Below are positions 1 through 64,000 of a DNA stretch of 64,000 bases, one piece after another. The stretch spans positions 2,505-66,504 of the forward strand of contig MFDN01000005.1 in assembly GCA_001776935.1 (NCBI GenBank). Reading direction: 5' to 3'. Each line of letters opens with the position of its first letter. Within the stretch, counting starts at the first letter, position 1. The stretch comes from Candidatus Daviesbacteria bacterium RIFCSPLOWO2_01_FULL_39_23. Lineage in GTDB: Bacteria > Patescibacteriota > Microgenomatia > Daviesbacterales > UBA10151. The position numbers and the translations under genes were made by a program. The notes below the pieces were generated by a model. It ran no database searches. It was given only the letters and a program-made list of their open reading frames with translations, and had not been told where the DNA came from.

Positions 1-182
1 TTTAAAGGAAGGCTCAATTGTATTCTGTCGCAAGCTGACTGATGATTTTCTCTGGCCGGCTGAAAAAATAAATCAGGAACCTAAATATCTGGTTATTTTA
101 AAAGACCTATTCTCAGATACCCTGCAAAAATGGTCGGAGATTCAATGAATAGCTTTCAGCTTTCAGTCATCAGTCGTCAGAC

Positions 183-548
183 ATGAATACTCACAAATTC
201 AGGAAACTTACAGTATGGCAAAGATCAATACAGTTTGTCTCATTAATCTATAATATAACTTCTAGATTTCCAAAAGAAGAAAAATTCGGTTTAATAGATC
301 AAATTAGACGAGCTGCAGTCAGCATCTGTTTAAATATAGCAGAAGGCACAGGAGCCGGATCAGATGCTGAATTTATTAGATTTTTAAGGATGGCTCAACG
401 TTCTGCTTATGAGGTAATCGCAGCTTTAGAAATAGCTATCAATCTAAAAATGGCAAATTATACAAGTATAAATGACGCTATCAGCGAGGCTGATCAATTG
501 AGTGCTATGCTTAGCGGTCTTATTAAAAGTCTGAAAGCTGATAGCTGA
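183..548 (+). CDS. Four-helix-bundle protein (23S rRNA intervening-sequence protein family, Avd-like)
   Basis: 121 aa. Conserved IxQIRRAAxSIxxNIAEG and RSAxEV motifs of the PF05635/TIGR02436 family. Flanked by imperfect inverted heptamer repeats (tcagtcatcagtcgtcag / ctgacgactgacgact). Confidence 0.75.
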   Translation: MNTHKFRKLTVWQRSIQFVSLIYNITSRFPKEEKFGLIDQIRRAAVSICLNIAEGTGAGSDAEFIRFLRMAQRSAYEVIAALEIAINLKMANYTSINDAISEADQLSAMLSGLIKSLKADS

Positions 549-558
549 CGACTGACGA

Positions 559-1257
559 CTATTTACCAAAATTACGCCTTTGCTCCTGATACCAGGCAAC
601 TGCTTTTTTAAGTTCACCCGCATCAAAATCCGGCCAAAGCGTTGTAGTGAAATAGAATTCCGAATAGGCTGTTTGCCAAAGCAGAAAATTGGAAAGCCTT
701 GACCTGCCTCCTGTCCGAATTACCAATTCAGGGTCATTTTGACCATTAGTATATAAATGTCTTTCCACAATAGTTTCATTAATTTTTTTCACCTCAATAC
801 CCTCTTTAACAATATCTTTGATCGCTTCAATCAGTTCCTTTTTCCCTCCATAATTTAAAGCAATATTTAATTTGATTGACTCATTTTTAATATATGTTTT
901 TCTGATTTGATCAATCAGTTTGGTGATAGTAGCCGGGAGTCCGTGCATTTCCCCTAAAATAGTGATCCTGACTCCTTTTTGCATCATTTTCTTAAGTCTT
1001 TTATGATAGCCCCTTCTAATCAAGCTGAACAGACTTAAAACTTCTCTTTTTGCCCGCTCTTTGATATTTTCAGTAGAAAGCGCATAAACCGTAACAGTTT
1101 CCACCCCTAATTTCTCAGCCGCTTCCACCACCTTTTCTAAGGTCTCTGAGCCTTTTTCGTGCCCTTTTATATCAGGCAAACCCTTCCCTCTTGCCCATCT
1201 CCTGTTTCCATCCATAATTATGGCGATATGTTGGGGGATATTTTGTTTACTAATCAT
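559..1257 (-). CDS. uppS: Isoprenyl transferase / undecaprenyl-diphosphate synthase
   Basis: 232 aa. HIAIIMDGNRRWA N-terminal motif. cis-prenyltransferase family throughout. Confidence 0.88.
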   Translation of the reverse strand: MISKQNIPQHIAIIMDGNRRWARGKGLPDIKGHEKGSETLEKVVEAAEKLGVETVTVYALSTENIKERAKREVLSLFSLIRRGYHKRLKKMMQKGVRITILGEMHGLPATITKLIDQIRKTYIKNESIKLNIALNYGGKKELIEAIKDIVKEGIEVKKINETIVERHLYTNGQNDPELVIRTGGRSRLSNFLLWQTAYSEFYFTTTLWPDFDAGELKKAVAWYQEQRRNFGK

Positions 1258-1359
1258 ATTTTTGCTATTAGCTTTTAGCTGTTAGCTATTTGCTGCTAAA
1301 AGCGAACAGCCTGCCCGCAATGCTACGCATAGCGTCGCAGGCGGGCCAATAGCGAATAG

Positions 1360-2211
1360 CTACTTAGTCCTTTCTACTAAATACTCTGCCATCTGCTGTA
1401 ATAATTTCCTCATTTTTATATCTTTAGTAATTTCCGGCAACATTTTCTTAGTTTGACTTATATATTTATCCGCTTCATTTTGTGCCGCAGTCATCCCTCC
1501 AATCCAACCCGCCTCATTGTCTAAAATATCATCCTTTATCTGAAAAGCAATCCCGATTTTTTCCCCAAATTTAGCCAAATGTTTCAACCATTGTTCGCCT
1601 GCCCCGGCCAAAGTTGCCCCCAAAACAAGCGGCCCGGAGACAGAATACTGCGCAGTCTTGTATTTAGCAACTACCAGGCTATCCCCTTTCTCCACATCCA
1701 GCATCTGTCCTATGGCAGTATTGAGCAGGATACCGGAGAGATATTTTAAAACTTCATTCTTCTTGCTATCCGGAAACCTGCTTTCCGCAATAATTCTTGT
1801 TGCCAGGAAAAACCCCCCGTCTCCAAGACAAATAGTCCGGGATATGCCTTTATGATCAGCCCCAAGAGCCTTATAGAGCGAAGGCTTGCCCCGCCTGACT
1901 TCACTCTGATCTATAACATCATCATGAGCCAAAAATGCGCTGTGAAATATTTCATAAGCTGCAGCAATTTTAATAATAGAGCTTTCAATCTGAGGACTGA
2001 TGACTGACGACTCCTTCCCTATCTCATATCCCAAAACCACTAACATCCCTCTAATCCTCTTTCCCCCGCGGCAACTGTCAATAAATTTATCAACCAATGG
2101 TAATAAACCATTGCTGATTACGCTAATTTCTGTTCTCCAGACAGCTAAAATCTTATTCAGCTCTTCATTAATCTTTGTAATATTTTTTTGGTAAAATTCC
2201 TCAAAATCCAT
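1360..2211 (-). CDS. Polyprenyl diphosphate synthase (FPP/GGPP synthase family)
   Basis: 283 aa. Two Asp-rich motifs (FLAHDDVID and FQIKDDILD) typical of trans-prenyltransferases. Contains an in-frame ctgatgactgacgac heptamer repeat. Confidence 0.85.
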   Translation of the reverse strand: MDFEEFYQKNITKINEELNKILAVWRTEISVISNGLLPLVDKFIDSCRGGKRIRGMLVVLGYEIGKESSVISPQIESSIIKIAAAYEIFHSAFLAHDDVIDQSEVRRGKPSLYKALGADHKGISRTICLGDGGFFLATRIIAESRFPDSKKNEVLKYLSGILLNTAIGQMLDVEKGDSLVVAKYKTAQYSVSGPLVLGATLAGAGEQWLKHLAKFGEKIGIAFQIKDDILDNEAGWIGGMTAAQNEADKYISQTKKMLPEITKDIKMRKLLQQMAEYLVERTK

Positions 2212-2240
2212 TTTTCTAATTTAACACATTCCGGGTAAAA

Positions 2241-3437
2241 GTGGTAAAATCCAAGCTTATGCGCACTAAAATTAATCTTCGCGATTTTAACTCTGCCCAA
2301 AACAGGCGGGAATTTCTGGAAAAAGAACTGGATATTAGACTGGATAATATTGGCTGTTTCAGTTTTCCGGAAGATCAGGCTGTAGACAGAAACATCGAGA
2401 ACCTGATCGGAGCCACTCAAATCCCCTTGGGAGTTGCCGGACCATTATTGTTAGCGAAAAGCGAAAAGCGAAAAGCGAAAAGCTATTTTATTCCCCTTGC
2501 TACCACCGAAGGTGCCCTTGTAGCTTCGGTTTCCAGGGGATGCAAGGCAGTAAACGAGGCTGGCGGAGCAATGGTATTTGTGGAAAATACCGGGATTACG
2601 CGGGGCCCTGTTTTTAAAGCAGATAATTTAGAAAAATCCTTTAAAGCAAAAGCCTGGATCGAAAAAAATTTTAAAACCCTGGCCAAAGCAGCTGAAAGCA
2701 CTTCATCTCACCTGAAACTGCTTAAAGCAGAATACCAAATAACAGGCAGGAATTTATTTGTCAGGTTTTATTTTGATACTGCTGATGCCATGGGCATGAA
2801 TATGGCAACCATTGCCACTGGAGAAATGGTGAAAATAATTGAAAACAAAACAGGCGTCAAATGCATATCTTTATCAGGCAACTTTTGTATTGACAAAAAA
2901 CCTTCATATTTAAATTTTATTCTGGGAAGGGGCAAAAAGGTTTGGGCCGAAAGCATCTTACCTAAAAAGCTGGTTATTGATACTTTAAAAGTTACTCCTC
3001 AGGAAATTGCGGAAGTAGTTGAAAGAAAATGCCACATAGGCTCTATCATATCCGGATCTTTAGGCTACAACTCTCATTTCGCTAACATCGTTGCCGCTAT
3101 TTTTGCCGCCACCGGTCAGGACCTGGCTCATGTAGTAGAAGCAAGTATGGGAGTTACTTCAGCTGAGGTGCTGGAAAATGGGGACCTTTATTTTTCCATC
3201 TATCTCCCCTCTTTGGTAGTCGGCACTGTAGGAGGAGGCACGCATTTACCTACCCAGCAGGAAGCTTTAAAAATAATGCAGGTTTGTGATGTGCTAGAAT
3301 ATTCTCAAGTTGTCGGGGCAGCAGTATTGGCAGGCGAGCTTTCACTTTTGGCCTCACTAGCAGAAGGCTCGCTGATAAAAGCACATAGACAATTAGGAAG
3401 GAAGGAGCGAAGTCGCGAGTCAACCAAAGCAATTTGA
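2241..3437 (+). CDS. HMG-CoA reductase (class I-like)
   Basis: 398 aa. ENLIGxxQIPLGVAGPL and DAMGMN motifs. In-frame (agcgaaa)x4 repeat encoding AKSEKRKAKS at 2455-2486. Confidence 0.85.
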   Translation: MVKSKLMRTKINLRDFNSAQNRREFLEKELDIRLDNIGCFSFPEDQAVDRNIENLIGATQIPLGVAGPLLLAKSEKRKAKSYFIPLATTEGALVASVSRGCKAVNEAGGAMVFVENTGITRGPVFKADNLEKSFKAKAWIEKNFKTLAKAAESTSSHLKLLKAEYQITGRNLFVRFYFDTADAMGMNMATIATGEMVKIIENKTGVKCISLSGNFCIDKKPSYLNFILGRGKKVWAESILPKKLVIDTLKVTPQEIAEVVERKCHIGSIISGSLGYNSHFANIVAAIFAATGQDLAHVVEASMGVTSAEVLENGDLYFSIYLPSLVVGTVGGGTHLPTQQEALKIMQVCDVLEYSQVVGAAVLAGELSLLASLAEGSLIKAHRQLGRKERSRESTKAI

Positions 3438-3554
3438 GGATTTTGTGTGCAGTCCTACTTCACAAAATTCTCATATAGCAAGGCTAGAGAGAACTATCAT
3501 GTTGCAGTATTAACTAACCGAGCGGTGCTTTGTGACCGCGACGAGCGACCATCT

Positions 3555-4598
3555 ATGACTGGAATTGTTTCATACGGAGTTTACATACCAAAATACAGAA
3601 TAAAGCCCTCACAAGTGGCTCATGCCTGGGGCAAAGAAGTCAAAGGGGTAGAAAACTCTTTGGGAGTTTTTGAAAAAGCAGTAGCATCCGTAGATGAAGA
3701 TGCAGTAACTTTAGCAGTTGAGTCAAGTTTTAGAGCCTTAACAAACGGGCAAATTGAACCGGAAAAAATTGGCGCTATCACAATTGGTTCTGAATCACAC
3801 CCTTATGCTGTTAAACCCTCCTCTACCACAGTAGCCGGCATTTTAGGTATGCAGGGTGAATATCTGGCAGTTGATTTGGAATTTGCCTGTAAAGCCGGCA
3901 CTGCCGGAATACAACTCCTTTCCTCTTTGGTTGAAGCCAAAAAAGCCCAATATTGCCTGGCTATAGGTTCAGATGTGGCACAGGCCAAGCCTTCGGATGT
4001 TTTGGAATATACTGCCGGATCTGCTGCTGCAGCTTTTATCTTAGGCCGTGATAACTTGATTGCCGAGCTTTTAGATTTTACCTCTTATTCATCTGATACC
4101 CCTGATTTTTGGAGAAAAGACAACGAAAAATTCCCTTCCCATGCCGGCAGGTTTACCGGCGGTCCGGCTTATTTTGCCCATGTTGGCAAAGCCTCAGAGC
4201 TTATATTTGAAAAAACTAAAATGAAACCTTCTGATTTTGATTATGCTGTTTTTCATATGCCAAACGGAAAATTCCCCAAAGAGGCAGCCAGAAAATTAGG
4301 CTTCAGTGAACAACAGCTTAAACCAGGCTTTGTGGTACCTTTTATCGGTAACCCCTACTCTGCCTCATCAATGGTAGGACTTGCAGCTACTCTGGATATT
4401 GCCAAAAATGGTGATAAGATTTTTGTCTGTTCCTACGGCTCAGGAGCAGGTGCTGATGCTTTTGTTTTTGAAGTAACAAAAAATATTACCGCTCACCAGA
4501 CTAAAAACAAAGAAAGTGTGGCAAAACAGATTAAGAATAAACAATATATAGACTATTCATTGCTGGCTAAGAATATTATTAGCAAGTATAGGATTTAA
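3555..4598 (+). CDS. HMG-CoA synthase, archaeal type
   Basis: Starts MTGIVSYGVYIPKYRI. Thiolase-fold condensing enzyme. The ORF-track start at 3447 is a GTG inside a 150-bp interspersed repeat, so the ATG at 3555 is preferred. Confidence 0.8.
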   Translation: MTGIVSYGVYIPKYRIKPSQVAHAWGKEVKGVENSLGVFEKAVASVDEDAVTLAVESSFRALTNGQIEPEKIGAITIGSESHPYAVKPSSTTVAGILGMQGEYLAVDLEFACKAGTAGIQLLSSLVEAKKAQYCLAIGSDVAQAKPSDVLEYTAGSAAAAFILGRDNLIAELLDFTSYSSDTPDFWRKDNEKFPSHAGRFTGGPAYFAHVGKASELIFEKTKMKPSDFDYAVFHMPNGKFPKEAARKLGFSEQQLKPGFVVPFIGNPYSASSMVGLAATLDIAKNGDKIFVCSYGSGAGADAFVFEVTKNITAHQTKNKESVAKQIKNKQYIDYSLLAKNIISKYRI

Positions 4599-4742
4599 GA
4601 AGAGTCAAGAGACTAGCAACTAGAGTCAAGGAAAATAATACTTGACCCATTCGGCTTCGCCAAATCTGACTTGGCTTCGCTCAGGGTCATCCTGAGTATA
4701 GTCGAAGGATTGACTCTAGACTCTAGCGACTAGTCACTAATT

Positions 4743-5894
4743 ATGAAGATTAAAGTTTTAGGTACCGGTTTAACAAAATTTGGAGAGCTTTGGGACAAAT
4801 CACTTTTTGATTTGGCACAGGAGGCAGCTTTGGAAGCTATTGGCGATTCGCATTTAGCTGTTAACCAAATTGAAGCTGTCTTTGTGGCTAATATGTTATC
4901 CGGGAAATTATCCGGACAAGATCACCTGGGAGCAGTCGTAGCTTCTAATTTAGGCTTATCCGGCGCCTCTTTTAGAATAGAAGCAGCCTGCGCTTCCGGG
5001 GGCCTGGCAGTACACTTGGCCATCCAATCACTTCTTTCAGGCACTTATAAAAAGGTCCTGGTTGTGGGAGTGGAAAAAATGACTGATTCCCCTGCTTCAG
5101 AGATTACTTCTGCTTTAATGGGCGCTGGCTCGCAGACAGAAAGGCTGGCCGGCTTAACTTTTCCCGGCCTGTATGCTTTGATGGCCAAAGCCCATATGCA
5201 AAAATACGGCACCACCAAAAATGAACTGGCTCAGGTGGCTGTTAAAAACCACTATCATGCTTCTTTAAACGATAAAGCCCAATTTCCCTATGAAGTTACA
5301 GAAGAAAAGGTCCTGGAAAGTTCCTGTATCTGCACCCCTTTTACCCTGTTTGATGCCTCCCCTGTTTCAGACGGCGCAGGAGCTTTGGTTTTATCAGCAG
5401 ATGATGAACCTGGGAGCCTGCCGGCCGGCAGGCAGGTTTTCATCAGCGGGTCAGCTGTTGCAACCGACACCATTGACCTTGCCAACAGAAAATCATTGAC
5501 AGAAATTACAGCAACTCAAACAGCTTCTCAGAAAGCCTTAAAACAGGCAGGAGTGGAAATAAAAGATATTAAAGTGGCAGAAGTTCACGATTGCTTTACC
5601 ATCGCGGAAATTTTGGCCATGGAAGATTTGGGTTTTTGCCAAAAAGGCGAAGGAGGCAGGTTTATTGCCAAAGGCACCACTAAACTGGGAGGGAAATTAC
5701 CCGTAAACACCTCAGGAGGCTTAAAAGCCTGCGGTCATCCGGTGGGAGCTACCGGTGTTAAACAAATTGTAGAAATAACTAATCAATTAAGGGGAAATTT
5801 GGGCAAAAGGCAGGTCAAAGGAGCCAATGTCGGCCTAACTCAAAATGTGGGCGGAACAGGCGCAACAGTAGTAGTACATGTACTACAAAATTAA
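4743..5894 (+). CDS. Acetyl-CoA C-acetyltransferase (archaeal-type thiolase)
   Basis: 383 aa. Thiolase fold with catalytic Cys in the EAACASGG region. Sits next to HMG-CoA synthase and DUF35, as in archaeal mevalonate clusters. Confidence 0.8.
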   Translation: MKIKVLGTGLTKFGELWDKSLFDLAQEAALEAIGDSHLAVNQIEAVFVANMLSGKLSGQDHLGAVVASNLGLSGASFRIEAACASGGLAVHLAIQSLLSGTYKKVLVVGVEKMTDSPASEITSALMGAGSQTERLAGLTFPGLYALMAKAHMQKYGTTKNELAQVAVKNHYHASLNDKAQFPYEVTEEKVLESSCICTPFTLFDASPVSDGAGALVLSADDEPGSLPAGRQVFISGSAVATDTIDLANRKSLTEITATQTASQKALKQAGVEIKDIKVAEVHDCFTIAEILAMEDLGFCQKGEGGRFIAKGTTKLGGKLPVNTSGGLKACGHPVGATGVKQIVEITNQLRGNLGKRQVKGANVGLTQNVGGTGATVVVHVLQN

Positions 5895-5998
5895 CAATTT
5901 ACAATGTACAATTTACAATTGAATTCACAATCTATATTTTTGTTTTCTGCTTTGTACATTCTACATTTTACATTGTACATTGAAGGCAACGCCGACCT

Positions 5999-6298
5999 AT
6001 GAACAGCCCGGTACAAATTTGGAGATCGCATAAAAACTTACATAACTACCTTGGGAAACAAGGCAGGCTTTTGGTGTGGACTAAAATATTCATTGCCCCC
6101 TCCGGTTTTGAGCATCAAACTCCCTATATTGTTGGAATTGTAGAATTTGCTGACAAAGAAAAATTGCCTTTGCAGATTGTAGATTGCGAAGAAGAATCGT
6201 TAAAACCAAATCAAAAAGTTAAAGTAGTTATTAGAAAAATAGGCAAAGTAAAATCAGAAGATGTGATTGAATACGGGCTCAAAGCAAAACCTTTATGA
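5999..6298 (+). CDS. DUF35 OB-fold scaffold protein of the thiolase/HMG-CoA synthase complex
   Basis: 99 aa, OB-fold-like. Its stop overlaps the mvk start by 4 nt. Its position matches the archaeal thiolase-HMGCS-DUF35 trio. Confidence 0.55.
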   Translation: MNSPVQIWRSHKNLHNYLGKQGRLLVWTKIFIAPSGFEHQTPYIVGIVEFADKEKLPLQIVDCEEESLKPNQKVKVVIRKIGKVKSEDVIEYGLKAKPL

Positions 6299-7308
6299 AG
6301 ACCTCCGGCAGGACAATTACAGTTTCTGCCCCGGGAAAAATACACCTGCTTGGCGAACATTCTGTAGTATATGGGAAGCCTGCTTTGCTTACGGCTATAA
6401 ATCTCAGGACCAATGTCATCCTGACGGCAAAACCCGAAGGATCTCTCGCGAATGCAAGCTCCTCAGATGAACTGAGAGATTCTTCTCCGCCCACAGCTAC
6501 GCAGTTGCTGGCGGATCAGAATGACAAAATAAAGGCAATAATTGAACCTATCGTTAAAAAATATCTGAAAATAAAACAAATCCCGCCCTATAAATTGGAA
6601 ATTTCCTCAGAATTTCCTTTAGGAGCAGGGCTTGGCTCTTCTGCTGCCATATCTTCGGCATACATCGGCGCGCTCTTAACTTTTCTTAAAATTAAATGGG
6701 ACTTACACCTTATCAATAAACTTTCCTTTGAGGCTGAAAAAGCTTTTCATGGAAATCCTTCGGGCGCAGATAATGCCGCAGTAGTGTTTGGGGGCTTAAT
6801 CTGGTTTAGAAAAGAAACTACTGATTTAAAAATAATCCAACCGATTAACTCCCCTGTCCCTGCCAATATAGCTGGAAATTTTATACTGATTAACACCGGA
6901 AAACCAAAAGAAACTACCAAAGAAATGGTGGGATTAGTAAAATTAAGAGTCAAGAGTCAAGAGTCAAGAGTCAAGAAAATATTTGATCATCAGGAACAAT
7001 TAGTTAAAGAGCTTTTACTGACCATTCAATGCGGGAATGAAAAGGAATTAATCAAAATTATCAGGGCAGGAGAGAAAAACTTGGAAAAGATGGGTGTAGT
7101 TTCTTGGTATGTTCAATCTATTATCAGAAAAATAGAAAAAGCCGGAGGTGCTGCAAAAGTGTGCGGAGGAGGAGGAAAAACCAAAGCAACAGGTGTACTT
7201 TTGGCTTATCATCCGGAAAAATCAGTACTGGAAAAAATTGCAAAATCATATGATCTACCTTATTATACGGTTGTCTTGGGAGCCGAAGGCCTGCGAAAGG
7301 AAATATAA
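6295..7308 (+). CDS. mvk: Mevalonate kinase (GHMP kinase)
   Basis: N-terminal SAPGKIHLLGEHSVVYG and PLGAGLGSSAA GHMP motifs. Carries an in-frame MITE-like insertion (6414-6526) encoding ...SSPPTATQLLADQND..., and an (agagtca)x4 repeat. Confidence 0.8.
   Translation: MKTSGRTITVSAPGKIHLLGEHSVVYGKPALLTAINLRTNVILTAKPEGSLANASSSDELRDSSPPTATQLLADQNDKIKAIIEPIVKKYLKIKQIPPYKLEISSEFPLGAGLGSSAAISSAYIGALLTFLKIKWDLHLINKLSFEAEKAFHGNPSGADNAAVVFGGLIWFRKETTDLKIIQPINSPVPANIAGNFILINTGKPKETTKEMVGLVKLRVKSQESRVKKIFDHQEQLVKELLLTIQCGNEKELIKIIRAGEKNLEKMGVVSWYVQSIIRKIEKAGGAAKVCGGGGKTKATGVLLAYHPEKSVLEKIAKSYDLPYYTVVLGAEGLRKEI
6414..6526. mobile_element. MITE-like repeat (tgtcatYctga...tcaggatgaca family) inserted in-frame in mvk
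   Basis: Terminal motifs tgtcatcctgacg ... tcagaatgaca. Internal gccagcaactgcgtagctgtgggcggagaag is shared with the copies at 17271-17370 and 17685-17812. Confidence 0.7.
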
Positions 7309-7356
7309 CCACTTGATTGTACGATCGCACACTAAAATGATAAAAATGAAGCTAAA

Positions 7357-8358
7357 ATGAAAAGAGAAATAACAATATCAGCCCCCGGAAAATTAATGTT
7401 ACTTGGTGAACATGCTGTTGTTTATAACAGGCCCTGTATTGTTACAGCAGTCGGACAAAGAATGAGAGCTACAGTTGAGCTAACAGAGAAATCAACTTTC
7501 CAGCTTAATGCCCCGGATGTACAAATTGCAAATTATCAAAAGCCAATGGATCAATTAGGAATTGGCGATCTTCCCAAAGGAGCTAAATTTGTAGAAATTG
7601 CAGTGGTGAATTTCTTAAGGTCACTCCTTGAGTACTCAAGGAGTGACCTTGTAAAACCGGGAGTCAAGGTTTCTACGACCTCAGAATTTTCTTCCCAATT
7701 CGGTTTTGGCTCTTCCTCCGCCTCTACTGTTTGCGTAATTAAAGCCTTATCAGAAATTACAGAAGCAAATCTTAATAACAAAGAGATCTTTGATCTCGCG
7801 TACAAGACAGTGCTTGATATACAGGGCAAAGGTTCGGGATTTGATGCAGCAGCAGCCACCTTTGGAGGCACACTTTATTTTGTAACCGGAGGAAAAACAA
7901 TTGAACCTTTAAACATTGACTCCCTTCCTTTAATAGTTGGTTACAGCGGCATTAAAGCAGATACTGTCACCTTAATAAATCAGGTAAAAGAAAAAGCCGG
8001 GGGAAACCCCCAAGCTGTAGAAGATATTTATGACAATATTGGCAAGCTGGTAGAACAAGCCAAACTCGCTCTTTTGGGTAAAGATTGGCAAAGCTTAGGT
8101 GAGCTTATGAATGAAAACCAAAAACTACTAACCAAACTTGGAGTAAGCATAAACAAGCTTGATGATATGATTGCTGCCGCCCTTAAAGCAGGGGCATATG
8201 GGGCAAAGCTGTCCGGCGCCGGCGGCGGAGACTGTATGATAGCTTTAGCGCCGGAGGATAAGGTGCAAGCCGTCAAAGATGGAATAACCTCTGTCGGCGG
8301 CCAGATAATTGAGGTAGAAACGAATGCAGAAGGAGCTAGAATAGAGACGAGGGACTAG
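7357..8358 (+). CDS. GHMP kinase, probable phosphomevalonate kinase
   Basis: ISAPGKLMLLGEHAVVY and GFGSSSA motifs. Lies between mvk and mvd. Contains a perfect 34-bp palindrome in-frame (7617-7650). Confidence 0.65.
   Translation: MKREITISAPGKLMLLGEHAVVYNRPCIVTAVGQRMRATVELTEKSTFQLNAPDVQIANYQKPMDQLGIGDLPKGAKFVEIAVVNFLRSLLEYSRSDLVKPGVKVSTTSEFSSQFGFGSSSASTVCVIKALSEITEANLNNKEIFDLAYKTVLDIQGKGSGFDAAAATFGGTLYFVTGGKTIEPLNIDSLPLIVGYSGIKADTVTLINQVKEKAGGNPQAVEDIYDNIGKLVEQAKLALLGKDWQSLGELMNENQKLLTKLGVSINKLDDMIAAALKAGAYGAKLSGAGGGDCMIALAPEDKVQAVKDGITSVGGQIIEVETNAEGARIETRD
7617..7650. repeat. Perfect 34-bp palindrome within a coding region
   Basis: aaggtcactccttgagtactcaaggagtgacctt equals its own reverse complement. 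Encodes LRSLLEYSRSDLV in-frame, and the same peptide appears in the antisense ORF. Confidence 0.9.
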
Positions 8359-8373
8359 AGTCAAGAGACAAGT

Positions 8374-8730
8374 ATGAGAAACAACAACGGCTACAGAAAT
8401 TTAATCGCTTGGCAAAAAAGTAATCTACTAGCCCATTTTATTTATGATTTAACTGCAAAATTCCCCAAGGATGAGCTTTTTGGAATGACTTCACAAATGC
8501 GTCGCGCAGCTCTATCAGTTTGTGCTAATATTGCAGAGGGTTATAGCCGAAGAGGCTTAAAGGATAGAAGACATTTCTATCAAATGGCAATGGGATCTTT
8601 AACGGAACTGGAATTTTTTATTGATTTTGCTTATGAAAGAAAATTTATTAGTCATGTTGATTATGAGAAAATATTAGAGATACATATGGAAACAGCTCGA
8701 GTTTTAAGCGGCTTGTTAAAATCCACTTGA
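8374..8730 (+). CDS. Four-helix-bundle protein (23S rRNA IVS protein family, Avd-like), second copy
   Basis: 118 aa with QMRRAALSVCANIAEGYSR. Paralog of 183..548. Flanked by gagtcaag-family inverted repeats. Inserted between the PMK-like kinase and mvd. Confidence 0.75.
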   Translation: MRNNNGYRNLIAWQKSNLLAHFIYDLTAKFPKDELFGMTSQMRRAALSVCANIAEGYSRRGLKDRRHFYQMAMGSLTELEFFIDFAYERKFISHVDYEKILEIHMETARVLSGLLKST

Positions 8731-8758
8731 CTCTAGACTCTAGCGACTAGTCACTACT

Positions 8759-9739
8759 ATGAAAGCAACAGCCATTGCGCCGTCAAACATTGCTTTTACA
8801 AAATATTGGGGCCGCAAGGATGAAACCTTAAGATTGCCTGAAAATGGCAGCATTTGTATGTGTTTAAGCAATCTCCTGACCACTACTACTGTAGAATTTT
8901 CCCAAGGCTACCAGCAAGATGAAGTTACCATCAACGGAGGGGGGCTTGAGGCGGGTGAAGCTAAGCGGATTATCAAACATCTGGATAGAATCAGAAAACC
9001 GGCTGGCATTGACCGGAAAGCCAAAGTGGTATCAAATAATAATTTTCCCACTGGTACAGGTCTTTCTTCATCTGCTTCCGGTTTTGCCGCTTTAACTCTT
9101 GCTGCCAGCAAAGCCGCTGGTTTAGAGCTATCCGAGAAAGAATTATCAATACTGGCCCGCCAGGGCTCCGGCTCAGCTTGCAGATCTATCCCTTCAGGGT
9201 TTGTGGAATGGTTGGATGGAGACACCTCTGAGACTTCCTACGCTATCCAAATCTTCCCTCCTGGCCATTGGGCTATCATAGACATAGTGGCAGTTGTCTC
9301 AGAAGGAAAAAAAGAAGTTCCAACTTCGCAAGGAATGCAAAAAACACATTCTTCTCCATTTATGGCTGTCAGACTTTCCAAAATGAAAGAAAAAAATGAA
9401 AAAGTCAAAAAACTTATCAAAGAAAAAAATTTCAAAGAATTTGGGGAATTACTGGAACAGGAAGCCTTAGAACTTCACACCATTATGCTCACTCAAATTC
9501 CTCCGCTTATTTATTGGACTCCCGGGACTTTAAGGATAATGAAATTAACACCCTTTTGGAGACAGGAAGGAATACCTGTTTATTTTACCATCAATACCGG
9601 ACAGGATATTCACTTAATTTGTGAGTCAAAAAATGTTGAAAAAGTTAAATCCAAATTATCAGGGCTGGATTTTGTCAAAGATATTATTGTTAATGCTCCC
9701 GGAGAAGGCGCCAGACTTTCAAAAACCCACCTTTTTTAA
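8759..9739 (+). CDS. mvd: Diphosphomevalonate decarboxylase
   Basis: 326 aa. AFTKYWGRKDETLRLPENGSICM N-terminus and GTGLSSSASGFAAL GHMP motif. Confidence 0.8.
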   Translation: MKATAIAPSNIAFTKYWGRKDETLRLPENGSICMCLSNLLTTTTVEFSQGYQQDEVTINGGGLEAGEAKRIIKHLDRIRKPAGIDRKAKVVSNNNFPTGTGLSSSASGFAALTLAASKAAGLELSEKELSILARQGSGSACRSIPSGFVEWLDGDTSETSYAIQIFPPGHWAIIDIVAVVSEGKKEVPTSQGMQKTHSSPFMAVRLSKMKEKNEKVKKLIKEKNFKEFGELLEQEALELHTIMLTQIPPLIYWTPGTLRIMKLTPFWRQEGIPVYFTINTGQDIHLICESKNVEKVKSKLSGLDFVKDIIVNAPGEGARLSKTHLF

Positions 9740-10252
9740 AAGTTTCAAACCTTCCAAAGCCCATGGAGAATAGTTTTGCGGATTTTGTTCCATATCAGCA
9801 ACAACCTGCTGTTTATCCACCCATTTACATTCATAAGCTGTGTCCGGATTAAGGTCTATTTCCCCGTTATATTCCCCTACAAGCAAGGCATCATGTTCAT
9901 TTTCGCAATATTCCCCGAATTTGGCAAAATAATTAAAAAATCCCATATTCTTAAGAGGTATTTTTCCCTTAATGCCATACTCAACCTCTAAACTTCTATA
10001 TGTGGCCTCTTCCAAACTCTCACTGGTGCCGTCATTTTTGCGCAAGGGATGAGTTGAAGCTGTAAAATCCCAGATATTGTCAAAAATTTTATGCTTTCTC
10101 CTTTGCAAAAGCACTTGACCTTTGGAATTAAAAAGAAGCACGGTAATGGCCAAATGCCTTTTTCCTTCTCCGCTGTGTCCTGTCTCTTTTGGGATATATC
10201 CCAAAAAACTACCATTATCATCTACTGCTAAAATTGTTTGCCTCTTGCTCAT
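9719..10252 (-). CDS. idi: Isopentenyl-diphosphate isomerase type 1 (Nudix)
   Basis: Nudix-like hydrolase. The track ORF starts at a TTG overlapping the ZIP gene, so the ATG (MSKRQTILAV...) at 10252 is preferred. Confidence 0.65.
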   Translation of the reverse strand: MSKRQTILAVDDNGSFLGYIPKETGHSGEGKRHLAITVLLFNSKGQVLLQRRKHKIFDNIWDFTASTHPLRKNDGTSESLEEATYRSLEVEYGIKGKIPLKNMGFFNYFAKFGEYCENEHDALLVGEYNGEIDLNPDTAYECKWVDKQQVVADMEQNPQNYSPWALEGLKLLKKVGF

Positions 10253-10262
10253 GAGGAAAATT

Positions 10263-11036
10263 TTAAACCCGGCCCTCCAATAAAGATATAACCAAATATA
10301 CAACAAAAACTCCTGAAACAAGCATCACAGTTTCCCAGAAAGCAATTTTTTGGTTCTCCCGCAGATGTATTTCAGGGATCAAATTGGCAACCGCAATATA
10401 GATAAAAAATCCTGAGGTTAAAGCTAAAACTGCCGGCAATAATCCTTGTAAAAAATCTTTTGCCAAATAAGTTAATATTGCACCCCCCAAAGCTGCCGCT
10501 GCGCTGTACAAATTAATCCAAATCACCTTTTTGCGGGGAATTCCTTTATTCAACATCAATCCAAAATCTCCTATCTCCTGCGGGATTTCGTGGGTTGCAA
10601 CAGCCAAAGATGTGACTATTCCCAAAGGGATGCTTACCAGAAAAGTAGCTGCTATAGCCACTCCGTCAATGAAGTTATGCAGGCTGTCGCCAATGATCAA
10701 AAGCGGCACGACTGCTTCTTTGTGTTCATGATCTTTTCCGTGATCATGGTGATTATGATGACTATGGTGATGAATAAATCTTTCCAAAAGAAAAAATATT
10801 AAAATTCCAATTAAAGCCCAAAGGAAAATATTGGCCCCCCTTCCGTCTGCTGCTTCCTGCGCCTCCGGCAAAAGGTCAAAAAATGCGGTCCCAAGTAAAG
10901 TTCCTGCTGCAAAGGATGTTAGAAAATGGGAAATTTTAATGGTGAATTTTTCTTTAATAAGGAGCAAAACTCCCCCAATCAAAGAAACTATGCTTCCTAT
11001 TAAAGTAAAAATAATAATATATCCCAGGGTTTCCAT
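10263..11036 (-). CDS. ZIP family metal transporter (ZupT-like)
   Basis: 257 aa with multiple TM segments. His-rich loop HHHSHHNHHDHGKDHEHKE. HNFxDG-like motif. Confidence 0.8.
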   Translation of the reverse strand: METLGYIIIFTLIGSIVSLIGGVLLLIKEKFTIKISHFLTSFAAGTLLGTAFFDLLPEAQEAADGRGANIFLWALIGILIFFLLERFIHHHSHHNHHDHGKDHEHKEAVVPLLIIGDSLHNFIDGVAIAATFLVSIPLGIVTSLAVATHEIPQEIGDFGLMLNKGIPRKKVIWINLYSAAAALGGAILTYLAKDFLQGLLPAVLALTSGFFIYIAVANLIPEIHLRENQKIAFWETVMLVSGVFVVYLVISLLEGRV

Positions 11037-11102
11037 TCCTCAATGATAGATGCAACTCAGTCGCAATGCAACAGGATTAAAACTGTATAAAGGGGTAAGA
11101 AG

Positions 11103-11918
11103 TTATATTCCTAACGCGCTTTTTATTGCCGGTTCCATGTCTGCATAACTGTATGCGCCGGAAAACGGAGTTGTATTAATATAAAATCCGGGGGTTCCTG
11201 AAATGCCAAGACTTTGGGCAAGCGCTGTATCCTCTGCTAATTTACCGTCATATTTACCGCTGTCAAGACAGGCTTTCATAGCAGCCGGATCAATAGCTTC
11301 TTTCAAAAAGTCCGCAATCTCTCCTGATTTGCTTTTATCATTTTTAACAGCCGTATTTAAAACATCATACCCTTTTGAATTCATCAGTAAATCATGCACT
11401 TCCCAGAATTTACCCTTTTCAAAAGCACAATACATTGCCTTTGTTCCCATTTCTCCATTACCATGACCCGGTGTGTAAATCCAGGCAAAAGATGCTTTAC
11501 CCTCTTTAACCAGCCTTGCTATCTCAGGAACCGGGGCCACATATGTTCCCCCATCAGAAACAAGAGTAAAACGGGAGCCTATTTCTTTATTTAAGGAAGG
11601 ATTTTTTCCGGCGGCCACATGGCAAAACGGACAAGACGGATCAGCTGCTTCTATTACAATCAACTTTTTGTTGGCATCTCCAAATTTAATCAAACTTTTG
11701 GCAAACACATCTTTTACCTGTTCAATCGTGGCTTGCGGTTGCTGAGGCGCTTGCTGTTGCTGCGCAGCCGGTGAAGGCTGAACAGTATTGGTTGTTGTAT
11801 TAGTTGCCTTAGGGCCTATTTTAATTATTCCCCCGCTGATTAACACAGAAACAGCAATCAACGAACATCCTGCAATGATAGCAATCGGGGTAGTTAAAAA
11901 TGGTTTCGGATGCTCCAT
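11103..11918 (-). CDS. DsbA-like thioredoxin-fold protein (thiol:disulfide oxidoreductase)
   Basis: N-terminal TM segment, Q/P-rich linker, CPFC active-site motif, and FxxSLGISGTPGFYIN near the C-terminus. Confidence 0.65.
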   Translation of the reverse strand: MEHPKPFLTTPIAIIAGCSLIAVSVLISGGIIKIGPKATNTTTNTVQPSPAAQQQQAPQQPQATIEQVKDVFAKSLIKFGDANKKLIVIEAADPSCPFCHVAAGKNPSLNKEIGSRFTLVSDGGTYVAPVPEIARLVKEGKASFAWIYTPGHGNGEMGTKAMYCAFEKGKFWEVHDLLMNSKGYDVLNTAVKNDKSKSGEIADFLKEAIDPAAMKACLDSGKYDGKLAEDTALAQSLGISGTPGFYINTTPFSGAYSYADMEPAIKSALGI

Positions 11919-11984
11919 CAGACTTTAAGTCTAAAGATAAAAAGCAGTCTTGTCAATATTTAGAAAGGAGCGAAGTCACAAACT

Positions 11985-12059
11985 AACAAAAAAAATAAAA
12001 CACAAGCGAGTAAGTCTCTACCGTACGAGCGATTTTTTGTAGTGTGACAAGCGACACTT
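11985..12059. other. Conserved intergenic motif (copy 1 of 2)
   Basis: About 60 nt, acgagYaagtctctRccgtRcgagYgRttttttg...gacaag..cact. The second copy lies at 54440-54505 in the equivalent position, directly 3' of a minus-strand gene stop. Confidence 0.6.
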
Positions 12060-12652
12060 TAATTAAACTGCCTTTGAGCAGCTTCTAATCCCTGATCAAA
12101 TATTATTTCAATTGCTTTAAGCGCCTGTTTGATCATAGATTTAACCTCTGATTTATCTTTTGTCAAAAATTCTTCAGTAACAAAGTTTTCTGCGGAAAAA
12201 GAAATTCTCTTGTGCTCGCCACTGTGGGATTTCTCATTTCCTATCCCCAGCCTCACCCTGATAAATTGATCAGTACCAAGCGTATTAATAATTGACTCGA
12301 CTCCGTGATGTCCGGCTCCTGACCCACCCAGCCTTACTTTAATTTTTCCCAAAGGTAAATCCAAATCATCATGGATAATAATCAGATCAGTAGTATGTAT
12401 ATTGTAGTATGCAGTAAGCATCTTTACAGCTAAACCTGAGTTATTCATGTATGTTTGCGGCTTAACAAGGGTTAAGGGTGAAGCGAAAAGGGTAAAGTCT
12501 AGTAATTCAGCCTTAAATTTCTTTTCAAATTTCCAACTTTCGCCTTGCCCCTTTACCTTTTTCCCTAGCTTATCCACCACCACAAACCCCAAATTATGCC
12601 GGGTATTTTTGTATTTTTCACCCGGATTTCCCAAACCTACCACCAGTTTCAT
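12059..12652 (-). CDS. pth: Peptidyl-tRNA hydrolase
   Basis: MKLVVGLGNPGEKYKNTRHNLGF. Full-length Pth family. Confidence 0.88.
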   Translation of the reverse strand: MKLVVGLGNPGEKYKNTRHNLGFVVVDKLGKKVKGQGESWKFEKKFKAELLDFTLFASPLTLVKPQTYMNNSGLAVKMLTAYYNIHTTDLIIIHDDLDLPLGKIKVRLGGSGAGHHGVESIINTLGTDQFIRVRLGIGNEKSHSGEHKRISFSAENFVTEEFLTKDKSEVKSMIKQALKAIEIIFDQGLEAAQRQFN

Positions 12653-13425
12653 TTAAGCGCCTCCAGAATTTGGTTGTGTATTAAACCATTAGAAGCAACA
12701 ATAGACAATCTTTCTTTAGTCCAATCAGGATTATTACCTTCAAAATCTGTCACAACCCCTCCGGCTTCTCTAACTATAACCACACCTGCTGCAAAATCCC
12801 AAATCCAGGCCTGGCAGATATATGCTTCCAGCACACCCTTGCCGACTAACCCCAGCGTTGCAACCCCTGAACCAAACGAGTAAGGATAACCGACTTTATT
12901 TATGAGGGGACTTACATATCTTTCTACTTTCTCCAGTCTTTTATTTTTATGTCCGAAATCCATACTGCAAGCTGCCTCTCCAAGGGTATTTATTTTACTG
13001 ACATGGATTTTTTCTCCATTTAAATAGCTTCCCTTTCCTGCCTCTGCCCAATAAAGCTCATTAAAACTTACAATATTAATAACCCCTAAAACAGGTTTAT
13101 TGTCTTCCAGCAGGCCTATGGAAACAGAATAGTAAGGAACGCCATGCGCAAAAGAAATAGTCCCGTCCATCGGGTCAATCACCCAGGTATATTTGGAATT
13201 TTTACTGATTCTACCGCTTTCTTCTGCAACAATATTATGGTCAGGAAAATCTTTGGTTAAAATACTGATAATTTTTTCCTCTGCCTTCAAATCTGCATCT
13301 GTTGCAAAATCAGTTACATCCCCATATTTAATATTTTTCCGGTAGGTTTGGCTGGAATATTTTTGGATAATTTCCCCTGCCTCTTTAGCAGCCTGTTTTG
13401 CTATTTTTAAAAAATCATTTTCCAT
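12649..13425 (-). CDS. Inositol monophosphatase family protein
   Basis: 258 aa. DPMDGT and metal-binding motifs of the IMPase/SuhB family. Confidence 0.8.
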   Translation of the reverse strand: MENDFLKIAKQAAKEAGEIIQKYSSQTYRKNIKYGDVTDFATDADLKAEEKIISILTKDFPDHNIVAEESGRISKNSKYTWVIDPMDGTISFAHGVPYYSVSIGLLEDNKPVLGVINIVSFNELYWAEAGKGSYLNGEKIHVSKINTLGEAACSMDFGHKNKRLEKVERYVSPLINKVGYPYSFGSGVATLGLVGKGVLEAYICQAWIWDFAAGVVIVREAGGVVTDFEGNNPDWTKERLSIVASNGLIHNQILEALK

Positions 13426-13440
13426 AATCTAGTCAATCTC

Positions 13441-13592
13441 AAAAGCGAGTCGCGAGTCTATCAAAGCAATCTGAAGATTTTATGTGCAGATAATCATCAT
13501 AAAATCTCCACATAGCGAGGCTAGAGAATATTGTAAATGTTACAGATATTACTAGCCGAGCGGTGCTTTGTGACCGCGACGAGCGATCATTA
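13441..13592. repeat. About 150-bp interspersed repeat (copy 2; copy 1 at 3403-3554)
   Basis: High identity to 3403-3554 (gcgagtcgcgagtc...catagcRaggctagaga...ccgagcggtgctttgtgaccgcgacgagcga). Contains the gcggt-gctttgtg-accgc hairpin. Confidence 0.8.
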
Positions 13593-13610
13593 CTTTTGTG
13601 ACGAGCCATC

Positions 13611-14228
13611 TCAATTTAGTAATTGTATCACTTCCTCATCTTCTACAGGCTCAAATTGATAATAAAATTGGCCGACTGATTGGAAATATTCCGGTACTTC
13701 CAACACTATACACTCGCTTGCCTCATTTTGTACCTTTTCCAAAGCCTCTGTACTGGCAACAGGCAAAGCCAAGATCACCTTTGCCTCATGTCTTTTTAGG
13801 AACTTTAAAGCAGCCAAAACTGTTGCGCCGGTAGCCATACCATCATCTACTAAGATGACTGTTTTAGTGTCTATATCAAGAAATTCTTTACCTTGACGAT
13901 AAAGCTCTTCCCGTCTTTTAATCTCCTTTATTTCGTCATCAATTTTCAATTTTAAATTTTCAATTTTCAATTTAAATTGCTTTAGCAAGTCCTGATCCCA
14001 GACTGCTTCTCCCTCAGGGTCAATTGCCCCTAAAGCCAATTCCGGCTGGTCCGGTGCGCCGATTTTTCTGGTAATTAAAACATCCAAAGGTAAATTTGAT
14101 TCTTTGGCAATTTCATAAGCCACCACCACCCCGCCTCTTGGTATTCCTAAAACCAAATCGGCTCGAAAGTCTTTCAATCTGTTAGCTAATAATTTCCCTG
14201 CAGACTGCCTATCTTTGAAAAGCTTCAT
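13611..14228 (-). CDS. Predicted phosphoribosyltransferase
   Basis: 205 aa with VILVDDGMATGAT PRTase motif (COG1926-like). In-frame (aattttc)n heptamer insertion encoding KLKIENLKLKID. Confidence 0.65.
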   Translation of the reverse strand: MKLFKDRQSAGKLLANRLKDFRADLVLGIPRGGVVVAYEIAKESNLPLDVLITRKIGAPDQPELALGAIDPEGEAVWDQDLLKQFKLKIENLKLKIDDEIKEIKRREELYRQGKEFLDIDTKTVILVDDGMATGATVLAALKFLKRHEAKVILALPVASTEALEKVQNEASECIVLEVPEYFQSVGQFYYQFEPVEDEEVIQLLN

Positions 14229-14347
14229 GGATTAAATTAAAAATTAAAATTTAAAGATCAAAATGACATATTAAAATTAAAAATGTTTTCTAAATCTTTA
14301 CATTTTACATTGTCATTTTACATTTTAATTTTTGATATTTGATATTT

Positions 14348-15661
14348 CTAATCAAACAGCCCCAACTGCGGCACTCCTTCTGCTTCTTTAACCGACCCTT
14401 CTCCGTGGTTCCAGATCTTAACTACTCCATACACCCCGTCATACCCCGGATCAATCACCACCTCCCCTTTCCTTACTTTTTCCACCCCCTCTGCCACCCT
14501 GGAATCCGATACTTTTACAATTTCTGCTGTATCAACTTTGGTTAAAATCTTTATTTCCGATCCTAAAACACCAGTTAACTTTTTATATTCATTTAAGACT
14601 TTTTGGGTTGTTGGAGCAGTCCCAAAAGCTTCTGCAATCACTTGCAAAAGCGGCACTAACATTCTATATCCAGCTCTATTTGGAAAAGCTTGAGTTTTAA
14701 TTAACCCTTTGTCATTTGAAATTTGTAATTTGTCATTTCCTCGCGAAGCGAGACTTTCCACCCTTTCCATCACCCCAACAGTTAATCCCCTGCCGCAAAC
14801 AGGGCACTTGGTACCTTTTGCTTTAGTATCTTTTGGTGAGTATTTTACATTGCAATTTCTGTGCCCTGTATAATGGTATTTGCCTTCCTCAGGATGAAAT
14901 TCTATAGTACCGGCAATCTTTTGCTCTTTAATGGCTTCAAATAACCCCAAATACCCTGTTTGCACTTCTCCTCCAATTACTGTTGCTTCTCTGCCTAAAT
15001 TCGGCAAAGAATGTGCATCAGAACAGGATATTATTGACCTTTGATCCAACTCAGAAATTCTCCAGTTCATGGCCGGATCAGAAGAAAGCCCGGTTTCTAC
15101 GCCGTATATATATTCTGTTAAATCCTCAAAGCAGTCCTCCAGGCTGTCATATCCTGACTGGGAACCAAACACCCCAAACCAGGGAGTCCAAATGTGAGCC
15201 GGAATAAAAATAGCTTTTTGGTCTGTCTCAAGACACATCCTTAAAAGCTCTTTGGAAGGGATACCTACAATCGGACGTCCGTCAGAGGATAAATTGGCGT
15301 GTTTAGCAAGCAAAGCTTTTTGCAATTTTTCTGCTGACTCAAATGAGGGCAAAATTATGACATTATGAATCCGGCACCCTGCGCCTTTATGGGAATAAAT
15401 AGAAGCCACTTCCACTGTTAGGACAAACCTGACTTCATTTCCAGCCAGAGGCTGGTCGTCCTTTGGACGAAAGAATCCTGAGCCGTCTTCTTTTAACTGG
15501 CTTTTTAATTCTGCAAGCCAAAGAGGATGCAGAAAATCTCCTGTCCCCAAAACATCAATCCCCTTAAGTTTTGCCCACATGGCTAAATTAGGAACATTTA
15601 ATTGGGGTGAGCAAGCCCGGGAGAATCTGGAGTGAATATGCAAATCTGCAATATACGCCAT
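14348..15661 (-). CDS. PHP-domain nuclease, endonuclease Q-like (TIGR00375 family)
   Basis: N-terminal IADLHIHSRFSRA PHP motif. CPVCGR zinc-finger-like motif. The 437 aa length matches EndoQ. Small in-frame heptamer insertion (NDKLQISNDKG). Confidence 0.55.
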   Translation of the reverse strand: MAYIADLHIHSRFSRACSPQLNVPNLAMWAKLKGIDVLGTGDFLHPLWLAELKSQLKEDGSGFFRPKDDQPLAGNEVRFVLTVEVASIYSHKGAGCRIHNVIILPSFESAEKLQKALLAKHANLSSDGRPIVGIPSKELLRMCLETDQKAIFIPAHIWTPWFGVFGSQSGYDSLEDCFEDLTEYIYGVETGLSSDPAMNWRISELDQRSIISCSDAHSLPNLGREATVIGGEVQTGYLGLFEAIKEQKIAGTIEFHPEEGKYHYTGHRNCNVKYSPKDTKAKGTKCPVCGRGLTVGVMERVESLASRGNDKLQISNDKGLIKTQAFPNRAGYRMLVPLLQVIAEAFGTAPTTQKVLNEYKKLTGVLGSEIKILTKVDTAEIVKVSDSRVAEGVEKVRKGEVVIDPGYDGVYGVVKIWNHGEGSVKEAEGVPQLGLFD

Positions 15662-15692
15662 GGGCTGATTCTATCATACCAGTAAAAAATTA

Positions 15693-15830
15693 TGCGAGGG
15701 GTGGCAGCGAAGAGGGGATCCCGGCGCGTAGCCGGAAGAGCGAAGCGATCGAGGATGCACGACGGGAAGCCGAGCTGACAGGACCCCGAGCACATACTGT
15801 TAATGGTTTTGCGCACCGACGAGCCGCAAA
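15693..15830. repeat. GC-rich interspersed element (intergenic copy)
   Basis: cgaggggtggcagcgaagaggggatcccggcgcgtagccgg...gaggatgcacgacgg...ccgagctgacaggaccccgagc. Homologous to 43501-43642 inside polA. Roughly 60% GC in an AT-rich background. Confidence 0.7.
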
Positions 15831-15834
15831 AAAG

Positions 15835-17673
15835 CTACTTCTTGTATTGCTGCTTATACATCTCTATTAACTCTTTCACAGTTGTTGCATCCTCAGCTTT
15901 TTTGTCCGCTTCCCTAAATTGAACAAGTCTTGGAAATCTCAAAGCATAGCCGGGTTCTGTCTCTGTTTTTCCTGCAGTATGCACCGGCGAACGGGTTATT
16001 TCATCAGCCAATACCTCTATAACAAGTCTTGGCTCCACCCAAACACTGGGAATGATTAAAGAATTCACCCTGGCCGGCTTACTTTTTACTTTTAACTTTT
16101 GACTTTTTACTTCAATACCCCTCCACTCCTCATCAGAGAGTCCTGTGCCGATTTTAGAAACTGTCACAAATTCGTCTTTTTTATCATCATAAACTCCCAC
16201 CAAAAGCGACCCTGCCCCAAATCCCGATCTTTTGCCTTTACCAAAAATATATCCCAAAATTACACAATCTATAGTATCTTTTAATTCCCCTGAAGAATGC
16301 CTTTTTAGTTTAACCCAGTTAAAATTCCTGGCTCCTGCTTCATATTTTGAGTCAGGTCTTTTAACCACCAATCCCTCAAGCCCCAAAGATATTGCCTCAT
16401 CCAAAAGATCCTGCAATCTTTGCGCTTCACTCACCATCTCCCCTTCTTCCACTACTAAAGTGTCTCCATCTGCCACTACAGCTTTTAGCTCTTTTAATCT
16501 TTCAGTAAGCGGTAAATCAATTAAAGATATCCCATCTTTATATAAGATATCAAAACAAAAAGCCCTCAGAGGAATCTTTTTTGTCATTTCTGCGATTCCA
16601 TACTTTCTGCGTCTTTGTGTAGTCTCCTGAAAAGGCAAAAACTCATCCGAAGCAGGGTTATAGCCTATGGCTTCACAATCCAAGATGGCTGATTTTGCTT
16701 TAATTTGTTTTATTGCCCCTTCGGCAATTTCCGGAAACATCGGGGTAGTTTCTTCCAGGTTTCTCGAAAACAATCTTACTGTCTGATGACTGACAGCTGA
16801 CGACTGACGTCTATCTATGTGTATTTGTACCCTAAAACCATCCAATTTTCTTTGGGCATTTACTTCTCCCAGCTTTTCAATTACTGTCTTGCCGGAAGGT
16901 AATCTTTCAGCAAGCTGCGACCGAATCGGCCTGCCTACTTGTATTTCCAGCTTTTCTACAGCTTCCAATCCGCCCTGCCATAAAGTTTCTCCAATTAAGC
17001 CTAAATCAGATACCCTGTTATAGCCTCCCTCTAAAAGTTTACGCTTTGACCTGTCCCCCAGCTTTAATTTGGCAAAAGCATCCAAAATAGTCGGGTCTCC
17101 GATCCCTAAACGGGAAACTCCCAAAGGAATCCTGACTAAATGCTTTGCAGACACCGCATCCATTTGTTTTAATAGTCCTACCAAAAGTTGTTGTTTTTTC
17201 TCTACAGTTCCCTCCCCTGTTGTTTTGGCAATCTGAGTTAGAATATGAAACACCTGACTTACGTTTAATTTGTCATTCCGATCCGCCAGCAACTGCGTAG
17301 CTGTGGGCGGAGAAGAATCTCTAGATTTACTTTTTGAATCTTGAGATCCTTCGCTACGCTCAGGATGACACTTTATATCACTAAGTTGCTGGACTACTAA
17401 TCCCAAATCCCCTACTTTTCCATATTCTTTTAAAACTTCTTCCCTCCCGATGCCGTAGGCTTTGGCAATACTTGCAGCCACTGTTTTTTCTGCCATCCCC
17501 ATTTCCAAAGGTTCATAAAACGGAGCAACTCTGCCTTGAATTAAATAGGAAACTTTGCCAATTTCTTCTGTTTTAATTTCTCTAAACAACTCGGTTAAAA
17601 TATCAATCAATAAAAGCCTTGAGGAAGTTGCTTCTAGTTTTTCAAAATATTCTGCTAGTTTAGAAAATAACAT
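15835..17673 (-). CDS. ATP-dependent DNA ligase (archaeal/eukaryotic type)
   Basis: MLFSKLAEYFEKLEATSSR N-terminus, KLDGFR adenylation motif, and EGLVVK and OB-domain motifs. The track start at 17739 is a GTG inside a MITE, so the ATG at 17673 is preferred. Two in-frame repeat insertions. Confidence 0.85.
   Translation of the reverse strand: MLFSKLAEYFEKLEATSSRLLLIDILTELFREIKTEEIGKVSYLIQGRVAPFYEPLEMGMAEKTVAASIAKAYGIGREEVLKEYGKVGDLGLVVQQLSDIKCHPERSEGSQDSKSKSRDSSPPTATQLLADRNDKLNVSQVFHILTQIAKTTGEGTVEKKQQLLVGLLKQMDAVSAKHLVRIPLGVSRLGIGDPTILDAFAKLKLGDRSKRKLLEGGYNRVSDLGLIGETLWQGGLEAVEKLEIQVGRPIRSQLAERLPSGKTVIEKLGEVNAQRKLDGFRVQIHIDRRQSSAVSHQTVRLFSRNLEETTPMFPEIAEGAIKQIKAKSAILDCEAIGYNPASDEFLPFQETTQRRRKYGIAEMTKKIPLRAFCFDILYKDGISLIDLPLTERLKELKAVVADGDTLVVEEGEMVSEAQRLQDLLDEAISLGLEGLVVKRPDSKYEAGARNFNWVKLKRHSSGELKDTIDCVILGYIFGKGKRSGFGAGSLLVGVYDDKKDEFVTVSKIGTGLSDEEWRGIEVKSQKLKVKSKPARVNSLIIPSVWVEPRLVIEVLADEITRSPVHTAGKTETEPGYALRFPRLVQFREADKKAEDATTVKELIEMYKQQYKK
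17271..17370. mobile_element. MITE-like repeat inserted in-frame in the DNA ligase gene
   Basis: tgtcattccgatccgccagcaactgcgtagctgtgggcggagaagaatctctagat...gagatccttcgctacgctcaggatgaca. Encodes ...SRDSSPPTATQLLADRNDK... Confidence 0.75.
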
Positions 17674-17684
17674 AAAAACCTCTC

Positions 17685-17812
17685 TGTCATTCTGATCCGC
17701 CAGCAACTGCGTAGCTGTGGGCGGAGAAGAACCTCCCACGAATGTGGGTATTAGGTATCCAGAATAAATCTGGAGATCCTTCGTCCCGATTAAATCAGGA
17801 CTCAGGATGACA
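17685..17812. mobile_element. MITE-like repeat immediately upstream of the ligase start codon
   Basis: Same family (tgtcattctgatccgccagcaactgcgtagctgtgggcggagaaga ... ctcaggatgaca). Its end lies 11 nt from the ATG, next to a GAGAGG Shine-Dalgarno-like sequence. Confidence 0.7.
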
Positions 17813-17881
17813 TTTGCGGTATCTGGATTGTATTAAATTCAGAGAGTATTGTAAAATAAATCACAGATACTTTTAACTTAT

Positions 17882-18922
17882 ATGGCAGAAGCAGCACCAA
17901 GTCAGGAACCTTCAGGGACTCCCAAAGCACCTATTGATTCTCGAATCCCTATTTATGCAGATGAAGAATTTATGAAGTTTGCAAAAACTGATCCTAATGC
18001 TAGCCCAGAACAAGTGCACCAATATATGACTCAATCATTGACTAATGCTGAAAAAAGAGTCCGATACGAGGACTTACTTGCTCAAAATTTAAGTACAGGT
18101 GATGCAATTAAATCAGGAGAGCTTTCCCCTGAACAATTTGCAGACGAAGCAACAGAAAGACAATTAGCGCAAGAAAGAGAAATTGCTGAATTGAAAAGAG
18201 AAAAGGCCGCTATGGAACAATTAGTAGACAGGGATCCGTATAATCCTGAAGTTCTTTCGTATAATGGCTTTTACAGAGCCATGAAGATAAGATTAGCAAT
18301 CTGCAGGCGAAATAATATTCAATATATGGTGATGTACGCTATGGATATAGACGGTTTCGGAGAATACAACAATAGGAACGATACATTTGATGAAGAAGGG
18401 CAATCTGTTGTTTCCGGAAATCACGTTGAAGGAGATAAAGCGCTCGGTCTGGCCGGAGGTCTTATAAAGAACGCAGTCAGAGTAGAAGATATTGTAGCCA
18501 GATTACACGGAGATGAATATGTCGTAGTGACAAATAATATGCATCGTGACGAGAGAGTTATGGTAGCAGAAAGAATGAGAGAAGCTATTGCCGAAATGCC
18601 AACCTTGCTGGGGACACCCATACCACTCACAGCCAGCATAGGAATGATTATAATAGGTCCGGAATTGACACAGAGGAATTTCAAGTCAGATGAAGAACTC
18701 AAGGAGGCAGTCGATAAGGCGTATGCATTGGCGGATCGAGTTCAATATGTAGGAGCAAAACATGCCGGCAAAAACAGAATAGGGGTTGGGGATTACGAAA
18801 CCGGCAAAATTCAAACTGTCGTTTTTAATAAACGATTCACCTCACCGCCCTTCGACTATGAAGACCCTGCCCCTATTCCTCAATCCCGGGAAGCTATTTT
18901 AAAACATACAAGGCCTTCTTAG
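17882..18922 (+). CDS. GGDEF-domain protein with degenerate active site (HGDEY) and N-terminal coiled-coil region
   Basis: MDIDGFGEYN...GDKALGL...ARLHGDEYVVV...ASIGMII...LADRVQYVGAKHAGKNRIGV matches the GGDEF fold. The RxGGDEF motif is replaced by LHGDEY. Confidence 0.6.
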   Translation: MAEAAPSQEPSGTPKAPIDSRIPIYADEEFMKFAKTDPNASPEQVHQYMTQSLTNAEKRVRYEDLLAQNLSTGDAIKSGELSPEQFADEATERQLAQEREIAELKREKAAMEQLVDRDPYNPEVLSYNGFYRAMKIRLAICRRNNIQYMVMYAMDIDGFGEYNNRNDTFDEEGQSVVSGNHVEGDKALGLAGGLIKNAVRVEDIVARLHGDEYVVVTNNMHRDERVMVAERMREAIAEMPTLLGTPIPLTASIGMIIIGPELTQRNFKSDEELKEAVDKAYALADRVQYVGAKHAGKNRIGVGDYETGKIQTVVFNKRFTSPPFDYEDPAPIPQSREAILKHTRPS

Positions 18923-19970
18923 TGCCGCCACTCTTTTTAACTAAACCCTTTTGCCTTAGGAATTTAAGTTCACGCAAAACTGTATCATCAGAATGATCCG
19001 GAAAAATCTTCCTGAAATCTTTATTGGATAAGCCTTTGTGACGGTGAATATATTCCATAATCATCATTTGCCGCTCATTTAACATAATCTGTGACCCCAG
19101 CTTATCTTTGATCCTGGCATCCACAGAAATCCTTTGCACTTTTTCTTTGACCCTGTTTAGCTCTATTGCCACCCCTTCTGTAAAATATTCAAGCCAGGGG
19201 GTTAAATCACGCTCATGTGTATCCAGTACGAGCTGGTTTGATACAGCTTGTAGTGTTAAGTAATAGTTCATCGGATTTTCATCAAAATACTCCTCAAAAG
19301 AGAAAAACTTTCTTATATCATAGCCATCCAAAAATAAAATCAGCGTGGCAGTTGCCCTTGCTACCCTGCCATTTCCGTCCACAAAAGGGTGAATTCTTGC
19401 CAGCTCATAATGGATGATCCCTGCTTTGATAATTGGATGAATTTCTCTTGCCTCATCTGAGTTAATCCAGTTAACCAGATCCTCCACCAGATACGGCACC
19501 TCAACTGCCGGAGGAGGAGTATAGGAAATTTGTCCGGTTTTGGTATTTTTTACAACCACCTGCCTTAATCTAAACTTACCGGATGATTCAGGCGGCAAAA
19601 TCTTCTCCGTAGTCAGTTTGTGCATTTCTAAAATTGTTTCTATTGTGAAAGAGTAGCTGCCTGAGGGGCCGATTTGCGTAAACACTGCCTCAATAAACTT
19701 TAAAACATTCCGGTAATTTATAACCTCCTGCACATCTCTGTCCCGGGCAATAACTTCAGTGCCTTCTAAAACATCCCTCACTTCCTCCGAGGATAAAGGG
19801 TTTCCTTCCAGATGAGTTCCATGATGGATAGTCCGCTCAATTGCTTCTTTCCTAAACTTGGCTTCCCATGCCGGCACCAAAGGCGCATTCATGATGATTT
19901 CGCGACTGGCCTCCACTACGCCGATATCTTTTAATATCTTGTTTGTGATTGTGTATTTGGGGATAAACAT
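18894..19970 (-). CDS. Fic family protein (Fido domain) with C-terminal winged-helix domain
   Basis: HPFVDGNGRVARA Fic motif and N-terminal THLEGN-type motif. 358 aa. Confidence 0.8.
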   Translation of the reverse strand: MFIPKYTITNKILKDIGVVEASREIIMNAPLVPAWEAKFRKEAIERTIHHGTHLEGNPLSSEEVRDVLEGTEVIARDRDVQEVINYRNVLKFIEAVFTQIGPSGSYSFTIETILEMHKLTTEKILPPESSGKFRLRQVVVKNTKTGQISYTPPPAVEVPYLVEDLVNWINSDEAREIHPIIKAGIIHYELARIHPFVDGNGRVARATATLILFLDGYDIRKFFSFEEYFDENPMNYYLTLQAVSNQLVLDTHERDLTPWLEYFTEGVAIELNRVKEKVQRISVDARIKDKLGSQIMLNERQMMIMEYIHRHKGLSNKDFRKIFPDHSDDTVLRELKFLRQKGLVKKSGGTKKALYVLK

Positions 19971-20077
19971 TTTGTTAGCGTTTAGCGTATAGATAATAGC
20001 GTATAGTTGAATTTTAACTACACGCTATACGCTACCCACTATACCCTATTATTACCCATTTCCCGCAAAAAATCTAA

Positions 20078-20581
20078 TCATGTTGTAATGTCGCAGGTCA
20101 AGCGATTAATTTCCATCACGATCACCCACTTCTCTATTCCCAAATCTTTGATGTAGCTTTCTAATTTATCAAAGACACTTCTTTTACTAATCCAGACACT
20201 CTTTTGTAAATGTTTAAAACCCCATTTCTTAAGATTCCTTCTAAAAAGATTTCTTATTATTCTTTTTTCTTCCGGAATATCAAATATCACTACTCTCCAC
20301 TTCCCGTCCCATTTCTTTTCTTCAGATTGATTATCAACAAGGTCTTTTCCTGCTTCTGTTAACTTAATTAAAACATCATTTTTAAGCTTAATTTGTTCAA
20401 TTAACCCGCCTTCTCTTAATCTTTTTAATGCTTGAGACAGAGAAGATTTTTTTAAATCCGGAATACCGTGGTGATAGCGGTAATGGTGATAGGCAAAATC
20501 TTCCAAGCGGATATAACCATCTATTGTTTTTTCTAGAGCAAACAAAATTGCATTTGTTAAACTCTTTTTATAAACCCTCAT
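20078..20581 (-). CDS. PaaX-like transcriptional regulator (small, wHTH + WDGKW domain), paralog 1
   Basis: WDGKWRVVIFDIPEEKRIIRNLFRRNLKKWGFKHLQKSVWISK resembles the WDGKW region of E. coli PaaX. The N-terminus is wHTH-like. Highly similar to 34375..34893. Confidence 0.55.
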   Translation of the reverse strand: MRVYKKSLTNAILFALEKTIDGYIRLEDFAYHHYRYHHGIPDLKKSSLSQALKRLREGGLIEQIKLKNDVLIKLTEAGKDLVDNQSEEKKWDGKWRVVIFDIPEEKRIIRNLFRRNLKKWGFKHLQKSVWISKRSVFDKLESYIKDLGIEKWVIVMEINRLTCDITT

Positions 20582-20591
20582 ACCAATTCAT

Positions 20592-20605
20592 TGTACGATC
20601 GTACA
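20592..20605. promoter_or_regulatory. Perfect palindrome tgtacgatcgtaca (candidate operator)
   Basis: 14-bp perfect palindrome 11 bp upstream of the PaaX-like gene start, in the divergent intergenic region. The CACGATCG core recurs at 7318-7331, 34349-34383 and 34896-34927. Confidence 0.4.
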
Positions 20606-20742
20606 CCAAAATGTCAATAATATAGATTATATAAGACAACCCTATTTTGCAGGCAATCCCTTGTTTGTGAAGTTTTAACTTAAAAAGACCTACCCCTCAA
20701 GACTTGCCAAGCTAAATACAAAGGCTTAATATAACTATAATC

Positions 20743-21045
20743 ATGAGGATAGTACAAACAAGTGTAATTATTATTGGAAGCTTTGCAGCAACTATTCTTA
20801 GTGTCTATTCGCCTCTTAATGGCATTAAAATGCCAAATGCAATCTATTGCGGACCACCAGCAGGTCTACCTTTTGCTTTTATTTTAGCGAAATGGAAACT
20901 ACCTCCAAATACTGTAACTTGTATGGCTGTACTATCTCCTCAAATGGCTTTAATTGCGTTACTGCTGGACTTAATTATTTGGTTAATAATTCTAATAATT
21001 ATTAGTTGGGGCTTAAACCTCTTGGTGAGACTACGCAGTCATTAA
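20743..21045 (+). CDS. Hypothetical small membrane protein
   Basis: 100 aa with two hydrophobic segments, divergent from the PaaX-like gene. No recognisable family. Confidence 0.3.
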   Translation: MRIVQTSVIIIGSFAATILSVYSPLNGIKMPNAIYCGPPAGLPFAFILAKWKLPPNTVTCMAVLSPQMALIALLLDLIIWLIILIIISWGLNLLVRLRSH

Positions 21046-21152
21046 TGAACTACTCAGTAGTTACTGCCGAGTATCCCTTCGGGCAAGTTCTTCTGTAAAC
21101 TATCCATCTCCCCAGTGGCGGGAGGTATTCTGGTTCAAGAATAAACTCAATC

Positions 21153-24100
21153 CTAGTTTCCGACATACTCATCCCAACTTTTAATTTGTAGATCTTCTAC
21201 TTTTTTGCTAGCCAGGCTGGTTATTAAAAGCTCTGCTGCCTGCAGGTTAGTTATCAAAGGAATACCCAAATCCACACAATTCCTTCTTAAAATAAATCCG
21301 TCAGTTTCGCCTTTTTCCACCCCTCCCTCAGATATATTTATCACAAGATCAATCCCCTCGTTTAGAAGACTTAGCACAGAAGGTTCTCTTTTTTCTGCAA
21401 TTTTATAGATTCTGGTATTTTCAATGCCATGACTTTTTAGAAACTCTGAAGTATGGTGGGTGGCATATATTTTTAAACCTAAATTAATAAGCTGTTTTGC
21501 AGAAAGCAGCAAATCAAGTTTATTTTTATCCCCTCCCAAAGACAGCAATACTCCTTTTTTGGGTATTTTAAACCCAACAGCCAAAATGGCTTTAAGATAA
21601 GCCTCCTGCAGGTCATCCCCAAAACAAGCCACCTCCCCTGTTGAGGACATTTCCACCCGGAGTCTCGGATCCGCTCCTTTAATCCGGGAAAAAGAAAACT
21701 GCGGAGCTTTAACTCCCACATAATCTAAATCTATGGTCTTAAATCCATTGGTAAGTTTTTCTCCCATCATAACTTTTGTGGCCAATTCCACAAAGTTATA
21801 TCCTGTTACTTTGGAGACAAAAGGGAAAGACCTGGAAGCCCGGAGGTTTAATTCAATCACCTGTATTTTATTGTCTTTTGCCAAAAATTGAATATTGAAA
21901 GGGCCATTGATATTTAAAGCCTGAATAATCTTTTTGGTGGCCTCTTTTACCTTCCTGACAGTCTCAAGATAAAGCCTTTGAGGCGGCAAAACAATGGTGG
22001 CATCACCTGAGTGTACGCCGGCATTTTCCACATGTTCTGAGATGGCATAAATCAAAAGTTCCCCGCTTTGCCCTACTCCGTCAACTTCAATTTCTTTCGC
22101 CCCTTCTACAAACTTGGAAATTACCACCGGATGTTCGGGAGAAATATCCGAGGCGCTTTTTAAGTGCTTGGTTAGCTCAATAGAAGAATATGCCACATTC
22201 ATGGCAGAACCGGATAACACATAAGACGGCCTGACTAAAACCGGGTAACCGATTTTCTTGGCAAATGTTAAAGCCTCATCTACTCCTTTTAAGCTCTGCC
22301 ATCCCGGCTGTTCTATTCCTAGTGTGTCTAAAAGCTTAGAAAACTTATTACGGTCTTCTGCCCGGTCAATATTTTCAGGGGAAGTTCCCAGTATTTTATA
22401 ACCGGCCTTAAAACAAGCGATTGCCAAATTGTTGGGTACCTGTCCCCCAAAACTTAAAACAAGGTTGGCATTTTCTTCAATATCATAAATGTCACTAACT
22501 CGCTCAAAGGTCAGCTGTTCAAAATACAATTTATCCGCGCTGTCAAAATCTGTAGAAACTGTTTCCGGATTACAATTTATAATAATTGTTTCTAACCCTT
22601 TTTCCCTTAATGTTTTGGCTGCTGTTACACAGCACCAATCAAATTCCACAGAAGAACCAATCCTGTAAGGGCCGGAGCCAAGGACAATTGCTTTTTCGCT
22701 TTTCGCTATTAGCTTTTCGCTGTTAGCTTCTGATTCTTCTCCATGATATGTCAGATATAAATAATTTGTTTTAGCCGGGAATTCTCCTGCTAAAGTATCA
22801 ATATGTTTTACAACCGGTACTATGCCATGTTTCTTTCTGAATTCTCTAACTTTTTCTTGGGTGGTTTTAAATGCTTTAGCCAGTACTTTATCTGAAAAAC
22901 CTAATCTTTTTGCATCAAGAACGCTTTTCGCTGTTAACCCGCCTGCGACGCTATGCGTAGCATTGCGGGCAGGCTGTTGGCTTTTAGCTGCTAATGGCGA
23001 ATGGCCAATAGCTAATAGCTTTTTCTCAAACTCCACCATCTCTTTTATCTGATACAAAAACCATGGATCAATCCCTGTGGCCTGATAAATATCTTCTACT
23101 GATTCACCTTTACTAAGCCTTTTGGCAATGGCAAAAAGCCGCTCTGTGGTGGGCAAAAGCTGTGTATCATCTGTACCGTTTTCTAAAAGCCCATCCTGCC
23201 CTGTTTCAAGCATCCTGATGGCTTTTTGCAACACTTCCGGAAAAGATCTGCCTATTGCCATCACCTCTCCCACGCTTTTCATCTCCGAACCGATCGCTTC
23301 TTTTGCTCCCGCAAACTTTTGCAAATCCCACCTTGGAAGCTTAATCACAATATAATCCAAAGCCGGCTCAAAAAAGGCTGAAGTCGATAAAGTAACTCTA
23401 TTTTTAAGCTGCGGCAGATTGTAACCCAAGGCAATTTTGGCAGCAATATAAGCCAAAGGATAACCTGTGGCTTTAGAGGCTAAAGCTGAAGAACGCGACA
23501 ACCTGGCATTAACCTCTATCACCCGGTAATCATTATTCTCCGGATTTAGGGCAAATTGGATATTGCACTCCCCTACAATCCCCAAATACTCAATCACTTG
23601 TAGAGATAACTTGCGTAAAAAATGATACTGGTAATTATTTAAAGTTTGCGAAGGAGCTACCACAATACTCTCACCGGTATGAATCCCCAAAGGATCCATA
23701 TTTTCCATATTACAAACAGTGATTTTATTACCCTTATTATCCCGGACCACTTCATACTCCACCTCTTTCCAATGTTTTAAATATTCTTCAATAGCAATCT
23801 GCGGAGCCTGACTCAAAGCACTGGTGACCATTTTAATAAATTCCTCCTTACTTTCAACTACTCCTGAACCTAAACCTCCTAAAGAAAAACCGGATCGTAT
23901 AAGAAGCGGATACTCTAACTTCTCAGCAATTTCCAGAGCCTGATTCAAACTTTTGGCAAAACCGCCGACGGGAACTTTGACGCCAATTTTTGCAAGTTCC
24001 CCGGCAAAAAGCTCCCGGTCTTCCGTAATTTCTATACTTTTTACAGGAGTACCTAAAACCTTAACGCCATACTTTTTAAAAATCCCGTTCTTTTCCAAAG

Positions 24101-24383
24101 CCAAACCGCAATTTAAGGCAGTCTGCCCGCCAAAACTTAAAAGTATCGCATCGGGTTTTTCCTTTTTTATCACTTTTTCAACAAATAATGGAGTTACCGG
24201 TAAAAAATAAATCTTACGCGCAAGCTCTTTGGAGGTTTGAATAGTGGCAATATTAGGGTTTATTAAAACCGATTCAATGCCTTCTTCTTTTAGGGCTTTT
24301 AAAGCTTGCGAGCCTGAATAATCAAACTCGCCTGCTTCCCCGATTTTTAATGCTCCTGAACCTAAAACTAGTACTTTTTTCAT
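21153..24383 (-). CDS. carB: Carbamoyl-phosphate synthase large subunit
   Basis: 1076 aa with two ATP-grasp halves and an MGS-like C-terminal domain. In-frame repeat insertions at about 22680-22735 and 22920-23035 (encoding ...GHSPLAAKSQQPARNATHSVAGGLTA...). Confidence 0.95.
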   Translation of the reverse strand: MKKVLVLGSGALKIGEAGEFDYSGSQALKALKEEGIESVLINPNIATIQTSKELARKIYFLPVTPLFVEKVIKKEKPDAILLSFGGQTALNCGLALEKNGIFKKYGVKVLGTPVKSIEITEDRELFAGELAKIGVKVPVGGFAKSLNQALEIAEKLEYPLLIRSGFSLGGLGSGVVESKEEFIKMVTSALSQAPQIAIEEYLKHWKEVEYEVVRDNKGNKITVCNMENMDPLGIHTGESIVVAPSQTLNNYQYHFLRKLSLQVIEYLGIVGECNIQFALNPENNDYRVIEVNARLSRSSALASKATGYPLAYIAAKIALGYNLPQLKNRVTLSTSAFFEPALDYIVIKLPRWDLQKFAGAKEAIGSEMKSVGEVMAIGRSFPEVLQKAIRMLETGQDGLLENGTDDTQLLPTTERLFAIAKRLSKGESVEDIYQATGIDPWFLYQIKEMVEFEKKLLAIGHSPLAAKSQQPARNATHSVAGGLTAKSVLDAKRLGFSDKVLAKAFKTTQEKVREFRKKHGIVPVVKHIDTLAGEFPAKTNYLYLTYHGEESEANSEKLIAKSEKAIVLGSGPYRIGSSVEFDWCCVTAAKTLREKGLETIIINCNPETVSTDFDSADKLYFEQLTFERVSDIYDIEENANLVLSFGGQVPNNLAIACFKAGYKILGTSPENIDRAEDRNKFSKLLDTLGIEQPGWQSLKGVDEALTFAKKIGYPVLVRPSYVLSGSAMNVAYSSIELTKHLKSASDISPEHPVVISKFVEGAKEIEVDGVGQSGELLIYAISEHVENAGVHSGDATIVLPPQRLYLETVRKVKEATKKIIQALNINGPFNIQFLAKDNKIQVIELNLRASRSFPFVSKVTGYNFVELATKVMMGEKLTNGFKTIDLDYVGVKAPQFSFSRIKGADPRLRVEMSSTGEVACFGDDLQEAYLKAILAVGFKIPKKGVLLSLGGDKNKLDLLLSAKQLINLGLKIYATHHTSEFLKSHGIENTRIYKIAEKREPSVLSLLNEGIDLVINISEGGVEKGETDGFILRRNCVDLGIPLITNLQAAELLITSLASKKVEDLQIKSWDEYVGN

Positions 24384-24394
24384 AATGTCCCTTC

Positions 24395-24477
24395 TGTCAT
24401 TCTGAGCGTAGCGAAGAATCTCTTGACTTGTTCAAGGTTCCAAACTAGATCCTTCGGCTAATCGCCTCAGGATGACA
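24395..24477. mobile_element. MITE-like repeat filling the carA-carB intergenic region
   Basis: tgtcattctgagcgtagcgaagaatctc...gatccttcggctaatcgcctcaggatgaca. Abuts the carA stop codon and ends 11 nt from the carB start. Confidence 0.75.
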
Positions 24478-25572
24478 CTAAAGAAAGCTAATAAATTCAT
24501 CAAACAAGTATCCACCATCAACCGGCCCCGGATTTGCTTCCGGATGAAACTGCACAGCCATAAATGGTTTTTTCTTATGCCTGATCCCCTCATTCGTGCC
24601 GTCATTTAAATTCACAAACCATTCCTGCCAACCTGAACCCATAGACTTGATATCTACTGCAAAACCATGATTTTGAGAAGTAATAATAGCCTTCTTTGTA
24701 ATTTGATCTTGTATGGGTTGATTTTGGCCCCGATGGCCAAATTTCAGTTTGTATGTATTTCCACCTGCTGCTAAAGATAAAATCTGACTGCCTAAACAGA
24801 TTCCAAAAGTAGGGATATTTTTGTTTAGAATCTGCTCTACATTTTCTATGGTTTGTTTTGCCTGTTTTGGGTCTCCGGGACCATTGGAAATAAGCACCCC
24901 GTCAAAATCAATTTTTGCATCCAGTGGATTAAAATCCCAAGGCACCCGGGTAACTTTCACCCCTCTTTTCACCAAACTCCTGATGATATTTTCCTTCGCC
25001 CCGCAATCTATTAAAACAATGTTTTTCTTCCCTGATCCATAAACTTCTACCTCTTTACAGCTTACATAAGGCAGGATATTTTCTTTGTTGGGATCATAAG
25101 TAAAGTCGCCAGTCGCTAGAGTCGAGAGTCTAGACTTTGTGTTACTTGACTCTTGACTCTTGACTCTTGACTCTACCTCTATCCGGCCCAGCATCACTCC
25201 ATGTTCCCGGAGCTTTATAGTCAAAGCCCGGGTGTCAATGCCTTGCAAAGCCGGGATTTTTTCCTCTCTTAACCATTCTCCTAATGTTTTTTCACTTTCA
25301 AAATGCGACGGATGATCAATATAATTTTGCACAATCAATCCTTTTACCTGTATCTTTTTCGATTCCCAAAAATCCTTTTTTGGAACCCCGTAATTGCCTT
25401 GCAAAGGATAGGTTAAAACCAAAATCTGACCAAAATAAGAAGGATCTGTTAAAGCTTCAGGATAACCCACCATACTGGTATTAAATACCACTTCACCAGA
25501 CGTGCTGCCTTCAAATCCAAAACTTTTTCCTAAAAAAACTGTCCCATCGGACAGTGTCAGTTTACCATCCAT
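24478..25572 (-). CDS. carA: Carbamoyl-phosphate synthase small subunit (glutamine amidotransferase)
   Basis: 364 aa. GICLGSQ amidotransferase Cys motif. In-frame (gagtcaa)n insertion encoding VESRVKSQESSNTKSRLSTLA. Confidence 0.9.
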   Translation of the reverse strand: MDGKLTLSDGTVFLGKSFGFEGSTSGEVVFNTSMVGYPEALTDPSYFGQILVLTYPLQGNYGVPKKDFWESKKIQVKGLIVQNYIDHPSHFESEKTLGEWLREEKIPALQGIDTRALTIKLREHGVMLGRIEVESRVKSQESSNTKSRLSTLATGDFTYDPNKENILPYVSCKEVEVYGSGKKNIVLIDCGAKENIIRSLVKRGVKVTRVPWDFNPLDAKIDFDGVLISNGPGDPKQAKQTIENVEQILNKNIPTFGICLGSQILSLAAGGNTYKLKFGHRGQNQPIQDQITKKAIITSQNHGFAVDIKSMGSGWQEWFVNLNDGTNEGIRHKKKPFMAVQFHPEANPGPVDGGYLFDEFISFL

Positions 25573-25586
25573 AATATTTAAAATTC

Positions 25587-26519
25587 TTACAGTCTACCCA
25601 AAACTAAAGCCAATAATGCTTCCCGAATATATAAACCATTCTTTGCCTGCTTAAAATAAATGGCATTTTCATGACTATCCAAAGCCGGATCGATCTCGTT
25701 CACCCGGGGCAAAGGATGCATCAGTTTTACACCTTTATCCAGATATTTTCTAAAAGGGGCTCCCAGCACAAACAAATCTTTTACTTTTTCATACTCTTTT
25801 AAATCATCAAACCTTTCTTTTTGCACACGGGTTTGATACAAAAAATCCGCATCCAAATCATCCGGAAGTTTCTCAAATTCCTCAAACTCTACTCTTCTTT
25901 CTTTTAATATTTTTAAAAATTCCTCCGGCATTTTAAGCTTCGGGTGAGAAATAAAAATCTGCTTAACCTTAAATTGACTTAAAGCCAAAGATAACGCATG
26001 AACAGTCCTGCCATATTTTAAATCTCCCATCAAAGCTACTTTAATTCCGTCAATCTTGCCTGCTTCTTTCATAATGGTGTATAAATCCAGCATTGTTTGG
26101 GTAGGATGCTGGTTAGGCCCGTCTCCGGCATTTATCACCGGAATATCTGCCACCTCTGCTGCTTCTTTGGCAGCGCCGGACTCCGGATGCCGCATAATTA
26201 AAACATCGGCATAGGCGTTCATAATCCGAATCGTATCTCGGAAACTTTCGCCTTTATGAATAGAGGTAGATTCAGGGTCATTAAAACCGATTATTCCCAT
26301 GCCGATTTTTTGGGAAGCAGAGCGGAAAGATTGTTCTGTGCGGGTGGATTGTTCAAAAAACAAAACAGCGGCGATTTTACCCTGGGCAATTTCATAATTG
26401 GACCTGTCCCTTTTAACAAAAGTCGGATCAAATCTCTTGGCTTCAGAAAGCACGTATAATAATTCTTCCCTTGAGAAGTCGTTTATATCTATAATATCTC
26501 TGCCTTTAAATGTTTTCAT
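25587..26519 (-). CDS. pyrB: Aspartate carbamoyltransferase catalytic subunit
   Basis: STRTR and HPLP motifs. 310 aa. Confidence 0.9.
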   Translation of the reverse strand: MKTFKGRDIIDINDFSREELLYVLSEAKRFDPTFVKRDRSNYEIAQGKIAAVLFFEQSTRTEQSFRSASQKIGMGIIGFNDPESTSIHKGESFRDTIRIMNAYADVLIMRHPESGAAKEAAEVADIPVINAGDGPNQHPTQTMLDLYTIMKEAGKIDGIKVALMGDLKYGRTVHALSLALSQFKVKQIFISHPKLKMPEEFLKILKERRVEFEEFEKLPDDLDADFLYQTRVQKERFDDLKEYEKVKDLFVLGAPFRKYLDKGVKLMHPLPRVNEIDPALDSHENAIYFKQAKNGLYIREALLALVLGRL

Positions 26520-26520
26520 A

Positions 26521-26669
26521 TGTCATTCTGGCCTGTCCAGAATCCTTTCTGTCATTTTGTTGTCATTCTGATCCCGATGTATATCGGGAGAAGAATCTCT
26601 AGATTAATTCTAGATACATCTTAAACAAGTTAAGAGATCCTTCTGGTCCAATGGACCATCAGGATGACA
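26521..26669. mobile_element. Composite or nested MITE-like repeats directly upstream of the pyrB start codon
   Basis: tgtcattctggcc..., ctgtcattttg..., tgtcattctgatcccgatgt...agaagaatctctagat...gagatccttctggtccaatggaccatcaggatgaca. Begins 1 nt from the pyrB ATG. Confidence 0.7.
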
Positions 26670-26705
26670 ATTTACGTTTTAATCATTTTACGTAAATTGT
26701 CAAAA

Positions 26706-26740
26706 AAAACCGCCCCTCCAAGGCGGTGTTAAATTCTATT
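26706..26740 (-). terminator. Rho-independent terminator (minus strand)
   Basis: The minus strand reads aacaccgccttggaggggcgg followed by a T8 run. Lies downstream of orf 26876..27805. Confidence 0.55.
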
Positions 26741-26875
26741 AAACTCTACATTAAAAATGCGTTTTACCATAACTAAATACTCAAACTTATTGCTAGTTTA
26801 GGTTAAAACTCCCCTTCTGTCAATACTGAGTGAAACCGAATGTGTCAAGTTTTTAAATACGTTTGACTAATCACC

Positions 26876-27805
26876 TCATTTTAAAACTATTGGTCTGGAA
26901 GCGGGTTTTTCAACACCTGAGGGATTTGGAATTAATTTCAACTTTTGATCTTCATAATTCGTATAAAATTGAGGGTCAACCCTGCGTGCATAAAAAGTTA
27001 AGGTGTCACATTTGCGTCCATTTCGTGTTCCTGATCCATCTACCATGCCTACATGCGGCAGATTTTGGAAATTTAGTCCATAAACTAACCTTAAAGCTCT
27101 ATTGATCATTCTTGCATGTTCAATTGTTTGTTTAACAACCTCAGGTCTTTGAGCTTCAGTCATATTAGTGTAAGATTGATTTCCTCTCATGCCTATTAAC
27201 AGTTGGTCGATTCCTTTAGTATACAAACCTCCTTTATTGTTAGTTACGTCATCATCATCAGTCATATAGCGAACAACAGATAAAGCATATAAAAGCTGGC
27301 GTTGTTCTTGAGCGTTCACTGGTCTCCCCTCAGGCATAAAATCAAACCTTAACAAAGATTTTAAATCTGCAGTGCGCTTGGCAAAAAATTCCTCTGTTCC
27401 GCGCGTATAATCAATATCCGGCTGTTCTTCCAATATTTTTACTATATTTGCCACTACTTGAGGCATAAGCTCTTTTAAAATAAAACCAGCCTCTTTAACC
27501 ACTAAATCCCGGCTATATGGATCTTCTCCCAACCGGATGGTACCCGGATCTAGCGTTGGTCTCCCTCCAAATTCTTTTCCTTTGCGTTCTTCAACAGCTT
27601 TTCCCCATTGCTCCCACTTAGCTTCTACCGGTTCATAATAATCTCTTAGTTGCTTGCGTTCCTCTAAAGAAGGTAGCTCAAGAGTATCAAGAAATCTCTC
27701 TAACCCTGATCTTTTTTGTTCGGCTGAAGGCGGAATATCCTTTTGCAACCCTGTATGTCCAGCTGATAGCTGTATACCTAATTCAATTGCATTTGAATCA
27801 TTCAT
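26876..27805 (-). CDS. Hypothetical protein (309 aa), third gene of the mntA-hepT operon
   Basis: No recognisable motif. Start lies 3 nt after the hepT stop. Contains a DDDD run. Followed by an intrinsic terminator. Confidence 0.5.
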   Translation of the reverse strand: MNDSNAIELGIQLSAGHTGLQKDIPPSAEQKRSGLERFLDTLELPSLEERKQLRDYYEPVEAKWEQWGKAVEERKGKEFGGRPTLDPGTIRLGEDPYSRDLVVKEAGFILKELMPQVVANIVKILEEQPDIDYTRGTEEFFAKRTADLKSLLRFDFMPEGRPVNAQEQRQLLYALSVVRYMTDDDDVTNNKGGLYTKGIDQLLIGMRGNQSYTNMTEAQRPEVVKQTIEHARMINRALRLVYGLNFQNLPHVGMVDGSGTRNGRKCDTLTFYARRVDPQFYTNYEDQKLKLIPNPSGVEKPASRPIVLK

Positions 27806-27808
27806 ATT

Positions 27809-28153
27809 TTAAGTATACTCTTTTAACATTTCTTTAATTTGCTTCCTAAGAAACGGTAAATCTTCCTGTATGGTTTTCCATAGTATTTCCAAATCAACTC
27901 CAAAATACTCATGAAGCACTTTATTTCTCATACTAATCATCCTGCTCCAGGGAATATCCGGATATTCCTCTACAAGTTCTTCCGGCATATTCCGGGCTGC
28001 TTCACCCAAAATTTCCAAATTTCTCACCACCGCATCTATTGTTTTCCAGTCATCATTAAGATCATCAAAAGACAAATTTCTAGTATAATCTTCAATCCTT
28101 AAAAGCGAGGTTAGAATATCCTGAAGATACAAAAGCGGCTTTCTTTTAGACAT
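27809..28153 (-). CDS. hepT: HepT-like toxin (DUF86, HEPN fold)
   Basis: 114 aa. RNKVLHEY equals the Rx4HxY HEPN motif. Overlaps mntA by 8 nt. Confidence 0.75.
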   Translation of the reverse strand: MSKRKPLLYLQDILTSLLRIEDYTRNLSFDDLNDDWKTIDAVVRNLEILGEAARNMPEELVEEYPDIPWSRMISMRNKVLHEYFGVDLEILWKTIQEDLPFLRKQIKEMLKEYT

Positions 28154-28436
28154 AACTTACTTCTTGCAATATTTCATTCTTAATAGCTGGCTTTAATGCC
28201 TTTTTGGTCACCAGATCTACTTTTTTGCCGGTTAACTTACCTAAGAATTCTTCCAACTCAATAAATTTGAAAAACCCCACTGGTTTTGAGAACTCCACCA
28301 GCATATCAATATCGCTGCCCCCTCTTTCATCCCCTCTGCTAAATGACCCGAAAACGCCAATAGTTTTTACTCCATACTGGCTTTTTAAAATGTCCATATT
28401 TTTCTGTAAAACACCTTTAATTTGATTGATTTTCAT
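28146..28436 (-). CDS. mntA: MntA-like nucleotidyltransferase antitoxin
   Basis: 96 aa. GSFSRGDERGGSDIDMLV minimal nucleotidyltransferase motif. Confidence 0.8.
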   Translation of the reverse strand: MKINQIKGVLQKNMDILKSQYGVKTIGVFGSFSRGDERGGSDIDMLVEFSKPVGFFKFIELEEFLGKLTGKKVDLVTKKALKPAIKNEILQEVSYV

Positions 28437-28443
28437 ACAAATA

Positions 28444-29526
28444 TTATATCACCTTTCCATATGGGCCGAAGATGTTTTGGCCATCGTATACCAGCTGCTC
28501 CCTTAGCACTACTTTTTTCACCCTGCCGGTAACTTCCATGCCGTTAAAGGGAGTCCAGCCGCATTTGGTAAATAAGCGTTCAGCGTTTAGCGTATAGCGT
28601 ATAGCTGGATCAACTTCTACAAAGGTATTTTCCTGCTCAGGTAAAGAAAAGATTCTTTTTGGATTTGTGTGTGTCAATTCAATTAATCTGTCTAAACTCA
28701 ACCTGCCATCATTTACAGCTGTTAAAAGCAGCGGTAATGTAGTTTCAAGTCCCGGCACCCCAAACATTGGTTTTTCTCCCATCTTTTCCTCTCTAGTGTG
28801 AGGCGCATGATCAGAAGCTACTATATCTATAGTTCCATCAATGACTGCCTGCCACAGCACTTCCTGATCCTCTTTGCTTTCAAGAGGCGGTTTCATCATG
28901 CCATATGATCCCAGCCTTTCAACATCAGTATCTTTTAAAAACAAATGATGGCAAGCCACTTCACAGCTTATTTTCATACCCTCTGCTTTGGCGGCTTTGA
29001 TCAATTCAATTTCTCTTTTTAAGGACACATGACAAACATGCAGTTTAAGATCTCCAGATCGCAAGCTTTGCTTATTTCCAAACCTTTTAGCCAAACTTAT
29101 GGCTTTTTCTAAAGTCTCCCCTTCTGCATGCACCATTAATACTTTTTCTTTTGGCCAGGAAGAAAAAACTTTCTCTAAAACCTGATCATCGCTCATCAAT
29201 AAATCCCCGGTGGTTTGATTCATATAAACTTTCAGTCCAAAAACTTGCTCTGCCACCTGAGGAAAGTATTGGACACTGCTTTCACTGGCCCCAAAATGAA
29301 ATCCAATATCACAATACACCCTACCCTCAGCCAGTTTCTTTTTCGATGATAAAGCTTCCGGGTTAATTGTGGCAATTGGATTATTGGGCATATCCAAAAC
29401 TTGGGTAAAACCGCCGGCAATAGCTGCTTTGGTGCCTGTTTGAAAATCCTCTTTTTGGGTGGCTCCCGGTTCCCGTAGGTGTACATGAGTATCAATAAGG
29501 CCGGGCAAAGTAATTATCTTTGACAT
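28444..29526 (-). CDS. pyrC: Dihydroorotase
   Basis: PGLIDTHVHLREPG metal-binding N-terminus. Amidohydrolase fold. In-frame agcgtat heptamer insertion near the C-terminus. Confidence 0.8.
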   Translation of the reverse strand: MSKIITLPGLIDTHVHLREPGATQKEDFQTGTKAAIAGGFTQVLDMPNNPIATINPEALSSKKKLAEGRVYCDIGFHFGASESSVQYFPQVAEQVFGLKVYMNQTTGDLLMSDDQVLEKVFSSWPKEKVLMVHAEGETLEKAISLAKRFGNKQSLRSGDLKLHVCHVSLKREIELIKAAKAEGMKISCEVACHHLFLKDTDVERLGSYGMMKPPLESKEDQEVLWQAVIDGTIDIVASDHAPHTREEKMGEKPMFGVPGLETTLPLLLTAVNDGRLSLDRLIELTHTNPKRIFSLPEQENTFVEVDPAIRYTLNAERLFTKCGWTPFNGMEVTGRVKKVVLREQLVYDGQNIFGPYGKVI

Positions 29527-29560
29527 AAAGATAATTATACATGTATATTAAGTAGGCACA

Positions 29561-29830
29561 ATGACTGAATCTAAACAACAAGAAAGAAAGTTTCATCAAG
29601 AACTTCTCCAGCAACTTGTAACTTTATCCACCTCTGGTTTTGGTCTGGTGGCAGCATTAGCCTGGAATGAAGCCATCCAAAGCTTTGTCAAGGTCAATAT
29701 TGAACCATACTTTCCTTCCCAAACCGGCGTGATTTCCAAATTCTTTTATGCTCTTTTAATTACCTTTTTTGCAGTCTTAATTACCTATCAGCTCTCCCGT
29801 TTAGCCTCCCGCTGGGGAATTAAGAAGTAA
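29561..29830 (+). CDS. Hypothetical small membrane protein
   Basis: 89 aa with two hydrophobic helices. Confidence 0.35.
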   Translation: MTESKQQERKFHQELLQQLVTLSTSGFGLVAALAWNEAIQSFVKVNIEPYFPSQTGVISKFFYALLITFFAVLITYQLSRLASRWGIKK

Positions 29831-30875
29831 TTTGCCCATCCTCTACTTTTAATATCCTGGCTGAATCTAAAAATTCCTGCGGGATGTGTTCAAGCTCCAC
29901 TGTCGCAATCACTGTTTGCTGTTTTGAGACCACTTCCACTACGTGCGCCCTGTGCGCAGCGTCCAGTTCTGAGAAAACATCATCAAGTAAAAGTATCGGC
30001 CTTTTGCCCATTATCTTGGCCATATATTCAAGCTGGGCAAGCTTAAAAGCCAAAGTTGCCGTCCTTTGCTCCCCTCTGGAGCCGAAACGAGCAATATTAC
30101 GGTCTTCCAGAAAAAATGAAAAATCATCCCTGTGAGGTCCTATCATGGTTGCAGCTGCAGCAACTTCCCTGCCGTTTGTCTCCGCCAGCCTTTTTTCACT
30201 TACTGCACTGGGCTTATATTCAAATATAAATTCTCCCAGCGGCTTTTCCAAAACATTGATAAATTCAAAAAAACTTTGCCTTTTATCAGTTATTTTCAGC
30301 CCCTGCGCTATTAAACCATCTGTCCAAAAAGTAAGCTCGGAAAGCTTGCCATGCCCCTCCCTTATGCTTTTTAAAACCCTGTTTCTGGCTGTTAAGAACT
30401 GTTCGTAAGCAGTCAAAACCTTTTTATAATTCACATCAATTTGGGCAAGGCACAAATCCAAATGCCATCTCCTAAGTGTTGGCGGGCCGCTTACCATATT
30501 TATATCAGAAGGGTAAAAAATAACTGCAGGTAAGTTGCCAATAAAATCTGCAGCTCTGCGGGGAATCCCGTTAACAAGCACTTTCTTTTTAAAAAAAACT
30601 TCTTCTGTAGGTTTGTTTATAATCACCAAAAGCTCACTGTCTCCCCCGTTTGTTAGGAATCCTTCAACCCTTGCAAAATCTGTATCTTTTTTTATTAGTT
30701 CATCCTCTGTCTCAGCCCGTAATGATTTTGTGGTGGAAAGAAGATATATAGCCTCCAGCAAATTAGATTTACCGGCAGCATTGTTGCCGATTAAAAGCGT
30801 TGGGCGCTGGTCGAATTGTAACTCCAGCTGTGAATAATTCCGAAAGTTTGTTAAATTAATTTGCTTAAGAAACAT
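29820..30875 (-). CDS. recF: DNA replication and repair protein RecF
   Basis: MFLKQINLTNFRNY N-terminus. Walker A GNNAAGKSN. SMC-like signature LLLDDVFSELD. Confidence 0.85.
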   Translation of the reverse strand: MFLKQINLTNFRNYSQLELQFDQRPTLLIGNNAAGKSNLLEAIYLLSTTKSLRAETEDELIKKDTDFARVEGFLTNGGDSELLVIINKPTEEVFFKKKVLVNGIPRRAADFIGNLPAVIFYPSDINMVSGPPTLRRWHLDLCLAQIDVNYKKVLTAYEQFLTARNRVLKSIREGHGKLSELTFWTDGLIAQGLKITDKRQSFFEFINVLEKPLGEFIFEYKPSAVSEKRLAETNGREVAAAATMIGPHRDDFSFFLEDRNIARFGSRGEQRTATLAFKLAQLEYMAKIMGKRPILLLDDVFSELDAAHRAHVVEVVSKQQTVIATVELEHIPQEFLDSARILKVEDGQITS

Positions 30876-30960
30876 CCCTTAGTAAGTATTAAGTAGTATG
30901 TAGTAGGTATTATGGGTAAAAAGCATTAAACCCTTAATACATTCTACTTGATACTGAATA

Positions 30961-32334
30961 CTATTTCCCCTCCCAATGCCCTAGTCCTAAAAACTCTCTG
31001 ACTTTGTAGGACAGATCTTCTTTCTTGAAAAAAAGGCTTGGCTTTAACCCAAACATTCCCACCACTATTATTACCAATCCTAACGCAATAAAAATTGGAG
31101 TTGTCCCAAAAATATCAGCTAAAATACCTGTTAAAAAAATCGGGATCAAAGATAAGCCGGACATAGCCACCCCGAGCACTGAAAATACTTTTCCCCTGTC
31201 CTCTTCCGGAGTGTTTTCCTGCAGGACTGTTTGCGAGGGAATTAAAATTGAAACCAAAGCTACTCCCATTAAAAATGATCCTACAATCAGTACCTTTGAA
31301 AGCGGCAGTTGATACAAAAAAGGTACCGGCCTGGGATTGCCAAAATAATGAACTGCGGGAGATATAAGCGGAGCAACACCCACTAAAAGAAGCAGTAATC
31401 CTGCAAAAAGGATTGCCCTAGAAACCAACCTTCTTTTAATTAAACTGCTGCCAAACTTGCCTAGAACTACGCCTCCTATGACAATTCCAAGCCCCAAAGG
31501 TATAACCAATACATAAGAGGCGTCTGTTGCCTTAATCTGCAATGATTTTTCCAAAAATCCCGGAGCAAGCACTGCCATAATGCCTATTCCCATCTGCACC
31601 CCTGCCAAAATGACTATGGATGATAAAACAAGCAGCTTACCTCTTATAAGTCCTATCGTTTCTTTAATCTCAAAAACTCCTATCCTCCACATCCTTGAAT
31701 ATTTCTTGTGTACAAGAGCCCAGATCAATTCCTTGCCTTGCGCATCAGGAGTAGATTTTATTGAAGGAAACATTAAAGAAAACAAGAATGCTATTGCAAG
31801 GAATACTCCTCCCAAACCAAATACAAAATTAATACCTACATGATTAATTAAAGGCCCTGCTAGTCCAAATCCCAGTAAAAAGCAGGAATAGAGTGTTGCA
31901 GAAAATAAAGAATTTGCAGCAAGCAGTTGATTTTTCTTAACAACAATAGGGATAGCAGAAGCCTCAGCTGGTGCATAAAATTGGGCCAATGCATTAATCA
32001 GAAAAGTAACCCCTAAGATTGCAGGAAAACTGCCTTTTAGAAAAATCAGGCTGAAAAATAGCAAACAAAGGAAAAAATCTATCATCATGATAATTTTGCG
32101 CCGGTCTGTAATATCCACCAGCACTCCGCTGAATAAACCCAAAATAACTGCCGGAAGATAGATTGCAAAGATTAAAAAAGACACTGCAGTATTGGAGTCT
32201 GTTAATTTAAAAACCCAAATTATAAGGGCAAAATTTAACGAATTAAAAGATAATTGAACTAAAAATTGATTGAACCACAGATTTAAAAAACCCCGATTTC
32301 TTACAACCGAGGCAAATGTAGATTTTTCAGCCAT
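30961..32334 (-). CDS. MFS transporter
   Basis: 457 aa with about 12 predicted TM helices. GxLxDRxGRR-like motif (DITDRRKI). Confidence 0.75.
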   Translation of the reverse strand: MAEKSTFASVVRNRGFLNLWFNQFLVQLSFNSLNFALIIWVFKLTDSNTAVSFLIFAIYLPAVILGLFSGVLVDITDRRKIIMMIDFFLCLLFFSLIFLKGSFPAILGVTFLINALAQFYAPAEASAIPIVVKKNQLLAANSLFSATLYSCFLLGFGLAGPLINHVGINFVFGLGGVFLAIAFLFSLMFPSIKSTPDAQGKELIWALVHKKYSRMWRIGVFEIKETIGLIRGKLLVLSSIVILAGVQMGIGIMAVLAPGFLEKSLQIKATDASYVLVIPLGLGIVIGGVVLGKFGSSLIKRRLVSRAILFAGLLLLLVGVAPLISPAVHYFGNPRPVPFLYQLPLSKVLIVGSFLMGVALVSILIPSQTVLQENTPEEDRGKVFSVLGVAMSGLSLIPIFLTGILADIFGTTPIFIALGLVIIVVGMFGLKPSLFFKKEDLSYKVREFLGLGHWEGK

Positions 32335-32376
32335 AATACAACGCTTTGTATGATTATTATAGCAGTTTCAGAAAGT

Positions 32377-33321
32377 TCACTTTTGACAATGGAGACAAAA
32401 GTATGTGCCGCGGCCTGCTAAGGCAATTTTTTTAATTTCTGTTTTGCACATTTTGCAAGGATGTTTGTCCCGCCAATACACATAGGCGTAATCTAAAAAA
32501 TAGCCTTTGTGGCCTTCCGGATCTACAAAATGCGCCCGGGTGGACCCGCCGCGTTTTATCCCCTCTTTTAAAGCTTTAATAATGCCCTCAAAAAGTGATT
32601 TAAACTGTTTATCAGTTAAATCCCCGACTTTTGTTCGCGGATCAATTTTAGCATTAAAACAAGCTTCATTTGAATAAATATTCCCTATTCCGGAAACAGC
32701 ACTTTGATCCATAATCGCCACCTTAACCGGCATAGATTTATGCCTTAATAAATTCTGTTTCAAAACCTCCCAGGTAAATCCTTTTTCCAACGGCTCAGGT
32801 CCTAAATTTTTCAGAGAATTGTCAATTGCCAATTGTCCATTGTCAATTACCTTCACCCATCCAAAACGACGCTGGTCATTAAAATAAAGATGGGAGTTAT
32901 TCGAAAACGTAAATATAACTCTAGTGTGAGGATTCGGCATAGTTCCCAGCATATCTTCTGTGGGGTGCCCACCTATAAAACGCTTTTCGCTACTGGCTAT
33001 TCGCTTTTCGCTTGGAATATAAATAAGTTGGCCGGACATTTTTAGATGGAATAGAAGAGTTATTTGCTGTTCGCTATTGGCTGTTAGCTTTTTGCTTTTG
33101 GCTATTAGCGAACGGCGAATAGCTAATAGCTTTTCCCCTACGAGGTCTATACCGAGCAGTTTAGCTCTTCTCCATATTTTGAGTACATTTTTACCCTGGG
33201 CTAAATTAGGGTTCCCGATAAAGGATTTAGGAGAAAGAATTTGGATTTTTTGGATTTTCAACCCGATGATTTTTTTGGTCAACCCCAAACGGATAACTTC
33301 CACTTCCGGTAATTCAGGCAT
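32377..33321 (-). CDS. mutM: Formamidopyrimidine-DNA glycosylase (Fpg/Nei family)
   Basis: MPELPEVE N-terminus, H2TH region, and C-terminal C4 zinc finger (CKMCKTEIKK...CLHCQK). Several in-frame heptamer-repeat insertions (PSEKRIASSEKRF etc.) lengthen it to 314 aa. Confidence 0.8.
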   Translation of the reverse strand: MPELPEVEVIRLGLTKKIIGLKIQKIQILSPKSFIGNPNLAQGKNVLKIWRRAKLLGIDLVGEKLLAIRRSLIAKSKKLTANSEQQITLLFHLKMSGQLIYIPSEKRIASSEKRFIGGHPTEDMLGTMPNPHTRVIFTFSNNSHLYFNDQRRFGWVKVIDNGQLAIDNSLKNLGPEPLEKGFTWEVLKQNLLRHKSMPVKVAIMDQSAVSGIGNIYSNEACFNAKIDPRTKVGDLTDKQFKSLFEGIIKALKEGIKRGGSTRAHFVDPEGHKGYFLDYAYVYWRDKHPCKMCKTEIKKIALAGRGTYFCLHCQK

Positions 33322-33349
33322 ATTAGTATTTTAACATTTATACATTAGC

Positions 33350-34306
33350 TCAAGCTTTACTGGATAGTAAAAATTCCTTAAGACCAATAGCAGATTCATA
33401 ATCTCCAATCCAATACCCCCTCACTTCTTTATTTATCCACCTTAAAAGTCTCGTCAAAACAGGCTCCGGTCCAAATTCCAAGAAATTCCTAATTCCAGAA
33501 TTAATCATTAATTCCACCTCTTTCTGCCAGTAAACGGGTTTTCTAATTTGCTCCCTTAAACTTTGCTGTATTTCTGATCCTAATTTGGAAAATCTCGGCT
33601 CTTCACCATTAATAACGAAAGGCACTTCAGAATCCATGAATTCTATATTAGATAATTCTTTCTCATCAAACTTATCCGAGGCAACTGCCATCAGTTTTGG
33701 ATGATGAGCAGCTAAAGGTACTGCAATTGCTGTTGCCCTTGCTCCAACTTTAGGCGCTTCAGCTATGACTAGTTTGATTTCTTCTTGGCTACCACTGAAA
33801 ACTGTTTGTTTCGAACTGTTAAAATTTACCGGCACAGCATTTGACCTGCGATGAAGTTCTTCAATAACTTGCGGATCTCTATATCCCATTACAACTGCCA
33901 TTCCACCCACTCCGCCAAATTTCTCCATTATCTCCCCTCTTCGTCGAACCAAATAAATTACATCTTCCAACCTTACCTTCCTTGCTGCTGCGGAAGCAGC
34001 ATATTTCCCCAAACTATGTCCTGTTGCTGCATCAGGATCTTCTGCAAAAAATTCCCCATACATCTCTTTAGCAGCAGCTAGAGCTGCAATGCTGTAAACT
34101 CCAGTATAAAGTTGTATCTTGCTGGATTTTGCCAAATCTTCTACCGGACCATCTTTCACTAAACCCGAAAAAGAATAGCCTAACACTTTATCTGCCTTTG
34201 CAAAAACCTTCTGAGCTGCCGGAGACCAGGCTAATTTATCCCACAGACCAATTTGCGGCTCTAATCCTTGACCGGGAAATATATATGCGACCTTCATTCT
34301 CTCCAT
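33350..34306 (-). CDS. Malonyl-CoA:ACP transacylase-like acyltransferase (FabD family)
   Basis: IFPGQG N-terminus and GHSLG active-site motif. 318 aa. Confidence 0.7.
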   Translation of the reverse strand: MERMKVAYIFPGQGLEPQIGLWDKLAWSPAAQKVFAKADKVLGYSFSGLVKDGPVEDLAKSSKIQLYTGVYSIAALAAAKEMYGEFFAEDPDAATGHSLGKYAASAAARKVRLEDVIYLVRRRGEIMEKFGGVGGMAVVMGYRDPQVIEELHRRSNAVPVNFNSSKQTVFSGSQEEIKLVIAEAPKVGARATAIAVPLAAHHPKLMAVASDKFDEKELSNIEFMDSEVPFVINGEEPRFSKLGSEIQQSLREQIRKPVYWQKEVELMINSGIRNFLEFGPEPVLTRLLRWINKEVRGYWIGDYESAIGLKEFLLSSKA

Positions 34307-34374
34307 ACCGGCTATCTTATAGCAGAATTAAAGATGCTAAGTCAATTCATCTGACAAAATATGTCACGATCGTA

Positions 34375-34893
34375 TCATATTTTGTCGCTGGGGCCATACT
34401 TATCTGATTCAAAAACCCAAACCCACTTCTCTACCCCCAAATCTTTAATGTAAGCAAATAATTTATCCGTAATATTTTTTTTAGAAATCCAGACACTTTT
34501 TTGGAAGTGCTTAAAACCCCACTTTTTGAGATTCCTTCTAAACAAATCCCTTATTAATCTTTTTTGTTCCGGAATATCAAAAATAACTACCCGCCACTTG
34601 CCATCCCACTGATCAGTCTCAACGTCAGAAAAAAGTATTTGAGTTCTACCTTCATCTGTTAATTTTAAAATAATCTCTCCGGAATTAATTTTCTCTTCCT
34701 TAATATAACCCTTTTCTCTTAATCTTTTGATTGCTATTGATAATGATGATTTGTTTAAAGGATATTCCCAGCCGCTGCCATCGTAGTAGTAATGAGTATT
34801 AAACATAACATCCTCAAACCTGATATAACCATCCGCCGCTTTTTCTAAAGCCAACAGCACCCACCAACCGGCACTCTTCTTTTGCAATCCCAT
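34375..34893 (-). CDS. PaaX-like transcriptional regulator, paralog 2
   Basis: WDGKWRVVIFDIPEQKRLIRDLFRRNLKKWGFKHFQKSVWISK, near-identical core to 20078..20581. The track start at 34899 is a TTG, so the ATG at 34893 is preferred. Flanked on both sides by CACGATCG-core palindromes. Confidence 0.55.
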   Translation of the reverse strand: MGLQKKSAGWWVLLALEKAADGYIRFEDVMFNTHYYYDGSGWEYPLNKSSLSIAIKRLREKGYIKEEKINSGEIILKLTDEGRTQILFSDVETDQWDGKWRVVIFDIPEQKRLIRDLFRRNLKKWGFKHFQKSVWISKKNITDKLFAYIKDLGVEKWVWVFESDKYGPSDKI

Positions 34894-34895
34894 GC

Positions 34896-34927
34896 ACAAA
34901 ACATTACACGATCGTTGAATGTTTTGT
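34896..34927. promoter_or_regulatory. Inverted repeat acaaaacatt-acacgatcgttg-aatgttttgt (candidate operator)
   Basis: 10-bp perfect arms around a CACGATCG core. Overlaps the start region of PaaX-like paralog 2. A related IR gacaaaatatg-tcacgatcgtatc-catattttgtc lies at 34349-34383. Confidence 0.4.
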
Positions 34928-35005
34928 CAATTAGTCAGCCTGAGGGAATTGATTAGATTCTTTATCGACTTAATTGTTTATCAAAAGTGATGCTATACTC
35001 AAAGC

Positions 35006-35593
35006 ATGATCAATGAAAACTTTGTAATATTGGGCATTTTGATACAAATACTCGGCAGCCTAAAGTATCTAATCGAAACTATCCAGGGAAAAATAAAACC
35101 TAATAGAGTGACATTCTTCCTGTGGACTTTGGCACCCCTCATTGCTTTTGCTGCCCAGGTTACGCAAGGCGTCGGGATGTCATCACTGATCACTTTTGGT
35201 TTTGGATTTTCTCCCCTGCTGATTCTTATAGCCTCTTTTGTTAGCAAAAAAGCATACTGGAAGCTTGGCTTATTTGATTTTACCTGTGGCTTTCTGTCTG
35301 TATTAGGCTTACTCTTGTGGTATCTGACACAAGTAGGGAATATTGCCATAATATTTGCCATTCTGGCAGACGCGCTGGCAGCCTTACCGACTATGGTGAA
35401 AGCTTTTAAGTACCCTGAGACTGAAGATGGATGGTATTATATGGCTTTTGCTGTTAGTATAATTTTGAGCTTATTAACCATCAAAACTTGGGATTTTGCG
35501 CACCTAGGTTTCCCTGTTTATGGATTAGCACTTGATTTGACCATTTTCTCGTTTGCTTATTTTAAATTGGGAAAACTTCTTAAATCAGCTTAA
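35006..35593 (+). CDS. Hypothetical integral membrane protein
   Basis: 195 aa with about 6 TM helices, divergent from PaaX-like paralog 2. Confidence 0.4.
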   Translation: MINENFVILGILIQILGSLKYLIETIQGKIKPNRVTFFLWTLAPLIAFAAQVTQGVGMSSLITFGFGFSPLLILIASFVSKKAYWKLGLFDFTCGFLSVLGLLLWYLTQVGNIAIIFAILADALAALPTMVKAFKYPETEDGWYYMAFAVSIILSLLTIKTWDFAHLGFPVYGLALDLTIFSFAYFKLGKLLKSA

Positions 35594-36362
35594 CTAATCT
35601 CCCGCTTTTCAGGGCTTTTTTCAACGTAAAGGCAAAAAAGACAACCGAGGCAGAAAAATAAACAATATTTAAAACAAGTGCCACCCAAAAAGAGTTCACA
35701 TCAAATTGTCCGGTTTTTAGGGCATACCTCATCCCCTCAAAAACATGCGAGATAGGGATAAAAAAGGCAATTTTTTGGAAAAACGGCGGTAAAATACTAA
35801 TCGGATAAAATACAGCGGCAAAAGGCTGAACAAAAAACGGCAATATCCAGGTTAAGGGCCCAATGGAGTGACCATATTTTAAGACCAAAGAGACATTAAA
35901 AATCCCAAAGCTGGCTGCAAAAATAAACAAATTAATCCAAAGCAAAGCCAACCCAAACCCCAAAGCAGTAATCTGAAAATGATAAAAGATGCCTGCCATA
36001 AGTATCATAGAAGTAAAAGCGATTAAGATTTTTACTAAGCTAATACCAATAAGTGCCCCTAAGTATTCTGCAAATGTGATCGGAGATGCCAAAAGATTGA
36101 TGATATTACGGTCCCACACCTCATACATAAAATTAACCCCGATGTCGGTACTGACTTTTTCAAAAATTACCCACAACATCATCCCCCCGAGCAAAAATGC
36201 CGCCAGAGTTTGAGACTGGATATTTTGAACATATTGCGACAAAAATCCCCACAAAACTAACACCAGTATTGGCGAGATAATCACATCAAAAAACCTTTCC
36301 AGCTGATGCATGGTTGTAAAAATATGCCTTAAAATTATTGCAAAAACGCGGTTAAAATTCAT
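35580..36362 (-). CDS. ABC-2 type transporter permease
   Basis: 260 aa with 6 TM helices. Its start overlaps the ATPase gene stop. Confidence 0.7.
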   Translation of the reverse strand: MNFNRVFAIILRHIFTTMHQLERFFDVIISPILVLVLWGFLSQYVQNIQSQTLAAFLLGGMMLWVIFEKVSTDIGVNFMYEVWDRNIINLLASPITFAEYLGALIGISLVKILIAFTSMILMAGIFYHFQITALGFGLALLWINLFIFAASFGIFNVSLVLKYGHSIGPLTWILPFFVQPFAAVFYPISILPPFFQKIAFFIPISHVFEGMRYALKTGQFDVNSFWVALVLNIVYFSASVVFFAFTLKKALKSGRLVKLI

Positions 36363-37105
36363 ACTCCTCCTCTTGATAAATGGATAAACACATCCCGTAA
36401 ATTGGCCTCCCCGGCTTCCAAATTCAACACTTTTTGGGTCAGTTCTAAAGGGCTGCCCTGGGCAATAATTTTTCCGTGATTAATAAAAATCACATTACCA
36501 GCTATTTCTTCTATCTCCCACATATTATGCGAGGTATAAAGAATCGTCATCCCTTCTTTTTTTTGAATCTGTTTTAACAAACGAATCCCTTTATCAACCA
36601 CATCAGGATCCATGGAAGCCATAGGCTCATCCAGCAACAAGAGTTTGGGTTTATTCAGCAGCGCCTTACAAAGATTAACCCGGGCCCGCTGGCCGGTAGA
36701 AAGATCACGGATGAGCTTATTTTTTACATCAGTCATCTCAAAAATTTCCAGCAGTTCTGTAATCCTTTTTTTATCATTCAACACTTCATATAATTTGGCA
36801 TAAACCAGTAAATTTTCCCAAATAGACAAAGTCCAGGGTAGATTAAAATCTGCCGAAGCATAATTTACATCTTTAAAAATCTCACTCCTGCCTTTTGCCA
36901 CATTTGTGCCGAAAATATTTATTTGGCCCCGGTCAGGACTGATCAGGCCTAAAATACAATAAATTGTGGTTGATTTGCCTGCTCCGTTAGGACCCAAAAA
37001 CCCCATGATCTGCCCTTCTTCAACAGAGAAAGAAATATCTTTGATTGCTTCAAAACCATTAAACTTTTTGGCCAGATTTTTAACTTCTAAAATGACATTA
37101 CTCAT
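36359..37105 (-). CDS. ABC transporter ATP-binding protein
   Basis: Walker A GPNGAGKST, signature LSTGQRARV, and Walker B LLLLDEP. Confidence 0.88.
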   Translation of the reverse strand: MSNVILEVKNLAKKFNGFEAIKDISFSVEEGQIMGFLGPNGAGKSTTIYCILGLISPDRGQINIFGTNVAKGRSEIFKDVNYASADFNLPWTLSIWENLLVYAKLYEVLNDKKRITELLEIFEMTDVKNKLIRDLSTGQRARVNLCKALLNKPKLLLLDEPMASMDPDVVDKGIRLLKQIQKKEGMTILYTSHNMWEIEEIAGNVIFINHGKIIAQGSPLELTQKVLNLEAGEANLRDVFIHLSRGGV

Positions 37106-37126
37106 ACTTCTCTAATATCATCCTGA

Positions 37127-37242
37127 TAGTCCATTGGACCAGAAGGATCTCTCAACCCGCCGAAGGCGAGGCTCGCCTCTGGCGGCTTATTTGAGATACT
37201 ACTGACATTCGTCAGAGATTCTTCGCTACGCTCAGAATGACA
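37127..37242. mobile_element. MITE-like repeat (intergenic, between ABC ATPase and aldolase)
   Basis: tcatcctgatag...ggaccagaaggatctctc...ccgccgaaggcgaggctcgcctctggcgg...cttcgctacgctcagaatgaca. Internal GC-rich hairpin. Confidence 0.7.
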
Positions 37243-37274
37243 ATTAATATTGTAGATTAATTTGAGGCTAAATA

Positions 37275-38276
37275 CTAGACAGATTTTGCAGAGCGTGCAG
37301 AAGAAACTTTTCTAAGTCTTTCCAAAAATACTTTTTGGGCCTCTAAAACATTTTCTTCTTTTCCTGCCCATACCTTTAATGCTTCATCCTGCAAAGCCCG
37401 GCCATAGGAAAAGCTTAATTGCCATCCGCCGGCTGGCGGACTAATCTTATTAATAGCAGCCAGATTTACCGTGGCTTCATCAGGGGTTTGGCCGCCGGAG
37501 AGGAAAACTATTCCCGGCACCTCTTTTGGTACCGCTTCCAAAAATGTTTCTACTGTGGCTTTGGCAATCTCTTGCGGATTAGCTTTCACTGCAAAATCTT
37601 TACCGGAAATCACCATATTAGGTTTTAAGAGCATTCCTTCTAACGCAACTCTATGTGCTTCTAATTTCTCAAAAACTATTTTCAAAGTTTTGGTTGTGAC
37701 TTCCCGACATTTTTCAAGATCGTGTTCTCCGTCCATCAGAACTTCCGGCTCCACAATCGGCACAATATCCTGTTCCTGACACAAAGCAGCATATTGGGCT
37801 AAGCTTTCAGCGTTGGCTTCGATACAAATATCTGTTGGAATATTTTCCCCAATTGTAATGACTGCCCTCCATTTGGCAAACTTTGCTCCCAATTCTTTGT
37901 ATTCTTTAAGGCGTTCTTCTAACCCTTCCATGCCTTTCGTAATCTTTTCTCCCGGACTATTTGGCAAGTCTTCTGTTCCCTGATCAACTTTTATCCCCGG
38001 CAAGATTCCTCTGTCTTCCAGATACTTAGGAATTGTCACACCATCAATAGATTGCCTGATTGTTTCATCATATAAAATCACCCCTGATAAAAATTCTTCT
38101 ATTCCCGGAGTGGTAAAAAGCATTTTTCTGTAAGCCAGATTAGTTTCAGGCACAGACTGTAAATTTATTTTATCAAACCGTTTTTGAATGGTTTTAGAAG
38201 ATTCATCAGCTGCCAGGATTCCTTTTCCCGGCGCTACCAAGGTTTGTGCTGTTTGTTTTAATAAAATAATATCCAT
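37275..38276 (-). CDS. Fructose-bisphosphate aldolase class I
   Basis: GKGILAADES motif and conserved Schiff-base Lys region. 333 aa. Confidence 0.8.
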   Translation of the reverse strand: MDIILLKQTAQTLVAPGKGILAADESSKTIQKRFDKINLQSVPETNLAYRKMLFTTPGIEEFLSGVILYDETIRQSIDGVTIPKYLEDRGILPGIKVDQGTEDLPNSPGEKITKGMEGLEERLKEYKELGAKFAKWRAVITIGENIPTDICIEANAESLAQYAALCQEQDIVPIVEPEVLMDGEHDLEKCREVTTKTLKIVFEKLEAHRVALEGMLLKPNMVISGKDFAVKANPQEIAKATVETFLEAVPKEVPGIVFLSGGQTPDEATVNLAAINKISPPAGGWQLSFSYGRALQDEALKVWAGKEENVLEAQKVFLERLRKVSSARSAKSV

Positions 38277-38306
38277 TATATCGGGACTTGTCGCCTCAGA
38301 ATAACA

Positions 38307-39293
38307 CTAATGGTGAACCCGTTTCTCTATCTTTACACCCATATCCGATACTGTCAAGGTAGTCACCTCATAACCTTCAGGCGTTAATCTTACTTTAGGC
38401 AGATTGAACCAAGTATCCTCTGTTATAGCAGAAATTGACACCAGACACTCTTCTCTCTTTCCGGAAATAAGTTCATCCAAACTCCAAAAGCTTGAATATT
38501 TTTTGTTTGTTTCCAAGTCTGCAGACCAACCTCTCCCTTCACCTACAGCTCCCAAAGCTTTGGCGGCCACAGCAGAAAGTATTCCTTCTTCAAATCCGCC
38601 AATACCCATTACTAAAAATATTCCCTTTTTATGCTTAATAGGATCTGTACAAGCCAATACAGCCGGCATAAGATCGCCTGCCTTAATAAGTATCAGCTTA
38701 ACCCCGAATCTTTGACAAGCATTGATCAAATGCGCATTTCTATCACGATCCATCACCACGACATTTATTTTGGAAGGTTTAACCCCGAAAGTAATCACAA
38801 CCTGCATTAAATTCTCCTCAATGCTTTTTTGAAAAGAAATTTTCCCCCTAAGCTGCGGGGGGCCAAATAATTTATCCATGTAGTCGATATCTTTGGGTGT
38901 CGCCATCAGACCCTTATCAGAACTTACTGCAATTATAGAAACTGCTCCCGGAGAATTTAACTTAGCAGCTTTTGATCCTTCTACCACATCGTTAACCATA
39001 TCCATCTTACGACTGCCTGATCCGAATACTCCCTCCAGGGTCGGCAAAGCCTCGCCGTATTGATGAACATGTTTTCTGCCTTCTGACCCCACTACTTTTA
39101 AAGTAAATGGAATATCAGTCAAAGCAGCGCGCATAGTGTCTGCGCCTGTTTGATCAATCAGCTTTTCGCGACTCTTTGACTCTTCTTCTGTTAAAAGGTC
39201 AGTTGAAGCAAATCTTTTTTCCACAATCAGTTTCCAAACATTTATGGCAGTCAATTCAGTTGCGCGAATAATATAGTCTCTAACTTTTACCAT
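38307..39293 (-). CDS. glpX: Fructose-1,6-bisphosphatase class II (GlpX family)
   Basis: 328 aa. FLVMGIGGFEEGILSAVA aligns with E. coli GlpX LYGIGGAPEGVVSAVA, plus other GlpX motifs. Confidence 0.7.
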   Translation of the reverse strand: MVKVRDYIIRATELTAINVWKLIVEKRFASTDLLTEEESKSREKLIDQTGADTMRAALTDIPFTLKVVGSEGRKHVHQYGEALPTLEGVFGSGSRKMDMVNDVVEGSKAAKLNSPGAVSIIAVSSDKGLMATPKDIDYMDKLFGPPQLRGKISFQKSIEENLMQVVITFGVKPSKINVVVMDRDRNAHLINACQRFGVKLILIKAGDLMPAVLACTDPIKHKKGIFLVMGIGGFEEGILSAVAAKALGAVGEGRGWSADLETNKKYSSFWSLDELISGKREECLVSISAITEDTWFNLPKVRLTPEGYEVTTLTVSDMGVKIEKRVHH

Positions 39294-40437
39294 AATGATT
39301 TTTTACCAATTCTAAAATCTCTTTTTTGAATCTTTCTTTGGAAAACTTTTCAGCATTTTTTATACAGTCTTCCGGATCCCATCCAGAGGATGGTCCGCCT
39401 TGGGCGGAAAATTTTTGTAAAGCTTCCATTAAATCATCTGCTGTTGCTACACCAGGACCTCCATATAAAACGCCTGTTTTACCATCAATAACAGTTTCCA
39501 AAAAACCCCCTGAGGCAGGCGCTATTACCGGCGTACCAACAGCTTGTGCCTCAATTGAGGTAATCCCAAAATCCTCATCTTCTGCCGCGACTATCAGGGC
39601 TTTGGCATTTTGCAAAAGTTGAATTCTTTCTTCATCGCTCACCCATCCCAGAAATTCAGTGCTTTTAGCTTTTAGCTTTTCACTATTAGCTTTTAGCTCA
39701 TCTAATTGCGGACCTGTGCCAGCCACCTTAAGCGGCAAGCCCAACTTTCCGCAAGCCTCCACTACCACCTCCACTCCTTTCCCTCTTACCAGTCTACTCA
39801 ATACCAAAAAATAGCTTTTCGCTGCTAATGGCGAATGGCCAACAGCGAATAGCTCTAAATCCACTGGCGGGTAAATCACCACACTATCTCTTCTGTAGAA
39901 CTTTTTAATCCTTGCGGCGATATTTTTGGAATTGGCTATTAAAATATCCGGCCGCTGGGAAACTTCAAAATCATAAATCCGCATAAAATGATTAATAATC
40001 TCCCCACTTATTCTGGTCCACCAGTGTTTTTTGTAATTAAAGCTTGTGACGTAACCATACAAAAATCTGGGAGGGGTATGAATGTAACTTAAATGCAGAG
40101 TTTCGGGCTTGGTGATAACAGCTTTAGCTAAGTGAGTAGCAGATGAAGATGAAATCACCAAGTCGTATTCTGACAAATCAAAGCTTTCAAACATCATCGG
40201 TCCAAAAATCCGGAAAGGAGAAAGTAACCGGTTGGCAAAAGGAAATTTCTGAAACCAGGAAGTTCTAATGTCCCAACCTGCAAATCTTTTTCCATTTTCT
40301 CCCAGTTTCTCAGGATTATAATAAGCAGTAAAAAGGGGTGCCTGGGGAAAAATTTCATGCAAAACCTCCAAGACTCTTTCTGCTCCGCCGTACTCCCTTA
40401 AATAATCATGCACTAAAGCAACTTTTAAATTTTTCAT
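39280..40437 (-). CDS. Glycosyltransferase family 4
   Basis: GT-B fold with C-terminal E-x7-E region (EDFGITSIEAQAVGTPVIA). In-frame heptamer insertions encoding GHSPLAAKS and ELKANSEKLKAKS. Confidence 0.75.
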   Translation of the reverse strand: MKNLKVALVHDYLREYGGAERVLEVLHEIFPQAPLFTAYYNPEKLGENGKRFAGWDIRTSWFQKFPFANRLLSPFRIFGPMMFESFDLSEYDLVISSSSATHLAKAVITKPETLHLSYIHTPPRFLYGYVTSFNYKKHWWTRISGEIINHFMRIYDFEVSQRPDILIANSKNIAARIKKFYRRDSVVIYPPVDLELFAVGHSPLAAKSYFLVLSRLVRGKGVEVVVEACGKLGLPLKVAGTGPQLDELKANSEKLKAKSTEFLGWVSDEERIQLLQNAKALIVAAEDEDFGITSIEAQAVGTPVIAPASGGFLETVIDGKTGVLYGGPGVATADDLMEALQKFSAQGGPSSGWDPEDCIKNAEKFSKERFKKEILELVKNHYGKS

Positions 40438-40470
40438 AAATTTACCCTGAGCGTAGTCGAAGGGCTACCA

Positions 40471-41286
40471 TCATATTGCTTTAGCTGCTTCAATCAACTC
40501 GTCAAAACTTAATTTGGTGGGTTTACTGTCCGGGGCAGAAGCAGAACCGCAAATAACCATATGATGGGATTGATGCAAAAACCAGGAAGCGTCAGGATCC
40601 AAAGCTTTCACTTTGTCATAAATCGGTTCTAAATCAATCTCAAAAGAAGGAGTAAAAAATTGCACCCCGTGGTGTTTAGGGTGGTATATTAAGAATAAAT
40701 CCCCTTCCTGTTCCCTGCAGAACTCCCTATCTACAGTTTCTGAAACTACTGCAAAAGATTTACCTAATTTGGTTTGAAACTCAACTTTCTTTTCCCAATC
40801 TATAACAGATTGCTGTTTTCTTTTTAAAACGGATAAAATCCTGTCTAAAATCACAATCCCTAAATCAACTGATTTTTGGGAATTTTCTGCTGTTGAATCT
40901 TTACACCTGATAAAAGCCTGCACGCTAAATTCATCAAACTGGCTGTCCGGCGCCCTGCCTGTATCAATTAACCGGTTCCACTCCGTTAACGTGTCTAAAG
41001 CAGCTCTTAAGATTTCATCTTTGGGGATATAATTTTTCTTTTTTAAGTATTCATAAACCAGGGTTCCTGCACAGGTATTATCAAGATCTTCTTTGTGCTC
41101 ATCAAATTTGCCTCCGCCTGTACCTAAAAAAATTTTATCTTCATTTTCTTCCTTTTGGGCAGCATCACGGGAGGCGGATATAAACTCAATCTTCGCATCT
41201 TTAAAATCAGGATGATATTTTTTAAAAAGCCAGATGGCAGCAATATCATCCAGGTGCGGGTTTATATGCGTGACTAATGTTTTCAT
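40471..41286 (-). CDS. Metal-dependent hydrolase-like protein (MYG1/UPF0160-like?)
   Basis: THINPHLDDIAA resembles the His/Asp-rich N-terminal metal motif of UPF0160. Assignment is tentative. The ATG at 41286 is preferred over the longer track ORF. Confidence 0.35.
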   Translation of the reverse strand: MKTLVTHINPHLDDIAAIWLFKKYHPDFKDAKIEFISASRDAAQKEENEDKIFLGTGGGKFDEHKEDLDNTCAGTLVYEYLKKKNYIPKDEILRAALDTLTEWNRLIDTGRAPDSQFDEFSVQAFIRCKDSTAENSQKSVDLGIVILDRILSVLKRKQQSVIDWEKKVEFQTKLGKSFAVVSETVDREFCREQEGDLFLIYHPKHHGVQFFTPSFEIDLEPIYDKVKALDPDASWFLHQSHHMVICGSASAPDSKPTKLSFDELIEAAKAI

Positions 41287-41302
41287 GTATAATGATTCTA
41301 CC

Positions 41303-42235
41303 ATGATCATGCTTAAAAAACTTACTTTTGCCCCTTTTTTCCTGATAGCTTTTTCTTTACTGATCCCGCAGATTAATTCCCTTCTTGCTTCTTATGATTT
41401 TATTTTTTCCTTATCAGCAAACAGTTTAATTCAGCTTATTAAAATTGCCTTTCTCATATCCCTTGCCTGTTTATTCTTTTCCCTGTTTGTTACTTTGGCA
41501 TCAGACTTAAAAATAATCCTTCCAGTCATTATTCTGTCTGCTCTTTTACCGTTACTTTTCCTAAATACCAGCCTTGCTATTATTTTAGTTGTAACCATAA
41601 CAATTAGTTTATTTCTGACTTATCTGTCTCTTCAAAGCACGCTAAAAAGCTATCTGACATTTCAACCTGCTGCTCTTTTAGGGCCGGCTGTCAGGCATTT
41701 ATCAGGCTTTTTAATCTTATCTTTTTGTTTAATCTATTTTTTCTCAAGCAGTAAAATTATCGCCCAAAACGGCTTTCAAATCCCTGATTCATTAATTGAT
41801 ACAGCCCTCAAAATGACTCCTCTTCCGGCCCAGAACCAATCAGGACAAACGGAACAAACCCAATTGCCTGCCATTTCCTCTGATCAAATCAAACTGCTGA
41901 AAAACAACCCTGAATTGTTAAAACAATCAGGCATCGACCCAAAACTGCTGGATAGTTTATCTGTTCCCCAAGAAGCTATTGAAGCGCCGGCAGATTTAAT
42001 TAAAGACACCATCAAACAAACAGTCAAAGACCAGGTTCAAAATTTTATTAAACCCTATGCCTCTTTTATTCCGGCTGTTCTAACCGTGCTTTTATTTATT
42101 ACCCTGCAATCTATTACTTCTTTTATCAATCTATTAATCTATCCCTTGATTTGGTTAACTTTTTTGATTTTGGAAAAAGTAGGCTTTACAAAATTCACAA
42201 CAGAAATGAGGCCGGTAAAAAAACTTATGGTTTAA
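41303..42235 (+). CDS. Hypothetical polytopic membrane protein
   Basis: Multiple TM helices plus a hydrophilic Q/P-rich segment. The start was chosen to avoid overlap with the divergent gene. Confidence 0.4.
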   Translation: MIMLKKLTFAPFFLIAFSLLIPQINSLLASYDFIFSLSANSLIQLIKIAFLISLACLFFSLFVTLASDLKIILPVIILSALLPLLFLNTSLAIILVVTITISLFLTYLSLQSTLKSYLTFQPAALLGPAVRHLSGFLILSFCLIYFFSSSKIIAQNGFQIPDSLIDTALKMTPLPAQNQSGQTEQTQLPAISSDQIKLLKNNPELLKQSGIDPKLLDSLSVPQEAIEAPADLIKDTIKQTVKDQVQNFIKPYASFIPAVLTVLLFITLQSITSFINLLIYPLIWLTFLILEKVGFTKFTTEMRPVKKLMV

Positions 42236-44532
42236 ATTTTCAGAAGCTTCATTTCTCCCCAGTTTGGGCCGACTTTTAAATCAACAACCACCGGCACAGA
42301 CAACTTTAAAGCATCTTCCATTCTACCTTTAACCATTTTGGCTACATCCTCAACGCATTTTGGATCACATTCAAACAAAAGCTCATCATGAACCTGCAAA
42401 ATTAGTCGGCAGCTTTTAGCTATTGGCTGTTGGATATTAGCTGCCAATTGCGAACCGCTAACAGCTAACAGCTCCTTATCTATCTCCACCATTGCCTTTT
42501 TAATCATATCCGCCGCCGTACCCTGTACCGGATGATTAACAGCTGCCCGCTCGCCTGCTGATTTAATCATCCTGTTGTCTGCTTTCAGTTCCGGAATATA
42601 CCTTTTCCTGCCCCAGATTGTCTCAACAAAACCTCTTTCATATCCAAATGCCAAAGTTTGCTCCATCCACTCCTTAACTTTTGGAAATTGCGCAAAATAT
42701 TCTAAAATATATTGCTGGGCAATCTCAAACGGGACACTTAATTGCCTGGATAGCGCCCGCGGGCCCTGACCGTAAAGGGTGGCAAAATTTATGGTTTTAC
42801 CAACCATCCTTTGTTCTTTTGTCACCTTGCCCAAAGGGATGCTGAAAACTTTAGAAGCTGTGGCAGTATGTATATCCACTCCTTTTTTGAAAGCTTCTTT
42901 TAAACCCGGGTCATCTGCCAAATGCGCCATTATCCGGAGCTCTATCTGCGAATAATCAGCTGCCAGTAAAATTTTACCTTTGGGAGCAATGAAAGCTTTG
43001 CGTATTTCCGAACCAGCTTCGCCTTTAACCGGGATATTTTGTAAATTTGGATCTTTGGAAGAAATCCTGCCTGTAGCAGCTCCTTCCACATTAAAGGTGG
43101 AATGAATCCGTCCATCTTCCGCCACTGCTTTTGGCAAAGCATCAATATATGTGGAAACCAGTTTAAAAAGCTGCCGGTATTGGAGCAGTAACGATATTGC
43201 AGGATGAGCAGATGAAAGTTCGCGCAAAGTATCTTCATCAGTGGAACGGCCGGTTTTAGTTTTTCTGACAACCGGCAACTTTAATTCATCAAAAAGCACC
43301 TCAGAAAGTTGTTTTGGACTGTTCAGATTTATCTCATGCCCTATTTCTGAGTAAATATTCTCCTCAAGCTTTGACAATTTGGCTTTCAGTTCCTTGCCAA
43401 ACTTATTTAAAAACTTAAGATCAACCAACACTCCGGCTTTTGACATTTTTTGCAGAACTTGCCCAACTTCCTTATCCAAATCGGTTGTAGTTTCATTCTG
43501 CATCGCTCGGGGGCCTGTCAGCTCGGTTAGGGAGTCGTTTAGACTCCCGCTCGCCGTATTCCGCGAGCCCCGCCGTGCATCCTCGTTCGTTTCACTCACT
43601 GCGGCTACGCGTCGGGATCCCTCCTCGCTGCCACCCCTCGCTACTCCATCCAGTCTTCCTATCAGGCTCTTAAACTCCAATTCTTCAAATAGTTGAACAA
43701 CTTTTTCCCTGTCAAAATCATGCACCTTGCATTTCCCCAGGTCGAGCTTAATCGGAGCCTTCAGATCTAGAGTAGCCAGTTTTTTACTCATCACGGCAGA
43801 TTCTGCGCCTTCGGCGAGTAAAGCCTGGGTTCGGGCGGGCAGAGTTTTTAAATTTTCCGGTTTGTATATCCCTTCAATTGTTTCAAATTGATGGATCAAT
43901 TTAGTAGCTGTAACATCCCCAATCCCTGCAACCCCCGGGATATTATCCGATGCATCCCCTGCCAAACCCTTATAATCAGTAAGTTGCGCCGGATAAAAAC
44001 CATACTTTGCTACAAATTCCTCAACTCCATATAAACCCACATCAGCAATGGTTTTTTTAGGCATAAAAATTTTGGTGCGCTCATCAATAAGCTGCATAAT
44101 ATCTCTATCCCCTGTCACGATAATAATTTCCAATTTACAATCCGCCAGCTGGCGGACAATTTTCAATTTTCTTGCCTGCACAGTCAGGGTGCCAATCAAA
44201 TCATCTGCTTCATATCCGGATAATCTAAACTCCGGAATATTGAAAGCATGAACCACCTCGTGAACCCTTTTATATTGGCCGGATAAACCGTCATCAGCAG
44301 GCCCCCGGGTGGCTTTATATTGGGTATAGGCCTGGTGCCGGAACGTCGGACCCTTTTCATCCCAGGCAACAGCGATAAACTGCGGCACAAGCTCTGAAAT
44401 TGCTTTTAAAATCATTGAAGAAAATCCATAAACTGCATTAACCAGCTCACCCTTTGAGGTGGTGAAAGGAGGAACAGCATGATAGGCCCTATGAAGCAAA
44501 GCATTACCGTCAACCAAAACCAATCGTTTCAT
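42232..44532 (-). CDS. polA: DNA polymerase I (5'-3' exonuclease + polymerase domains, no 3'-5' exonuclease domain)
   Basis: The 5'-nuclease N-terminus (LVDGNALLHRAYHA, GDRD) is followed directly by the polymerase domain (RSTDEDTLREL, HTATAS, QVHDEL). A 47-aa in-frame GC-rich repeat insertion lies at the domain junction. A heptamer insert lies near the C-terminus. Confidence 0.9.
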   Translation of the reverse strand: MKRLVLVDGNALLHRAYHAVPPFTTSKGELVNAVYGFSSMILKAISELVPQFIAVAWDEKGPTFRHQAYTQYKATRGPADDGLSGQYKRVHEVVHAFNIPEFRLSGYEADDLIGTLTVQARKLKIVRQLADCKLEIIIVTGDRDIMQLIDERTKIFMPKKTIADVGLYGVEEFVAKYGFYPAQLTDYKGLAGDASDNIPGVAGIGDVTATKLIHQFETIEGIYKPENLKTLPARTQALLAEGAESAVMSKKLATLDLKAPIKLDLGKCKVHDFDREKVVQLFEELEFKSLIGRLDGVARGGSEEGSRRVAAVSETNEDARRGSRNTASGSLNDSLTELTGPRAMQNETTTDLDKEVGQVLQKMSKAGVLVDLKFLNKFGKELKAKLSKLEENIYSEIGHEINLNSPKQLSEVLFDELKLPVVRKTKTGRSTDEDTLRELSSAHPAISLLLQYRQLFKLVSTYIDALPKAVAEDGRIHSTFNVEGAATGRISSKDPNLQNIPVKGEAGSEIRKAFIAPKGKILLAADYSQIELRIMAHLADDPGLKEAFKKGVDIHTATASKVFSIPLGKVTKEQRMVGKTINFATLYGQGPRALSRQLSVPFEIAQQYILEYFAQFPKVKEWMEQTLAFGYERGFVETIWGRKRYIPELKADNRMIKSAGERAAVNHPVQGTAADMIKKAMVEIDKELLAVSGSQLAANIQQPIAKSCRLILQVHDELLFECDPKCVEDVAKMVKGRMEDALKLSVPVVVDLKVGPNWGEMKLLKI
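43501..43642. repeat. GC-rich interspersed element inserted in-frame in polA
   Basis: Reverse-complement homolog of 15693-15830 with an extra internal segment. Encodes GVARGGSEEGSRRVAAVSETNEDARRGSRNTASGSLNDSLTELTGPRA. Confidence 0.75.
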
Positions 44533-44552
44533 GATGGAGAAATTTTAGCATA

Positions 44553-45575
44553 TTACTTAAACAAAGTTTTGGCATAATTTAAATACTCCGGATGGCCATT
44601 TTCAGCCATGAAATACCACCACTCGACCCCCCAAAGATAAGCCTCATCAAAGCCGGTTTTTTGAAAAAAATTAATGTAATTTTTTAAATCTTTGGTTGTA
44701 AAAAATTGCGCCTGTTGCACAGGTGGAATAAATTTGCCGTGTGCAAGCCATGGTTCAGCCTGCAGTTCCACCACAATAGTTTTTTTGTTACCGGGAGCAA
44801 AAAATTTCCTTATAAGAACTGACTTGATATTGTAAAGATATGGCGGTATCGGATAAGTTGCATACCTCAAAAACCTATCGTATACTTGCCTGTACAAAGT
44901 TGTCCCAAATACATCCGAAAGACGCATGGATGTAACCCAAAGGCCCAGTTCCCCTGAATCTGTTAAAATAACAGTCTTATCGCTAAGACTTCTGACAAGC
45001 TCAACCTCTTCTCTTAAAAAGTTTTTATCCGGTTGATCGCAACCCTCCCCAAAAACCTGCAAAAGCGGTTCATTCTCTACCTGCCAGGCTGCTATTGCAG
45101 GATTATTTTCGTATCTTTCCACCACAGTGCGGACCAACTGCAAAAGCTCCTTTTTTCTGCTCTCAACGCTTAATTTTTTTGCCCAGGAAGGAATATGGCA
45201 TTCAGGCCAGCGCGGCTGCCTGGCGCCTACTACTAAAATCACCTCTGCGCCCTTTTCCTCAGCCTCCTTCAGCATAAAATCTGTCTCTGAAAAGTTATAT
45301 TCAGAAGGTGCAGGCTCCAAAATCTCCCAATAAGTTGGGATTCTTATCCTGCTTACTTTAAGCTCATCTAAAATCCTAATATAAGTTTTTTGCCAATCAA
45401 GCTTTAAATATTTTGCATATTTTGGAGAAAATGTGACTCCTAAATTGACCTCAGTTGGAAAACTATAAAATTTTTCAAACGCCATCTCCCCCACCAGTAT
45501 TACCACCAAAATAACTAATAAACTAATTACGGCAATAATAGTTGGTAATTTAAGATGCAGGAAAAATTTATCCAC
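44553..45575 (-). CDS. Membrane-anchored glycoside hydrolase (clan GH-A, TIM barrel)
   Basis: N-terminal TM helix. VENEP catalytic acid/base motif typical of GH5/GH113-like enzymes. Confidence 0.5.
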   Translation of the reverse strand: MDKFFLHLKLPTIIAVISLLVILVVILVGEMAFEKFYSFPTEVNLGVTFSPKYAKYLKLDWQKTYIRILDELKVSRIRIPTYWEILEPAPSEYNFSETDFMLKEAEEKGAEVILVVGARQPRWPECHIPSWAKKLSVESRKKELLQLVRTVVERYENNPAIAAWQVENEPLLQVFGEGCDQPDKNFLREEVELVRSLSDKTVILTDSGELGLWVTSMRLSDVFGTTLYRQVYDRFLRYATYPIPPYLYNIKSVLIRKFFAPGNKKTIVVELQAEPWLAHGKFIPPVQQAQFFTTKDLKNYINFFQKTGFDEAYLWGVEWWYFMAENGHPEYLNYAKTLFK

Positions 45576-46358
45576 ATTCTAACTATATCTTATTGTATAA
45601 TCGAATCAAATATGTACGCTAAAAAACTTAAAATAGCTTCAATTATTGTGACATACAACCGGGTTGAAGAAGCAAAAGCCCAAATGGATATCATACGCGA
45701 GCTATGGCAGCCAATGTTTGAAAGCGTTGATATCTACCATGAATTCAACGGCGAAAAGCTCTGGCACCCTCAAAAGTATAAGGAAGATTTCCTTCACCGC
45801 CACAAGCCGATGCCTCATTTTGTAGGCGCAAATCATATGTTAAATCAGGGTATTAAGCATGTTTTAGAATCGGGTAACAAATATGATTATATTATTGCCA
45901 GTTCAGCTGATGTATGGTTTTATGATCCGAAAAAAATCAAAGAAGTTATTTTAAAATGCCATAAAAAACAATCACAGCTTGCAACATCATTATGGTTTGG
46001 AGTAATTTTATCTACGGAATTTTTTATCATTACGCCGAATCTGGCTAAAAGAGTTTTCCCTTTGCACTTTACAAATATTATTAATAAATATAAACCTTTA
46101 AAATGGGCTTACTCCAAAGTCTCCATCTTTGAAAATATCTTCACCCTACAGGTGATGCGGATGCTAAAAAATCCCGCTAAAATTTACCTTATCCCGGGAA
46201 GAAGAACTATCTGGCCTCAAAACAGATATTCTTCTGCCAATTTTTATGCCTCCCATCACGACCGGAATCAGAGAAAAAGAGATATTTCTATAAAAATGAA
46301 AGATATCCTGGGAAATAAAATTAAAAATATGCCAAGCTTAACTAAGTTTCTGAGTTAA
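45555..46358 (+). CDS. Glycosyltransferase family 2-like protein
   Basis: IASIIVTYNR N-terminal GT-A motif. An alternative start at 45609 would avoid the divergent overlap. Confidence 0.4.
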   Translation: MQEKFIHILTISYCIIESNMYAKKLKIASIIVTYNRVEEAKAQMDIIRELWQPMFESVDIYHEFNGEKLWHPQKYKEDFLHRHKPMPHFVGANHMLNQGIKHVLESGNKYDYIIASSADVWFYDPKKIKEVILKCHKKQSQLATSLWFGVILSTEFFIITPNLAKRVFPLHFTNIINKYKPLKWAYSKVSIFENIFTLQVMRMLKNPAKIYLIPGRRTIWPQNRYSSANFYASHHDRNQRKRDISIKMKDILGNKIKNMPSLTKFLS

Positions 46359-47097
46359 AATGCCCAAACTCATATTCAACTTTGCTTTTCCTACGGCCCC
46401 AAAGCAAAATTTTCAACCCAAAAAGAAGCATTTTTAAAACATATTTTCTCCTGCCCTCATGTTTTATTCTTCTGACAGATGTATGCATCCTGACATTTTT
46501 AAGCCAAATCAGCTTACCGCCCTTTTTGATAATCCGATGTACCAAATCCTGGTCCTCCGCCACAATCACAGTTTCATCAAAGCCTCCTGCTTTTTCAAAA
46601 ATTTCCCGTCTTATACATAAATTCCGGGCCGGGATCACAGGCCAGATGTATTGAGAAAGCTTAAACCCTAAATCTTCCGCTTTAAAATATAAAATATCTT
46701 TCCAGTAGTTTGAATCAGGCACGGAGCTGGCTGCAGCTACATCCGGCTTCCTGATAAGAATATCTGCAAAATATTTTTCTAAAGTATCTGGCTGCCCCAA
46801 AATCATGTCAGCATCCAGAAATAACAGGTGTCCCGAGGTAGTTTTTTTGACTCCTAAATTACGCTGCCTGGAAATGGTGGATTTGGGGATACGAAAATAA
46901 CGCAGTCCGGCAAACTGCTTTTGTCTCTTTTTAACCTCTTCAATTGTTTTATCTTTTGAGAATGCATCAACTACTACCAGCTCTTTTGGCCGAACTGTCT
47001 GTTTGATAAGTGAATCCAGCAGCCTCCCGATGAAATGTTCTTCGTTTAATGTGGGTATGATAATAGCCAAATCAACTACTGCTTTACCGTCTGACAT
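46342..47097 (-). CDS. Glycosyltransferase family 2
   Basis: LAIIIPTLNEE...VVVDAFSKDKT...FLDADM (DxD) motifs. Confidence 0.75.
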   Translation of the reverse strand: MSDGKAVVDLAIIIPTLNEEHFIGRLLDSLIKQTVRPKELVVVDAFSKDKTIEEVKKRQKQFAGLRYFRIPKSTISRQRNLGVKKTTSGHLLFLDADMILGQPDTLEKYFADILIRKPDVAAASSVPDSNYWKDILYFKAEDLGFKLSQYIWPVIPARNLCIRREIFEKAGGFDETVIVAEDQDLVHRIIKKGGKLIWLKNVRMHTSVRRIKHEGRRKYVLKMLLFGLKILLWGRRKSKVEYEFGHFNSET

Positions 47098-47738
47098 TTT
47101 TGAGCCCTTTCCGAATAAACCATTCTTTCAACTTCATTCAAAGCCGAAGAGCTGGCTTCTTTTGATAAAAATGTACATGCAGAAAGCTTTGATATATTAA
47201 GCTCATTAGCAACAAGAGGATGCATCTGGCTAATTTTATCAATAAATTTACCTTCCCACTCTGACAATCTGCTTATCGCAAGCCTGATAGACATACGCGC
47301 ATTTGGATTTGAAATTTGATCATAAACTGTTTGCAAAGTGCTCATCTGCAAGACAATTTCACCAGCGGCCTTCCCTGCAAAACCGCTATCTAAGGGACTC
47401 AGTAAATTGGCAATTTCCTGTAAATGCCAACTGTATCTTTCCAAGGTGGGCAGAATTAAATCCGCGCGGGATACAGAAACTAAGCTCTTCACTTCTCTTA
47501 TCCTTCGGGTTGAAAACTCTATCTGTCTTAGAGCCTTTATGTTTGTGGTACCGGCAAACTTAAGTTCCAAATTTTCCCGGATTGATTTCAAAAAGTACAA
47601 AGGCGAAGCCGGATGAATCCTAGCCTGCCCAATGGCATCAGCTTGGGCATAGGCAGGAAAAATGTAAAATGTAAAATGTAAAATGTAAAATGTAAAAAGC
47701 AGAAGAATCAATCTAATTGTAAATTGTACATTGTACAT
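47076..47738 (-). CDS. Hypothetical secreted protein
   Basis: Predicted signal peptide (MYNVQFTIRLILLLFTFYILHFTFYIFPAYAQA) partly encoded by the aatgtaa heptamer repeat. The track ORF extends further from a GTG. Confidence 0.3.
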   Translation of the reverse strand: MYNVQFTIRLILLLFTFYILHFTFYIFPAYAQADAIGQARIHPASPLYFLKSIRENLELKFAGTTNIKALRQIEFSTRRIREVKSLVSVSRADLILPTLERYSWHLQEIANLLSPLDSGFAGKAAGEIVLQMSTLQTVYDQISNPNARMSIRLAISRLSEWEGKFIDKISQMHPLVANELNISKLSACTFLSKEASSSALNEVERMVYSERAQKCQTVKQ

Positions 47739-47775
47739 TGTAAATTTCCTTACCGTCTTATTATATAATACTCCA

Positions 47776-50109
47776 ATGACACCCTGGGATTTAGAAAAAA
47801 ACGGACAAAAAACAGAGTTTGATCCGCCTTTTCCTTCTGCTTTTGCTTTGCTTGCACATTTTGCCAAAACAACAGGCGGAAAAGAGGCGGTAATATTTGA
47901 TGATTTTGATAACGGAAATACTATTTCCCTCACCTATCTATCCCTTCTGAACTTAGTAAAACAAACTGCCGATTTTTTGACAAAACAATTAGGTGTTGAA
48001 AAAACATTTGCCTACGCTTTTACCAATAGGCCGGAAATAATAGTTTTGAATTTGGCAGCGATGATTGCCGGCAAAATCTTTGTTCCTTTAGATGTGAAGA
48101 GAGATAGTCTTGAGCAAAAAGCCTACAAACTTAAACTGGCGAACGCAAAACTGTTAATATTACCCTCCGCCGGTCAGGAAGAAGCGCAAAAACTTCAGAA
48201 CCTTCTGCCTAAGCTGCAGGTGGTTGAAATAGAAAATTTTGCTGATTTTCAGAAAAAGATCGAAACCTTTCCCGCAGGCGCCCTGCACAATCCCAAACTT
48301 GAAGAGGACTGCTTAATCCTGTTTACTTCCGGCACCACCAGCCTGCCAAAGGGAGTCAGGCTTACTGCTAAAAGCCTGCTTGCAAACGCTGATTCAATTG
48401 CCAAGTGGCTTGAGTTTAACGAAAATGACCGCTTTAACATATTATTGCCGCTTCATCACATTAATTCCACCACATTTTCCTTAACCACCCTGCTTTGCGG
48501 CGCCACCATTGTTCTTTCTCCCCGCTACTCCAAATCCAATTTTTGGAAAACCTTGGCAAATTACTTCTGCACCGGAGCCTCAATCGTTCCCACAATTGCC
48601 TATGATTTATTATCCGAAACAGAAAATTTCCAAATACACAAAAACAAATTAAAAGAGGTCCGCAGGTTTCAAATAGGATCTGCGCCTGTTAATCCGTCAA
48701 TCGCTAAAAAGTTTATTGATCAATACGGAATCCCCCTGATACAGGGTTATGGTCAAACTGAAACATCGCTTCGTTCTGCCGGCGTCCCAATGGATTTACC
48801 AAAAGATGAGTACCGGAAAATAATTGACCTTAATAGTGTTGGCACAGAACTGAAATGGACTAATGTCACAATATTAAAAGAAGACGGCACCGAATGCGCG
48901 GAAGAAGAAAACGGAGAAATATGCGTTCGCGGCCCGGTTATTACCCCCGGGTATTTAGATAATCCAAACGAGAACAAAAAAGCCTTTGCCTATAACTGGT
49001 TTCATTCAGGCGACCGCGGATATTTTAAAATGCTTTTTGGCAAAAAATACTTCTTTCTAACAGGCAGAATGGCGGAAATTATCAAAAAAGGAGGAGTCTT
49101 AATTTCTCCAACCGCCATAGAAAATACTCTTTTAAAAAACTATCCTGATCTTAAACAAGTTTTTGTTGTAGGCTTTCCTGATCCCAGGTTCGGAGAAGAA
49201 GTTGGATTTGTGTCAATATCTTCAGAAAGCATGGTGGGAAAAGTTTTGGAAGATGCAAAAATGGGAAAAATTAAAGGCCTTTCTGCATACGAAACACCAA
49301 AAGCCGGTCTCGCAATATCTGAAAATGATCTTCCTAAAACCTCAACCGGCAAAATTATACGGACAAAAATTAAGGAAATTTTTGGGCAAAAGCTTTGGGA
49401 AAACTCCCACACCGTTTTCTCCGCCGCAGATTTTGACTTTAAAATAATATCTCCTGAGGAAACTGAATTATTAAAACAGGCAACCCAAATAAACAACCTT
49501 GCCTGGGGCAAAAACATGGAAAGCAGTCTGGATGAATTTACATCCCGTGCAGGAAACGGGATTTTAATTGGAGCAGTTGATCATGGAGGCAAACTGCAAG
49601 GCTCAATCAGCGCCTTAAAAACTACCAAAGAAGAGCTTGAAAAATATCCGAGTTATCAAGAAACAACCGGAAATGGTACTTTAAAAACCCACAACCGCAA
49701 AGGGGATATCTTAATCTGCGTAGCCATTTCCACTCCCCCTGCAAAAACCCATGAAGCAAATAGCATCGTCAGGGAAAAATTAACACCGGAAGGATTCGAA
49801 AATTATATTAACTCCTTAAAAGATTATGTTATCCGTTTTCACTCAAAACCTAAAGGAGGATTTGAAAAAGGAGCAGAGGTTATTAAAATCTTGCCTGACT
49901 TCCGTCCCCAGGATCAGGATGCTTTAGGGTTCAATGTCTTAATGAAATACCCAACCTTAAGCCAAAAGCCGGCGATCAACCCGGATGCATCCACAGGCAC
50001 TCAGCTCATTGAAGCAGCATTATTGTATGCATATTATCAGAAAATTAAAGACGTTTATGTGCTGACCCGCCCTGCCCAGGCTTCAGAGTATTTTGAAAAG
50101 TCAACTTAA
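47776..50109 (+). CDS. ANL-superfamily adenylate-forming enzyme (acyl-CoA synthetase-like) fused to a C-terminal domain of unknown function
   Basis: LFTSGTTSLPKGV AMP-binding motif, GYGQTE, and GDRGYF. A 240-aa C-terminal extension is possibly GNAT-like. The ATG at 47776 is preferred over the track TTG at 47731. Confidence 0.7.
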   Translation: MTPWDLEKNGQKTEFDPPFPSAFALLAHFAKTTGGKEAVIFDDFDNGNTISLTYLSLLNLVKQTADFLTKQLGVEKTFAYAFTNRPEIIVLNLAAMIAGKIFVPLDVKRDSLEQKAYKLKLANAKLLILPSAGQEEAQKLQNLLPKLQVVEIENFADFQKKIETFPAGALHNPKLEEDCLILFTSGTTSLPKGVRLTAKSLLANADSIAKWLEFNENDRFNILLPLHHINSTTFSLTTLLCGATIVLSPRYSKSNFWKTLANYFCTGASIVPTIAYDLLSETENFQIHKNKLKEVRRFQIGSAPVNPSIAKKFIDQYGIPLIQGYGQTETSLRSAGVPMDLPKDEYRKIIDLNSVGTELKWTNVTILKEDGTECAEEENGEICVRGPVITPGYLDNPNENKKAFAYNWFHSGDRGYFKMLFGKKYFFLTGRMAEIIKKGGVLISPTAIENTLLKNYPDLKQVFVVGFPDPRFGEEVGFVSISSESMVGKVLEDAKMGKIKGLSAYETPKAGLAISENDLPKTSTGKIIRTKIKEIFGQKLWENSHTVFSAADFDFKIISPEETELLKQATQINNLAWGKNMESSLDEFTSRAGNGILIGAVDHGGKLQGSISALKTTKEELEKYPSYQETTGNGTLKTHNRKGDILICVAISTPPAKTHEANSIVREKLTPEGFENYINSLKDYVIRFHSKPKGGFEKGAEVIKILPDFRPQDQDALGFNVLMKYPTLSQKPAINPDASTGTQLIEAALLYAYYQKIKDVYVLTRPAQASEYFEKST

Positions 50110-50489
50110 GATCCAAAAACTTTAGCCAACTTTATATCAAAAGTTTTAAAATCTTGCGCCCCTTTTGCCCTGGCAATAGTCAAATTATAACAGTCTTCTA
50201 AACTTAAGTTTATCTGTTTAAACAGATGGACACTTTCCGCTAAAAATTGATGTTGGTCAAATACAATATTTAAACCCAGTATCATCTCTAATTTCTCAAC
50301 CAGCGCCTGTTTATCTTTTTTATATGTTGAACGCAATACCCAGAAAATCTCAAAAAACACAACTGTTGAGCTGAAAAGCTTTGTTTCTCCTCTTACGGCC
50401 TGTAGAAAAAGTTTTTTTGCGTCTTGATATTGATTTTCCACATCTTTGAGAAGAAAGCGTAGAAAGTAGTTAGTATCGACAAAAATCAT
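50106..50489 (-). CDS. vapC: PIN-domain toxin VapC
   Basis: MIFVDTNYFLRFL N-terminus with conserved acidic residues. 127 aa. Overlaps vapB by 4 nt. Confidence 0.75.
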   Translation of the reverse strand: MIFVDTNYFLRFLLKDVENQYQDAKKLFLQAVRGETKLFSSTVVFFEIFWVLRSTYKKDKQALVEKLEMILGLNIVFDQHQFLAESVHLFKQINLSLEDCYNLTIARAKGAQDFKTFDIKLAKVFGS

Positions 50490-50746
50490 TTCAAATTATA
50501 CTTTTTTGAAAAATATTCGTCTTTGACCTGCTCAATAATAGTGTCTATGCTTTTGCCTTTCCATTCTTTGGGGCGAGGCACAGATCCTGCCAGCTCCATA
50601 ACCAGTTTTTCGGCAGGGGTAAGTATCAATCGGCCATTATCTTCTGAAACTATGACTTTTTGACCAATCTTAAGTCCTGCCTTGCGGAAAATCTCCGCCG
50701 GCAGAGTGAGTTGTTTTTTGCTGGTAATGGTAGCCATTTGTGTCAT
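50486..50746 (-). CDS. vapB: AbrB/MazE/SpoVT-type antitoxin VapB
   Basis: 86 aa with swapped-hairpin-like N-terminus (KQLTLPAEIFRKAGLKIGQKVIV). Confidence 0.65.
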   Translation of the reverse strand: MTQMATITSKKQLTLPAEIFRKAGLKIGQKVIVSEDNGRLILTPAEKLVMELAGSVPRPKEWKGKSIDTIIEQVKDEYFSKKYNLK

Positions 50747-50799
50747 ACAAGGATATTATACCATATACAAGGAAGGTTTTTAAAAACAAGGAGAAATCT

Positions 50800-53700
50800 T
50801 TAACTTCTCTTTTTCCCTACAATGCTTTCGAATTCATCCCCTTCCAAAGTCTCTTTCTCAAGTAATGCTTTGGCAACTTTGTCAAGCTTTACTTTATTTT
50901 TCTTTAAAAGATCTTGCGCTTCTTTATAACAGGCATCCATTATCTTTTTTATTTCCGCATCCACCGCATCATGCAGCTTTGGCGACAGACCTTCTCCTTC
51001 TTCCATCCCCCGCCAAACTCCAAACATGGGGCGGGGATTTATACTTAAAGGCCCAAGCGAAGACATGCCGTATTGGGTCACCATCGCCCTGGCAATATTG
51101 GTGGCAACTTCAATATCAGAAGCTGCGCCTGTTGAAATATCACGGAAGACCAATTCTTCCGCTGCTTGTCCGCCCAAAGCCGCAGTTATTTGTTCTAAAA
51201 GACGGGACTTGCTTTCATTTGACCTGTCTTCTGTCGGAGGAAATAAAGTATGCCCCCCGGACATACCTCTTGAGACAATTGAAATTCTGTGTACCGGATC
51301 TACCTTTTTCAGGAAATGTCCCACAATTGCATGACCTGCTTCATGATAAGCCGCCAGCTTCCTGTCATGTTCTGATTGCATTCTTTTCCTTTGCGGCCCT
51401 AATTTTTCTTTGGTGGCTGCTTCCTCCAAATCCTTGCTGTCTATGGCAGTTTTACCCTCTCTGGCAGCCAGAATGGCTGCTTCATTTAACATATTTGCCA
51501 AATCCGCTCCGGAAAACCCAACCGTACGCCGGGCCAGCTTTTCGATTGACACATCTTTGACAAAAGGCTTGCCTTTCATATGAAGTTCAATGATGGCTTT
51601 TCTTTCTTCCAAATCAGGAAGGGACAAAACCACCCGTCTGTCAAAACGTCCCGGCCGAACCAGGGCCGCATCCAAAAGATCAGGCCTGTTAGTCGCTGCC
51701 AGCACGATGACATGATCAGTCTGTGTAAAACCATCCATCTCCACTAAAATTTGATTTAAGGTTTGCTCTCTTTCATCATGACCTCCGGAAATTCCCATTC
51801 CCCGTTGCCTGCCGATTGATTCAATCTCATCTACAAAAATTATGGCCGGGGCTGCTTTTTTTGCCTGGGCAAACATATCCCGCACTCTTGCTGCACCCAC
51901 ACCCACCAGCATTTCCATAAATTCCGAACCGGCTATAGAGAAAAACGGCACTCCTGCTTCTCCTGCCACTGCGCGGGAAAGTAAAGTATTGTGATTAATA
52001 AAACCATTTCCCAAAAAACTATGTGTTTCAGGCACAGTGAAATCATATACATTAGCCTGACCCTCGGTTTTCTTAACTACTCTGGAGAAAAAAAGATTAG
52101 CTTCCAATAAGCTACGCAAATATTCCAAATGCGGAATTTCCACTTCAAGCAAACCGACATACTTCAAATACTCTTTTAGAGTTTCTCTGGTAACCCTACC
52201 TCTTCTTTTTACCTTATCAATAGTTTTTGATAATTTCTCATTACTTAATTTTTTTAAAGAAATAACCTTCCAAGATTCTACTACTATGCTGGCTATCAGA
52301 GGAATCACATCAATGTTTGTATTGACTCTGCCCATTCGTTTTGTATGAGCTTTAAGCAATCTTTGTTTTCTACTAAGACGGAAACCAACTATGTTGCTAA
52401 AGTTAACTAAAGATGAACCAGTCATAGTCAATCTATATACTGGACGATAATATCCATTTTCGGTTGTTCCTTTTACATTAAGACTTGCCACAACCCCTAA
52501 ATTTAAAAGCATCATTTGTACTTGTGTTACGATCTTTTTGCTAACTGTAGTATATTCGAACTCTGCCCGAGCCTTACCAACAGAAGCATCCGTATCAAAA
52601 AGTCCCTGCAGAAACGCTATTTGCACATTTCCCGGAGCTTGTAGAATAGTTGGGGGAATTGTTTTGTCGTATGATAATAAATACGACATACCCAATTGGT
52701 ACAATTGCTTCTTAAAATCCCAATTCGAGACAAGGAAAGACTGACCGTTAGCGCTGGTAGATATCATTCCTTTTGGATAATGAGTTGCAAGATACTTCTT
52801 ATAAAAGTCAATAGTTTCCGGCTCAACATTGGTAAGCCCCACTCTGGAAGCGTGGCTTAAATTACCATCACCCGTGAGAAGACCCATGAGGTATGCTGTT
52901 TCCTCATCTACTAAATCTAGGTCGCCAAAGATTCTTCTTCCGAACTGAATTGCTACATAATCCCCTTCTTGTAAGTGCTCAATCTTGCGGAAACGCAATT
53001 TACCAGTACTATCCATTACTACTACCGGATGTTCCGGTGTTCCTTCCAGAGAAAATCCCTGTGCCAGGCTAACCTTAATAGTTTTCTGCTCTCCTAAATT
53101 GAACCAATGGGAAGCAAAATTCTTGTTGGAAATTACGTCATCTGTACTAAACCCCGGCAACTGTGCCCCATAGACCTGATGAGATTTTGGATCAACATAG
53201 TAGTAACGCGGCACCTCCCGGATTTCCATTAATCCTTTATTAGTCCAAATGATAGTATCCCCGGTCACGCATTTCCCTGTTCCGGCAGGGCCAACCATCA
53301 GCACCCCTTTGGGAATCCTTGCCCCCAATGCCTTAAATTTTTCAGGGGTTTTGAGAAATTCCACAACTTCGGAAAGCTCTCTTTTTGCCTCTTCTGCCCC
53401 TGCCACATCTGTAAATTTGATTTGCGGCTGATCCTTGGTAAAAAGCCTTGCCCGGGATTGAGCAAAAGAAAATATTCCCTGCCCTGCGTCTCTGGCATTC
53501 TTAAACAGAAAAAACATTAGTCCAACCAGAAGCAGTATAGGCAAAACTGCTGACAGGATACCCACCCAAGCCTGCTGTATAGACAAATCTCTCACTTCAA
53601 TAGTAACTGTTTTAGGGTCTACGCCGGATGATTCCAGTATTTTATAGATGGACTCTCCTGCTTCTTTATGAGAAGTGAGCTTTTGGTCGGAATTTTTGAT

Positions 53701-53928
53701 CTCGGCAGTAACTTTATCGCCTTCCAAAGAAATTTTTTGGATTTTTCCATCTTTTACGTCATTTACAATTTGTGAAATAGGCACATCATTTGCAGAAGTC
53801 TGAGGTCCGCCGGAAACCTGATAGAAAAAAATCAACGCTGCTAAAGCAATTAGAATATAGACAAGTAAACCCTTAAACAAACCAAAGAATTTTTTATTTA
53901 TATTAACTTTTCTTTTACCATTTGCCAT
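50800..53928 (-). CDS. ftsH: ATP-dependent zinc metalloprotease FtsH, interrupted by an intein
   Basis: TM region and Walker A split as GPAGTGK | intein | TLLSRAVAGEAGVPFF. Walker B IIFVDEIE, SRH region and HEAGHA zinc motif are present. The extein totals about 614 aa. Confidence 0.9.
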   Translation of the reverse strand: MANGKRKVNINKKFFGLFKGLLVYILIALAALIFFYQVSGGPQTSANDVPISQIVNDVKDGKIQKISLEGDKVTAEIKNSDQKLTSHKEAGESIYKILESSGVDPKTVTIEVRDLSIQQAWVGILSAVLPILLLVGLMFFLFKNARDAGQGIFSFAQSRARLFTKDQPQIKFTDVAGAEEAKRELSEVVEFLKTPEKFKALGARIPKGVLMVGPAGTGKCVTGDTIIWTNKGLMEIREVPRYYYVDPKSHQVYGAQLPGFSTDDVISNKNFASHWFNLGEQKTIKVSLAQGFSLEGTPEHPVVVMDSTGKLRFRKIEHLQEGDYVAIQFGRRIFGDLDLVDEETAYLMGLLTGDGNLSHASRVGLTNVEPETIDFYKKYLATHYPKGMISTSANGQSFLVSNWDFKKQLYQLGMSYLLSYDKTIPPTILQAPGNVQIAFLQGLFDTDASVGKARAEFEYTTVSKKIVTQVQMMLLNLGVVASLNVKGTTENGYYRPVYRLTMTGSSLVNFSNIVGFRLSRKQRLLKAHTKRMGRVNTNIDVIPLIASIVVESWKVISLKKLSNEKLSKTIDKVKRRGRVTRETLKEYLKYVGLLEVEIPHLEYLRSLLEANLFFSRVVKKTEGQANVYDFTVPETHSFLGNGFINHNTLLSRAVAGEAGVPFFSIAGSEFMEMLVGVGAARVRDMFAQAKKAAPAIIFVDEIESIGRQRGMGISGGHDEREQTLNQILVEMDGFTQTDHVIVLAATNRPDLLDAALVRPGRFDRRVVLSLPDLEERKAIIELHMKGKPFVKDVSIEKLARRTVGFSGADLANMLNEAAILAAREGKTAIDSKDLEEAATKEKLGPQRKRMQSEHDRKLAAYHEAGHAIVGHFLKKVDPVHRISIVSRGMSGGHTLFPPTEDRSNESKSRLLEQITAALGGQAAEELVFRDISTGAASDIEVATNIARAMVTQYGMSSLGPLSINPRPMFGVWRGMEEGEGLSPKLHDAVDAEIKKIMDACYKEAQDLLKKNKVKLDKVAKALLEKETLEGDEFESIVGKKRS
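51988..53271 (-). mobile_element. Intein with LAGLIDADG homing endonuclease (in ftsH P-loop)
   Basis: 428 aa. N-terminal Cys (CVTGDTIIW), C-terminal ...GFINHN followed by a +1 Thr. Two LAGLIDADG-like motifs (YLMGLLTGDGN and AFLQGLFDTDASV). Confidence 0.8.
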
Positions 53929-53996
53929 ACAATTATGGGAATTTTAGCACAAGTGGCCTGAAATTGCCAGCTCAATAAATCAGGATGACAATTATT

Positions 53997-54347
53997 TTAA
54001 CGGATTTTTGATCCCGGAGGAACTTTTACTGAAGGTTTTAAAGGAATCGGTTTTCCTTGCCCTGAGCCTGTCGAAGGGTTACCATCGGCACACATAATCA
54101 TGCCATTTGATTCCAGGCCCATCATTACTCTTGGCTCTAAATTTGTCACAAAAACAAACTGTTTGCCAACTAATTTTTCAGGCTTGTACCATTCTTTTAT
54201 ACCCGAAAGAATTTGTCTTGGTTTTTCTTCTCCCAGATCTACCAGCAGTTTCAGTAATTTATCAGCTCCCAGAACTTCCTCTGCATTAAGCACAGTACCT
54301 ATTTTTATTTCAATCTTCGCAAAATCATCTATATATATCATAGTCAC
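53997..54347 (-). CDS. tRNA-binding domain protein (CsaA/Trbp111-like)
   Basis: 116 aa. OB-fold tRNA-binding motif IKIGTVLNAEEV...KLLKLLVDLGEE. Confidence 0.7.
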   Translation of the reverse strand: MTMIYIDDFAKIEIKIGTVLNAEEVLGADKLLKLLVDLGEEKPRQILSGIKEWYKPEKLVGKQFVFVTNLEPRVMMGLESNGMIMCADGNPSTGSGQGKPIPLKPSVKVPPGSKIR

Positions 54348-54439
54348 TTTTAAAAGGCAGCTAAGTCTGAGTCAGTCAAAAAATGTTGTTTGTTTTGTGC
54401 AGACTGATTTAAAAGTCAGTTTGACACTTAATCACAAAA

Positions 54440-54505
54440 CAAACACCAAACGAGCAAGTCTCTGCCGTGCGAGTGGTTTTTTGCGACCAGACAAGCTGCA
54501 CTATT
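54440..54505. other. Conserved intergenic motif (copy 2 of 2)
   Basis: aaacaccaaacgagcaagtctctgccgtgcgagtggttttttgcgaccagacaagctgcact. Related to 11985-12059 and in the same position relative to the flanking genes. Confidence 0.6.
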
Positions 54506-55496
54506 CAAAATAATCCAACTTCATAGCCTTTTTAACTTCATTTAATGTCTTTTGGGCTTCCTCCCTCATCTTTCGGGTGCCTTCTTTTAGAATACTATCC
54601 ACCAGTTCTGGTTTGCCTTCATATTCTGCCCTTTTTTGCCTGATCGGATCCAGGAAATTATTTAAAATCCCAGCCAAGTACTTTTTTACCTCAATATCAC
54701 CCACCTGGCCTTTTGCATATTGATCCTTGTGCTTTGCAACTTGCAACTTATCACTTTCTGTACCAAAGGCATCCAAATAAATAAATACCGGGTTACCCTC
54801 TACTCTTCCCGGATCTGTTGCATGTATTCTATTTGGATCTGTATACATACTCATGACCTTTTTCTCCACTTCCTCCTGCGAATCTGTTAAAAAAATGGCA
54901 TTGCCGGAAGACTTCCCCATCTTGGCCTGCCCGTCTATGCCGGGCAAAGTCGGCACTTCCCCTATTAAAGGCTCCGGTATTGGAAAAACCTGGCCAAATA
55001 AATTATTAAATTTAATGGCAATATCGCGGGCAAATTCAACGTGTGATTTTTGATCCTTGCCAACCGGTACCAGGTTTGCTCTTGGGGATAAAATATCTGC
55101 AGCCATCAGGATCGGATAATAGAATAAACCTACTGTATCCTGAGCCCCTGAGTCCAGCTTGTCTTTCAAAGCAGGCTGTCTGGCAATTAAGGGGCGCGAA
55201 GTCAAAACGCTTAAATAATAGGCAATTTCTGTAATTTCAGAAATCTTAGACTGCAGGAAAAAAGTCACTTTTTTAGGATCAAGGCCAACTGATAAATAAC
55301 CCAGCATCAATCCCCGGATATTTTTCTCCAAATCTTCGGTCTTATCAAAATGGGTAGTTAAAGCATGCAAATCTGCAATAAACACAAATGTGTCATATTC
55401 ATCCTGTAATTTAACCCTGTTTTTTAAGGAACCAATATAGTTTCCCAAATGAAAACTGTCAGAAGTTGGCCTGTCCCCAGTTAAGATTCGTTTCAT
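54501..55496 (-). CDS. trpS: Tryptophanyl-tRNA synthetase
   Basis: TGDRPTSDSFHLGNY (HIGH-like) and KMGKS (KMSKS) motifs. The 331 aa length is typical of TrpS. Confidence 0.85.
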   Translation of the reverse strand: MKRILTGDRPTSDSFHLGNYIGSLKNRVKLQDEYDTFVFIADLHALTTHFDKTEDLEKNIRGLMLGYLSVGLDPKKVTFFLQSKISEITEIAYYLSVLTSRPLIARQPALKDKLDSGAQDTVGLFYYPILMAADILSPRANLVPVGKDQKSHVEFARDIAIKFNNLFGQVFPIPEPLIGEVPTLPGIDGQAKMGKSSGNAIFLTDSQEEVEKKVMSMYTDPNRIHATDPGRVEGNPVFIYLDAFGTESDKLQVAKHKDQYAKGQVGDIEVKKYLAGILNNFLDPIRQKRAEYEGKPELVDSILKEGTRKMREEAQKTLNEVKKAMKLDYFE

Positions 55497-55519
55497 CGGT
55501 TAGATCATATAATATTTTC

Positions 55520-55780
55520 TTAATAAGTGGTAGTTCTTCGAAAATCAATGTCCTCCACTGAGACTTGATGTGAATTTGTATCTAATTGGTAGATGACTCT
55601 GATTTCACTTATCCTTAATCTGTAGCTTCTTTGAGTGCCTGCTAATTTTTTAATATCCAAACCGGCTTGAAACGGATCGCTTTCTAATTTTCTTAAGCCT
55701 TTTAAAACCCTTTCCTGTAACTTTTGTGGTAATTTCGCAAAATGTTTCTCTGCCCTGGGGCGGATGATTAAATTGTACAT
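55520..55780 (-). CDS. RelE/ParE family toxin
   Basis: 86 aa. C-terminal YRLRISEIRVIYQLD pattern. Confidence 0.65.
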   Translation of the reverse strand: MYNLIIRPRAEKHFAKLPQKLQERVLKGLRKLESDPFQAGLDIKKLAGTQRSYRLRISEIRVIYQLDTNSHQVSVEDIDFRRTTTY

Positions 55781-56056
55781 TTAGACGCTGAGGCGATATT
55801 TTTTCGCCAATTGCTCCAAGGCTATTCCACCTTTTTGGGGATTTTCTTCCAATTCTTTACCTTTTAAGCTGTCAAAATAATCTTCCAGCATTTCCATCAT
55901 ATTGGAATATTCTTCAATAGAAAGCATCACGGCTTTAGGCTTGCTGTGATGAAAAATGAAAGTGGGGCCGGATTTTTTTGTATCCTCCAAAAGCTCTATT
56001 GCTTTTTCCCTAAGGTCTGTAATGGTTTTGGTATTTTTAGCAGTCGGTATGATCAT
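55781..56056 (-). CDS. Phd/YefM family antitoxin
   Basis: 91 aa. N-terminal ITDLREKAIELLEDTKKSGPTFIFHHSKPKAVMLSIEEY. Directly abuts the toxin gene. Confidence 0.7.
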   Translation of the reverse strand: MIIPTAKNTKTITDLREKAIELLEDTKKSGPTFIFHHSKPKAVMLSIEEYSNMMEMLEDYFDSLKGKELEENPQKGGIALEQLAKKYRLSV

Positions 56057-56091
56057 AGTAAGATTTTTCTAAGATTATTCTAATCTTTTTC

Positions 56092-56295
56092 TTAGGATTT
56101 GTCAACACCCGGTAAGTTCGGAAAAAATAACATTTCAGGTTCAGGATCCTGTAATGCTCTCTGAATAACTTCCTTGCCCCCGGGAAAAGTCTTAATAACA
56201 GCCTCTATATCACCTGATGTAATAGAAGAACCATCTCCGCTTAAAAGCTCTCTTCTAATATTCTTAATATCCTTTTCTACCATTATTTTTGCCAC
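56092..56295 (-). CDS. Hypothetical protein (67 aa)
   Basis: Tightly packed in a minus-strand operon. No recognisable family. Confidence 0.3.
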   Translation of the reverse strand: MAKIMVEKDIKNIRRELLSGDGSSITSGDIEAVIKTFPGGKEVIQRALQDPEPEMLFFPNLPGVDKS

Positions 56296-56335
56296 AGAAA
56301 AGACACCTCAAAGGGTATCAAAAATGGAACAAAAA

Positions 56336-56530
56336 TCAGCTTATCACGCTAATAGGCACCATCAATCCATTTTTACCTCTTGGTATTATAGTCCTAATCA
56401 TTGCTGTACCTGTAGTTGCATCTACTGAACCAAGCCAACCCACAACACCTCTTCCGTCTGGAAAGTTCACCTCAACAATCCCTTTATCAGAAACAGGCGT
56501 CACTATTACATTTCGTTCAATGTTAGCCAT
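56336..56530 (-). CDS. Hypothetical protein (64 aa)
   Basis: Gly-rich small ORF. Operon context only. Overlapping plus-strand ORFs are judged less likely. Confidence 0.25.
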   Translation of the reverse strand: MANIERNVIVTPVSDKGIVEVNFPDGRGVVGWLGSVDATTGTAMIRTIIPRGKNGLMVPISVIS

Positions 56531-56552
56531 TTTTTAAAAAATCCACCTCCCT

Positions 56553-58094
56553 TCAGATTCCTAATCCATACATGAAAATAGGATTATTCTCTATTGCTAA
56601 ACTCTCTTCTTGAGTTGATTCATCATCTTTATAAGGAGAAGGAAATATTCTTTTTTCTAAACCTAATAAAAGAGCATGCTTATAAGAACTGGCTTTCACG
56701 GATTCTGCAATATTAATACCAAAAGTTTCCGCATCCCAAAACCCGTCTGCTACAGCTACTACTTGCTCAAGTTTATAAAAAGCATGCCCTCTCCCGTCAT
56801 GTCTACCCAAAACCGGATCAAATTTGCCTACTTCGTACTCTGTAGAGATATAATCTGCCAGTGTCAGTGCCCGCATCTCAATAGGCCTTTTTAAGCCTTT
56901 AATAGATATTTTCCTGCCCCTTTGAGGAAACCTGTCAGGCTTACCGTTGCCATTAGTCGGATCAACTTGATCATCTGGTTCAACCTTGTAGCGCTCGCTC
57001 CGCTCGCGCATAACCCGGTCAAACTCGGCAGTAACTTCATCCCTTAAACGTTTTCCTTCTTCCGGATCATTACCTGTATACATAACGACCAGCCTAAAAC
57101 GGTCTTTATCTTCACCGTAAGGCGTAGTTTCTATACGGCTGTCAGGGTGAAATCCGTTTGCTTTTCTTGATCTTTGCATTCCTTTTATAACTCTGGCTCC
57201 GAATTCTTTCCTATCTTGATCATATAAAACTTTTACTGTCTCTACCACGTTCCCTTCCTTGTCTTTAATTCCTACCACTCTTACCGGATATTCAATGTAT
57301 TTTACCCATAATCCTTCTGCAAAGTCTGTATCCAGGTATTGACTACTTAAACCAACCAATTCATTTGTTCTTGGTTTATGATAGGAATATATCGGCATAT
57401 CTATAGGATCGCCTTCTTTCCCTATAAAGAAATTCTTTTCCAAATAGTCATTCATGTCCTCAAGGGCTCCGGTAACCGCCTCGTCGTTATCTACATCTTC
57501 TTTCATCTCGTCTGCACACAATAATCCGACTGCCAATCTTCTGTATTGCTCTGATCTTAATCTGTTACCTATTTTATTCGCCGGTTTAGTTAATCTTTCT
57601 AATATCGAAGAGGGCGTTCTTCTATCCCAATAAGAGTTACCCGTTAATGCCGCTTTTCTATCCTGATCTGCAAAAAGTATTCCGCGTGCAACCCCCACTG
57701 TCTCATCGGCCATCAGCATAACCTGTTTCCAGAATCTTCTTCTCCCCCGCTCTTCGATTCCGTATTCATTTCCCACCTTCTCGTAAATTTCCTGATTTAC
57801 CCGCCTTTTTGCCTCCCGACGTGTTTCTCCTCTTTCGTGACCATCTTTATCAATATACACGAACTCCCCGGTTTTATTTGCCCTTCTAAATTCTTCGTAA
57901 TTCTCCCAGCCAAAAAAATCTCTAATCTCTCCCACCACACCTCTTATACCCATTCCCTTGGCTGTCATTTTGGCAAAATTTACCTCCCATTTTCGTCTTT
58001 CAGGCACTATTTCTCCACCCAATGTTTCACTAGGAAACGGCGCAATGTCTGCTATTGATACTTCTGATATCTCTGATGCTTCAATGTTAATCAT
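56553..58094 (-). CDS. Hypothetical protein (513 aa, highly charged)
   Basis: Long ORF without recognisable motifs. Preceded by a structured leader and terminator. Confidence 0.5.
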   Translation of the reverse strand: MINIEASEISEVSIADIAPFPSETLGGEIVPERRKWEVNFAKMTAKGMGIRGVVGEIRDFFGWENYEEFRRANKTGEFVYIDKDGHERGETRREAKRRVNQEIYEKVGNEYGIEERGRRRFWKQVMLMADETVGVARGILFADQDRKAALTGNSYWDRRTPSSILERLTKPANKIGNRLRSEQYRRLAVGLLCADEMKEDVDNDEAVTGALEDMNDYLEKNFFIGKEGDPIDMPIYSYHKPRTNELVGLSSQYLDTDFAEGLWVKYIEYPVRVVGIKDKEGNVVETVKVLYDQDRKEFGARVIKGMQRSRKANGFHPDSRIETTPYGEDKDRFRLVVMYTGNDPEEGKRLRDEVTAEFDRVMRERSERYKVEPDDQVDPTNGNGKPDRFPQRGRKISIKGLKRPIEMRALTLADYISTEYEVGKFDPVLGRHDGRGHAFYKLEQVVAVADGFWDAETFGINIAESVKASSYKHALLLGLEKRIFPSPYKDDESTQEESLAIENNPIFMYGLGI

Positions 58095-58096
58095 AT

Positions 58097-58140
58097 CTTC
58101 CTTTCCTACAAAAAAAACCGCGCCCGTTTTTGGGTGCGGT
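58097..58140 (-). terminator. Intrinsic terminator or attenuator 15 nt upstream of the orf513 start
   Basis: The minus strand reads accgcacccaaaaacgggcgcgg followed by a T8 run. Confidence 0.5.
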
Positions 58141-58280
58141 TTGTGCAGGATTTATTCCCTTTGTCCGGGATTATCTCCTCCACCACCGCTCCCCCACATG
58201 AGGGGACGATAGCAAATAATAAGTTTTGATACAAATAAGCTCTTCATAAATTAAAAATCCCGGAAAGGGATATTACCTAA

Positions 58281-58310
58281 ATTGTAAACACCCTTTAAGA
58301 TTCTTGTCAA
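58281..58310 (-). promoter_or_regulatory. Sigma70-like promoter (TTGACA-N18-TACAAT) for the leader upstream of orf513
   Basis: The minus strand reads ttgacaagaatcttaaagggtgtttacaat. Confidence 0.35.
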
Positions 58311-58369
58311 GCAGTATTCTACTATGGGGTACAGAAAAAATCAAGCCTGGTTCAAAAATTCTTCCGGGG

Positions 58370-59656
58370 TCAATGCTTCAGCTTGTCCCTGAATTGATCG
58401 TAGGTTGTAGCAGCAGATTCATAATCCTGTTCCTGATATGATTCTTCTTTAATGGTAATCTTTCTTTTTTCCTTTAAGTCTTTTCTTAAAACTACTCCTG
58501 GACCAATAAGCGAATTACCGCCTACCCTGACACCGGGCATAGTCGAAGCATTTACACCCACCCTTACTCCCTGGCCTGCAATCAAACCCAATTTTTCTCT
58601 TTCGCTGTCTAATTTCTCTTCTCCCACCTTAATCGTCTGGTTATCTAATCTTAGATTTGCCAAAACTGCACCTGACCCTGCCCCAAAATCTCCTTCTAAG
58701 ACTGAGTCACCAATATAATTGGTATGAAACCAGGAATTGGCGCCAATATAGGATCTGGTAATGTCAGAAGAAAAACCGGTGACGCAGCCTTCCTCTAAAT
58801 TTGATTCCCTAATCATAGAGTTATTTCCCACAATGCAGTTTTTACCGATATGGCAGGGGCCTTTAATGCAAGCTCCCTCAAACACCTTCACCCCTTCCTC
58901 AATTACCACATTTCCCTCTATAATGGCCTTTTCAGACAATTTTGCAGCCGGGGAAATTTGTTGCTCAAGCTTGGATAAAAAATAAGCTGTAATATCCAAA
59001 ATATGCCAGGGGTATTTAAGCGGAATCCAGACTCCCTCATACCTGGCAAGTCTTATGTTTATTCCATCGGAAATCATTTGGCTTAAAGCCACCTCATAAA
59101 TATCATCCCTTTCAGATTTTGCTTTTTCCAGATATCCGATCAGCTTTTGGCCATCCTTAAAATAATCTGCTACTAATTTAACCATATCTGACGGTTCGTT
59201 GCCTTCCCCCGGCTTCTCAACTATTCCCTTTACGCTTTCTCCTTCTACCTTTATGTACCCTCCGGGGAAGTATTTATCAACTTTTATCCCTGTTAGCATT
59301 ACATCACCCTCATAATTATTTTGAAATACGCTTGCATCCAAAATATCTTCTGCATTAACGATTAATATTTCCCCTGCTATTAAATGTTTGGCAGATAAAA
59401 TTGCATCAGCCATGCCGCTGGGCTCATTTTGTATAACAATTTTATAATCCAATTTTAGTTCTTCTGCTACTTTTTCAACTCCGTCTTTAGTTTGCGGGCT
59501 CGCCACAATTATGAATTCCACACCTGGAAGGCGAGCATTGATTTTTTTTAAATTATGATACAAGAGCGACTTTCCCAAAAAAGGAATCAGACACTTATCC
59601 GTATTAATCGGCCACATCCTTTTGCCTTCACCGCCAGCCAGTACGATTATTTTCAT
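58370..59656 (-). CDS. Sugar-phosphate nucleotidyltransferase with C-terminal left-handed beta-helix domain
   Basis: MKIIVLAGGEGKRMWP NTP-transferase motif. Hexapeptide repeats in the C-terminal third. 428 aa. Confidence 0.75.
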   Translation of the reverse strand: MKIIVLAGGEGKRMWPINTDKCLIPFLGKSLLYHNLKKINARLPGVEFIIVASPQTKDGVEKVAEELKLDYKIVIQNEPSGMADAILSAKHLIAGEILIVNAEDILDASVFQNNYEGDVMLTGIKVDKYFPGGYIKVEGESVKGIVEKPGEGNEPSDMVKLVADYFKDGQKLIGYLEKAKSERDDIYEVALSQMISDGINIRLARYEGVWIPLKYPWHILDITAYFLSKLEQQISPAAKLSEKAIIEGNVVIEEGVKVFEGACIKGPCHIGKNCIVGNNSMIRESNLEEGCVTGFSSDITRSYIGANSWFHTNYIGDSVLEGDFGAGSGAVLANLRLDNQTIKVGEEKLDSEREKLGLIAGQGVRVGVNASTMPGVRVGGNSLIGPGVVLRKDLKEKRKITIKEESYQEQDYESAATTYDQFRDKLKH

Positions 59657-59685
59657 ATAAATTTATATTACTACAAACTAATTAG

Positions 59686-59758
59686 TAGCAGCGATTGGAA
59701 TCGGACCAATGACCTATCGCTTATGAAACGATTGCTCTGCCATTGAGCTACGCTGCCA
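59686..59758 (-). tRNA. tRNA with CAU anticodon (elongator Met or Ile2-type)
   Basis: The minus strand reads GGCAGCG TA GCTC AATGGCA GAGC A ATCGT TTCATAA GCGAT AGGTC ATTGG TCCGATT CCAAT CGCTGCT A. Cloverleaf with U33 and A37. The T-loop is atypical (C at position 55) and 1-72 is a G-U pair. No encoded CCA. Confidence 0.5.
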
Positions 59759-59819
59759 TTCCCACAAATTGTACCAAAAAAGGACAATTTTTGCCTGATT
59801 ATAGTACAATATAGGTTTA

Positions 59820-62048
59820 ATGAAACAAGTTATCATCGCCATTTTGGTAATAGTGACCATCGTCAGTCTTATTGTCATATCTTTTACCGTCAATCAGGTA
59901 GCACAGGAAGAGGTGAGACTCAAAAGCGATATGCAATACCGTTCAACGCTTTTGGCAGACAGCTTAAAAGAAACTGTGGAGCCAAATTTCATCAATAAAT
60001 CCGATGCAAATTTGCAAAATATTGTCAATAGATTTGAAGACAGGGAAAGGCTTGCAGGAATTGCAATTTATGACAATAAAGGAAATACTACGGCTGTTTC
60101 TTCCACTATCCCCCAGGACATCACCCAATCCCAAAAAATTGCCGCAGATGCTATGGATGCAGACAAAACAACCGGAGACTTTATCAGCTTACAAAATTCC
60201 AAATATTATGTTCTAGCCATACCTTTGCATGATGACAAAAGCGTTGTTGGTGCTTTAACTATAGTGCAAAATGCCGGTTATATCGATGCCCGGCTATACG
60301 AGATATGGAGGAATAATTTACTCCGGCTGCTGATTCAGGCCTCCTTAATTTCATTTGCCATGGTTTTGCTTTTGCGCTGGATTATTTATGTGCCGATTAA
60401 AAGTCTTGTTGAATCACTGCAATCAGCAAGGGCCGGCCAGCAAACCTCTAAAAATTTAACAAATTCCCTGCTTTTTAAACCCCTTATTAATGAAGTATCA
60501 AACATCAGGAGAAGTTTGTTTGAGGCAAGGTCTCAAGCCTCCGAGGAAGCCAGGATGAGGCTCGAGGAGCTGGAATCCCCGTGGACTGCCGAAAGACTAA
60601 AAGAATCTTTAAAAGATATCTTAAAAGGCCGGACTCTTTTCATGGTTTCCAACCGGGAACCTTACATTCATACCAAAAATAACGGGAAAATCAGTTATTT
60701 TTTGCCGGCCAGCGGTCCGGTAACAGCAATAGAACCCGTAATGCGATCCTGCGGCGGAGTCTGGATTGCCCACGGCTCAGGTAATGCTGATAAACTGGTT
60801 GTAAATAGAAAAGACAAAATCCAGGTACCGCCCGAGGAACCTAAATATACCCTCCGCCGTATTTGGCTATCTGAAAAGGAAGAACAGGGTTATTATTATG
60901 GTTTTTCCAATGAGGGAATTTGGCCGCTTTGCCATATAGCTCATAACCGGCCAACTTTCAGAAAAGAAGACTGGGAAGAATATGTAAAAGTGAACCAAAA
61001 ATTTGCCGATGCAGTTTTATCAGAGATTAAAAATGAAGAAAAACCGATTGTTTTAGTACAGGATTTTCAACTTGCCTTAGCCCCAAGGATGATAAAATCC
61101 CAAAGACCAGGTGCGCTTGTCGGGATTTTCTGGCATATTCCATGGCCAAACCCCGAATCTTTTTCTATTTGTCCATGGAAAAAAGAAATTTTAGACGGCA
61201 TGCTTGGCGCAGATCTGATCGGTTTCCAAACTCAACTTTACTGCAATAATTTCATCGAAACTGTGGGCAGAGAATTGGAATCACTGATAGATTTTGAACG
61301 GTTTACCATCACTAAAAATAACCATGTCTCTTATATTAAACCCTTCCCTATTTCCATTGCCTTCCCGAACGGTTTTGACCAATCGGAAAATGAAAATGAT
61401 CGTAGCGATAAGGAGAAGCTTTTAAAGAGCTTAAATGTTAAAACCAGATATATCGGATTGGGAATTGAAAGACTTGATTACACCAAAGGCATACTGGAAC
61501 GATTAAAAGCTATCGAAATATTCCTTGACAGGTTTCCTGCATATTGCGGCAATTTTACATTCATCCAAATAGCTGCACCATCAAGGACCAAAATAAAAAA
61601 ATACCAGGATTTTGCCAAAGAAGTGGAAAACGAAGTTGAGAGAATTAATTCTTTATTTAAAAGTAAAAATTGGAAGCCTGTTGTATTTTTGAAAAAACAC
61701 CATAACCACAAAGAAATTCAAATATTTTATAAACTGGCGGATTTTATGCTGGTAACATCTTTGCATGACGGCATGAATTTAGTGGCAAAAGAATTTGTGG
61801 CATCAAGATACGACGAAAAAGGAGTGTTAATTCTTTCTCAATTCACAGGAGCTGCAAGAGAGCTTAAAAAAGCTTTAATTGTTAATCCTTACAACGGCGA
61901 ACAAACAGCAGATGCCATCAAAGAAGCTTTAGAGATGAAACCTTCCGAACAGACAAAAAGGATGCGCAATATGAGAGAAGTCATTAAAAATTATAATGTT
62001 TACCGCTGGTCTGCAGAACTTTTGAAAAGTATAATTAATCTGGGATGA
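59820..62048 (+). CDS. otsA: Trehalose-6-phosphate synthase (GT20) fused to an N-terminal two-TM sensor-like domain
   Basis: The C-terminal 480 aa hold OtsA motifs (FLHIPWP-like HIPWPNPE, LVQDFQLAL, MNLVAKEF). The N-terminus has two hydrophobic helices flanking a roughly 150-aa extracytoplasmic segment and a HAMP-like linker. Confidence 0.8.
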   Translation: MKQVIIAILVIVTIVSLIVISFTVNQVAQEEVRLKSDMQYRSTLLADSLKETVEPNFINKSDANLQNIVNRFEDRERLAGIAIYDNKGNTTAVSSTIPQDITQSQKIAADAMDADKTTGDFISLQNSKYYVLAIPLHDDKSVVGALTIVQNAGYIDARLYEIWRNNLLRLLIQASLISFAMVLLLRWIIYVPIKSLVESLQSARAGQQTSKNLTNSLLFKPLINEVSNIRRSLFEARSQASEEARMRLEELESPWTAERLKESLKDILKGRTLFMVSNREPYIHTKNNGKISYFLPASGPVTAIEPVMRSCGGVWIAHGSGNADKLVVNRKDKIQVPPEEPKYTLRRIWLSEKEEQGYYYGFSNEGIWPLCHIAHNRPTFRKEDWEEYVKVNQKFADAVLSEIKNEEKPIVLVQDFQLALAPRMIKSQRPGALVGIFWHIPWPNPESFSICPWKKEILDGMLGADLIGFQTQLYCNNFIETVGRELESLIDFERFTITKNNHVSYIKPFPISIAFPNGFDQSENENDRSDKEKLLKSLNVKTRYIGLGIERLDYTKGILERLKAIEIFLDRFPAYCGNFTFIQIAAPSRTKIKKYQDFAKEVENEVERINSLFKSKNWKPVVFLKKHHNHKEIQIFYKLADFMLVTSLHDGMNLVAKEFVASRYDEKGVLILSQFTGAARELKKALIVNPYNGEQTADAIKEALEMKPSEQTKRMRNMREVIKNYNVYRWSAELLKSIINLG

Positions 62049-62833
62049 TGCAATATCTATGGCAAGATCCGGATAAAATAATTTCATCGCTAAAAAAATA
62101 CCATCTTAAGCTATTAATCCTGGATTTTGACGGCACCCTGACGCCAATTGCTAAAGCTCCGGAAAAAGCAATACTATCAGAAAGCATTAAGGATTTATTA
62201 CGCCAACTTAGTCAAAAACCAAATTACTTCGTAGCTATATCAAGCGGCAGAGAGTTGGGAGATTTAAAAGCAAAAGTTGGACTGACCAGTATTATTTATG
62301 GTGCAAATCACGGGTTTGAGGGAGAAGTCTTTGGTAAAAAATATTCTTATCCTCTCAATAATAAAACACTTAAAATTTTACAGGAAATCCGCAGACAGCT
62401 TGAAAATAAACTGAGTCAATTTAAAGGAGTATTCATCGAGGACAAAGGCCTAACTTTAAGTTTGCATTACAGATTGGCACATTCAAAACAAATTCATAAG
62501 ATTAAAGCCCTTGCGAAGATAACACTGGATGAATTTATTAAAGATGGAGTTATTTTTACTATTTCGGGGAAGATGGTGATCGATATACTTCCAAAAACAG
62601 ACTGGAACAAAGGTCGTTTCGCTGATTTTATTGTTAAAAGCGTTGCCTCCCAAAATAAATCCCGGCCCCTGATTATCGCTATTGGCGATGATAAAACAGA
62701 TGAGGATACTTTTAATAATTTAAAAAACGGGATTACCATCAAAGTCGGGGGAAAAAATCAGTCCAATGCTAAATATTATGTTAAAAGCACAAAAGAAGTA
62801 ATTCAGTTTCTAAAAACTCTGGTATCATGTTGA
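62045..62833 (+). CDS. otsB: Trehalose-6-phosphate phosphatase (HAD family)
   Basis: LILDFDGTLTP HAD motif I and GDDKTDED motif. Start overlaps the otsA stop (ATGA). Confidence 0.8.
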   Translation: MMQYLWQDPDKIISSLKKYHLKLLILDFDGTLTPIAKAPEKAILSESIKDLLRQLSQKPNYFVAISSGRELGDLKAKVGLTSIIYGANHGFEGEVFGKKYSYPLNNKTLKILQEIRRQLENKLSQFKGVFIEDKGLTLSLHYRLAHSKQIHKIKALAKITLDEFIKDGVIFTISGKMVIDILPKTDWNKGRFADFIVKSVASQNKSRPLIIAIGDDKTDEDTFNNLKNGITIKVGGKNQSNAKYYVKSTKEVIQFLKTLVSC

Positions 62834-62834
62834 T

Positions 62835-64000
62835 ATGCTGAAAAAACTTACAAATGAATACCAAAAACTGCTTCTAAATAACCGAAGGCAGACTGACGGT
62901 TTTTCTTATACCATTCCCTCTCCTGATACATATCCCTATCAATGGCTTTGGGATTCGTGCTTTCATGCCATTATTCTTTCCGGTCTTAATATTGAAGATG
63001 CCAAAGCCGAAATTCTTTCCCTGCTTTCACAACAATTTCAAAACGGCATGATTCCGCATATGATTTATTGGGAAAATCACGAAAAAGTAACTTTTCCCAA
63101 AATCCAATGGGGCAAAGACGTCACAAGTACAATCACCCAGCCGCCGATGATTGCCTATGCAATTTGGCAGATCTTCCAAAAGGATAAAGAGGTGGATTTC
63201 CTAAAAAACACTTACCGCCATCTTTATCACTTTTACCGGTATTTACTTAACGAACGCGATCCCCACGAAAAACACCTCATCGGGATTATGAACCCGGATG
63301 AATCAGGCGAAGATAACTCTCCCAGATTTGATCTGCCTTTAGGCTTGCCACCACAGCATACTTTTGAAGAAAATATTCAAAAAAGACTTAATCTTGTTGC
63401 TCAAAATATAGAATGCAAATTCGATGCCCCGTTTTGCATGAGAAATTTCTTCTGGGTTAAAGATGTCCCTTTCAATGCAATAATGGTGGAAAATCTCCGG
63501 ATTCTTTCTCAAATTGCCTCAAAATTAGACTTTGGCGAAGATGCTTCTTTTTTTGCAGCTGAGGCAGAAAAGATAGTTTTGGCAATGAGAAAGTATATGT
63601 TTGAGGATAATCTTTTCTGGCCTACTTTCGGGGAAAACTATCAAAAAATTAAAATAAAAACCTGGGCAATTTTTGCTCCCCTGTTTGCCCAAATCCTCAC
63701 TAAAAAAGAAGCGGAAGATTTGGTGGAAAAACATTTGCTTAATCCTCGTGAGTTTTGGACTGAGTATAAAATTCCCACAGTTTCAATTGATGAGCCTTCT
63801 TTTGATCCTAAAAGCCTTTGGAGAGGGCCGGTTTGGATTGGAACTAATTGGTTTATCTATAAAGGACTGAAAAATTATGGTTTTTTAGAGATTGCCCAAC
63901 AAATTAAAGACTCTTCGCTTAAACTGCTTTCCAATTCAGGCTTTCGTGAATATTTTAATCCCCAAACAGGTGAAGGGTTGGGAGCCAAAAATTTTACGTG
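62835..64000 (+). CDS. Glycoside hydrolase with (alpha/alpha)6-barrel, GH63/GH15/trehalase-like, partial (runs off window)
   Basis: Open reading frame from the ATG at 62835 to the window end. WLWDSCFHAI and EYFNPQTGEG motifs typical of GH63/glucoamylase-like enzymes. Lies downstream of otsAB. Confidence 0.55.
   Translation, partial: MLKKLTNEYQKLLLNNRRQTDGFSYTIPSPDTYPYQWLWDSCFHAIILSGLNIEDAKAEILSLLSQQFQNGMIPHMIYWENHEKVTFPKIQWGKDVTSTITQPPMIAYAIWQIFQKDKEVDFLKNTYRHLYHFYRYLLNERDPHEKHLIGIMNPDESGEDNSPRFDLPLGLPPQHTFEENIQKRLNLVAQNIECKFDAPFCMRNFFWVKDVPFNAIMVENLRILSQIASKLDFGEDASFFAAEAEKIVLAMRKYMFEDNLFWPTFGENYQKIKIKTWAIFAPLFAQILTKKEAEDLVEKHLLNPREFWTEYKIPTVSIDEPSFDPKSLWRGPVWIGTNWFIYKGLKNYGFLEIAQQIKDSSLKLLSNSGFREYFNPQTGEGLGAKNFT

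What the first reader, a model, noticed from the sequence alone, without database searches (positions are those of the whole stretch)
22680..23035. Essential genes riddled with in-frame repeat insertions (RPE-like behaviour)
Heptamer or MITE units lie in-frame in hmgR, mvk, the PMK-like kinase, the prenyl synthase, PRTase, EndoQ-like gene, ligase, carB (two sites), carA, pyrC, fpg (at least three sites), GT4 (two sites) and polA (two sites). The inserted peptides are low-complexity (AKS, ANS, EKR, SQESRVK, GHSPLAAKS). They fall where orthologs have loops: the carB linker before the second ATP-grasp, and the polA loop before QVHDEL. The identical peptide GHSPLAAKS appears in both carB and the GT4 gene.
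Basis: partly seen in the sequence, partly recalled or inferred. Interest (0 to 1): 0.75.

Follow-up and report, generated by a model that had tools for sequence, protein, structure and literature searches.

The report
Translated DNA repeats inside housekeeping genes
In this tiny-genome groundwater bacterium (Candidatus Daviesbacteria), short repeated DNA sits in-frame inside about fifteen core enzymes and DNA-repair genes, mostly as runs of 7-base units or small hairpin elements that appear to be translated as floppy surface loops, much like the palindromic elements of Rickettsia but with heptamer arrays as a new twist.

Summary
The window comes from a Candidatus Daviesbacteria (CPR/Microgenomates) genome. 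It holds 21 strict period-7 tandem arrays against 0.22 expected, and 13 of them lie inside conserved genes. It also holds several families of small palindromic elements with copies both between genes and in-frame inside genes. At 22680-23035, carB carries two repeat sites. One is a heptamer array in the linker before the second ATP-grasp half. The other is an AGC-type heptamer array with a nested 36-nt hairpin; an identical hairpin copy lies between genes at 1310-1345. Two relatives with 81-82% identical CarB have that array but not the hairpin, and most of 118 Daviesbacteria CarB proteins have neither. AlphaFold gives pLDDT below 50 at exactly these two sites. The same holds for hmgR, mvk, the second GHMP kinase, polyprenyl synthase, EndoQ, DNA ligase, carA, pyrC, fpg, GT4 and polA. 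Several arrays are not net insertions: they occupy loops at unchanged length, with different 7-nt units in different relatives. Three "in-frame" cases are ORF-calling artefacts. No repeat-length variation was seen within the species. I rate this a new variant of a known kind.

The parts
21153..24383 (-). carB (carbamoyl-phosphate synthase large subunit), the host gene of the flagged region
   Evidence: Translation. Identical to Ca. Daviesbacteria protein P0361. E=0 to CPS1 and E. coli CarB structures.
22693..22729 (-). carB site 2: heptamer array (units GCGAAAA/GCTAATA) encoding ANSEKLIAKSEK in the linker before the second ATP-grasp half
   Evidence: TRF period 7. L001 has an AGAGTCN array here and L002 has non-repeat sequence. 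5-aa gap in CPS1. pLDDT below 50 at residues 554-560.
22923..23019 (-). carB site 1: composite of an AGC-type heptamer array and a nested hairpin, encoding LLAIGHSPLAAKSQQPARNATHSVAGGLTAKS
   Evidence: 87% identical to 1264-1360. 19-aa gap in CPS1. Absent from most of 118 homologues. pLDDT below 50 at residues 462-480.
22938..22973 (-). 36-nt hairpin element CCTGCCCGCAATGCTACGCATAGCGTCGCAGGCGGG nested in the array; net +27 nt (9 aa)
   Evidence: L001 and L002 carry the array without it. An identical copy lies at 1310-1345. Fold.
1264..1360 (+). Intergenic twin of the carB site-1 composite (array plus identical hairpin at 1310-1345), between uppS and polyprenyl synthase
   Evidence: Its array units keep stop codons.
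1990..2012 (-). Polyprenyl synthase: heptamer array (AGTCGTC type) encoding SSVISPQ in a variable loop
2451..2486 (+). hmgR: perfect (AGCGAAA)x4.4 array encoding LAKSEKRKAKSY in a hairpin loop
   Evidence: Only +2 aa against the archaeal HMGR structure 6hr7. L004 has an AACTACR array and L003 a palindrome at the same site.
5416..5433 (+). Thiolase: 18-nt GC-rich palindrome GCCTGCCGGCCGGCAGGC encoding LPAGRQ
   Evidence: Present in the window and L003, absent in L004.
6475..6533 (+). mvk (GHMP kinase 1): 59-nt palindromic element, in-frame (…RDSSPPTATQLLADQND…)
   Evidence: 97-98% identical to 17264-17322 and 17685-17735. Absent in L004. Fold.
6941..6978 (+). mvk: perfect (AAGAGTC)x4.6 array encoding LRVKSQESRVKK
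   Evidence: 30 nt are 100% identical to the carA array. Aligns without a gap to non-repeat sequence in L004.
7617..7650 (+). GHMP kinase 2 (PMK-like): perfect 34-nt palindrome; net 7-aa insert LEYSRSD
   Evidence: Fold z=-6.6. Absent in L003 and L004.
13938..13976 (-). PRTase: heptamer array (AAATTGA type) encoding FKLKIENLKLKID
   Evidence: No length change against L002. The in-phase TGA is mutated to TTA.
14713..14738 (-). EndoQ homologue: heptamer array encoding NDKLQISN
   Evidence: Lies inside a 15-aa insertion relative to PfuEndoQ 5zb8.
15441..15455 (-). EndoQ homologue: 15-nt palindrome CCAGCCAGAGGCTGG within the 6-aa insert DQPLAG
16078..16112 (-). DNA ligase: heptamer array encoding VKSQKLKVKSK
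   Evidence: No length change against L002. The in-phase TAA is mutated to TTA.
16783..16812 (-). DNA ligase: CTGACGA-type array, 8-aa insert RRQSSAVS
17264..17382 (-). DNA ligase: two adjacent palindromic elements in-frame (…KCHPERSEGSQDSKSKSRDSSPPTATQLLADRNDK…), about 27 aa more than the relative
   Evidence: copies at 6475, 17685, 24395, 37214.
25102..25176 (-). carA: inter-domain linker made of (GAGTCAA)x4.3 plus GACTCTN units, encoding VESRVKSQESSNTKSRLSTLATGDF
   Evidence: 17-aa gap in CPS1. L001 and L002 carry arrays of other units here.
28573..28606 (-). pyrC: heptamer array (GCTATAC/GCTAAAC) encoding AIRYTLNAERL, length-neutral
   Evidence: Aligns without a gap to human CAD LEHEWTIPSHMPF and to non-repeat sequence in L001 and L002.
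29047..29073 (-). pyrC: 9-aa insert KQSLRSGDL
   Evidence: Absent in L001, L002 and human CAD.
32817..32844 (-). fpg inter-domain linker: ACAATTG array encoding DNGQLAIDN, length-neutral
   Evidence: L001 has ACAGGTT units and L002 AAAATTG units, all three at the same length.
32981..33013 (-). fpg: AGCGAAA-type array encoding SEKRIASSEK (+2 aa)
33061..33129 (-). fpg: 69-nt inverted AGC-type heptamer array, 23-aa insert LLAIRRSLIAKSKKLTANSEQQI
   Evidence: Absent in L001 and L002. Fold z=-3.3. The N-terminal domain is 38 aa longer than MutM 1l1t.
37425..37440 (-). Fructose-bisphosphate aldolase: palindrome TCCGCCGGCTGGCGGA, 3-aa insert
39394..39408 (-). GT4: palindrome TCCGCCTTGGGCGGA within the 5-aa insert AQGGP
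39659..39698 (-). GT4 site b: AAAAGCT array encoding LKANSEKLKAKS
   Evidence: L006 has a CCAACTA array with a nested palindrome here.
39814..39854 (-). GT4 site a: AGC-type unit encoding LFAVGHSPLAAKS, 93% identical to the carB site-1 array
42411..42474 (-). polA loop before QVHDEL: AGC-type array encoding ELLAVSGSQLAANIQQPIAKS
   Evidence: 15-aa gap in Taq. Shared with L005 and L006. The loop runs 7-43 aa across homologues.
43569..43641 (-). polA exonuclease-polymerase linker: 73-nt element in-frame
   Evidence: 86% identical to intergenic 15694-15766. The linker is hypervariable in homologues.
44141..44166 (-). polA 5'-nuclease loop: 16-nt palindrome TCCGCCAGCTGGCGGA nested in an AAAATTG array, 8-aa insert
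   Evidence: 9-aa gap in Taq.

Best explanation
The genome of this Candidatus Daviesbacteria lineage is colonised by two kinds of selfish or mutationally generated repeat DNA. The first kind is tandem arrays of 7-nt units that belong to a few dispersed unit families (AGC-type, AGTC-type, ACAATT-type). The second kind is small palindromic elements of 15-100 nt, which often nest inside the heptamer arrays.

Both kinds arise throughout the genome and are about four times denser between genes. Inside genes, purifying selection keeps only copies that meet three conditions: their net length is a multiple of three, they have no stop codon in the reading frame, and they lie in structurally permissive loops or inter-domain linkers. 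Those survivors are transcribed and translated as low-complexity, probably disordered peptides that the enzymes tolerate. This is the behaviour described for Rickettsia palindromic elements.

Once an array is established in a permissive loop it persists over long evolutionary times. Its units are kept alike or replaced, either by conversion between units within the array or by conversion from arrays elsewhere in the genome. As a result, close relatives carry different 7-nt units at the same site, often at the same length.

Shown here: the repeats, their dispersal, their absence from orthologues, their position in loops, and the removal of in-frame stops. Inferred: that they are translated, that they are roughly neutral, and how they are generated and homogenised.
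For: 1. Excess of repeats. There are 21 period-7 arrays against 0.22 expected, and only period 7 is enriched. Relatives have 0.5-2.9 arrays per 10 kb.

2. Dispersal. The 36-nt hairpin is identical at 1310-1345 (intergenic) and 22938-22973 (carB). Element families have copies in mvk, in the ligase and upstream of the ligase; in the polA linker and between genes; and in the ligase and at two intergenic sites. The (AAGAGTC)n arrays in mvk and carA share 30 identical nucleotides.

3. Filled versus empty sites. L001 and L002 carry the carB array without the hairpin. There are 25 window-specific insert blocks relative to syntenic relatives of 65-84% identity.

4. Lineage-wide hypervariable hotspots. 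In about 120 homologues each of CarB, HMGR and PolA, the same few loops carry peptides that look repeat-derived, such as VESRVKSLESS, CHPERSEGS, VIPAKAGIQ and LPAGRQ.

5. Loop location. pLDDT is below 50 at both carB sites. Solved homologues show gaps at the carB, polA, carA, pyrC and EndoQ sites.

6. Selection at the level of translation. If the coding arrays were perfect copies of their own consensus unit, 19 codons would be in-frame stops. All 19 are single-base variants instead, for example TGA to TTA and TAG to TCG. The perfect arrays use units that are stop-free in all three phases.

7. Nesting of palindromes in arrays, seen three times: carB site 1, polA loop 1, and GT4 in L006.

8. Concerted change. 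In the fpg linker, the window and L002 differ by the same C-to-A change in three successive units, which falls at different codon positions each time.

9. Real sequence, stable in the population. Identical proteins occur on 19-28 contigs from independent samples.
Against: There is no direct evidence of translation; proteomic data cannot be reached with these tools.

Several arrays are length-neutral relative to relatives and even to distant solved homologues: pyrC, the fpg linker, hmgR, mvk, PRTase and one ligase site. Simple insertion followed by filtering does not predict this, so an extra process is needed, such as conversion or compensating deletion.

Loop lengths across homologues show no 7-aa steps, so slippage in three-unit steps is not the dominant mode.

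No transposase or other mobilising enzyme, and no target-site duplication, was identified.

The excess of small GC-rich palindromes is only about two-fold (21 against 11.5).

The 36-nt hairpin was found exactly in only one species-representative genome and five metagenome contigs, so its copy number is unknown.
Confidence: 0.78

Rival explanations
1. In-situ 'heptamerisation'. Many coding arrays are not insertions at all. They are written over pre-existing loop sequence by a templated process that works in a 7-nt register. This could be out-of-register template switching or gene conversion within the locus, or conversion from arrays elsewhere in the genome, possibly helped by an enzyme. The process leaves the length unchanged.
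For: The pyrC array aligns without a gap to LEHEWTIPSHMPF of human CAD and to non-repeat sequence in both close relatives. It keeps the ancestral TATAC (Y-T) core, as if a local heptamer had been copied outwards.

The fpg linker has the same length in the window, L001, L002 and MutM, but three different units.

The HMGR hairpin is only 2 aa longer than in archaeal HMGR, yet it holds three different repeats in three relatives.

The mvk, PRTase and ligase arrays are length-neutral relative to non-repeat relatives.

Perfect arrays persist although neutral sites between these genomes are saturated.
Against: Other repeat segments are clear net insertions: fpg +23 aa, ligase +27 and +8 aa, carA +13-17 aa, carB site 1 +19 aa, and polA.

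Strong selection on loop length, combined with insertion and then deletion, would also give length-neutral survivors.

The EndoQ array looks length-neutral against L002 but lies in a 15-aa insertion relative to PfuEndoQ. Some 'neutral' cases are therefore simply older insertions.

No candidate enzyme was found.
Confidence: 0.25
2. The arrays are contingency loci. Heptamer copy number changes often and switches or tunes these genes (phase variation), or diversifies loops under positive selection.
For: Perfect 4-5-unit arrays in hmgR, mvk and carA should be prone to slippage. The loops are hypervariable between species.
Against: All full-length members of the 90%-identity clusters of carB, hmgR and polA have identical lengths. 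They differ by 0-2 point substitutions, except for one polA variant with 13 substitutions. None of these differences lies in a repeat.

A change of one unit would shift the reading frame of single-copy core enzymes in a genome of about 1 Mb.

The proteins are cytosolic housekeeping enzymes with no obvious reason to diversify.
Confidence: 0.04
3. The inserts are not part of the mature protein. They are removed from the mRNA, like an intron or by hairpin-directed processing, or from the protein, like an intein.
For: Many elements are strong hairpins. The lineage does carry true inteins, in FtsH here and in some PolA homologues.
Against: Every coding copy has a net length that is a multiple of three and is free of stops. 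Nineteen would-be stop codons have been mutated away. Excision would make that constraint unnecessary.

No intein or splicing motifs are present. No Rfam family matches; the only Rfam hit in the window is a tRNA.

The inserts are as short as 3-9 aa.
Confidence: 0.03
4. The feature is an artefact: mis-assembly or pseudogenes, or ordinary low-complexity linkers whose DNA periodicity is incidental.
For: The genomes are assembled from metagenomes, and repeats are known assembly hazards.
Against: The same sequences were recovered on 19-28 contigs from independent samples and assemblers between 2012 and 2016. The ORFs are intact and conserved. The DNA periodicity is specific to period 7. Identical DNA copies exist between genes, which selection at the protein level cannot produce.
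Confidence: 0.01

Closest known systems
Rickettsia palindromic elements (RPEs; Ogata et al. 2000 Science 290:347, as summarised in PMC10969869)
   Same: Both are dispersed repeat families in a reduced genome. Many copies are inserted in-frame in unrelated housekeeping genes. The copies sit at positions compatible with the protein fold, encode extra peptide segments, and also occur between genes.
   Different: RPEs are elements of about 100-150 bp that encode a conserved peptide. Here the units are 7-nt tandem arrays and 15-97-nt palindromes. No sequence similarity was tested or expected, and the host phylum is different (CPR). Several arrays here replace loop sequence at constant length instead of adding to it. 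Unit sequences turn over between relatives.
Cyanobacterial STRR heptanucleotide tandem repeats (Mazel et al. 1990, from my own knowledge), and heptamer simple-sequence repeats in Nostoc, Xanthomonas and Beggiatoaceae (PMC4692102, PMC4679880)
   Same: Both show 7-nt units in short arrays of about 3-6 copies. Several unit families are dispersed over the genome, inverted array pairs occur, and many arrays lie directly upstream of start codons.
   Different: Published heptamer arrays are reported as over-represented between genes and under-represented in coding regions. Here 13 of 21 strict arrays lie inside conserved coding sequences. The lineage is CPR, not cyanobacteria or proteobacteria.
Small dispersed repeats (SDRs) nested in heptameric repeats of Nostocales (Elhai et al. 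2008 Genome Res 18:1484; reference seen, content from my own knowledge, paper not readable here)
   Same: In both, very small hairpin-forming elements of 20-40 nt occur as identical copies at unrelated loci and are nested inside tandem heptamer arrays. Three such nestings were seen here.
   Different: Homology to SDR families was not tested. Here the nested copies are also in-frame inside essential-type genes.
REP/REPIN and MITE elements (PMC3116915, PMC10969869)
   Same: Both are short palindromic repeats present in multiple near-identical copies, some of them within genes.
   Different: No terminal inverted repeats with target-site duplication, no RAYT or transposase partner, and no REP doublet organisation were identified in the window.

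Membership tests
RPE-like in-frame selfish repeats | Dispersed repeat family with copies both between genes and inside ORFs | tested here: met
   Self-BLAST families. Identical 36-nt hairpin in carB and between genes.
RPE-like in-frame selfish repeats | Copies in ORFs preserve the reading frame, and orthologues lack the segment | tested here: met
RPE-like in-frame selfish repeats | Inserts lie at surface loops compatible with the fold | tested here: met
   carB AlphaFold model: pLDDT below 50 and coil at both sites. Gaps in solved homologues fall between conserved blocks. Shown structurally only for carB.
RPE-like in-frame selfish repeats | Element of about 100-150 bp homologous to RPE-1 to RPE-10, encoding a conserved peptide | tested here: not met
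   Elements here are 7-nt arrays and 15-97-nt palindromes. This is an analogue, not a member.
RPE-like in-frame selfish repeats | Insert is transcribed and translated | not testable with these tools
   Only indirect support: multiple-of-three lengths and 19 in-frame stops removed.
STRR-type heptanucleotide tandem repeats | Tandem arrays of 7-nt units in significant excess | tested here: met
   21 arrays against 0.22 expected; other periods at background.
STRR-type heptanucleotide tandem repeats | A few unit families recur at many loci | tested here: met
   AGC-type, AGTC-type and ACAATT-type units. 30-nt identity between the mvk and carA arrays.
STRR-type heptanucleotide tandem repeats | Essentially intergenic distribution | tested here: not met
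   13 of 21 strict arrays lie in conserved coding sequences, although density is about 4 times higher between genes.
SDR-like nested hairpin elements | Small hairpin inserted within heptamer arrays, with identical copies elsewhere | tested here: met
SDR-like nested hairpin elements | Sequence homology to cyanobacterial SDR families | not tested
MITE | Terminal inverted repeats, target-site duplication, and a related autonomous IS | tested here: inconclusive
   The elements are palindromic. No target-site duplication or transposase was found in the window.
Phase-variable contingency repeat | Copy-number polymorphism within the population | tested here: not met
   All full-length cluster members have the same length and no differences in the repeats. 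The sample is small, 3-7 variants per gene.

The most novel reading that the evidence does not exclude
Daviesbacteria, and perhaps CPR bacteria more widely, may have an active templated process that writes and re-homogenises 7-nt tandem arrays in place. It would overwrite loop-coding sequence at constant length, swap unit families between loci, and provide landing pads for tiny hairpin elements. This would be the same still-unexplained machinery that produces STRR arrays and SDR elements in heterocystous cyanobacteria. A possible link is the 23S-rRNA-IVP / Avd-like four-helix-bundle genes, which in this window are themselves bracketed by inverted heptamer arrays.
Probability: 0.15. Interest if true: 0.85.

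Novelty: new variant of a known kind. Interest (0 to 1): 0.66.

Why it matters
Genomes of about 1 Mb are usually thought of as streamlined and poor in repeats. Here a CPR bacterium carries translated repeat DNA in roughly fifteen core enzymes within 64 kb, and the same loops are hotspots across at least 100 related genomes.

This extends the Rickettsia case of selfish DNA inside proteins to a second, unrelated reduced-genome lineage, and to a different class of repeat: 7-nt arrays, which cannot change by one unit without shifting the reading frame.

There are two practical consequences. Orthologue alignments, protein-family profiles and gene calls in CPR genomes will be distorted by these segments; three ORF-start artefacts were seen here. 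The hotspot loops also amount to a natural map of where these enzymes tolerate insertions.

The origin of heptamer arrays has been unexplained since they were described in cyanobacteria. The arrays here are orthologous, length-neutral and differ in unit sequence between relatives. That gives a comparative system in which the generating mechanism could be inferred.

Tried and rejected
1. A related-loci scan of genome contigs with the hmgS protein found nothing usable, because the peptide seeds fell in poorly conserved stretches.

2. I looked for 7-aa steps in loop lengths across about 120 homologues. This would be expected if arrays changed by three units at a time. No such pattern was seen.

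3. I scanned for the 36-nt hairpin core (a 22-nt sub-pattern in species-representative genomes, a 32-nt sub-pattern in metagenomes). It gave 1 hit in a Paceibacterota MAG and 5 metagenome contigs, all intergenic and outside arrays. This was too few to estimate copy number or host range.

4. Rfam at gathering thresholds returned only a tRNA, so none of the elements is a described RNA family.

5. I counted small GC-rich palindromes genome-wide. The enrichment was only about two-fold, so I do not claim a large family beyond the three TCCGCC-N4-GGCGGA copies.

6. Literature searches on Daviesbacteria, CPR or Microgenomates combined with repeats, MITEs or in-frame insertions found nothing relevant. 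Elhai et al. 2008 could not be opened.

7. Considered and rejected: phase variation, because there is no length polymorphism; RNA or protein excision, because of the frame and stop constraints; mis-assembly, because of recurrence on 19-28 contigs; and heptad (coiled-coil) selection at the protein level, because the periodicity is 7 nt rather than 21 nt and identical DNA occurs between genes.
Full report
**What the window is.**
Pfam annotation of about 50 ORFs gives a mevalonate operon, uppS and polyprenyl synthase. It also gives a pyrimidine block (carB, carA, pyrB, pyrC), an ATP-dependent DNA ligase, fpg, polA, an FtsH carrying an intein, DUF5667, HepT, PIN and two 23S-rRNA-IVP genes. The CarB, HMGR and PolA proteins are identical to proteins of Candidatus Daviesbacteria from the Rifle aquifer (GW2011, RIFCSP and ACD_38C records). 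These were recovered on 19-28 contigs. The next relatives are 75-82% identical and are all Daviesbacteria or Microgenomates.

Yes. TRF and my own period scan find dozens of heptamer arrays.
- With a strict detector there are 21 period-7 arrays. One hundred shuffles that preserve codons within genes and composition between genes give a mean of 0.22 and at most 2. Periods 4-6 and 8-12 are at background.
- After correcting three ORF starts, 13 arrays lie in conserved coding sequences and 8 lie between genes. Density is therefore about four times higher between genes, but the coding count is still far above expectation.
- A self-BLAST defines palindromic element families with both coding and intergenic copies:
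  - 6475-6533 (mvk), 17264-17322 (ligase) and 17685-17735 (just upstream of the ligase start);
  - 43569-43641 (polA linker) and 15694-15766 (intergenic);
  - 17343-17378 (ligase), 24395-24423 and 37214-37250 (both intergenic);
  - a perfect 34-nt palindrome in the second GHMP kinase.

**The flagged region.**
carB carries two repeat sites inside 22680-23035.
- Site 2 (22693-22729) is a GCGAAAA/GCTAATA array. It encodes ANSEKLIAKSEK directly before KAIVLGSGPY, the start of the second synthetase half.
- Site 1 (22923-23019) is an AGC-type heptamer array with a nested 36-nt hairpin. The whole 97 nt is 87% identical to intergenic 1264-1360. The hairpin itself is identical in both places.
- DNA of two syntenic relatives, L001 and L002, whose CarB is 82% and 81% identical, shows the array at site 1 without the hairpin. 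The window has a net 27 extra nucleotides.
- Most of 118 Daviesbacteria CarB proteins lack the site-1 array altogether. Three positions, after residues 456-483, 552-564 and 636, are hypervariable in length across the family. They contain peptides that appear to be translations of repeat elements, such as VESRVKSLESS, CHPERSEGS…SSLIARNDN and IPANAGIQ…ELDPRLCGDD.
- Human CPS1 shows a 19-aa gap at site 1 and a 5-aa gap at site 2.
- An AlphaFold model built with 65 homologues (pTM 0.82) gives pLDDT below 50 at 462-480 and 554-560. Both are coil, between helices 440-460 and 485-493 and between strands 540-545 and 564-568.

**The other genes.**
- fpg has a 23-aa insert that is an inverted AGC-type array. 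It also has a +2-aa array and a linker array.
- The ligase has about 27 aa from two palindromic elements, an 8-aa CTGACGA array and one further array.
- The carA domain linker is 13-17 aa longer than in relatives and in CPS1.
- pyrC has a 9-aa insert plus an array.
- mvk carries a palindromic element and a perfect (AAGAGTC)x4.6 array.
- The second GHMP kinase gains 7 aa from the 34-nt palindrome.
- polA has three sites: an 8-aa palindrome nested in an array in the 5'-nuclease domain, a 73-nt element in the inter-domain linker, and about 15-20 aa before QVHDEL.
- GT4 has two array sites plus a small palindrome.
- The thiolase, aldolase, glpX and EndoQ genes carry small GC-rich palindromes (LPAGRQ, PPAGG, DQPLAG).
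- In total, 25 blocks (171 of 10,665 aligned residues) are specific to the window relative to its closest relatives. The relatives carry inserts of their own elsewhere.
- GHSPLAAKS is shared by carB and GT4 because 41 nt of DNA are 93% identical.

**Evidence that the repeats are translated under selection.**
Seven coding arrays use units that are stop-free in all three phases on the sense strand. For the other ten, a perfect array would create 19 in-frame stop codons. All 19 positions carry a single-base variant instead, for example TGA to TTA in PRTase and EndoQ, TAA to TTA in the ligase, and TAG to TCG in carB, GT4 and polA. The intergenic twin of the carB element keeps its stops. Together with net lengths that are multiples of three, this argues against removal at the RNA or protein level. 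No described RNA family matches the elements.

*(a) Length-neutral arrays.* Several arrays are not net insertions.
- The pyrC array aligns without a gap to LEHEWTIPSHMPF of human CAD and to non-repeat sequence in both relatives.
- The fpg linker array has the same length as in MutM.
- The HMGR array is only 2 aa longer than the archaeal hairpin.
- The mvk, PRTase and one ligase array align without gaps to non-repeat relatives.
- The EndoQ array is length-neutral against L002 but lies in a 15-aa insertion relative to PfuEndoQ. Some such cases are therefore older insertions.

*(b) Different units at the same site.* At one site, relatives carry arrays of different units.
- fpg linker: ACAATTG in the window, ACAGGTT in L001, AAAATTG in L002.
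- carA linker: GAGTCAA, TCAAAGA and AATTGAA.
- HMGR loop: AAAGCGA, AACTACR, or a palindrome.
- GT4 site b: AAAAGCT, or CCAACTA with a nested palindrome.
- In fpg, the window and L002 differ by the same C-to-A change in three successive units. The change hits different codon positions each time, which marks a concerted change at the DNA level.

*(c) Dispersed unit families.* The same unit families recur at unlinked loci. mvk and carA share 30 identical nucleotides. The arrays are therefore dispersed families and not independent products of local slippage.

*(d) Nesting.* Palindromes nest inside arrays three times. From my own knowledge, this parallels the small dispersed repeats described in Nostocales.

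*(e) Stability within the species.* The repeats do not vary within the species. Cluster members from many samples have identical lengths and no differences in the repeats. This argues against phase variation.

**Comparison with what is known.**
The behaviour matches Rickettsia palindromic elements, which are in-frame, located in loops, and also found between genes (PMC10969869). It does not meet RPE membership, because the elements differ in size and kind. The arrays match STRR-type heptamer repeats in unit length, array size and dispersal. Published heptamer arrays, however, are described as intergenic and depleted from coding regions (PMC4692102, PMC4679880). No report on CPR genomes was found in the searchable library, though that library is incomplete.

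**Verdict.**
The finding is a real, lineage-wide phenomenon. The best explanation is that selfish or mutational repeat DNA is filtered by selection into permissive loops of housekeeping proteins and translated there. A second, unexplained layer remains: the length-neutral turnover of arrays. I rate it a new variant of a known kind, with interest about 0.66.

Noticed in passing
window 151-560 and 8335-8756: Both 23S_rRNA_IVP / bAvd-like four-helix-bundle genes (183-548 and 8374-8730) are bracketed by inverted heptamer arrays: AGCTTTCAG…TCGTCAG against CTGAAAGCT…CTGACGACT, and CTAGAGTCAAGAG against CTTGACTCTAGACTCTAG. The second gene sits inside the mevalonate operon between the second GHMP kinase and MVD. 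Relatives have a NUDIX gene (L003) or a PIN/RHH pair (L004) at that position. This suggests a mobile cassette or a stem-loop processing signal like that of 23S intervening sequences.
   Followed up: partly
window 4710-4739 and 8727-8756: A 30-nt sequence, TTGACTCTAGACTCTAGCGACTAGTCACTA, is 100% identical at two places. Each copy ends about 3 nt before the start codon of thiolase or MVD. Several other intergenic arrays also abut start codons, as reported for TAACTGA repeats in Beggiatoaceae.
   Followed up: no
window 3411-3552, 13448-13590 (partial copy 11962-11996): An element of about 144 nt (80% identical copies) sits at operon junctions. At the hmgR/hmgS junction it replaces the usual 4-nt gene overlap, supplies the last codons of hmgR (…SRESTKAI), and makes ORF callers extend hmgS by 36 false codons.
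   Followed up: partly
window 17674-17739; 47718-47933; 3447-3554: ORF-start artefacts. Repeat elements upstream of the ligase, DUF5667 and hmgS are open in-frame, so mechanical ORF calls add 22, about 72 and 36 spurious N-terminal residues.
   Followed up: yes
window 50800-53928: FtsH carries an intein with a LAGLIDADG homing endonuclease (Pfam Intein_splicing and LAGLIDADG_3), giving 1042 aa against 614 aa in relative L005. Some Daviesbacteria PolA homologues (P0264, P0341) also carry inteins.
   Followed up: no
window 20078-20581 and 34375-34899: Two paralogous genes with a PaaX_M / Cas2-like domain share 188 nt at 80% identity. No CRISPR array or other cas genes were seen in the window.
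   Followed up: no
window 43978-44082 (polA residues 151-185): A strain variant of PolA (P0241, 98% identical) has 11 of its 13 differences clustered in 35 residues of the 5'-nuclease domain. This looks like a recombination tract. The repeats themselves are unchanged.
   Followed up: no
L007 1150-1360; L008-L012: The 36-nt hairpin CCTGCCCGCAATGCTACGCATAGCGTCGC(A/G)GGCGGG also occurs between genes in a Paceibacterota MAG and in five metagenome contigs, outside any heptamer array. This suggests that the element family crosses CPR lineages.
   Followed up: partly
L003 7664-8527 and 18502-19518; L001 1252-2154: Relatives carry their own private in-frame inserts. Examples are SHLGGVKAHLIRAQREQRGV in polyprenyl synthase and PASPDERASRGG in MVD (both L003), and PLRPRSEAS in fpg (L001). 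The process is therefore ongoing in each lineage.
   Followed up: partly

What the first reader, a model, noticed from the sequence alone, without database searches (positions are those of the whole stretch)
51988..53271. Full-length LAGLIDADG intein splitting the FtsH Walker A motif
FtsH reads GPAGTGK-[428-aa insert]-TLLSRA. The insert begins with Cys, ends with His-Asn before a Thr, and holds two LAGLIDADG-like motifs. These are all hallmarks of a class 1 intein with homing endonuclease. P-loop insertion sites are classic intein hotspots, but FtsH is an uncommon host.
Basis: partly seen in the sequence, partly recalled or inferred. Interest (0 to 1): 0.6.

Follow-up and report, generated by a model that had tools for sequence, protein, structure and literature searches.

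The report
Self-splicing intein inside FtsH protease gene
The ftsH gene of this groundwater Candidatus Daviesbacteria bacterium is interrupted, exactly inside its ATP-binding loop, by a complete self-splicing protein element (an intein) with its own homing endonuclease; it is a real but ordinary example of a well-known kind, and only its host gene has not been catalogued.

Summary
ftsH (window 50800-53928, minus strand, 1042 aa) carries an in-frame 428-aa insert (51988-53271) between the Lys and Thr of Walker A: GPAGTGK|C...HN|TLLSRA.

- The insert passes the curated Pfam and NCBIfam intein and LAGLIDADG thresholds.
- It has all canonical splicing blocks (C1, T78-x-x-H81, D410, H417, H427-N428, Thr+1) and both endonuclease Asp residues (D135, D228).
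- It gives a confident model (pLDDT 91). The best structural matches are solved endonuclease-bearing inteins, first the P-loop TliVMA intein.
- Removing it restores an FtsH 90% identical to intein-free orthologues at the syntenic locus.
- Of the 120 closest orthologues, 114 have this site empty and 6 have it occupied.

The claim that FtsH is an "uncommon host" needs nuance. I found no paper describing an FtsH intein. However, the same insertion occurs in 52 species-representative genomes, mostly Patescibacteria, plus Acidobacteriota and one Chloroflexia MAG. It belongs to a large group of inteins that target GK|T/S in many P-loop NTPases.

Verdict: a new member of a known kind, of low to moderate interest. 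Splicing and endonuclease activity are inferred, not shown.

The parts
50800..53928 (-). Full ftsH precursor gene (1042 aa plus stop), made of N-extein, intein and C-extein in one reading frame.
   Evidence: ORF list. TIGR01241 FtsH_fam scores 707.6 bits in two stretches. Pfam finds FtsH_ext, AAA, AAA_lid_3 and Peptidase_M41.
53272..53928 (-). N-extein, FtsH aa 1-219. It holds the transmembrane/extracellular region and the start of the AAA+ module, and ends in GPAGTGK (Walker A without its Thr).
   Evidence: It is identical in sequence across the junction to the intein-free orthologue L001.
51988..53271 (-). Intein, 428 aa, with the order HINT N-lobe, LAGLIDADG endonuclease, accessory domain, HINT C-lobe.
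   Evidence: Pfam and NCBIfam hits above cut-off. AlphaFold model has pLDDT 91.4 and pTM 0.91. Foldseek finds 7qss at E 2.4e-26 (TM 0.74) and 1dq3 at E 8e-26.
52918..53271 (-). HINT N-terminal splicing lobe, intein aa 1-118. It contains block A (C1 VTGDTIIWTNKG), block B (aa 72-85, T78 and H81) and block N4.
   Evidence: NCBIfam intein_Nterm covers aa 1-85. C1, T78 and H81 are invariant in 10 FtsH P-loop inteins. The model is all-beta here.
52375..52917 (-). LAGLIDADG homing-endonuclease domain, intein aa 119-299. It contains block C (aa 126-138, D135), block D (aa 201-210, K203), block E (aa 218-231, D228) and block H (aa 244-264).
   Evidence: Pfam LAGLIDADG_3 covers aa 216-296. D135, K203 and D228 are invariant in 10 homologues. 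I-DmoI structures match this part. dN/dS is 0.04-0.09.
52096..52374 (-). Helical accessory domain between the endonuclease and the HINT C-lobe, intein aa 300-392. It probably contacts DNA.
   Evidence: Predicted helices at 300-312, 327-339, 345-357, 362-374 and 382-390. This region aligns to the TliVMA intein 7qss, including the TNIDVIP/TNIDIVP stretch. The HINT-endonuclease-accessory architecture is described in PMC8966425. A role in DNA binding is inferred.
51988..52095 (-). HINT C-terminal splicing lobe, intein aa 393-428. It contains block F (VYDFTVPETHSFLG; D410, H417) and block G (NGFINHN; H427, N428).
   Evidence: NCBIfam intein_Cterm covers aa 408-428. D410, H417, H427 and N428 are invariant.
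50800..51987 (-). C-extein, FtsH aa 648-1042 plus stop. It begins with Thr+1, which is both the Walker A Thr and the splice nucleophile. It then carries Walker B, sensor 1, the Arg-finger region and the HEAGH zinc site.
   Evidence: motif positions in the spliced protein: Walker A 213, Walker B 268, AATNRPD 316, RPGRFDR 330, HEAGHA 434. Pfam finds AAA and Peptidase_M41.

Best explanation
The insert is a canonical class 1 intein with a nested two-motif LAGLIDADG homing endonuclease. It lies in the single open reading frame of the ftsH gene of a Candidatus Daviesbacteria (Patescibacteria) bacterium, between the Lys and Thr of the Walker A P-loop.

Proposed mechanism, which is inferred from sequence and the established class 1 pathway and was not shown here:
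1. The 1042-aa precursor is translated with its ATP-binding loop split, so it should be ATPase-inactive.
2. Cys1 performs an N-S acyl shift, helped by block B T78/H81.
3. Thr+1, the Walker A Thr, attacks the thioester to form the branched intermediate.
4. Asn428 cyclises, helped by H427, H417 and D410, and releases the intein.
5. An O-N shift restores the peptide bond and gives a normal 614-aa FtsH with GPAGTGKT.

The free intein (or the precursor) is predicted to be a site-specific DNA endonuclease using D135 and D228. It would cut intein-free ftsH alleles at the Walker A codons and be copied in by recombinational repair (homing). This explains its patchy presence among close relatives. It belongs to a large group of inteins that sit at GK|T/S of many different P-loop NTPases.
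For: Shown by sequence and tools:
- Exact in-frame 428-aa insert, GPAGTGK|C...HN|T.
- Curated intein and LAGLIDADG models are passed.
- Sequence matches to solved inteins 7qss, 1dq3, Pho RadA and Mxe GyrA.
- The model has pLDDT 91.4, and its best Foldseek hits are endonuclease-bearing inteins: 7qss (TliVMA, itself a P-loop intein, per PMC8966425) at E 2.4e-26 and TM 0.74, then PI-PfuI, PI-TkoII and PI-SceI. I-DmoI matches the endonuclease part.
- All catalytic residues (C1, T78, H81, D135, K203, D228, D410, H417, H427, N428) are invariant across 10 FtsH P-loop inteins that are only 36-78% identical overall.

Host gene evidence:
- The spliced extein is 90% identical to intein-free Daviesbacteria FtsH (P0024, P0026).
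- The orthologous locus L001 shares the order NTP-transferase, TrpRS, FtsH, PolA. Its site is empty, with an identical amino-acid sequence and 79/90 identical bases across the junction.
- All FtsH motifs are intact.

Distribution and selection:
- Of the 120 closest orthologues, 114 have this site empty and 6 have it occupied. Four of the 114 carry a different intein at site b, leaving 110 with no intein. The 6 occupied alleles include two intein lineages only 39% identical to each other.
- Intein and extein identities do not rank the same way: WIN-P0030 is 91% in the extein and 69% in the intein, while WIN-P0107 is 83.5% and 77.6%.
- dN/dS is well below 1 in the endonuclease domain (0.04-0.09).
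- 52 GTDB species representatives carry an intein at the same FtsH site.
- In an exhaustive search, 59 of the 70 relatives with a readable N-junction sit at a GK| Walker A site. Of the 65 with a readable C-junction, the +1 residue is Thr in 52, Ser in 12 and Cys in 1.
Against: - Nothing here demonstrates splicing or DNA cleavage; both are inferred from conserved residues and predicted fold.
- Synonymous sites in the extein flanks show no co-conversion tract between intein-bearing alleles. dS between the closest inteins is saturated at 1.8-2.7. So there is no sign of recent homing among the sampled genomes, and the dN/dS values are rough.
- The accessory domain evolves faster (dN/dS about 0.2).
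- I could not check whether this genome has a second, uninterrupted ftsH copy.
Confidence: 0.9

Rival explanations
1. The intein still splices, but its endonuclease no longer homes. The element is an old, vertically inherited resident of this lineage, kept only because imprecise loss would destroy an essential Walker A motif.
For: There is no co-conversion signal in the flanks. Synonymous divergence between the nearest inteins is saturated, so the insertions are old. No close relative was found in viral contigs that could act as a vector; the best was 29% identical or less. PMC8966425 documents a P-loop VMA intein whose endonuclease has degenerated while the fold is kept.
Against: Both catalytic Asp residues and the block D Lys are invariant across homologues 36-78% identical. 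dN/dS in the endonuclease domain is 0.04-0.09, as low as in the splicing lobe. All same-site inteins seen are full length at 425-436 aa, with no mini-inteins. The site is empty in 114 of the 120 closest orthologues, and two intein lineages occupy the same site, which argues for repeated gain or loss.
Confidence: 0.25
2. The intein has been co-opted as a conditional splicing switch. FtsH activity would be released only when conditions such as redox state at Cys1, metals or temperature allow splicing, giving post-translational control of the essential membrane protease.
For: This is only circumstantial. The insertion is in the catalytic P-loop, so the precursor must be inactive. The element is retained under purifying selection across many Patescibacteria. 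FtsH in related genomes accumulates up to three inteins, all in AAA+ catalytic motifs. Conditional splicing is documented for other P-loop inteins such as RadA (PMC4513877) and DnaB (PMC6195587), listed.
Against: No feature specific to regulation was found. 114 of the 120 closest orthologues do without an intein at this site, so it is not needed for FtsH function. Selfish persistence explains every observation.
Confidence: 0.1
3. The insert is not a working intein. It could be an assembly chimera, a non-splicing insertion that has turned ftsH into a pseudogene, or an intron-type element with a free-standing LAGLIDADG ORF.
For: Public records of the same organism split the gene: P0002 is called from an internal Met and P0001 is truncated. 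Two of the 52 related loci look damaged: L038 has an internal stop and L041 has a broken C-junction.
Against: The identical 1042-aa ORF was read on 24 contigs. The frame is continuous through both junctions. The exteins are 90% identical to functional orthologues with every motif intact. The HINT blocks flank the endonuclease in the same frame, which an intron ORF would not show.
Confidence: 0.02

Closest known systems
TliVMA intein (Thermococcus litoralis V-ATPase A subunit, VMA-b site; PDB 7qss) and PI-PfuI (PDB 1dq3)
   Same: These are the best sequence and structure matches. The architecture is the same: HINT, then a two-motif LAGLIDADG endonuclease, then an accessory domain, then HINT. 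TliVMA is also inserted in a P-loop (PMC8966425).
   Different: Only about 20% identical. The known examples are archaeal with V-ATPase or RNR hosts; this one is bacterial (Patescibacteria) with FtsH as host. The activities of the window intein are untested.
P-loop (Walker A GK|T/S) inteins of bacterial and archaeal NTPases: DnaB site b, MCM site a, RFC-S site a, PhoH, LonB, UvrD, terminases (Novikova et al. 2016, PMC4760082)
   Same: The insertion point within Walker A is the same, and the Walker A Thr/Ser serves as the +1 nucleophile. The nearest non-FtsH relatives found here sit at the same motif in PhoH (GPAGTGK|C..HN|T), MutS, UvrD-like, terminase-like and other AAA+ proteins.
   Different: FtsH is not mentioned in the main text of that survey. 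Identity to the PhoH and MutS inteins is only 28-35%.
FtsH P-loop inteins in other public genomes (unnamed; for example P0107/L004, P0069/L018, P0030, P0003)
   Same: Same host gene, same site and same length (425-436 aa). They are 36-78% identical with all catalytic residues conserved.
   Different: None of them is described in the literature I could search. Their records call them FtsH or AAA family ATPase without naming the intein.
PI-SceI (yeast VMA1 intein)
   Same: It is a class 1 intein with a LAGLIDADG endonuclease, and it is the paradigm for splicing plus homing. It is a Foldseek hit at E 6e-13.
   Different: Its accessory DNA-recognition region is inserted in the HINT domain rather than between the endonuclease and HINT (PMC8966425). 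TM-score is only 0.47. The insertion site also differs (VMA-a, not the P-loop).

Membership tests
Class 1 intein (HINT splicing domain) | A nucleophilic Cys or Ser as the first intein residue. | tested here: met
   Cys1 follows GPAGTGK. It is invariant in 10 FtsH P-loop inteins.
Class 1 intein (HINT splicing domain) | Block B TxxH motif. | tested here: met
   T78-P-E-H81 in GFSLEGTPEHPVVV. T78 and H81 are invariant in 21 sequences and in 10 sequences.
Class 1 intein (HINT splicing domain) | Block F Asp and His, and block G penultimate His plus terminal Asn. | tested here: met
   VYD410FTVPETH417SF and NGFINH427N428. NCBIfam intein_Cterm scores 27.9 bits against a cut-off of 15.6. These residues are invariant.
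Class 1 intein (HINT splicing domain) | Cys, Ser or Thr as the first residue of the C-extein. | tested here: met
   Thr+1, the Walker A Thr. Among related inteins with a readable C-junction, +1 is Thr in 52, Ser in 12 and Cys in 1.
Class 1 intein (HINT splicing domain) | In-frame insertion in a conserved host protein, whose removal restores the uninterrupted host sequence; intein-free alleles exist. | tested here: met
   Excision gives GPAGTGKTLLSRA, identical to the syntenic intein-free orthologue L001. 114 of the 120 closest orthologues have this site empty.
Class 1 intein (HINT splicing domain) | HINT fold. | tested here: met
   This rests on a predicted structure only: pLDDT 91.4, matching solved inteins 7qss, 1dq3, 2cw7 and PI-SceI, and mini-inteins for the HINT part.
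Class 1 intein (HINT splicing domain) | Actual protein splicing, giving ligated exteins plus free intein. | not testable with these tools
   This needs expression of the precursor or metaproteomics.
LAGLIDADG homing endonuclease (two-motif, intein-nested) | Two LAGLIDADG helices, each ending in a catalytic acidic residue. | tested here: met
   LMGLLTGD135G and LQGLFDTD228A. Pfam LAGLIDADG_3 scores 70.6 bits. Both Asp residues are invariant among FtsH P-loop inteins. The alignment of D228 to the PI-SceI catalytic Asp is from my own knowledge of that motif.
LAGLIDADG homing endonuclease (two-motif, intein-nested) | Site-specific cleavage of the intein-free allele, and homing. | not testable with these tools
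   The evidence is indirect only: patchy distribution, two lineages in one site, and dN/dS of 0.04-0.09. No co-conversion tract was detected.
FtsH (ATP-dependent zinc metalloprotease, TIGR01241) | Full-length match to the equivalog model, with the AAA+ module and the M41 HEXXH protease. | tested here: met
   TIGR01241 scores 707.6 bits against a cut-off of 600, in two stretches around the insert. Walker A and B, sensor 1, RPGRFDR and HEAGHA are present in the spliced sequence.
Class 3 intein / bacterial intein-like (BIL) domain (considered and rejected) | Class 3: no nucleophile at position 1 and a block F Cys in a WCT motif. BIL: no +1 nucleophile requirement, located in variable regions of non-conserved proteins. 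| tested here: not met
   Cys1 is present, and block F reads VYDFTVPETH without a WCT motif. His-Asn plus Thr+1 are present, and the insertion is in the most conserved motif of an essential protein. The class definitions are from my own knowledge.

The most novel reading that the evidence does not exclude
FtsH of Patescibacteria and some Acidobacteriota may be an uncatalogued intein hot-spot. It has at least four insertion sites, all in catalytic motifs of the AAA+ module: Walker A, next to the pore loop, just before Walker B, and sensor 1. Up to three inteins occur in one gene. In these reduced-genome bacteria, the P-loop intein might act as a conditional splicing switch that gates the essential membrane protease, rather than as a purely selfish element.
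Probability: 0.1. Interest if true: 0.6.

Novelty: new member of a known kind. Interest (0 to 1): 0.25.

Why it matters
For annotation, the gene should be called as one 1042-aa precursor with a 428-aa intein. A public record of the same organism starts the CDS at a Met inside the intein (P0002).

For intein biology, it adds FtsH to the list of P-loop NTPases invaded at GK|T. FtsH is the essential membrane AAA+ protease, which is not a replication or repair protein. The allele is widespread in Patescibacteria, a group not covered by the main intein surveys I could read. This gives a natural series for studying the homing cycle and site switching: empty sites, full-length inteins, two lineages at one site, mini-inteins at a second site, and multi-intein genes.

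The practical value is modest. It offers a new Cys1/Thr+1 splicing domain and a probable rare-cutting LAGLIDADG enzyme. None of this changes current understanding of inteins.

Tried and rejected
- Co-conversion test. I compared synonymous codon identity in the 100 codons on each side of the site between the window and five intein-bearing loci and one intein-free locus. There was no local excess near the junction, so there is no evidence of recent homing.
- dN/dS. The values are well below 1, but dS is saturated at 1.8-2.7 overall, and for the 36-codon HINT C-lobe the estimate failed. I use them only qualitatively.
- Viral vector. A scan of IMG/VR contigs with the FtsH-intein alignment gave only relatives of 29% identity or less, none in ftsH.
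- Other inteins in the window. A profile built from 10 FtsH inteins, searched against all six-frame ORFs of 60 aa or more, hit only ftsH. Pfam on ten neighbouring or large ORFs showed no HINT or LAGLIDADG domains.
- Literature. Five full-text searches were run (FtsH + intein; inteins + candidate phyla radiation; intein + Daviesbacteria; intein + Patescibacteria and related names; P-loop intein terms). They found no description of an FtsH intein. Of the FtsH + intein hits, I opened three and the terms were unrelated in each; the other titles look unrelated. The supplementary tables of PMC4760082 are not held, so they could not be checked.
- Rejected readings: group I intron ORF, BIL domain, class 3 intein, and assembly chimera (see rival explanations and the membership test).
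Full report
**1. The observation**

The region lies in one uninterrupted ORF on the minus strand, window 50800..53928, encoding 1042 aa. The translated protein reads ...GVLMVGPAGTGK|CVTGDTII...GNGFINHN|TLLSRAVAGEAG... The stretch between the bars is 428 aa and maps to window 51988..53271, exactly the coordinates given. Removing it leaves a 614-aa protein with an intact Walker A, GPAGTGKT.

G+C content is 38.6% in the insert, 44.3% in the exteins and 40.0% in the window. This is unremarkable.

**2. What the insert is**

Curated profile models identify both halves of the story.
- The flanks together hit the FtsH equivalog TIGR01241 at 707.6 bits (cut-off 600), in two stretches. They also hit Pfam FtsH_ext, AAA, AAA_lid_3 and Peptidase_M41.
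- The insert hits Pfam Intein_splicing (53.7 bits, cut-off 35.8) and LAGLIDADG_3 (70.6 bits, cut-off 22.5).
- It also hits NCBIfam intein_Nterm (38.0 bits, cut-off 24.5) and intein_Cterm (27.9 bits, cut-off 15.6).
- Weaker matches cover the intein parts of NCBI's intein-containing GyrA, DnaB, IF-2, RFC, RNR, RecA and V-ATPase models.
- By sequence alone it matches solved inteins: TliVMA 7qss at E 3.9e-9, PI-PfuI 1dq3 at E 1.2e-6, then Pho RadA and Mxe GyrA.

All canonical blocks can be placed on the insert:

| Block | Intein aa | Key residues or sequence |
|---|---|---|
| A | 1-13 | C1 |
| B | 72-85 | T78, H81 |
| N4 | 92-108 | |
| C | 126-138 | LMGLLTGD135G |
| D | 201-210 | K203 |
| E | 218-231 | LQGLFDTD228A |
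| H | 244-264 | |
| F | 408-421 | D410, H417 |
| G | 422-428 | H427, N428 |

An AlphaFold model built on a 21-sequence alignment is confident, with mean pLDDT 91.4 and pTM 0.91. Its best Foldseek matches in the PDB are full-length endonuclease-bearing inteins:
- TliVMA 7qss, E 2.4e-26, TM 0.74.
- PI-PfuI 1dq3, E 8e-26.
- PhoVMA, PI-TkoII and PI-SceI.
- I-DmoI for the endonuclease core and mini-inteins for the HINT part.

TliVMA is itself a P-loop intein with a HINT, endonuclease and accessory-domain layout (PMC8966425). Residues 300-392 of the window intein form five predicted helices and align to that accessory region.

**3. Host gene, organism and the empty site**

The nearest database proteins are from Candidatus Daviesbacteria (Patescibacteria/CPR) from aquifer metagenomes. 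The exact 1042-aa protein was read on 24 contigs and is indexed in 45 blocks of the collection. One example is a 96-kb Rifle scaffold. It is therefore not an assembly accident.

A search with the spliced 614-aa extein returned 120 closest FtsH orthologues at 78-90% identity.
- 114 have the P-loop site empty.
- 6 have an intein there (P0030, P0069, P0100, P0107, P0141, P0143).
- 4 of the 114 carry a different intein at a second site, so 110 of the 120 have no intein at all.

The syntenic locus of an intein-free relative is L001, on a 375-kb groundwater contig. It shares the gene order NTP-transferase, TrpRS, FtsH, PolA with the window. Across the junction it reads IPKGVLMVGPAGTGK|TLLSRAVAGEAGVPF, identical in protein and 79/90 identical in DNA.

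The window extein keeps Walker A and B, sensor 1, the RPGRFDR arginine region and the HEAGHA zinc site. The host gene is therefore maintained, which requires that the insert be removed from the protein.

**4. Distribution and relatives**

Ten FtsH P-loop inteins that are 36-78% identical to the window's keep C1, T78, H81, D135, K203, D228, D410, H417, H427 and N428 invariant.

A scan of one genome per GTDB species found 52 loci (L004-L055) in which an FtsH gene carries a homologous intein of 425-436 aa at GxxGxGK|C...HN|T[LM].
- Many are Microgenomates: Davies-, Gottesman-, Ames-, Levyi-, Pace-, Blackburn-, Woese- and Beckwithbacteria.
- Many are Parcubacteria: Nealson-, Campbell-, Nomura-, Kuenen-, Lipton-, Vogel-, Ryan-, Kaiser- and Taylorbacteria.
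- Some MAGs are labelled Saccharibacteria.
- Six are Acidobacteriota (Blastocatellia/Pyrinomonadaceae).
- One Chloroflexia copy is damaged.

This count is a lower bound, because the scan relied on two peptide patterns.

Within Daviesbacteria, two intein lineages only about 39% identical occupy the same site in FtsH proteins that are about 80% identical. Intein and extein identities also do not rank alike: WIN-P0030 is 91% extein and 69% intein, whereas WIN-P0107 is 83.5% and 77.6%. This pattern fits repeated gain and loss rather than a single ancient insertion.

An exhaustive HMMER search of 1.84 billion cluster representatives found 8353 relatives at E ≤ 0.001 and 372 at E ≤ 1e-30. Among the best 150, the N-junction could be read in 70.
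- 59 of those 70 sit directly after the GK of a Walker A motif in very different P-loop NTPases. These include UvrD-like (AGSGK|TRVLTHR), terminase-like, MutS, PhoH, RecA-like and other AAA+ proteins.
- 8 of the 70 are FtsH-like.
- Among the 65 with a readable C-junction, the +1 residue is Thr in 52, Ser in 12 and Cys in 1.

The window element is thus one branch of a large population of P-loop-targeting inteins. That P-loops are intein hot-spots is established (PMC4760082).

**5. Is the endonuclease alive?**

Evidence for activity:
- Both LAGLIDADG Asp residues and the block D Lys are conserved.
- All same-site inteins seen are full length.
- dN/dS between the window intein and its two closest species-level relatives is 0.04-0.09 in the endonuclease domain. 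That is comparable with the HINT N-lobe (0.03-0.04) and lower than the accessory domain (about 0.2).

Evidence against recent activity:
- dS is saturated at 1.8-2.7.
- Synonymous sites in the extein flanks show no co-conversion tract.
- No close relative occurs in viral contigs.

My reading is that the endonuclease is probably functional, at roughly 60-70%, but no recent homing event is visible in the sampled genomes.

**6. Mechanism**

The mechanism is inferred from the established class 1 pathway.
1. Translation gives a P-loop-split, inactive precursor.
2. Cys1 performs an N-S acyl shift, assisted by T78 and H81.
3. Thr+1 carries out trans-esterification.
4. Asn428 cyclises, assisted by H427, H417 and D410.
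5. An O-N shift yields native FtsH.

Because Thr+1 is the Mg-coordinating Walker A Thr and the -1 residue is the Walker A Lys, the host cannot mutate the splice junction or delete the element imprecisely without losing an essential enzyme. This is the classical explanation for persistence at such sites, and I give it from general knowledge. At the DNA level, the endonuclease would cleave empty Walker A sites and be copied in by repair.

**7. Comparison with what is known, and novelty**

As a kind of element, this is textbook. It is a class 1 intein with a LAGLIDADG endonuclease in the P-loop of an AAA+ ATPase. The closest described cases are TliVMA, PI-PfuI and the P-loop inteins of MCM, RFC, DnaB, PhoH and LonB.

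As a host, FtsH does not appear in the main text of the Novikova et al. survey. Five full-text searches found no paper that describes an FtsH intein. I opened three of the co-mention papers and the terms were unrelated in each. The database records are labelled only FtsH or AAA family ATPase. One record for this same organism starts the CDS at a Met inside the intein (P0002).

I therefore rate it a new member of a known kind. A specialist would not be surprised. Interest is 0.25.

**8. Things seen on the way**

Related FtsH genes carry further inteins at three other AAA+ motifs:
- Site b, GVGA|SRVRD, next to the pore loop.
- Site c, KKNAP|CIIFIDEID, just before Walker B.
- Site d, VVAA|TNRPD, at sensor 1.

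Up to three inteins occur in one gene, as in L027. The site d intein is 46-49% identical to site b inteins. Site b also has mini-inteins of 183 and 195 aa.

The window's own site b is empty and has Ala rather than Ser at the would-be +1 position, as do 97 of 113 empty orthologues. Whether this reflects immunity to the site b intein is speculation.

Noticed in passing
Related proteins P0108, P0118 (full-length, 449 aa) and P0112, P0114 (mini, 183 and 195 aa); loci L027, L033, L049: A second, unrelated intein (Ser1/Ser+1) sits at FtsH site b, GVGA|S...HN|SRVRD, next to the pore loop. It occurs in close Daviesbacteria relatives and in Acidobacteriota, in both full-length and mini forms.
   Followed up: partly
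Window about 53116-53136 (codons for VGVGAAR; FtsH aa 247-253 of the spliced numbering): The window's own site b is empty and reads GVGA|ARVRD, with Ala where a site b intein needs Ser+1. Of 113 empty close orthologues, 97 have Ala and 16 have Ser, while all four site b inteins precede Ser. This might be a site refractory to that intein, but that was not tested.
   Followed up: partly
L027 (Blastocatellia), L033, L036 (Pyrinomonadaceae), L049 (Blackburnbacteria), L046: Some FtsH genes carry several inteins: L027 has a+b+c, L033 and L049 have a+b, L036 has a+c and L046 has a+d. Site c is KKNAP|C...HN|CIIFIDEID, just before Walker B. Site d is VVAA|S...HN|TNRPD, at sensor 1.
   Followed up: partly
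L046 site d versus the site b inteins of P0108, P0118, L049, L027 and L033: The site d intein is 46-49% identical to site b inteins over about 448 aa. One intein lineage therefore appears to occupy two different sites of the same gene, which would be an ectopic site switch.
   Followed up: partly
P0002 (NCBI, Candidatus Daviesbacteria GW2011_GWB1) and P0001: Public records of the same organism fragment this gene. P0002 starts at the Met of MGLLTGDG inside the intein (695 aa, named FtsH). P0001 is a 572-aa truncated N-terminal piece.
   Followed up: no
Window 50106-50746 and 55520-56056: Two toxin-antitoxin pairs flank ftsH. One is PIN plus a MazE/AbrB-type antitoxin. The other is a Phd/YefM antitoxin plus an 86-aa partner that has no Pfam hit and looks RelE-like to me. 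Together with a small tRNA_bind ORF (53997-54347), they are absent from the syntenic intein-free locus L001.
   Followed up: no
L009, L011, L013, L014, L016, L046 (labelled Gammaproteobacteria or Pseudomonadales) and L056 (labelled Klebsiella pneumoniae): MAGs with proteobacterial names carry FtsH exteins close to Patescibacteria FtsH; L014 and L046 score above 960 bits to the Daviesbacteria extein. L056 carries a PhoH P-loop intein. The taxonomic labels of these assemblies are probably wrong.
   Followed up: no
Window about 53131-53142 (MLVG): The pore-loop position reads MLVG in the window and its close relatives. The Acidobacteriota loci and P0005 have MFVG, so the aromatic pore residue is replaced by Leu here.
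   Followed up: no
Window 56553-58094 (minus strand) and the C-terminal half of 47731-50109 (plus strand): A 513-aa ORF has no Pfam family. A 792-aa AMP-binding enzyme has its last roughly 380 aa matching no Pfam model.
   Followed up: no
L057 (Micrarchaeota), L058 and L060 (Micrarchaeota), L059 (Chloroflexia): More distant relatives of the intein (27-32% identical) occur in an archaeal AAA+ protein at the same P-loop position. They also occur in a gene whose flanks look like S-adenosylmethionine synthetase to me (HGGGAF|C...HN|SGKDPSKVDR) and at a GMGK|T P-loop in a gene whose flanks look like DnaB. Neither host was checked against a profile.
   Followed up: no

Follow-up and report, generated by a model that had tools for sequence, protein, structure and literature searches.

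The window, a 64,000-nt stretch of a Candidatus Daviesbacteria contig, carries on its minus strand a series of genes upstream of trpS. The first is orf513, here also called orfX (56553–58094, with its ATG at 58094), whose product has an N-terminal helical region and a C-terminal domain (approximately residues 225–490). Two small ORFs come next, the orphan orf64 (56336–56530) and orf67 (56092–56295), which has no family; both were found in this window only. They are followed by genes for a Phd/YefM-family antitoxin (55781–56056; PF02604, 40.5 bits, 2.3e-10) and a RelE/ParE-family toxin (55520–55780; PF05016, 23.2 bits, barely over the cut-off of 23 bits), and then by trpS, encoding tryptophan–tRNA ligase (54501–55496; TIGR00233, 304.8 bits), the conserved downstream neighbour of orfX. 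The gaps from orf513 through to the toxin gene are 22, 40, 35 and 0 nt, all on the minus strand, and a weak terminator-like hairpin (56302–56319) lies between orf64 and orf67. GC content is even throughout the region. An earlier note on this DNA had described a promoter, a leader, a terminator and these ORFs, and we found each of them where it had been placed. It had also left orf513, orf64 and orf67 without a family assignment, as did our searches: none of the three had a significant match in Pfam, PHROGs, NCBIfam or PADLOC, and no housekeeping family was matched by orf513. The sole database match of orf64 was its own copy, 98% identical.

Two tandem sigma70-like promoters precede orf513. The upstream one reads TTGATT-N17-TAGAAT (58316–58344) and lies in a block, CCC(C/T)ATAGTAGAAT, that is conserved in loci L001, L018, L006, L020 and L010. 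The main promoter, TTGACA-N18-TACAAT (58281–58310), agrees with the consensus at 11 of 12 positions. A single match of this kind is not above chance (12 promoter-pattern sites were found in 5 kb and 13.3 were expected); TTGACA and the -10 element occupy the identical position in nine homologous loci. Transcription would start at about 58275, and near the 5′ end of the transcript lies a hairpin, H0 (AUCCC-UUUCC-GGGAU, 58271–58257), followed by a U/A-rich run (whole feature 58247–58271). H0 was flagged as terminator-like by a pattern scan and is found in every class A leader and in L010; it may serve as a 5′-end stabiliser.

The leader ends in an intrinsic terminator (58110–58140) made of ACCGCACCC (58140–58132), a loop, GGGCGCGGU (58125–58117) and eight U (58117–58110), with a hairpin energy of -14 kcal/mol (RNAfold). 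A single A·C mismatch caused our pattern scanner to overlook it. It stops 15 nt before the orf513 ATG (12–20 nt in homologues), and the Shine–Dalgarno sequence of orf513, AAAGGAAG (58097–58104), sits in between. Similar sequences (GGAAAGGA or AAAGGAG) precede most orfX homologues, with no clear one in L005, L012 and L017. The interval from terminator to ATG is too short to hold a promoter, so orf513 can be expressed only by read-through.

Upstream of the terminator, the P1 hairpin (58182–58213), an anti-antiterminator, holds in its 3′ arm a segment that we call region 2 (GCGGU, 58189–58185). A second stem-loop, P2/P3 (58143–58184), consists of P2 (GUG.AGGA/UCCU.CAC) and P3 (UCCC/GGGA) around an A-rich loop. 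In the alternative fold, region 2 pairs with region 3 in the terminator (ACCGC, 58140–58136), and this pairing extends P2 into one long antiterminator helix (58136–58189). The leader is more stable than its shuffled versions (z = -4.4, with 0/200 shuffles equally good; a second z-score was -4.3). When each leader was folded independently, a common architecture of P1, P2/P3 and terminator emerged, and when the 3′ arm of the terminator was left out, the minimum-energy fold included the antiterminator helix in 11 of 12 leaders.

The leader is kept in about 12 homologous loci of Microgenomates, groundwater CPR bacteria, always in the order promoter(s), 5′ hairpin, leader ORF, P1, P2/P3, terminator. 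A covariance model built from the leader recovered each of the 12 class A leaders, with E-values from 1e-14 to 1e-36, and, reverse-strand self-matches aside, nothing else below E 1e-4 in the 153 kb searched. Covariation was tested without an alignment, by pairing each leader's arms with its own partners or with arms from other leaders. For P1, self pairing gave -11.3 kcal/mol and cross pairing -7.6 kcal/mol (0/20000 permutations as good); for P2 the values were -8.25 and -5.14 (p = 0.0004); for P3, 0/5000 permutations were as good. These statistics are modest, coming from only about 12 leaders and perhaps six or seven lineages. In the model-based alignment the fraction of paired cells is 70.7%, compared with 40–49% when the partners are slid; in the terminator, 96% of cells are paired over the 12 leaders, with one compensatory change from C-G to U-A. 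The attenuator core is missing from L010 and from the class B loci, which have only a hairpin comparable to H0 and a U run. No strongly conserved unpaired nucleotides were found in the leader alignment: J3/2 and the P3 loop are A-rich but vary in sequence and length, and the invariant stretches are solely those required for the alternative pairing.

The earlier note had likened the leader to a riboswitch or attenuator. A search of Rfam gave no match for the window's leader (E up to 10) or for nine homologous loci (E up to 5), and the leader is therefore no known riboswitch. The note had named two findings that would tell against its reading, a common housekeeping family for orf513 and a leader without conservation or alternative pairing in homologous loci, and both came out the other way. 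The attenuator half of the suggestion held up: leader and terminator are conserved in homologous loci, the antiterminator pairing covaries, and the only transcription route to orf513 passes through them. The lack of conserved unpaired nucleotides, together with a conserved leader ORF, also favours an attenuator over a metabolite riboswitch. The leader is a conserved, covarying element absent from Rfam and probably a new member of a known attenuator type.

The leader ORF has 31 codons (MKSLFVSKLIICYRPLMWGSGGGGDNPGQRE, 58152–58247), spans P1 and has its stop codon within the antiterminator. In each of the 10 complete leaders an AUG directly after H0 opens an ORF of 20–31 codons, a length reached in 3–10% of shuffles in the eight leaders with a valid test (the segment taken from L017 had been cut wrongly). 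The stop codon of every one of the 10 falls 7–36 nt past region 2 and 14–42 nt ahead of region 3. Shuffles place it there in 13–37% of cases per leader, or about 3e-5 over roughly seven lineages. The frame is preserved across 3-nt indels. There is no Shine–Dalgarno sequence, whereas most of the main genes have a strong one, and a manual comparison gave no clear three-base periodicity of substitutions. The peptide is poorly conserved. Its most conserved residues, (R/H)-S-x-F, overlap RNA region 1 (CGCUCC/CACUCC), and because of this coincidence conservation of the peptide and of the RNA are inseparable. On the reading that we favour below, the ORF would be translated. None of the leader ORFs contains a regulatory codon run. 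A Trp codon occurs in 8 of 10 complete peptides at inconsistent positions, and in L001, L005, L018 and L021 it lies within region 2, so that a ribosome stalling there would hinder, not promote, antiterminator formation. Sensing of Trp codons is not consistently supported by this pattern.

The orf513 family is unannotated and chromosomal, with 245 cluster representatives. In nine loci orfX lies directly upstream of trpS, and it keeps this slot though the TrpRS proteins are only 34–90% identical to one another. It diverges far faster than the neighbouring genes, and the position behind it gathers variable cargo. A TrpR-related gene (YerC/YecD) lies directly downstream in L003, L006, L009 and L011. 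The C-terminal domain of orfX probably has a RelA/SpoT-like nucleotidyltransferase fold, although structural and profile comparisons support this only weakly, and the protein may be an enzyme. We compared it with the RSH synthetase domain (RelQ/RelP, long Rel/SpoT, the toxSAS FaRel2, and Tas1). Three structural searches placed RSH proteins high in their rankings, mixed with OAS-type nucleotidyltransferases, and the order of secondary-structure elements agrees. In hhalign, the family invariants K296, K304, D329 and E406 and the conserved R294 align with the RSH motifs RxKxxxSxxxK, DxxGxR and the E of EIQIRT (P ~0.01–0.06; score 19–24, versus 10–15 for nine shuffled or reversed controls). However, none of 96 members of the family was matched by PF04607 (E up to 1), Foldseek E-values were at least 0.02 with TM-scores of 0.2–0.36, and orfX differs from RSH proteins in its long extra beta hairpins and in its helical N-terminal region of ~190 residues, which has no HD motif.

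Building on the observed anatomy, conservation, covariation, alternative fold and ORF maintenance, we incline, with some reserve, to the view that the conserved unit is a ribosome-mediated transcription attenuator plus one gene, and not a five-gene TA operon. Transcripts would begin at the strong, conserved promoter(s) and open with H0, followed by the leader ORF running across P1. In P1, region 1 (the 5′ arm) would hold region 2, GCGGU(U), leaving region 3, the terminator 5′ arm (A)ACCGC, to form the terminator, and transcription would stop 15 nt before orf513. If region 1 were unavailable, region 2 would pair with region 3 as the antiterminator, and polymerase would enter orf513 and, in most related genomes, continue into trpS. 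We infer that the ribosome on the leader ORF decides the outcome: one stalled early would cover region 1 and favour read-through, and one at the stop codon inside the antiterminator would melt that helix and favour termination. The cue would most likely be a general impairment of translation, by starvation or an inhibitor, and not a shortage of one amino acid.

A rather unlikely alternative is antitermination mediated by a protein or tRNA, in which a trans-acting factor binds the leader and decides whether P1 and the terminator form or the antiterminator does, and the leader ORF is incidental. The factor could be orfX itself, TrpRS, the TrpR-related YerC/YecD protein encoded next door, or an uncharged tRNA in a T-box-like manner. 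The evidence for alternative structures fits this equally, and the missing Shine–Dalgarno sequence, the presence of trpS in the operon and the TrpR-related gene adjoining four loci are all in its favour. For aminoacyl-tRNA synthetase genes, control by T-box or autoregulatory leaders is classical. However, neither the T-box nor any other Rfam leader family was matched at those permissive E-values, and in reading the leader sequences we saw no element like a specifier loop, no UGGN bulge in the antiterminator and nothing similar to a TRAP site (only about three GAG/UAG triplets). Such a factor would find no conserved single-stranded motif as a binding site, the TrpR-related gene is missing from most attenuator-bearing loci, and the maintenance of the ORF and its stop position would be left unexplained. 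The last point also weighs against a new class of metabolite riboswitch, which we regard as less probable still. There, P1/P2/P3 would be an aptamer whose ligand, perhaps tryptophan or a nucleotide made or used by a RelA/SpoT-like enzyme, stabilises P1 and so turns the terminator on. A compact element of three covarying helices, with an expression platform behind it in which terminator and antiterminator compete, is what such a switch would look like, and its absence from Rfam would simply make it new. Yet its junctions and loops are unconserved, helix lengths and registers vary in a way unusual for an aptamer, and invariance is confined to the pairing segments. There is very little to recommend the idea that the ~165-nt promoter-to-terminator transcript is a gene of its own, an sRNA or the mRNA of a 31-residue micro-protein, with orf513 reached by unregulated, leaky read-through. 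It has its own strong promoter, strong terminator and conserved ORF, and other bacteria are known to have terminated attenuator transcripts with trans activity (peTrpL/rnTrpL, PMC7298713). A covarying antiterminator would be purposeless in a free sRNA, though, and the peptide is not well conserved. In addition, orf513 combines a strong Shine–Dalgarno sequence with full dependence on terminator bypass, and class B loci use the same promoter and 5′ hairpin for direct expression of orfX.

The earlier note had read the five genes as a single operon and a candidate TA-associated or phage-derived module under one structured leader. The genes are closely packed on one strand, the fast divergence of orfX and its variable cargo slot resemble accessory-gene hot spots, and its best structural matches include the toxic FaRel2 and Tas1, with non-significant scores. 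Nevertheless, the comparative data largely refute this account, and we give it hardly any credence. The genes for orf64, orf67, Phd and RelE are absent from all 14 other loci; this is the only genome with the pair between orfX and trpS, and in four loci no small gene separates the two. Behind orf64 there is a terminator-like hairpin, and the TA pair is served by a promoter of its own (TTGACA-N17-TAGAAT, 56105–56077, minus strand), overlapped by a palindromic operator (AAGATTA-N3-TAATCTT, 56071–56087), as in autoregulated TA operons. As in other type II Phd/YefM–RelE/ParE modules, the antitoxin gene precedes the toxin gene and directly adjoins it, with Pfam matches for both. The pair is an ordinary member of that class. 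Searches gave no PADLOC match and no match of orf513 to phage genomes (tblastn), and its PHROG match was not significant (E 0.22); the even GC content and the chromosomal slot beside trpS, kept across such divergent TrpRS proteins, also speak against such a module. From these sequence comparisons, orf64, orf67 and the Phd/RelE pair are cargo specific to this strain that was inserted between orf513 and trpS.

Ribosome-mediated attenuation of orf513 would have close parallels. In E. coli trpL, pheL and pheM-pheST, too, the leader is built of four segments (1:2, 2:3, 3:4) and an intrinsic terminator immediately precedes the gene, and in classical amino-acid and aaRS attenuators a short leader ORF also lies over segment 1 and ends ahead of segment 3. 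A tRNA-synthetase gene in the controlled unit, found here in most relatives, is another shared feature; Streptomyces coelicolor trpRS1 is cited as a ribosome-mediated attenuator (Vecchione & Sello 2010, cited in PMC4787780). Unlike the classical systems, the leader described here has no codon run (a single Trp codon in most leaders), no Shine–Dalgarno sequence for its ORF, an antiterminator that is a long helix enclosing an extra stem-loop (P2/P3), and no likeness in sequence or structure to an Rfam leader family. T-box leaders (RF00230) share the competing terminator and antiterminator upstream of a trpS-containing unit, but here there is no Stem I, no specifier loop and no T-box sequence, and the leader, which overlaps an ORF, is far shorter. 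In the leaders of bmrCD of B. subtilis (PMC4191407), mef/mel (PMC4335068) and erm (PMC8274638), ribosome stalling on a leader ORF leads to read-through. Their peptides also lack amino-acid runs, and by analogy these antibiotic- and translation-stress attenuators may be the closest functional counterpart for a cue of general translation impairment. They differ in that orf513 is not a known resistance determinant and no arrest motif was recognised in its leader peptide. In these bacteria, a probable RNA switch of a known regulatory kind precedes a fast-evolving, unannotated gene beside trpS.

The features listed in the earlier note were all found on the minus strand of the window. The main promoter, TTGACA-N18-TACAAT (58310-58281, minus), matches 11/12 consensus positions. 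Promoter matches in this AT-rich DNA numbered 12 against 13.3 expected and a single match is not above chance; we regard the main promoter as credible because it is conserved in relatives. Another sequence resembling a promoter, TTGATT-N17-TAGAAT, occupies 58344-58316 (minus). The two sites make a tandem of sigma70-like promoters about 35 nt apart (58281-58344, minus), which is kept in five of the homologous loci from related Microgenomates (L001, L006, L010, L018 and L020). The tandem-promoter block, CCC(C/T)ATAGTAGAAT, shows conservation far above that of the downstream coding sequence. Beyond the leader, orf513 (56553-58094), orf64, orf67, Phd and RelE follow on the minus strand with successive gaps of 22, 40, 35 and 0 nt.

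The intrinsic terminator claimed to precede orf513 is present. ACCGCACCC and GGGCGCGGU form its GC-rich hairpin of nine pairs (-14 kcal/mol), and the eight U that come next reach 58110. The orf513 ATG (58094) is 15 nt further on, and the interval contains the Shine-Dalgarno (SD) sequence AAAGGAAG but no promoter. Since orf513 and its homologues (orfX) have no promoter of their own, their transcription would need read-through past the leader terminator. A terminator before orfX is common to 12 leaders, with 96% of its alignment cells paired, and for the window leader as a whole the folding z-score against shuffled sequence is -4.4.

Those 12 distinct leaders have the full, long architecture, which we call class A (window, L001, L005, L006, L012-L015, L017, L018, L020 and L021); L016 is a variant. 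They open with either a single promoter or two in tandem, after which come a hairpin near the 5' end with a U run (H0), an AU-rich stretch opening with an AUG, helix P1, helix P2 enclosing P3, the terminator, an SD recognizable in most loci, and the start codon. Class B leaders (L003/L008, L009 and L011) have the short 5' end only and consist of the promoter, a 5' hairpin plus its U run, and the SD. In L010, H0 is kept and the terminator is reduced to its 3' arm; the core looks to have been deleted. A covariance model built from the leaders recovered all 12 class A members at E 1e-14 to 1e-36 and, reverse-strand self-matches aside, matched nothing else below E 1e-4 in 153 kb. In the window, H0 (58257-58271, AUCCCUUUCCGGGAU) and the P3 region (58156-58170, minus, AUCCCGGACAAAGGGAAU) come close to being reverse complements, and RNAfold of the whole window leader pairs the two over long range. 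This complementarity may be coincidental; by eye it is only partial in L001 and L006.

When folded alone, each leader forms P1, P2/P3 and the terminator. When the terminator 3' arm is omitted, as during transcription, an antiterminator becomes the minimum-energy fold in 11 of the 12 leaders. In that fold, region 2 (G[C/U]GGU[U], the last part of the P1 3' arm; 58185-58189 in the window) is base-paired to region 3 ([A/G][A/G]CCG[C/U], the first part of the terminator 5' arm), and this pairing stacks on P2 to give one helix of 11-13 bp (in L017, for example, GCGGUUUUAGUCU/AGACUAAGACCGC). At full length, the terminator form is more stable than the antiterminator fold by 1-12 kcal/mol (about 4-10 in most leaders), and the choice between the folds must therefore be kinetic.

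Alignment by MAFFT followed by RNAalifold recovered the terminator alone. In the covariance-model alignment, 70.7% of cells were paired, compared with 40-49% when partners were slid. Because model-based alignment is too rigid for helices of variable length, we turned to an alignment-free test in which pairing energies within a leader (own arms) are set against those obtained after swapping arms between leaders. Own arms paired better in P1 (-11.3 versus -7.6 kcal/mol; 0/20000 permutations as good), P2 (-8.25 versus -5.14 kcal/mol; p = 0.0004) and P3 (-7.57 versus -5.17 kcal/mol; 0/5000 permutations as good). Compensatory change is also visible between region 1 (in the P1 5' arm; 58205-58213 in the window) and region 2, which read CGC:GCG in some leaders and CAC:GUG in others. 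The earlier note had likened the leader to a riboswitch or attenuator and had made conservation and alternative pairing in homologous loci the point to check. Both were found in the 12 class A leaders, and the attenuator reading is supported and refined by a conserved leader, covarying helices, and mutually exclusive 1:2 and 2:3 pairing.

The leader also carries a short ORF. In 10/10 complete leaders, an AUG a few nt after the H0 U run opens an ORF of 20-31 codons, which in the window (58247-58152, minus) encodes MKSLFVSKLIICYRPLMWGSGGGGDNPGQRE. An ORF of such length arises in 3-10% of dinucleotide shuffles in the eight leaders for which this test is valid (the L017 segment was left out). All 10 ORFs overlap region 1 and have their stop after region 2 and before region 3. 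In shuffles that leave the AUG in place, a stop so positioned occurs in 13-37% per leader, which comes to roughly 3e-5 over about seven lineages. The frame is kept across 3-nt indels, and two frames relative to region 2 occur. Three observations count against translation of the leader ORF. In every locus the leader AUG lacks an SD, the sequence before it being just A/U-rich, and a hand count of leader-ORF substitutions (L001/L018 and L013/L015) gave no codon-position periodicity. The best-conserved residues of the leader peptide coincide with RNA region 1.

These elements have the classical layout, with P1 as the 1:2 pairing, the antiterminator as 2:3, and the terminator as 3:4. Early stalling in the leader ORF would place a ribosome over region 1 and free region 2 for the antiterminator; a ribosome at the leader stop would sit inside the antiterminator, and the terminator would form.

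A tryptophan signal is attractive because trpS and a gene for a TrpR-related protein adjoin orfX and because Streptomyces trpRS1 is reported to be controlled likewise, by ribosome-mediated attenuation (Vecchione & Sello 2010, cited in PMC4787780). In L013, L015 and L017, a UGG lies 26-31 nt upstream of region 2, which is compatible with stalling at Trp codons, and the position of the UGG in the 5'-truncated L014 fits by eye. In L001, L005, L018 and the 5'-truncated L021, the UGG is inside region 2, and a ribosome stalled there would block the antiterminator. The UGG of the window leader is in the P1 loop, the leader ORFs of L006 and L016 have none, and the leader-ORF control zone is not enriched in any amino acid. 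With UGG inconsistent in position and absent from two leaders, we rejected Trp-codon attenuation as the general mechanism. Leaders that respond to translation stress by attenuation, such as those of bmrCD (PMC4191407), mef/mel (PMC4335068) and erm (PMC8274638), offer a better analogy, and we prefer general translation stress over a Trp signal as the likely cue.

Direct sensing of a ligand or protein fits less well. TRAP-like (G/U)AG repeats number only about three in the sequences as read, and a TRAP-like mechanism was rejected on this basis. Metabolite riboswitches have highly conserved unpaired nucleotides in junctions and loops; the window leader and the 11 others, a small sample, have none, and their A-rich loops and junctions vary in sequence and length. 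The search of the leader against Rfam was run and matched no family. At gathering thresholds the scan gave tRNA only, with no T-box, amino-acid leader or riboswitch. In a permissive scan, the best leader matches reached 14-18 bits against cut-offs of 40-80 and came from the terminator alone, as did the aligned part of the weak Leu- and Phe-leader matches. No match recurred in an Rfam scan of nine homologous loci. By covariance-model score, the window leader is no member of T-box RF00230, the Trp/Leu/Phe leaders or the riboswitches. The comparison of leaders supports a newly found putative transcription attenuator without an Rfam counterpart. We know of essentially no described attenuators of this kind in the CPR radiation.

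The gene order in the window is NTP-transferase, leader, orf513, orf64, orf67, Phd, RelE, trpS (TIGR00233, 304.8 bits), tRNA-binding protein and FtsH. In nine loci, trpS follows the orf513 homologue in the same orientation, 13 nt (L021) to 2.3 kb away. Upstream, orfX adjoins the NTP-transferase gene in some loci and citrate-synthase/ACL-like genes in the others. The interval between orfX and trpS is empty in L013, L018, L020 and L021, where trpS is directly next, and holds an unrelated 99-aa ORF in L001 and an unrelated 120-aa ORF in L005. In L003 (2477-2731), L006 (9949-10203), L009 and L011, the gene directly downstream of orfX encodes an 84-aa YerC/YecD TrpR-related protein (TIGR02531 above its cut-off; PF01371 at 2.5e-20), and where the downstream sequence extends to trpS (L006, L011) this gene stands between the two. 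From these comparisons, we take the conserved unit to be leader plus orfX, usually followed by trpS, and the remainder to be local cargo.

Several other features of these loci deserve mention. A tRNA-Met (CAT) gene (59685-59757, minus) lies just upstream of the NTP-transferase gene. In L020 (6415-7761), TrpRS is fused to a tRNA_bind domain that is encoded by a separate downstream gene in the window and L001. The window FtsH gene (50800-53928, minus) encodes 1042 aa, compared with 614-618 aa in L001 and L020, and right after the Walker A motif it contains an intein with a LAGLIDADG endonuclease (Intein_splicing 1.6e-13, LAGLIDADG_3 1.1e-18). An unannotated 451-aa ORF upstream of orfX in L020 was considered as a paralogue and rejected, as its sequence is unrelated by eye.

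The five-gene group proposed in the earlier note is not conserved as such. No counterpart of orf64, orf67, Phd or RelE was found in any other locus compared, and the one database match of orf64 is its own 98%-identical copy. The Phd/RelE pair agrees with the Phd/YefM-RelE/ParE type II toxin-antitoxin (TA) systems in family, gene order and promoter-operator arrangement. Both partners are matched by family HMMs (Phd, PF02604, 2.3e-10, 40.5 bits; RelE/ParE toxin, PF05016, 23.2 bits, at its cut-off), and the antitoxin precedes the toxin with a gap of 0 nt. The pair has its own promoter, TTGACA-N17-TAGAAT (56105-56077, minus), whose -10 element overlaps a perfect palindrome, AAGATTA-N3-TAATCTT (56071-56087), that is probably the TA operator. 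From this comparison of loci, we consider the TA pair and the two orphan ORFs to be local insertions, which corrects the single-operon picture. The proposal of a TA-associated or phage-derived module is not supported, since the four cargo genes are window-specific, the TA pair is self-promoted, and there are no phage matches. The best PHROG hits had E 0.05-0.2, and neither orf513 nor orf67 had a tblastn match in 50,697 phage records; the syntenic chromosomal context of the orf513 region also counts against phage derivation. PADLOC gave no matches that would indicate a defence system.

Consistent with the earlier claim that orf513 belongs to no recognizable family, neither it nor orf64 or orf67 had a significant match in Pfam, PHROGs, NCBIfam or PADLOC. 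Its relatives come from groundwater metagenomes, one of the loci being in the Candidatus Microgenomates MAG JACOYE010000007. A word-index search returned only 7 relatives among 5.8 billion proteins, and a second one with a 23-sequence alignment returned the same 7. An exhaustive profile search gave 245 cluster representatives (33 with E below 1e-30), none with a Pfam domain or a name from any source. Across the window, L001, L005, L006, L011, L013, L018, L020 and L021, pairwise identity of orfX is 34-53%, compared with 34-90% for TrpRS of the same genome pairs (r = 0.33). The pair of window and L005 is an example, with identities of 90% for TrpRS and just 42% for orfX. Such fast divergence may reflect diversifying selection or allele exchange.

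AlphaFold gave a usable model of full-length orf513 (pLDDT 74.9) and a good one of residues 225-490 (pLDDT 88.1, pTM 0.86); the N-terminal roughly 190 residues are helical and unassigned. In three Foldseek searches, run as the structure-based search proposed in the earlier note, RelA/SpoT-homologue (RSH) proteins were at or near the top, with OAS-type nucleotidyltransferases interleaved, and none of the matches had E below 1e-3 (TM-scores 0.2-0.36). Among the RSH matches were Rel 6s2u, RelP 6fgk (E 0.027, prob 0.89), RelSeq 1vj7 (prob 0.97), SpoT, FaRel2, phage Tas1 and a RelA/SpoT protein from a phage. Below them came nucleotidyltransferases of the OAS and TUTase types. Only K296, K304, D329 and E406 are invariant in 96 family members. 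In hhalign comparisons with four RSH synthetases, R294-x-K296...K304 falls on RxKxxxSxxxK, D329xxGFR on DxxGxR, and E406 on the E of EIQIRT, with scores of 24.3 and 19.0 versus 10-15 for nine shuffled or reversed controls (P about 0.01-0.06). A single invariant Asp plus a single invariant Glu is closer to RSH chemistry than to the DxD triad of pol-beta enzymes. The Q-I-R-T part of the RSH motif E(I/V)QIRT is not kept in orfX (EMRALT in the window; EVxVQxL in the close-relative consensus). PDB sequence searches with family profiles gave spurious helical matches only, and the 96 members had no Pfam match. PF04607, the RelA/SpoT synthetase domain, matched neither orf513 nor any of those members at E up to 1, which leaves orf513 outside the RelA/SpoT family as Pfam defines it. 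We consider an RSH-like fold fairly likely, and the orfX core is probably a RelA/SpoT-like nucleotidyltransferase. A toxSAS TA module was rejected, as there is no conserved adjacent small antitoxin gene and the gene downstream of orfX differs or is absent from locus to locus.

A broader reading, to which we give a small chance, is that orfX is a highly divergent, hitherto unrecognized CPR RelA/SpoT-type pyrophosphokinase, either an alarmone synthetase or a tRNA-3'-end modifier, that would be transcribed only when leader-peptide ribosomes stall, its rapid divergence and variable cargo reflecting an arms race. The locus would gain sharply in interest if ribosome stalling proved to turn orfX on and its product to be a pyrophosphokinase directed at alarmones or tRNA. 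The circuit would then be stringent-response-like or of a conflict type, with the ribosome sensor in the RNA attenuator and not in the enzyme, and it would bear on how translational stress is sensed in reduced CPR genomes. Whatever its activity, orfX neighbours trpS, diverges several times faster than the genes around it, and belongs to an unannotated family of at least 245 sequence clusters. CPR/Patescibacteria cannot be grown alone, and to our knowledge almost nothing has been reported on their gene regulation. A conserved leader with a covarying terminator and antiterminator and an ORF would give attenuation in these bacteria a concrete example that is open to testing.
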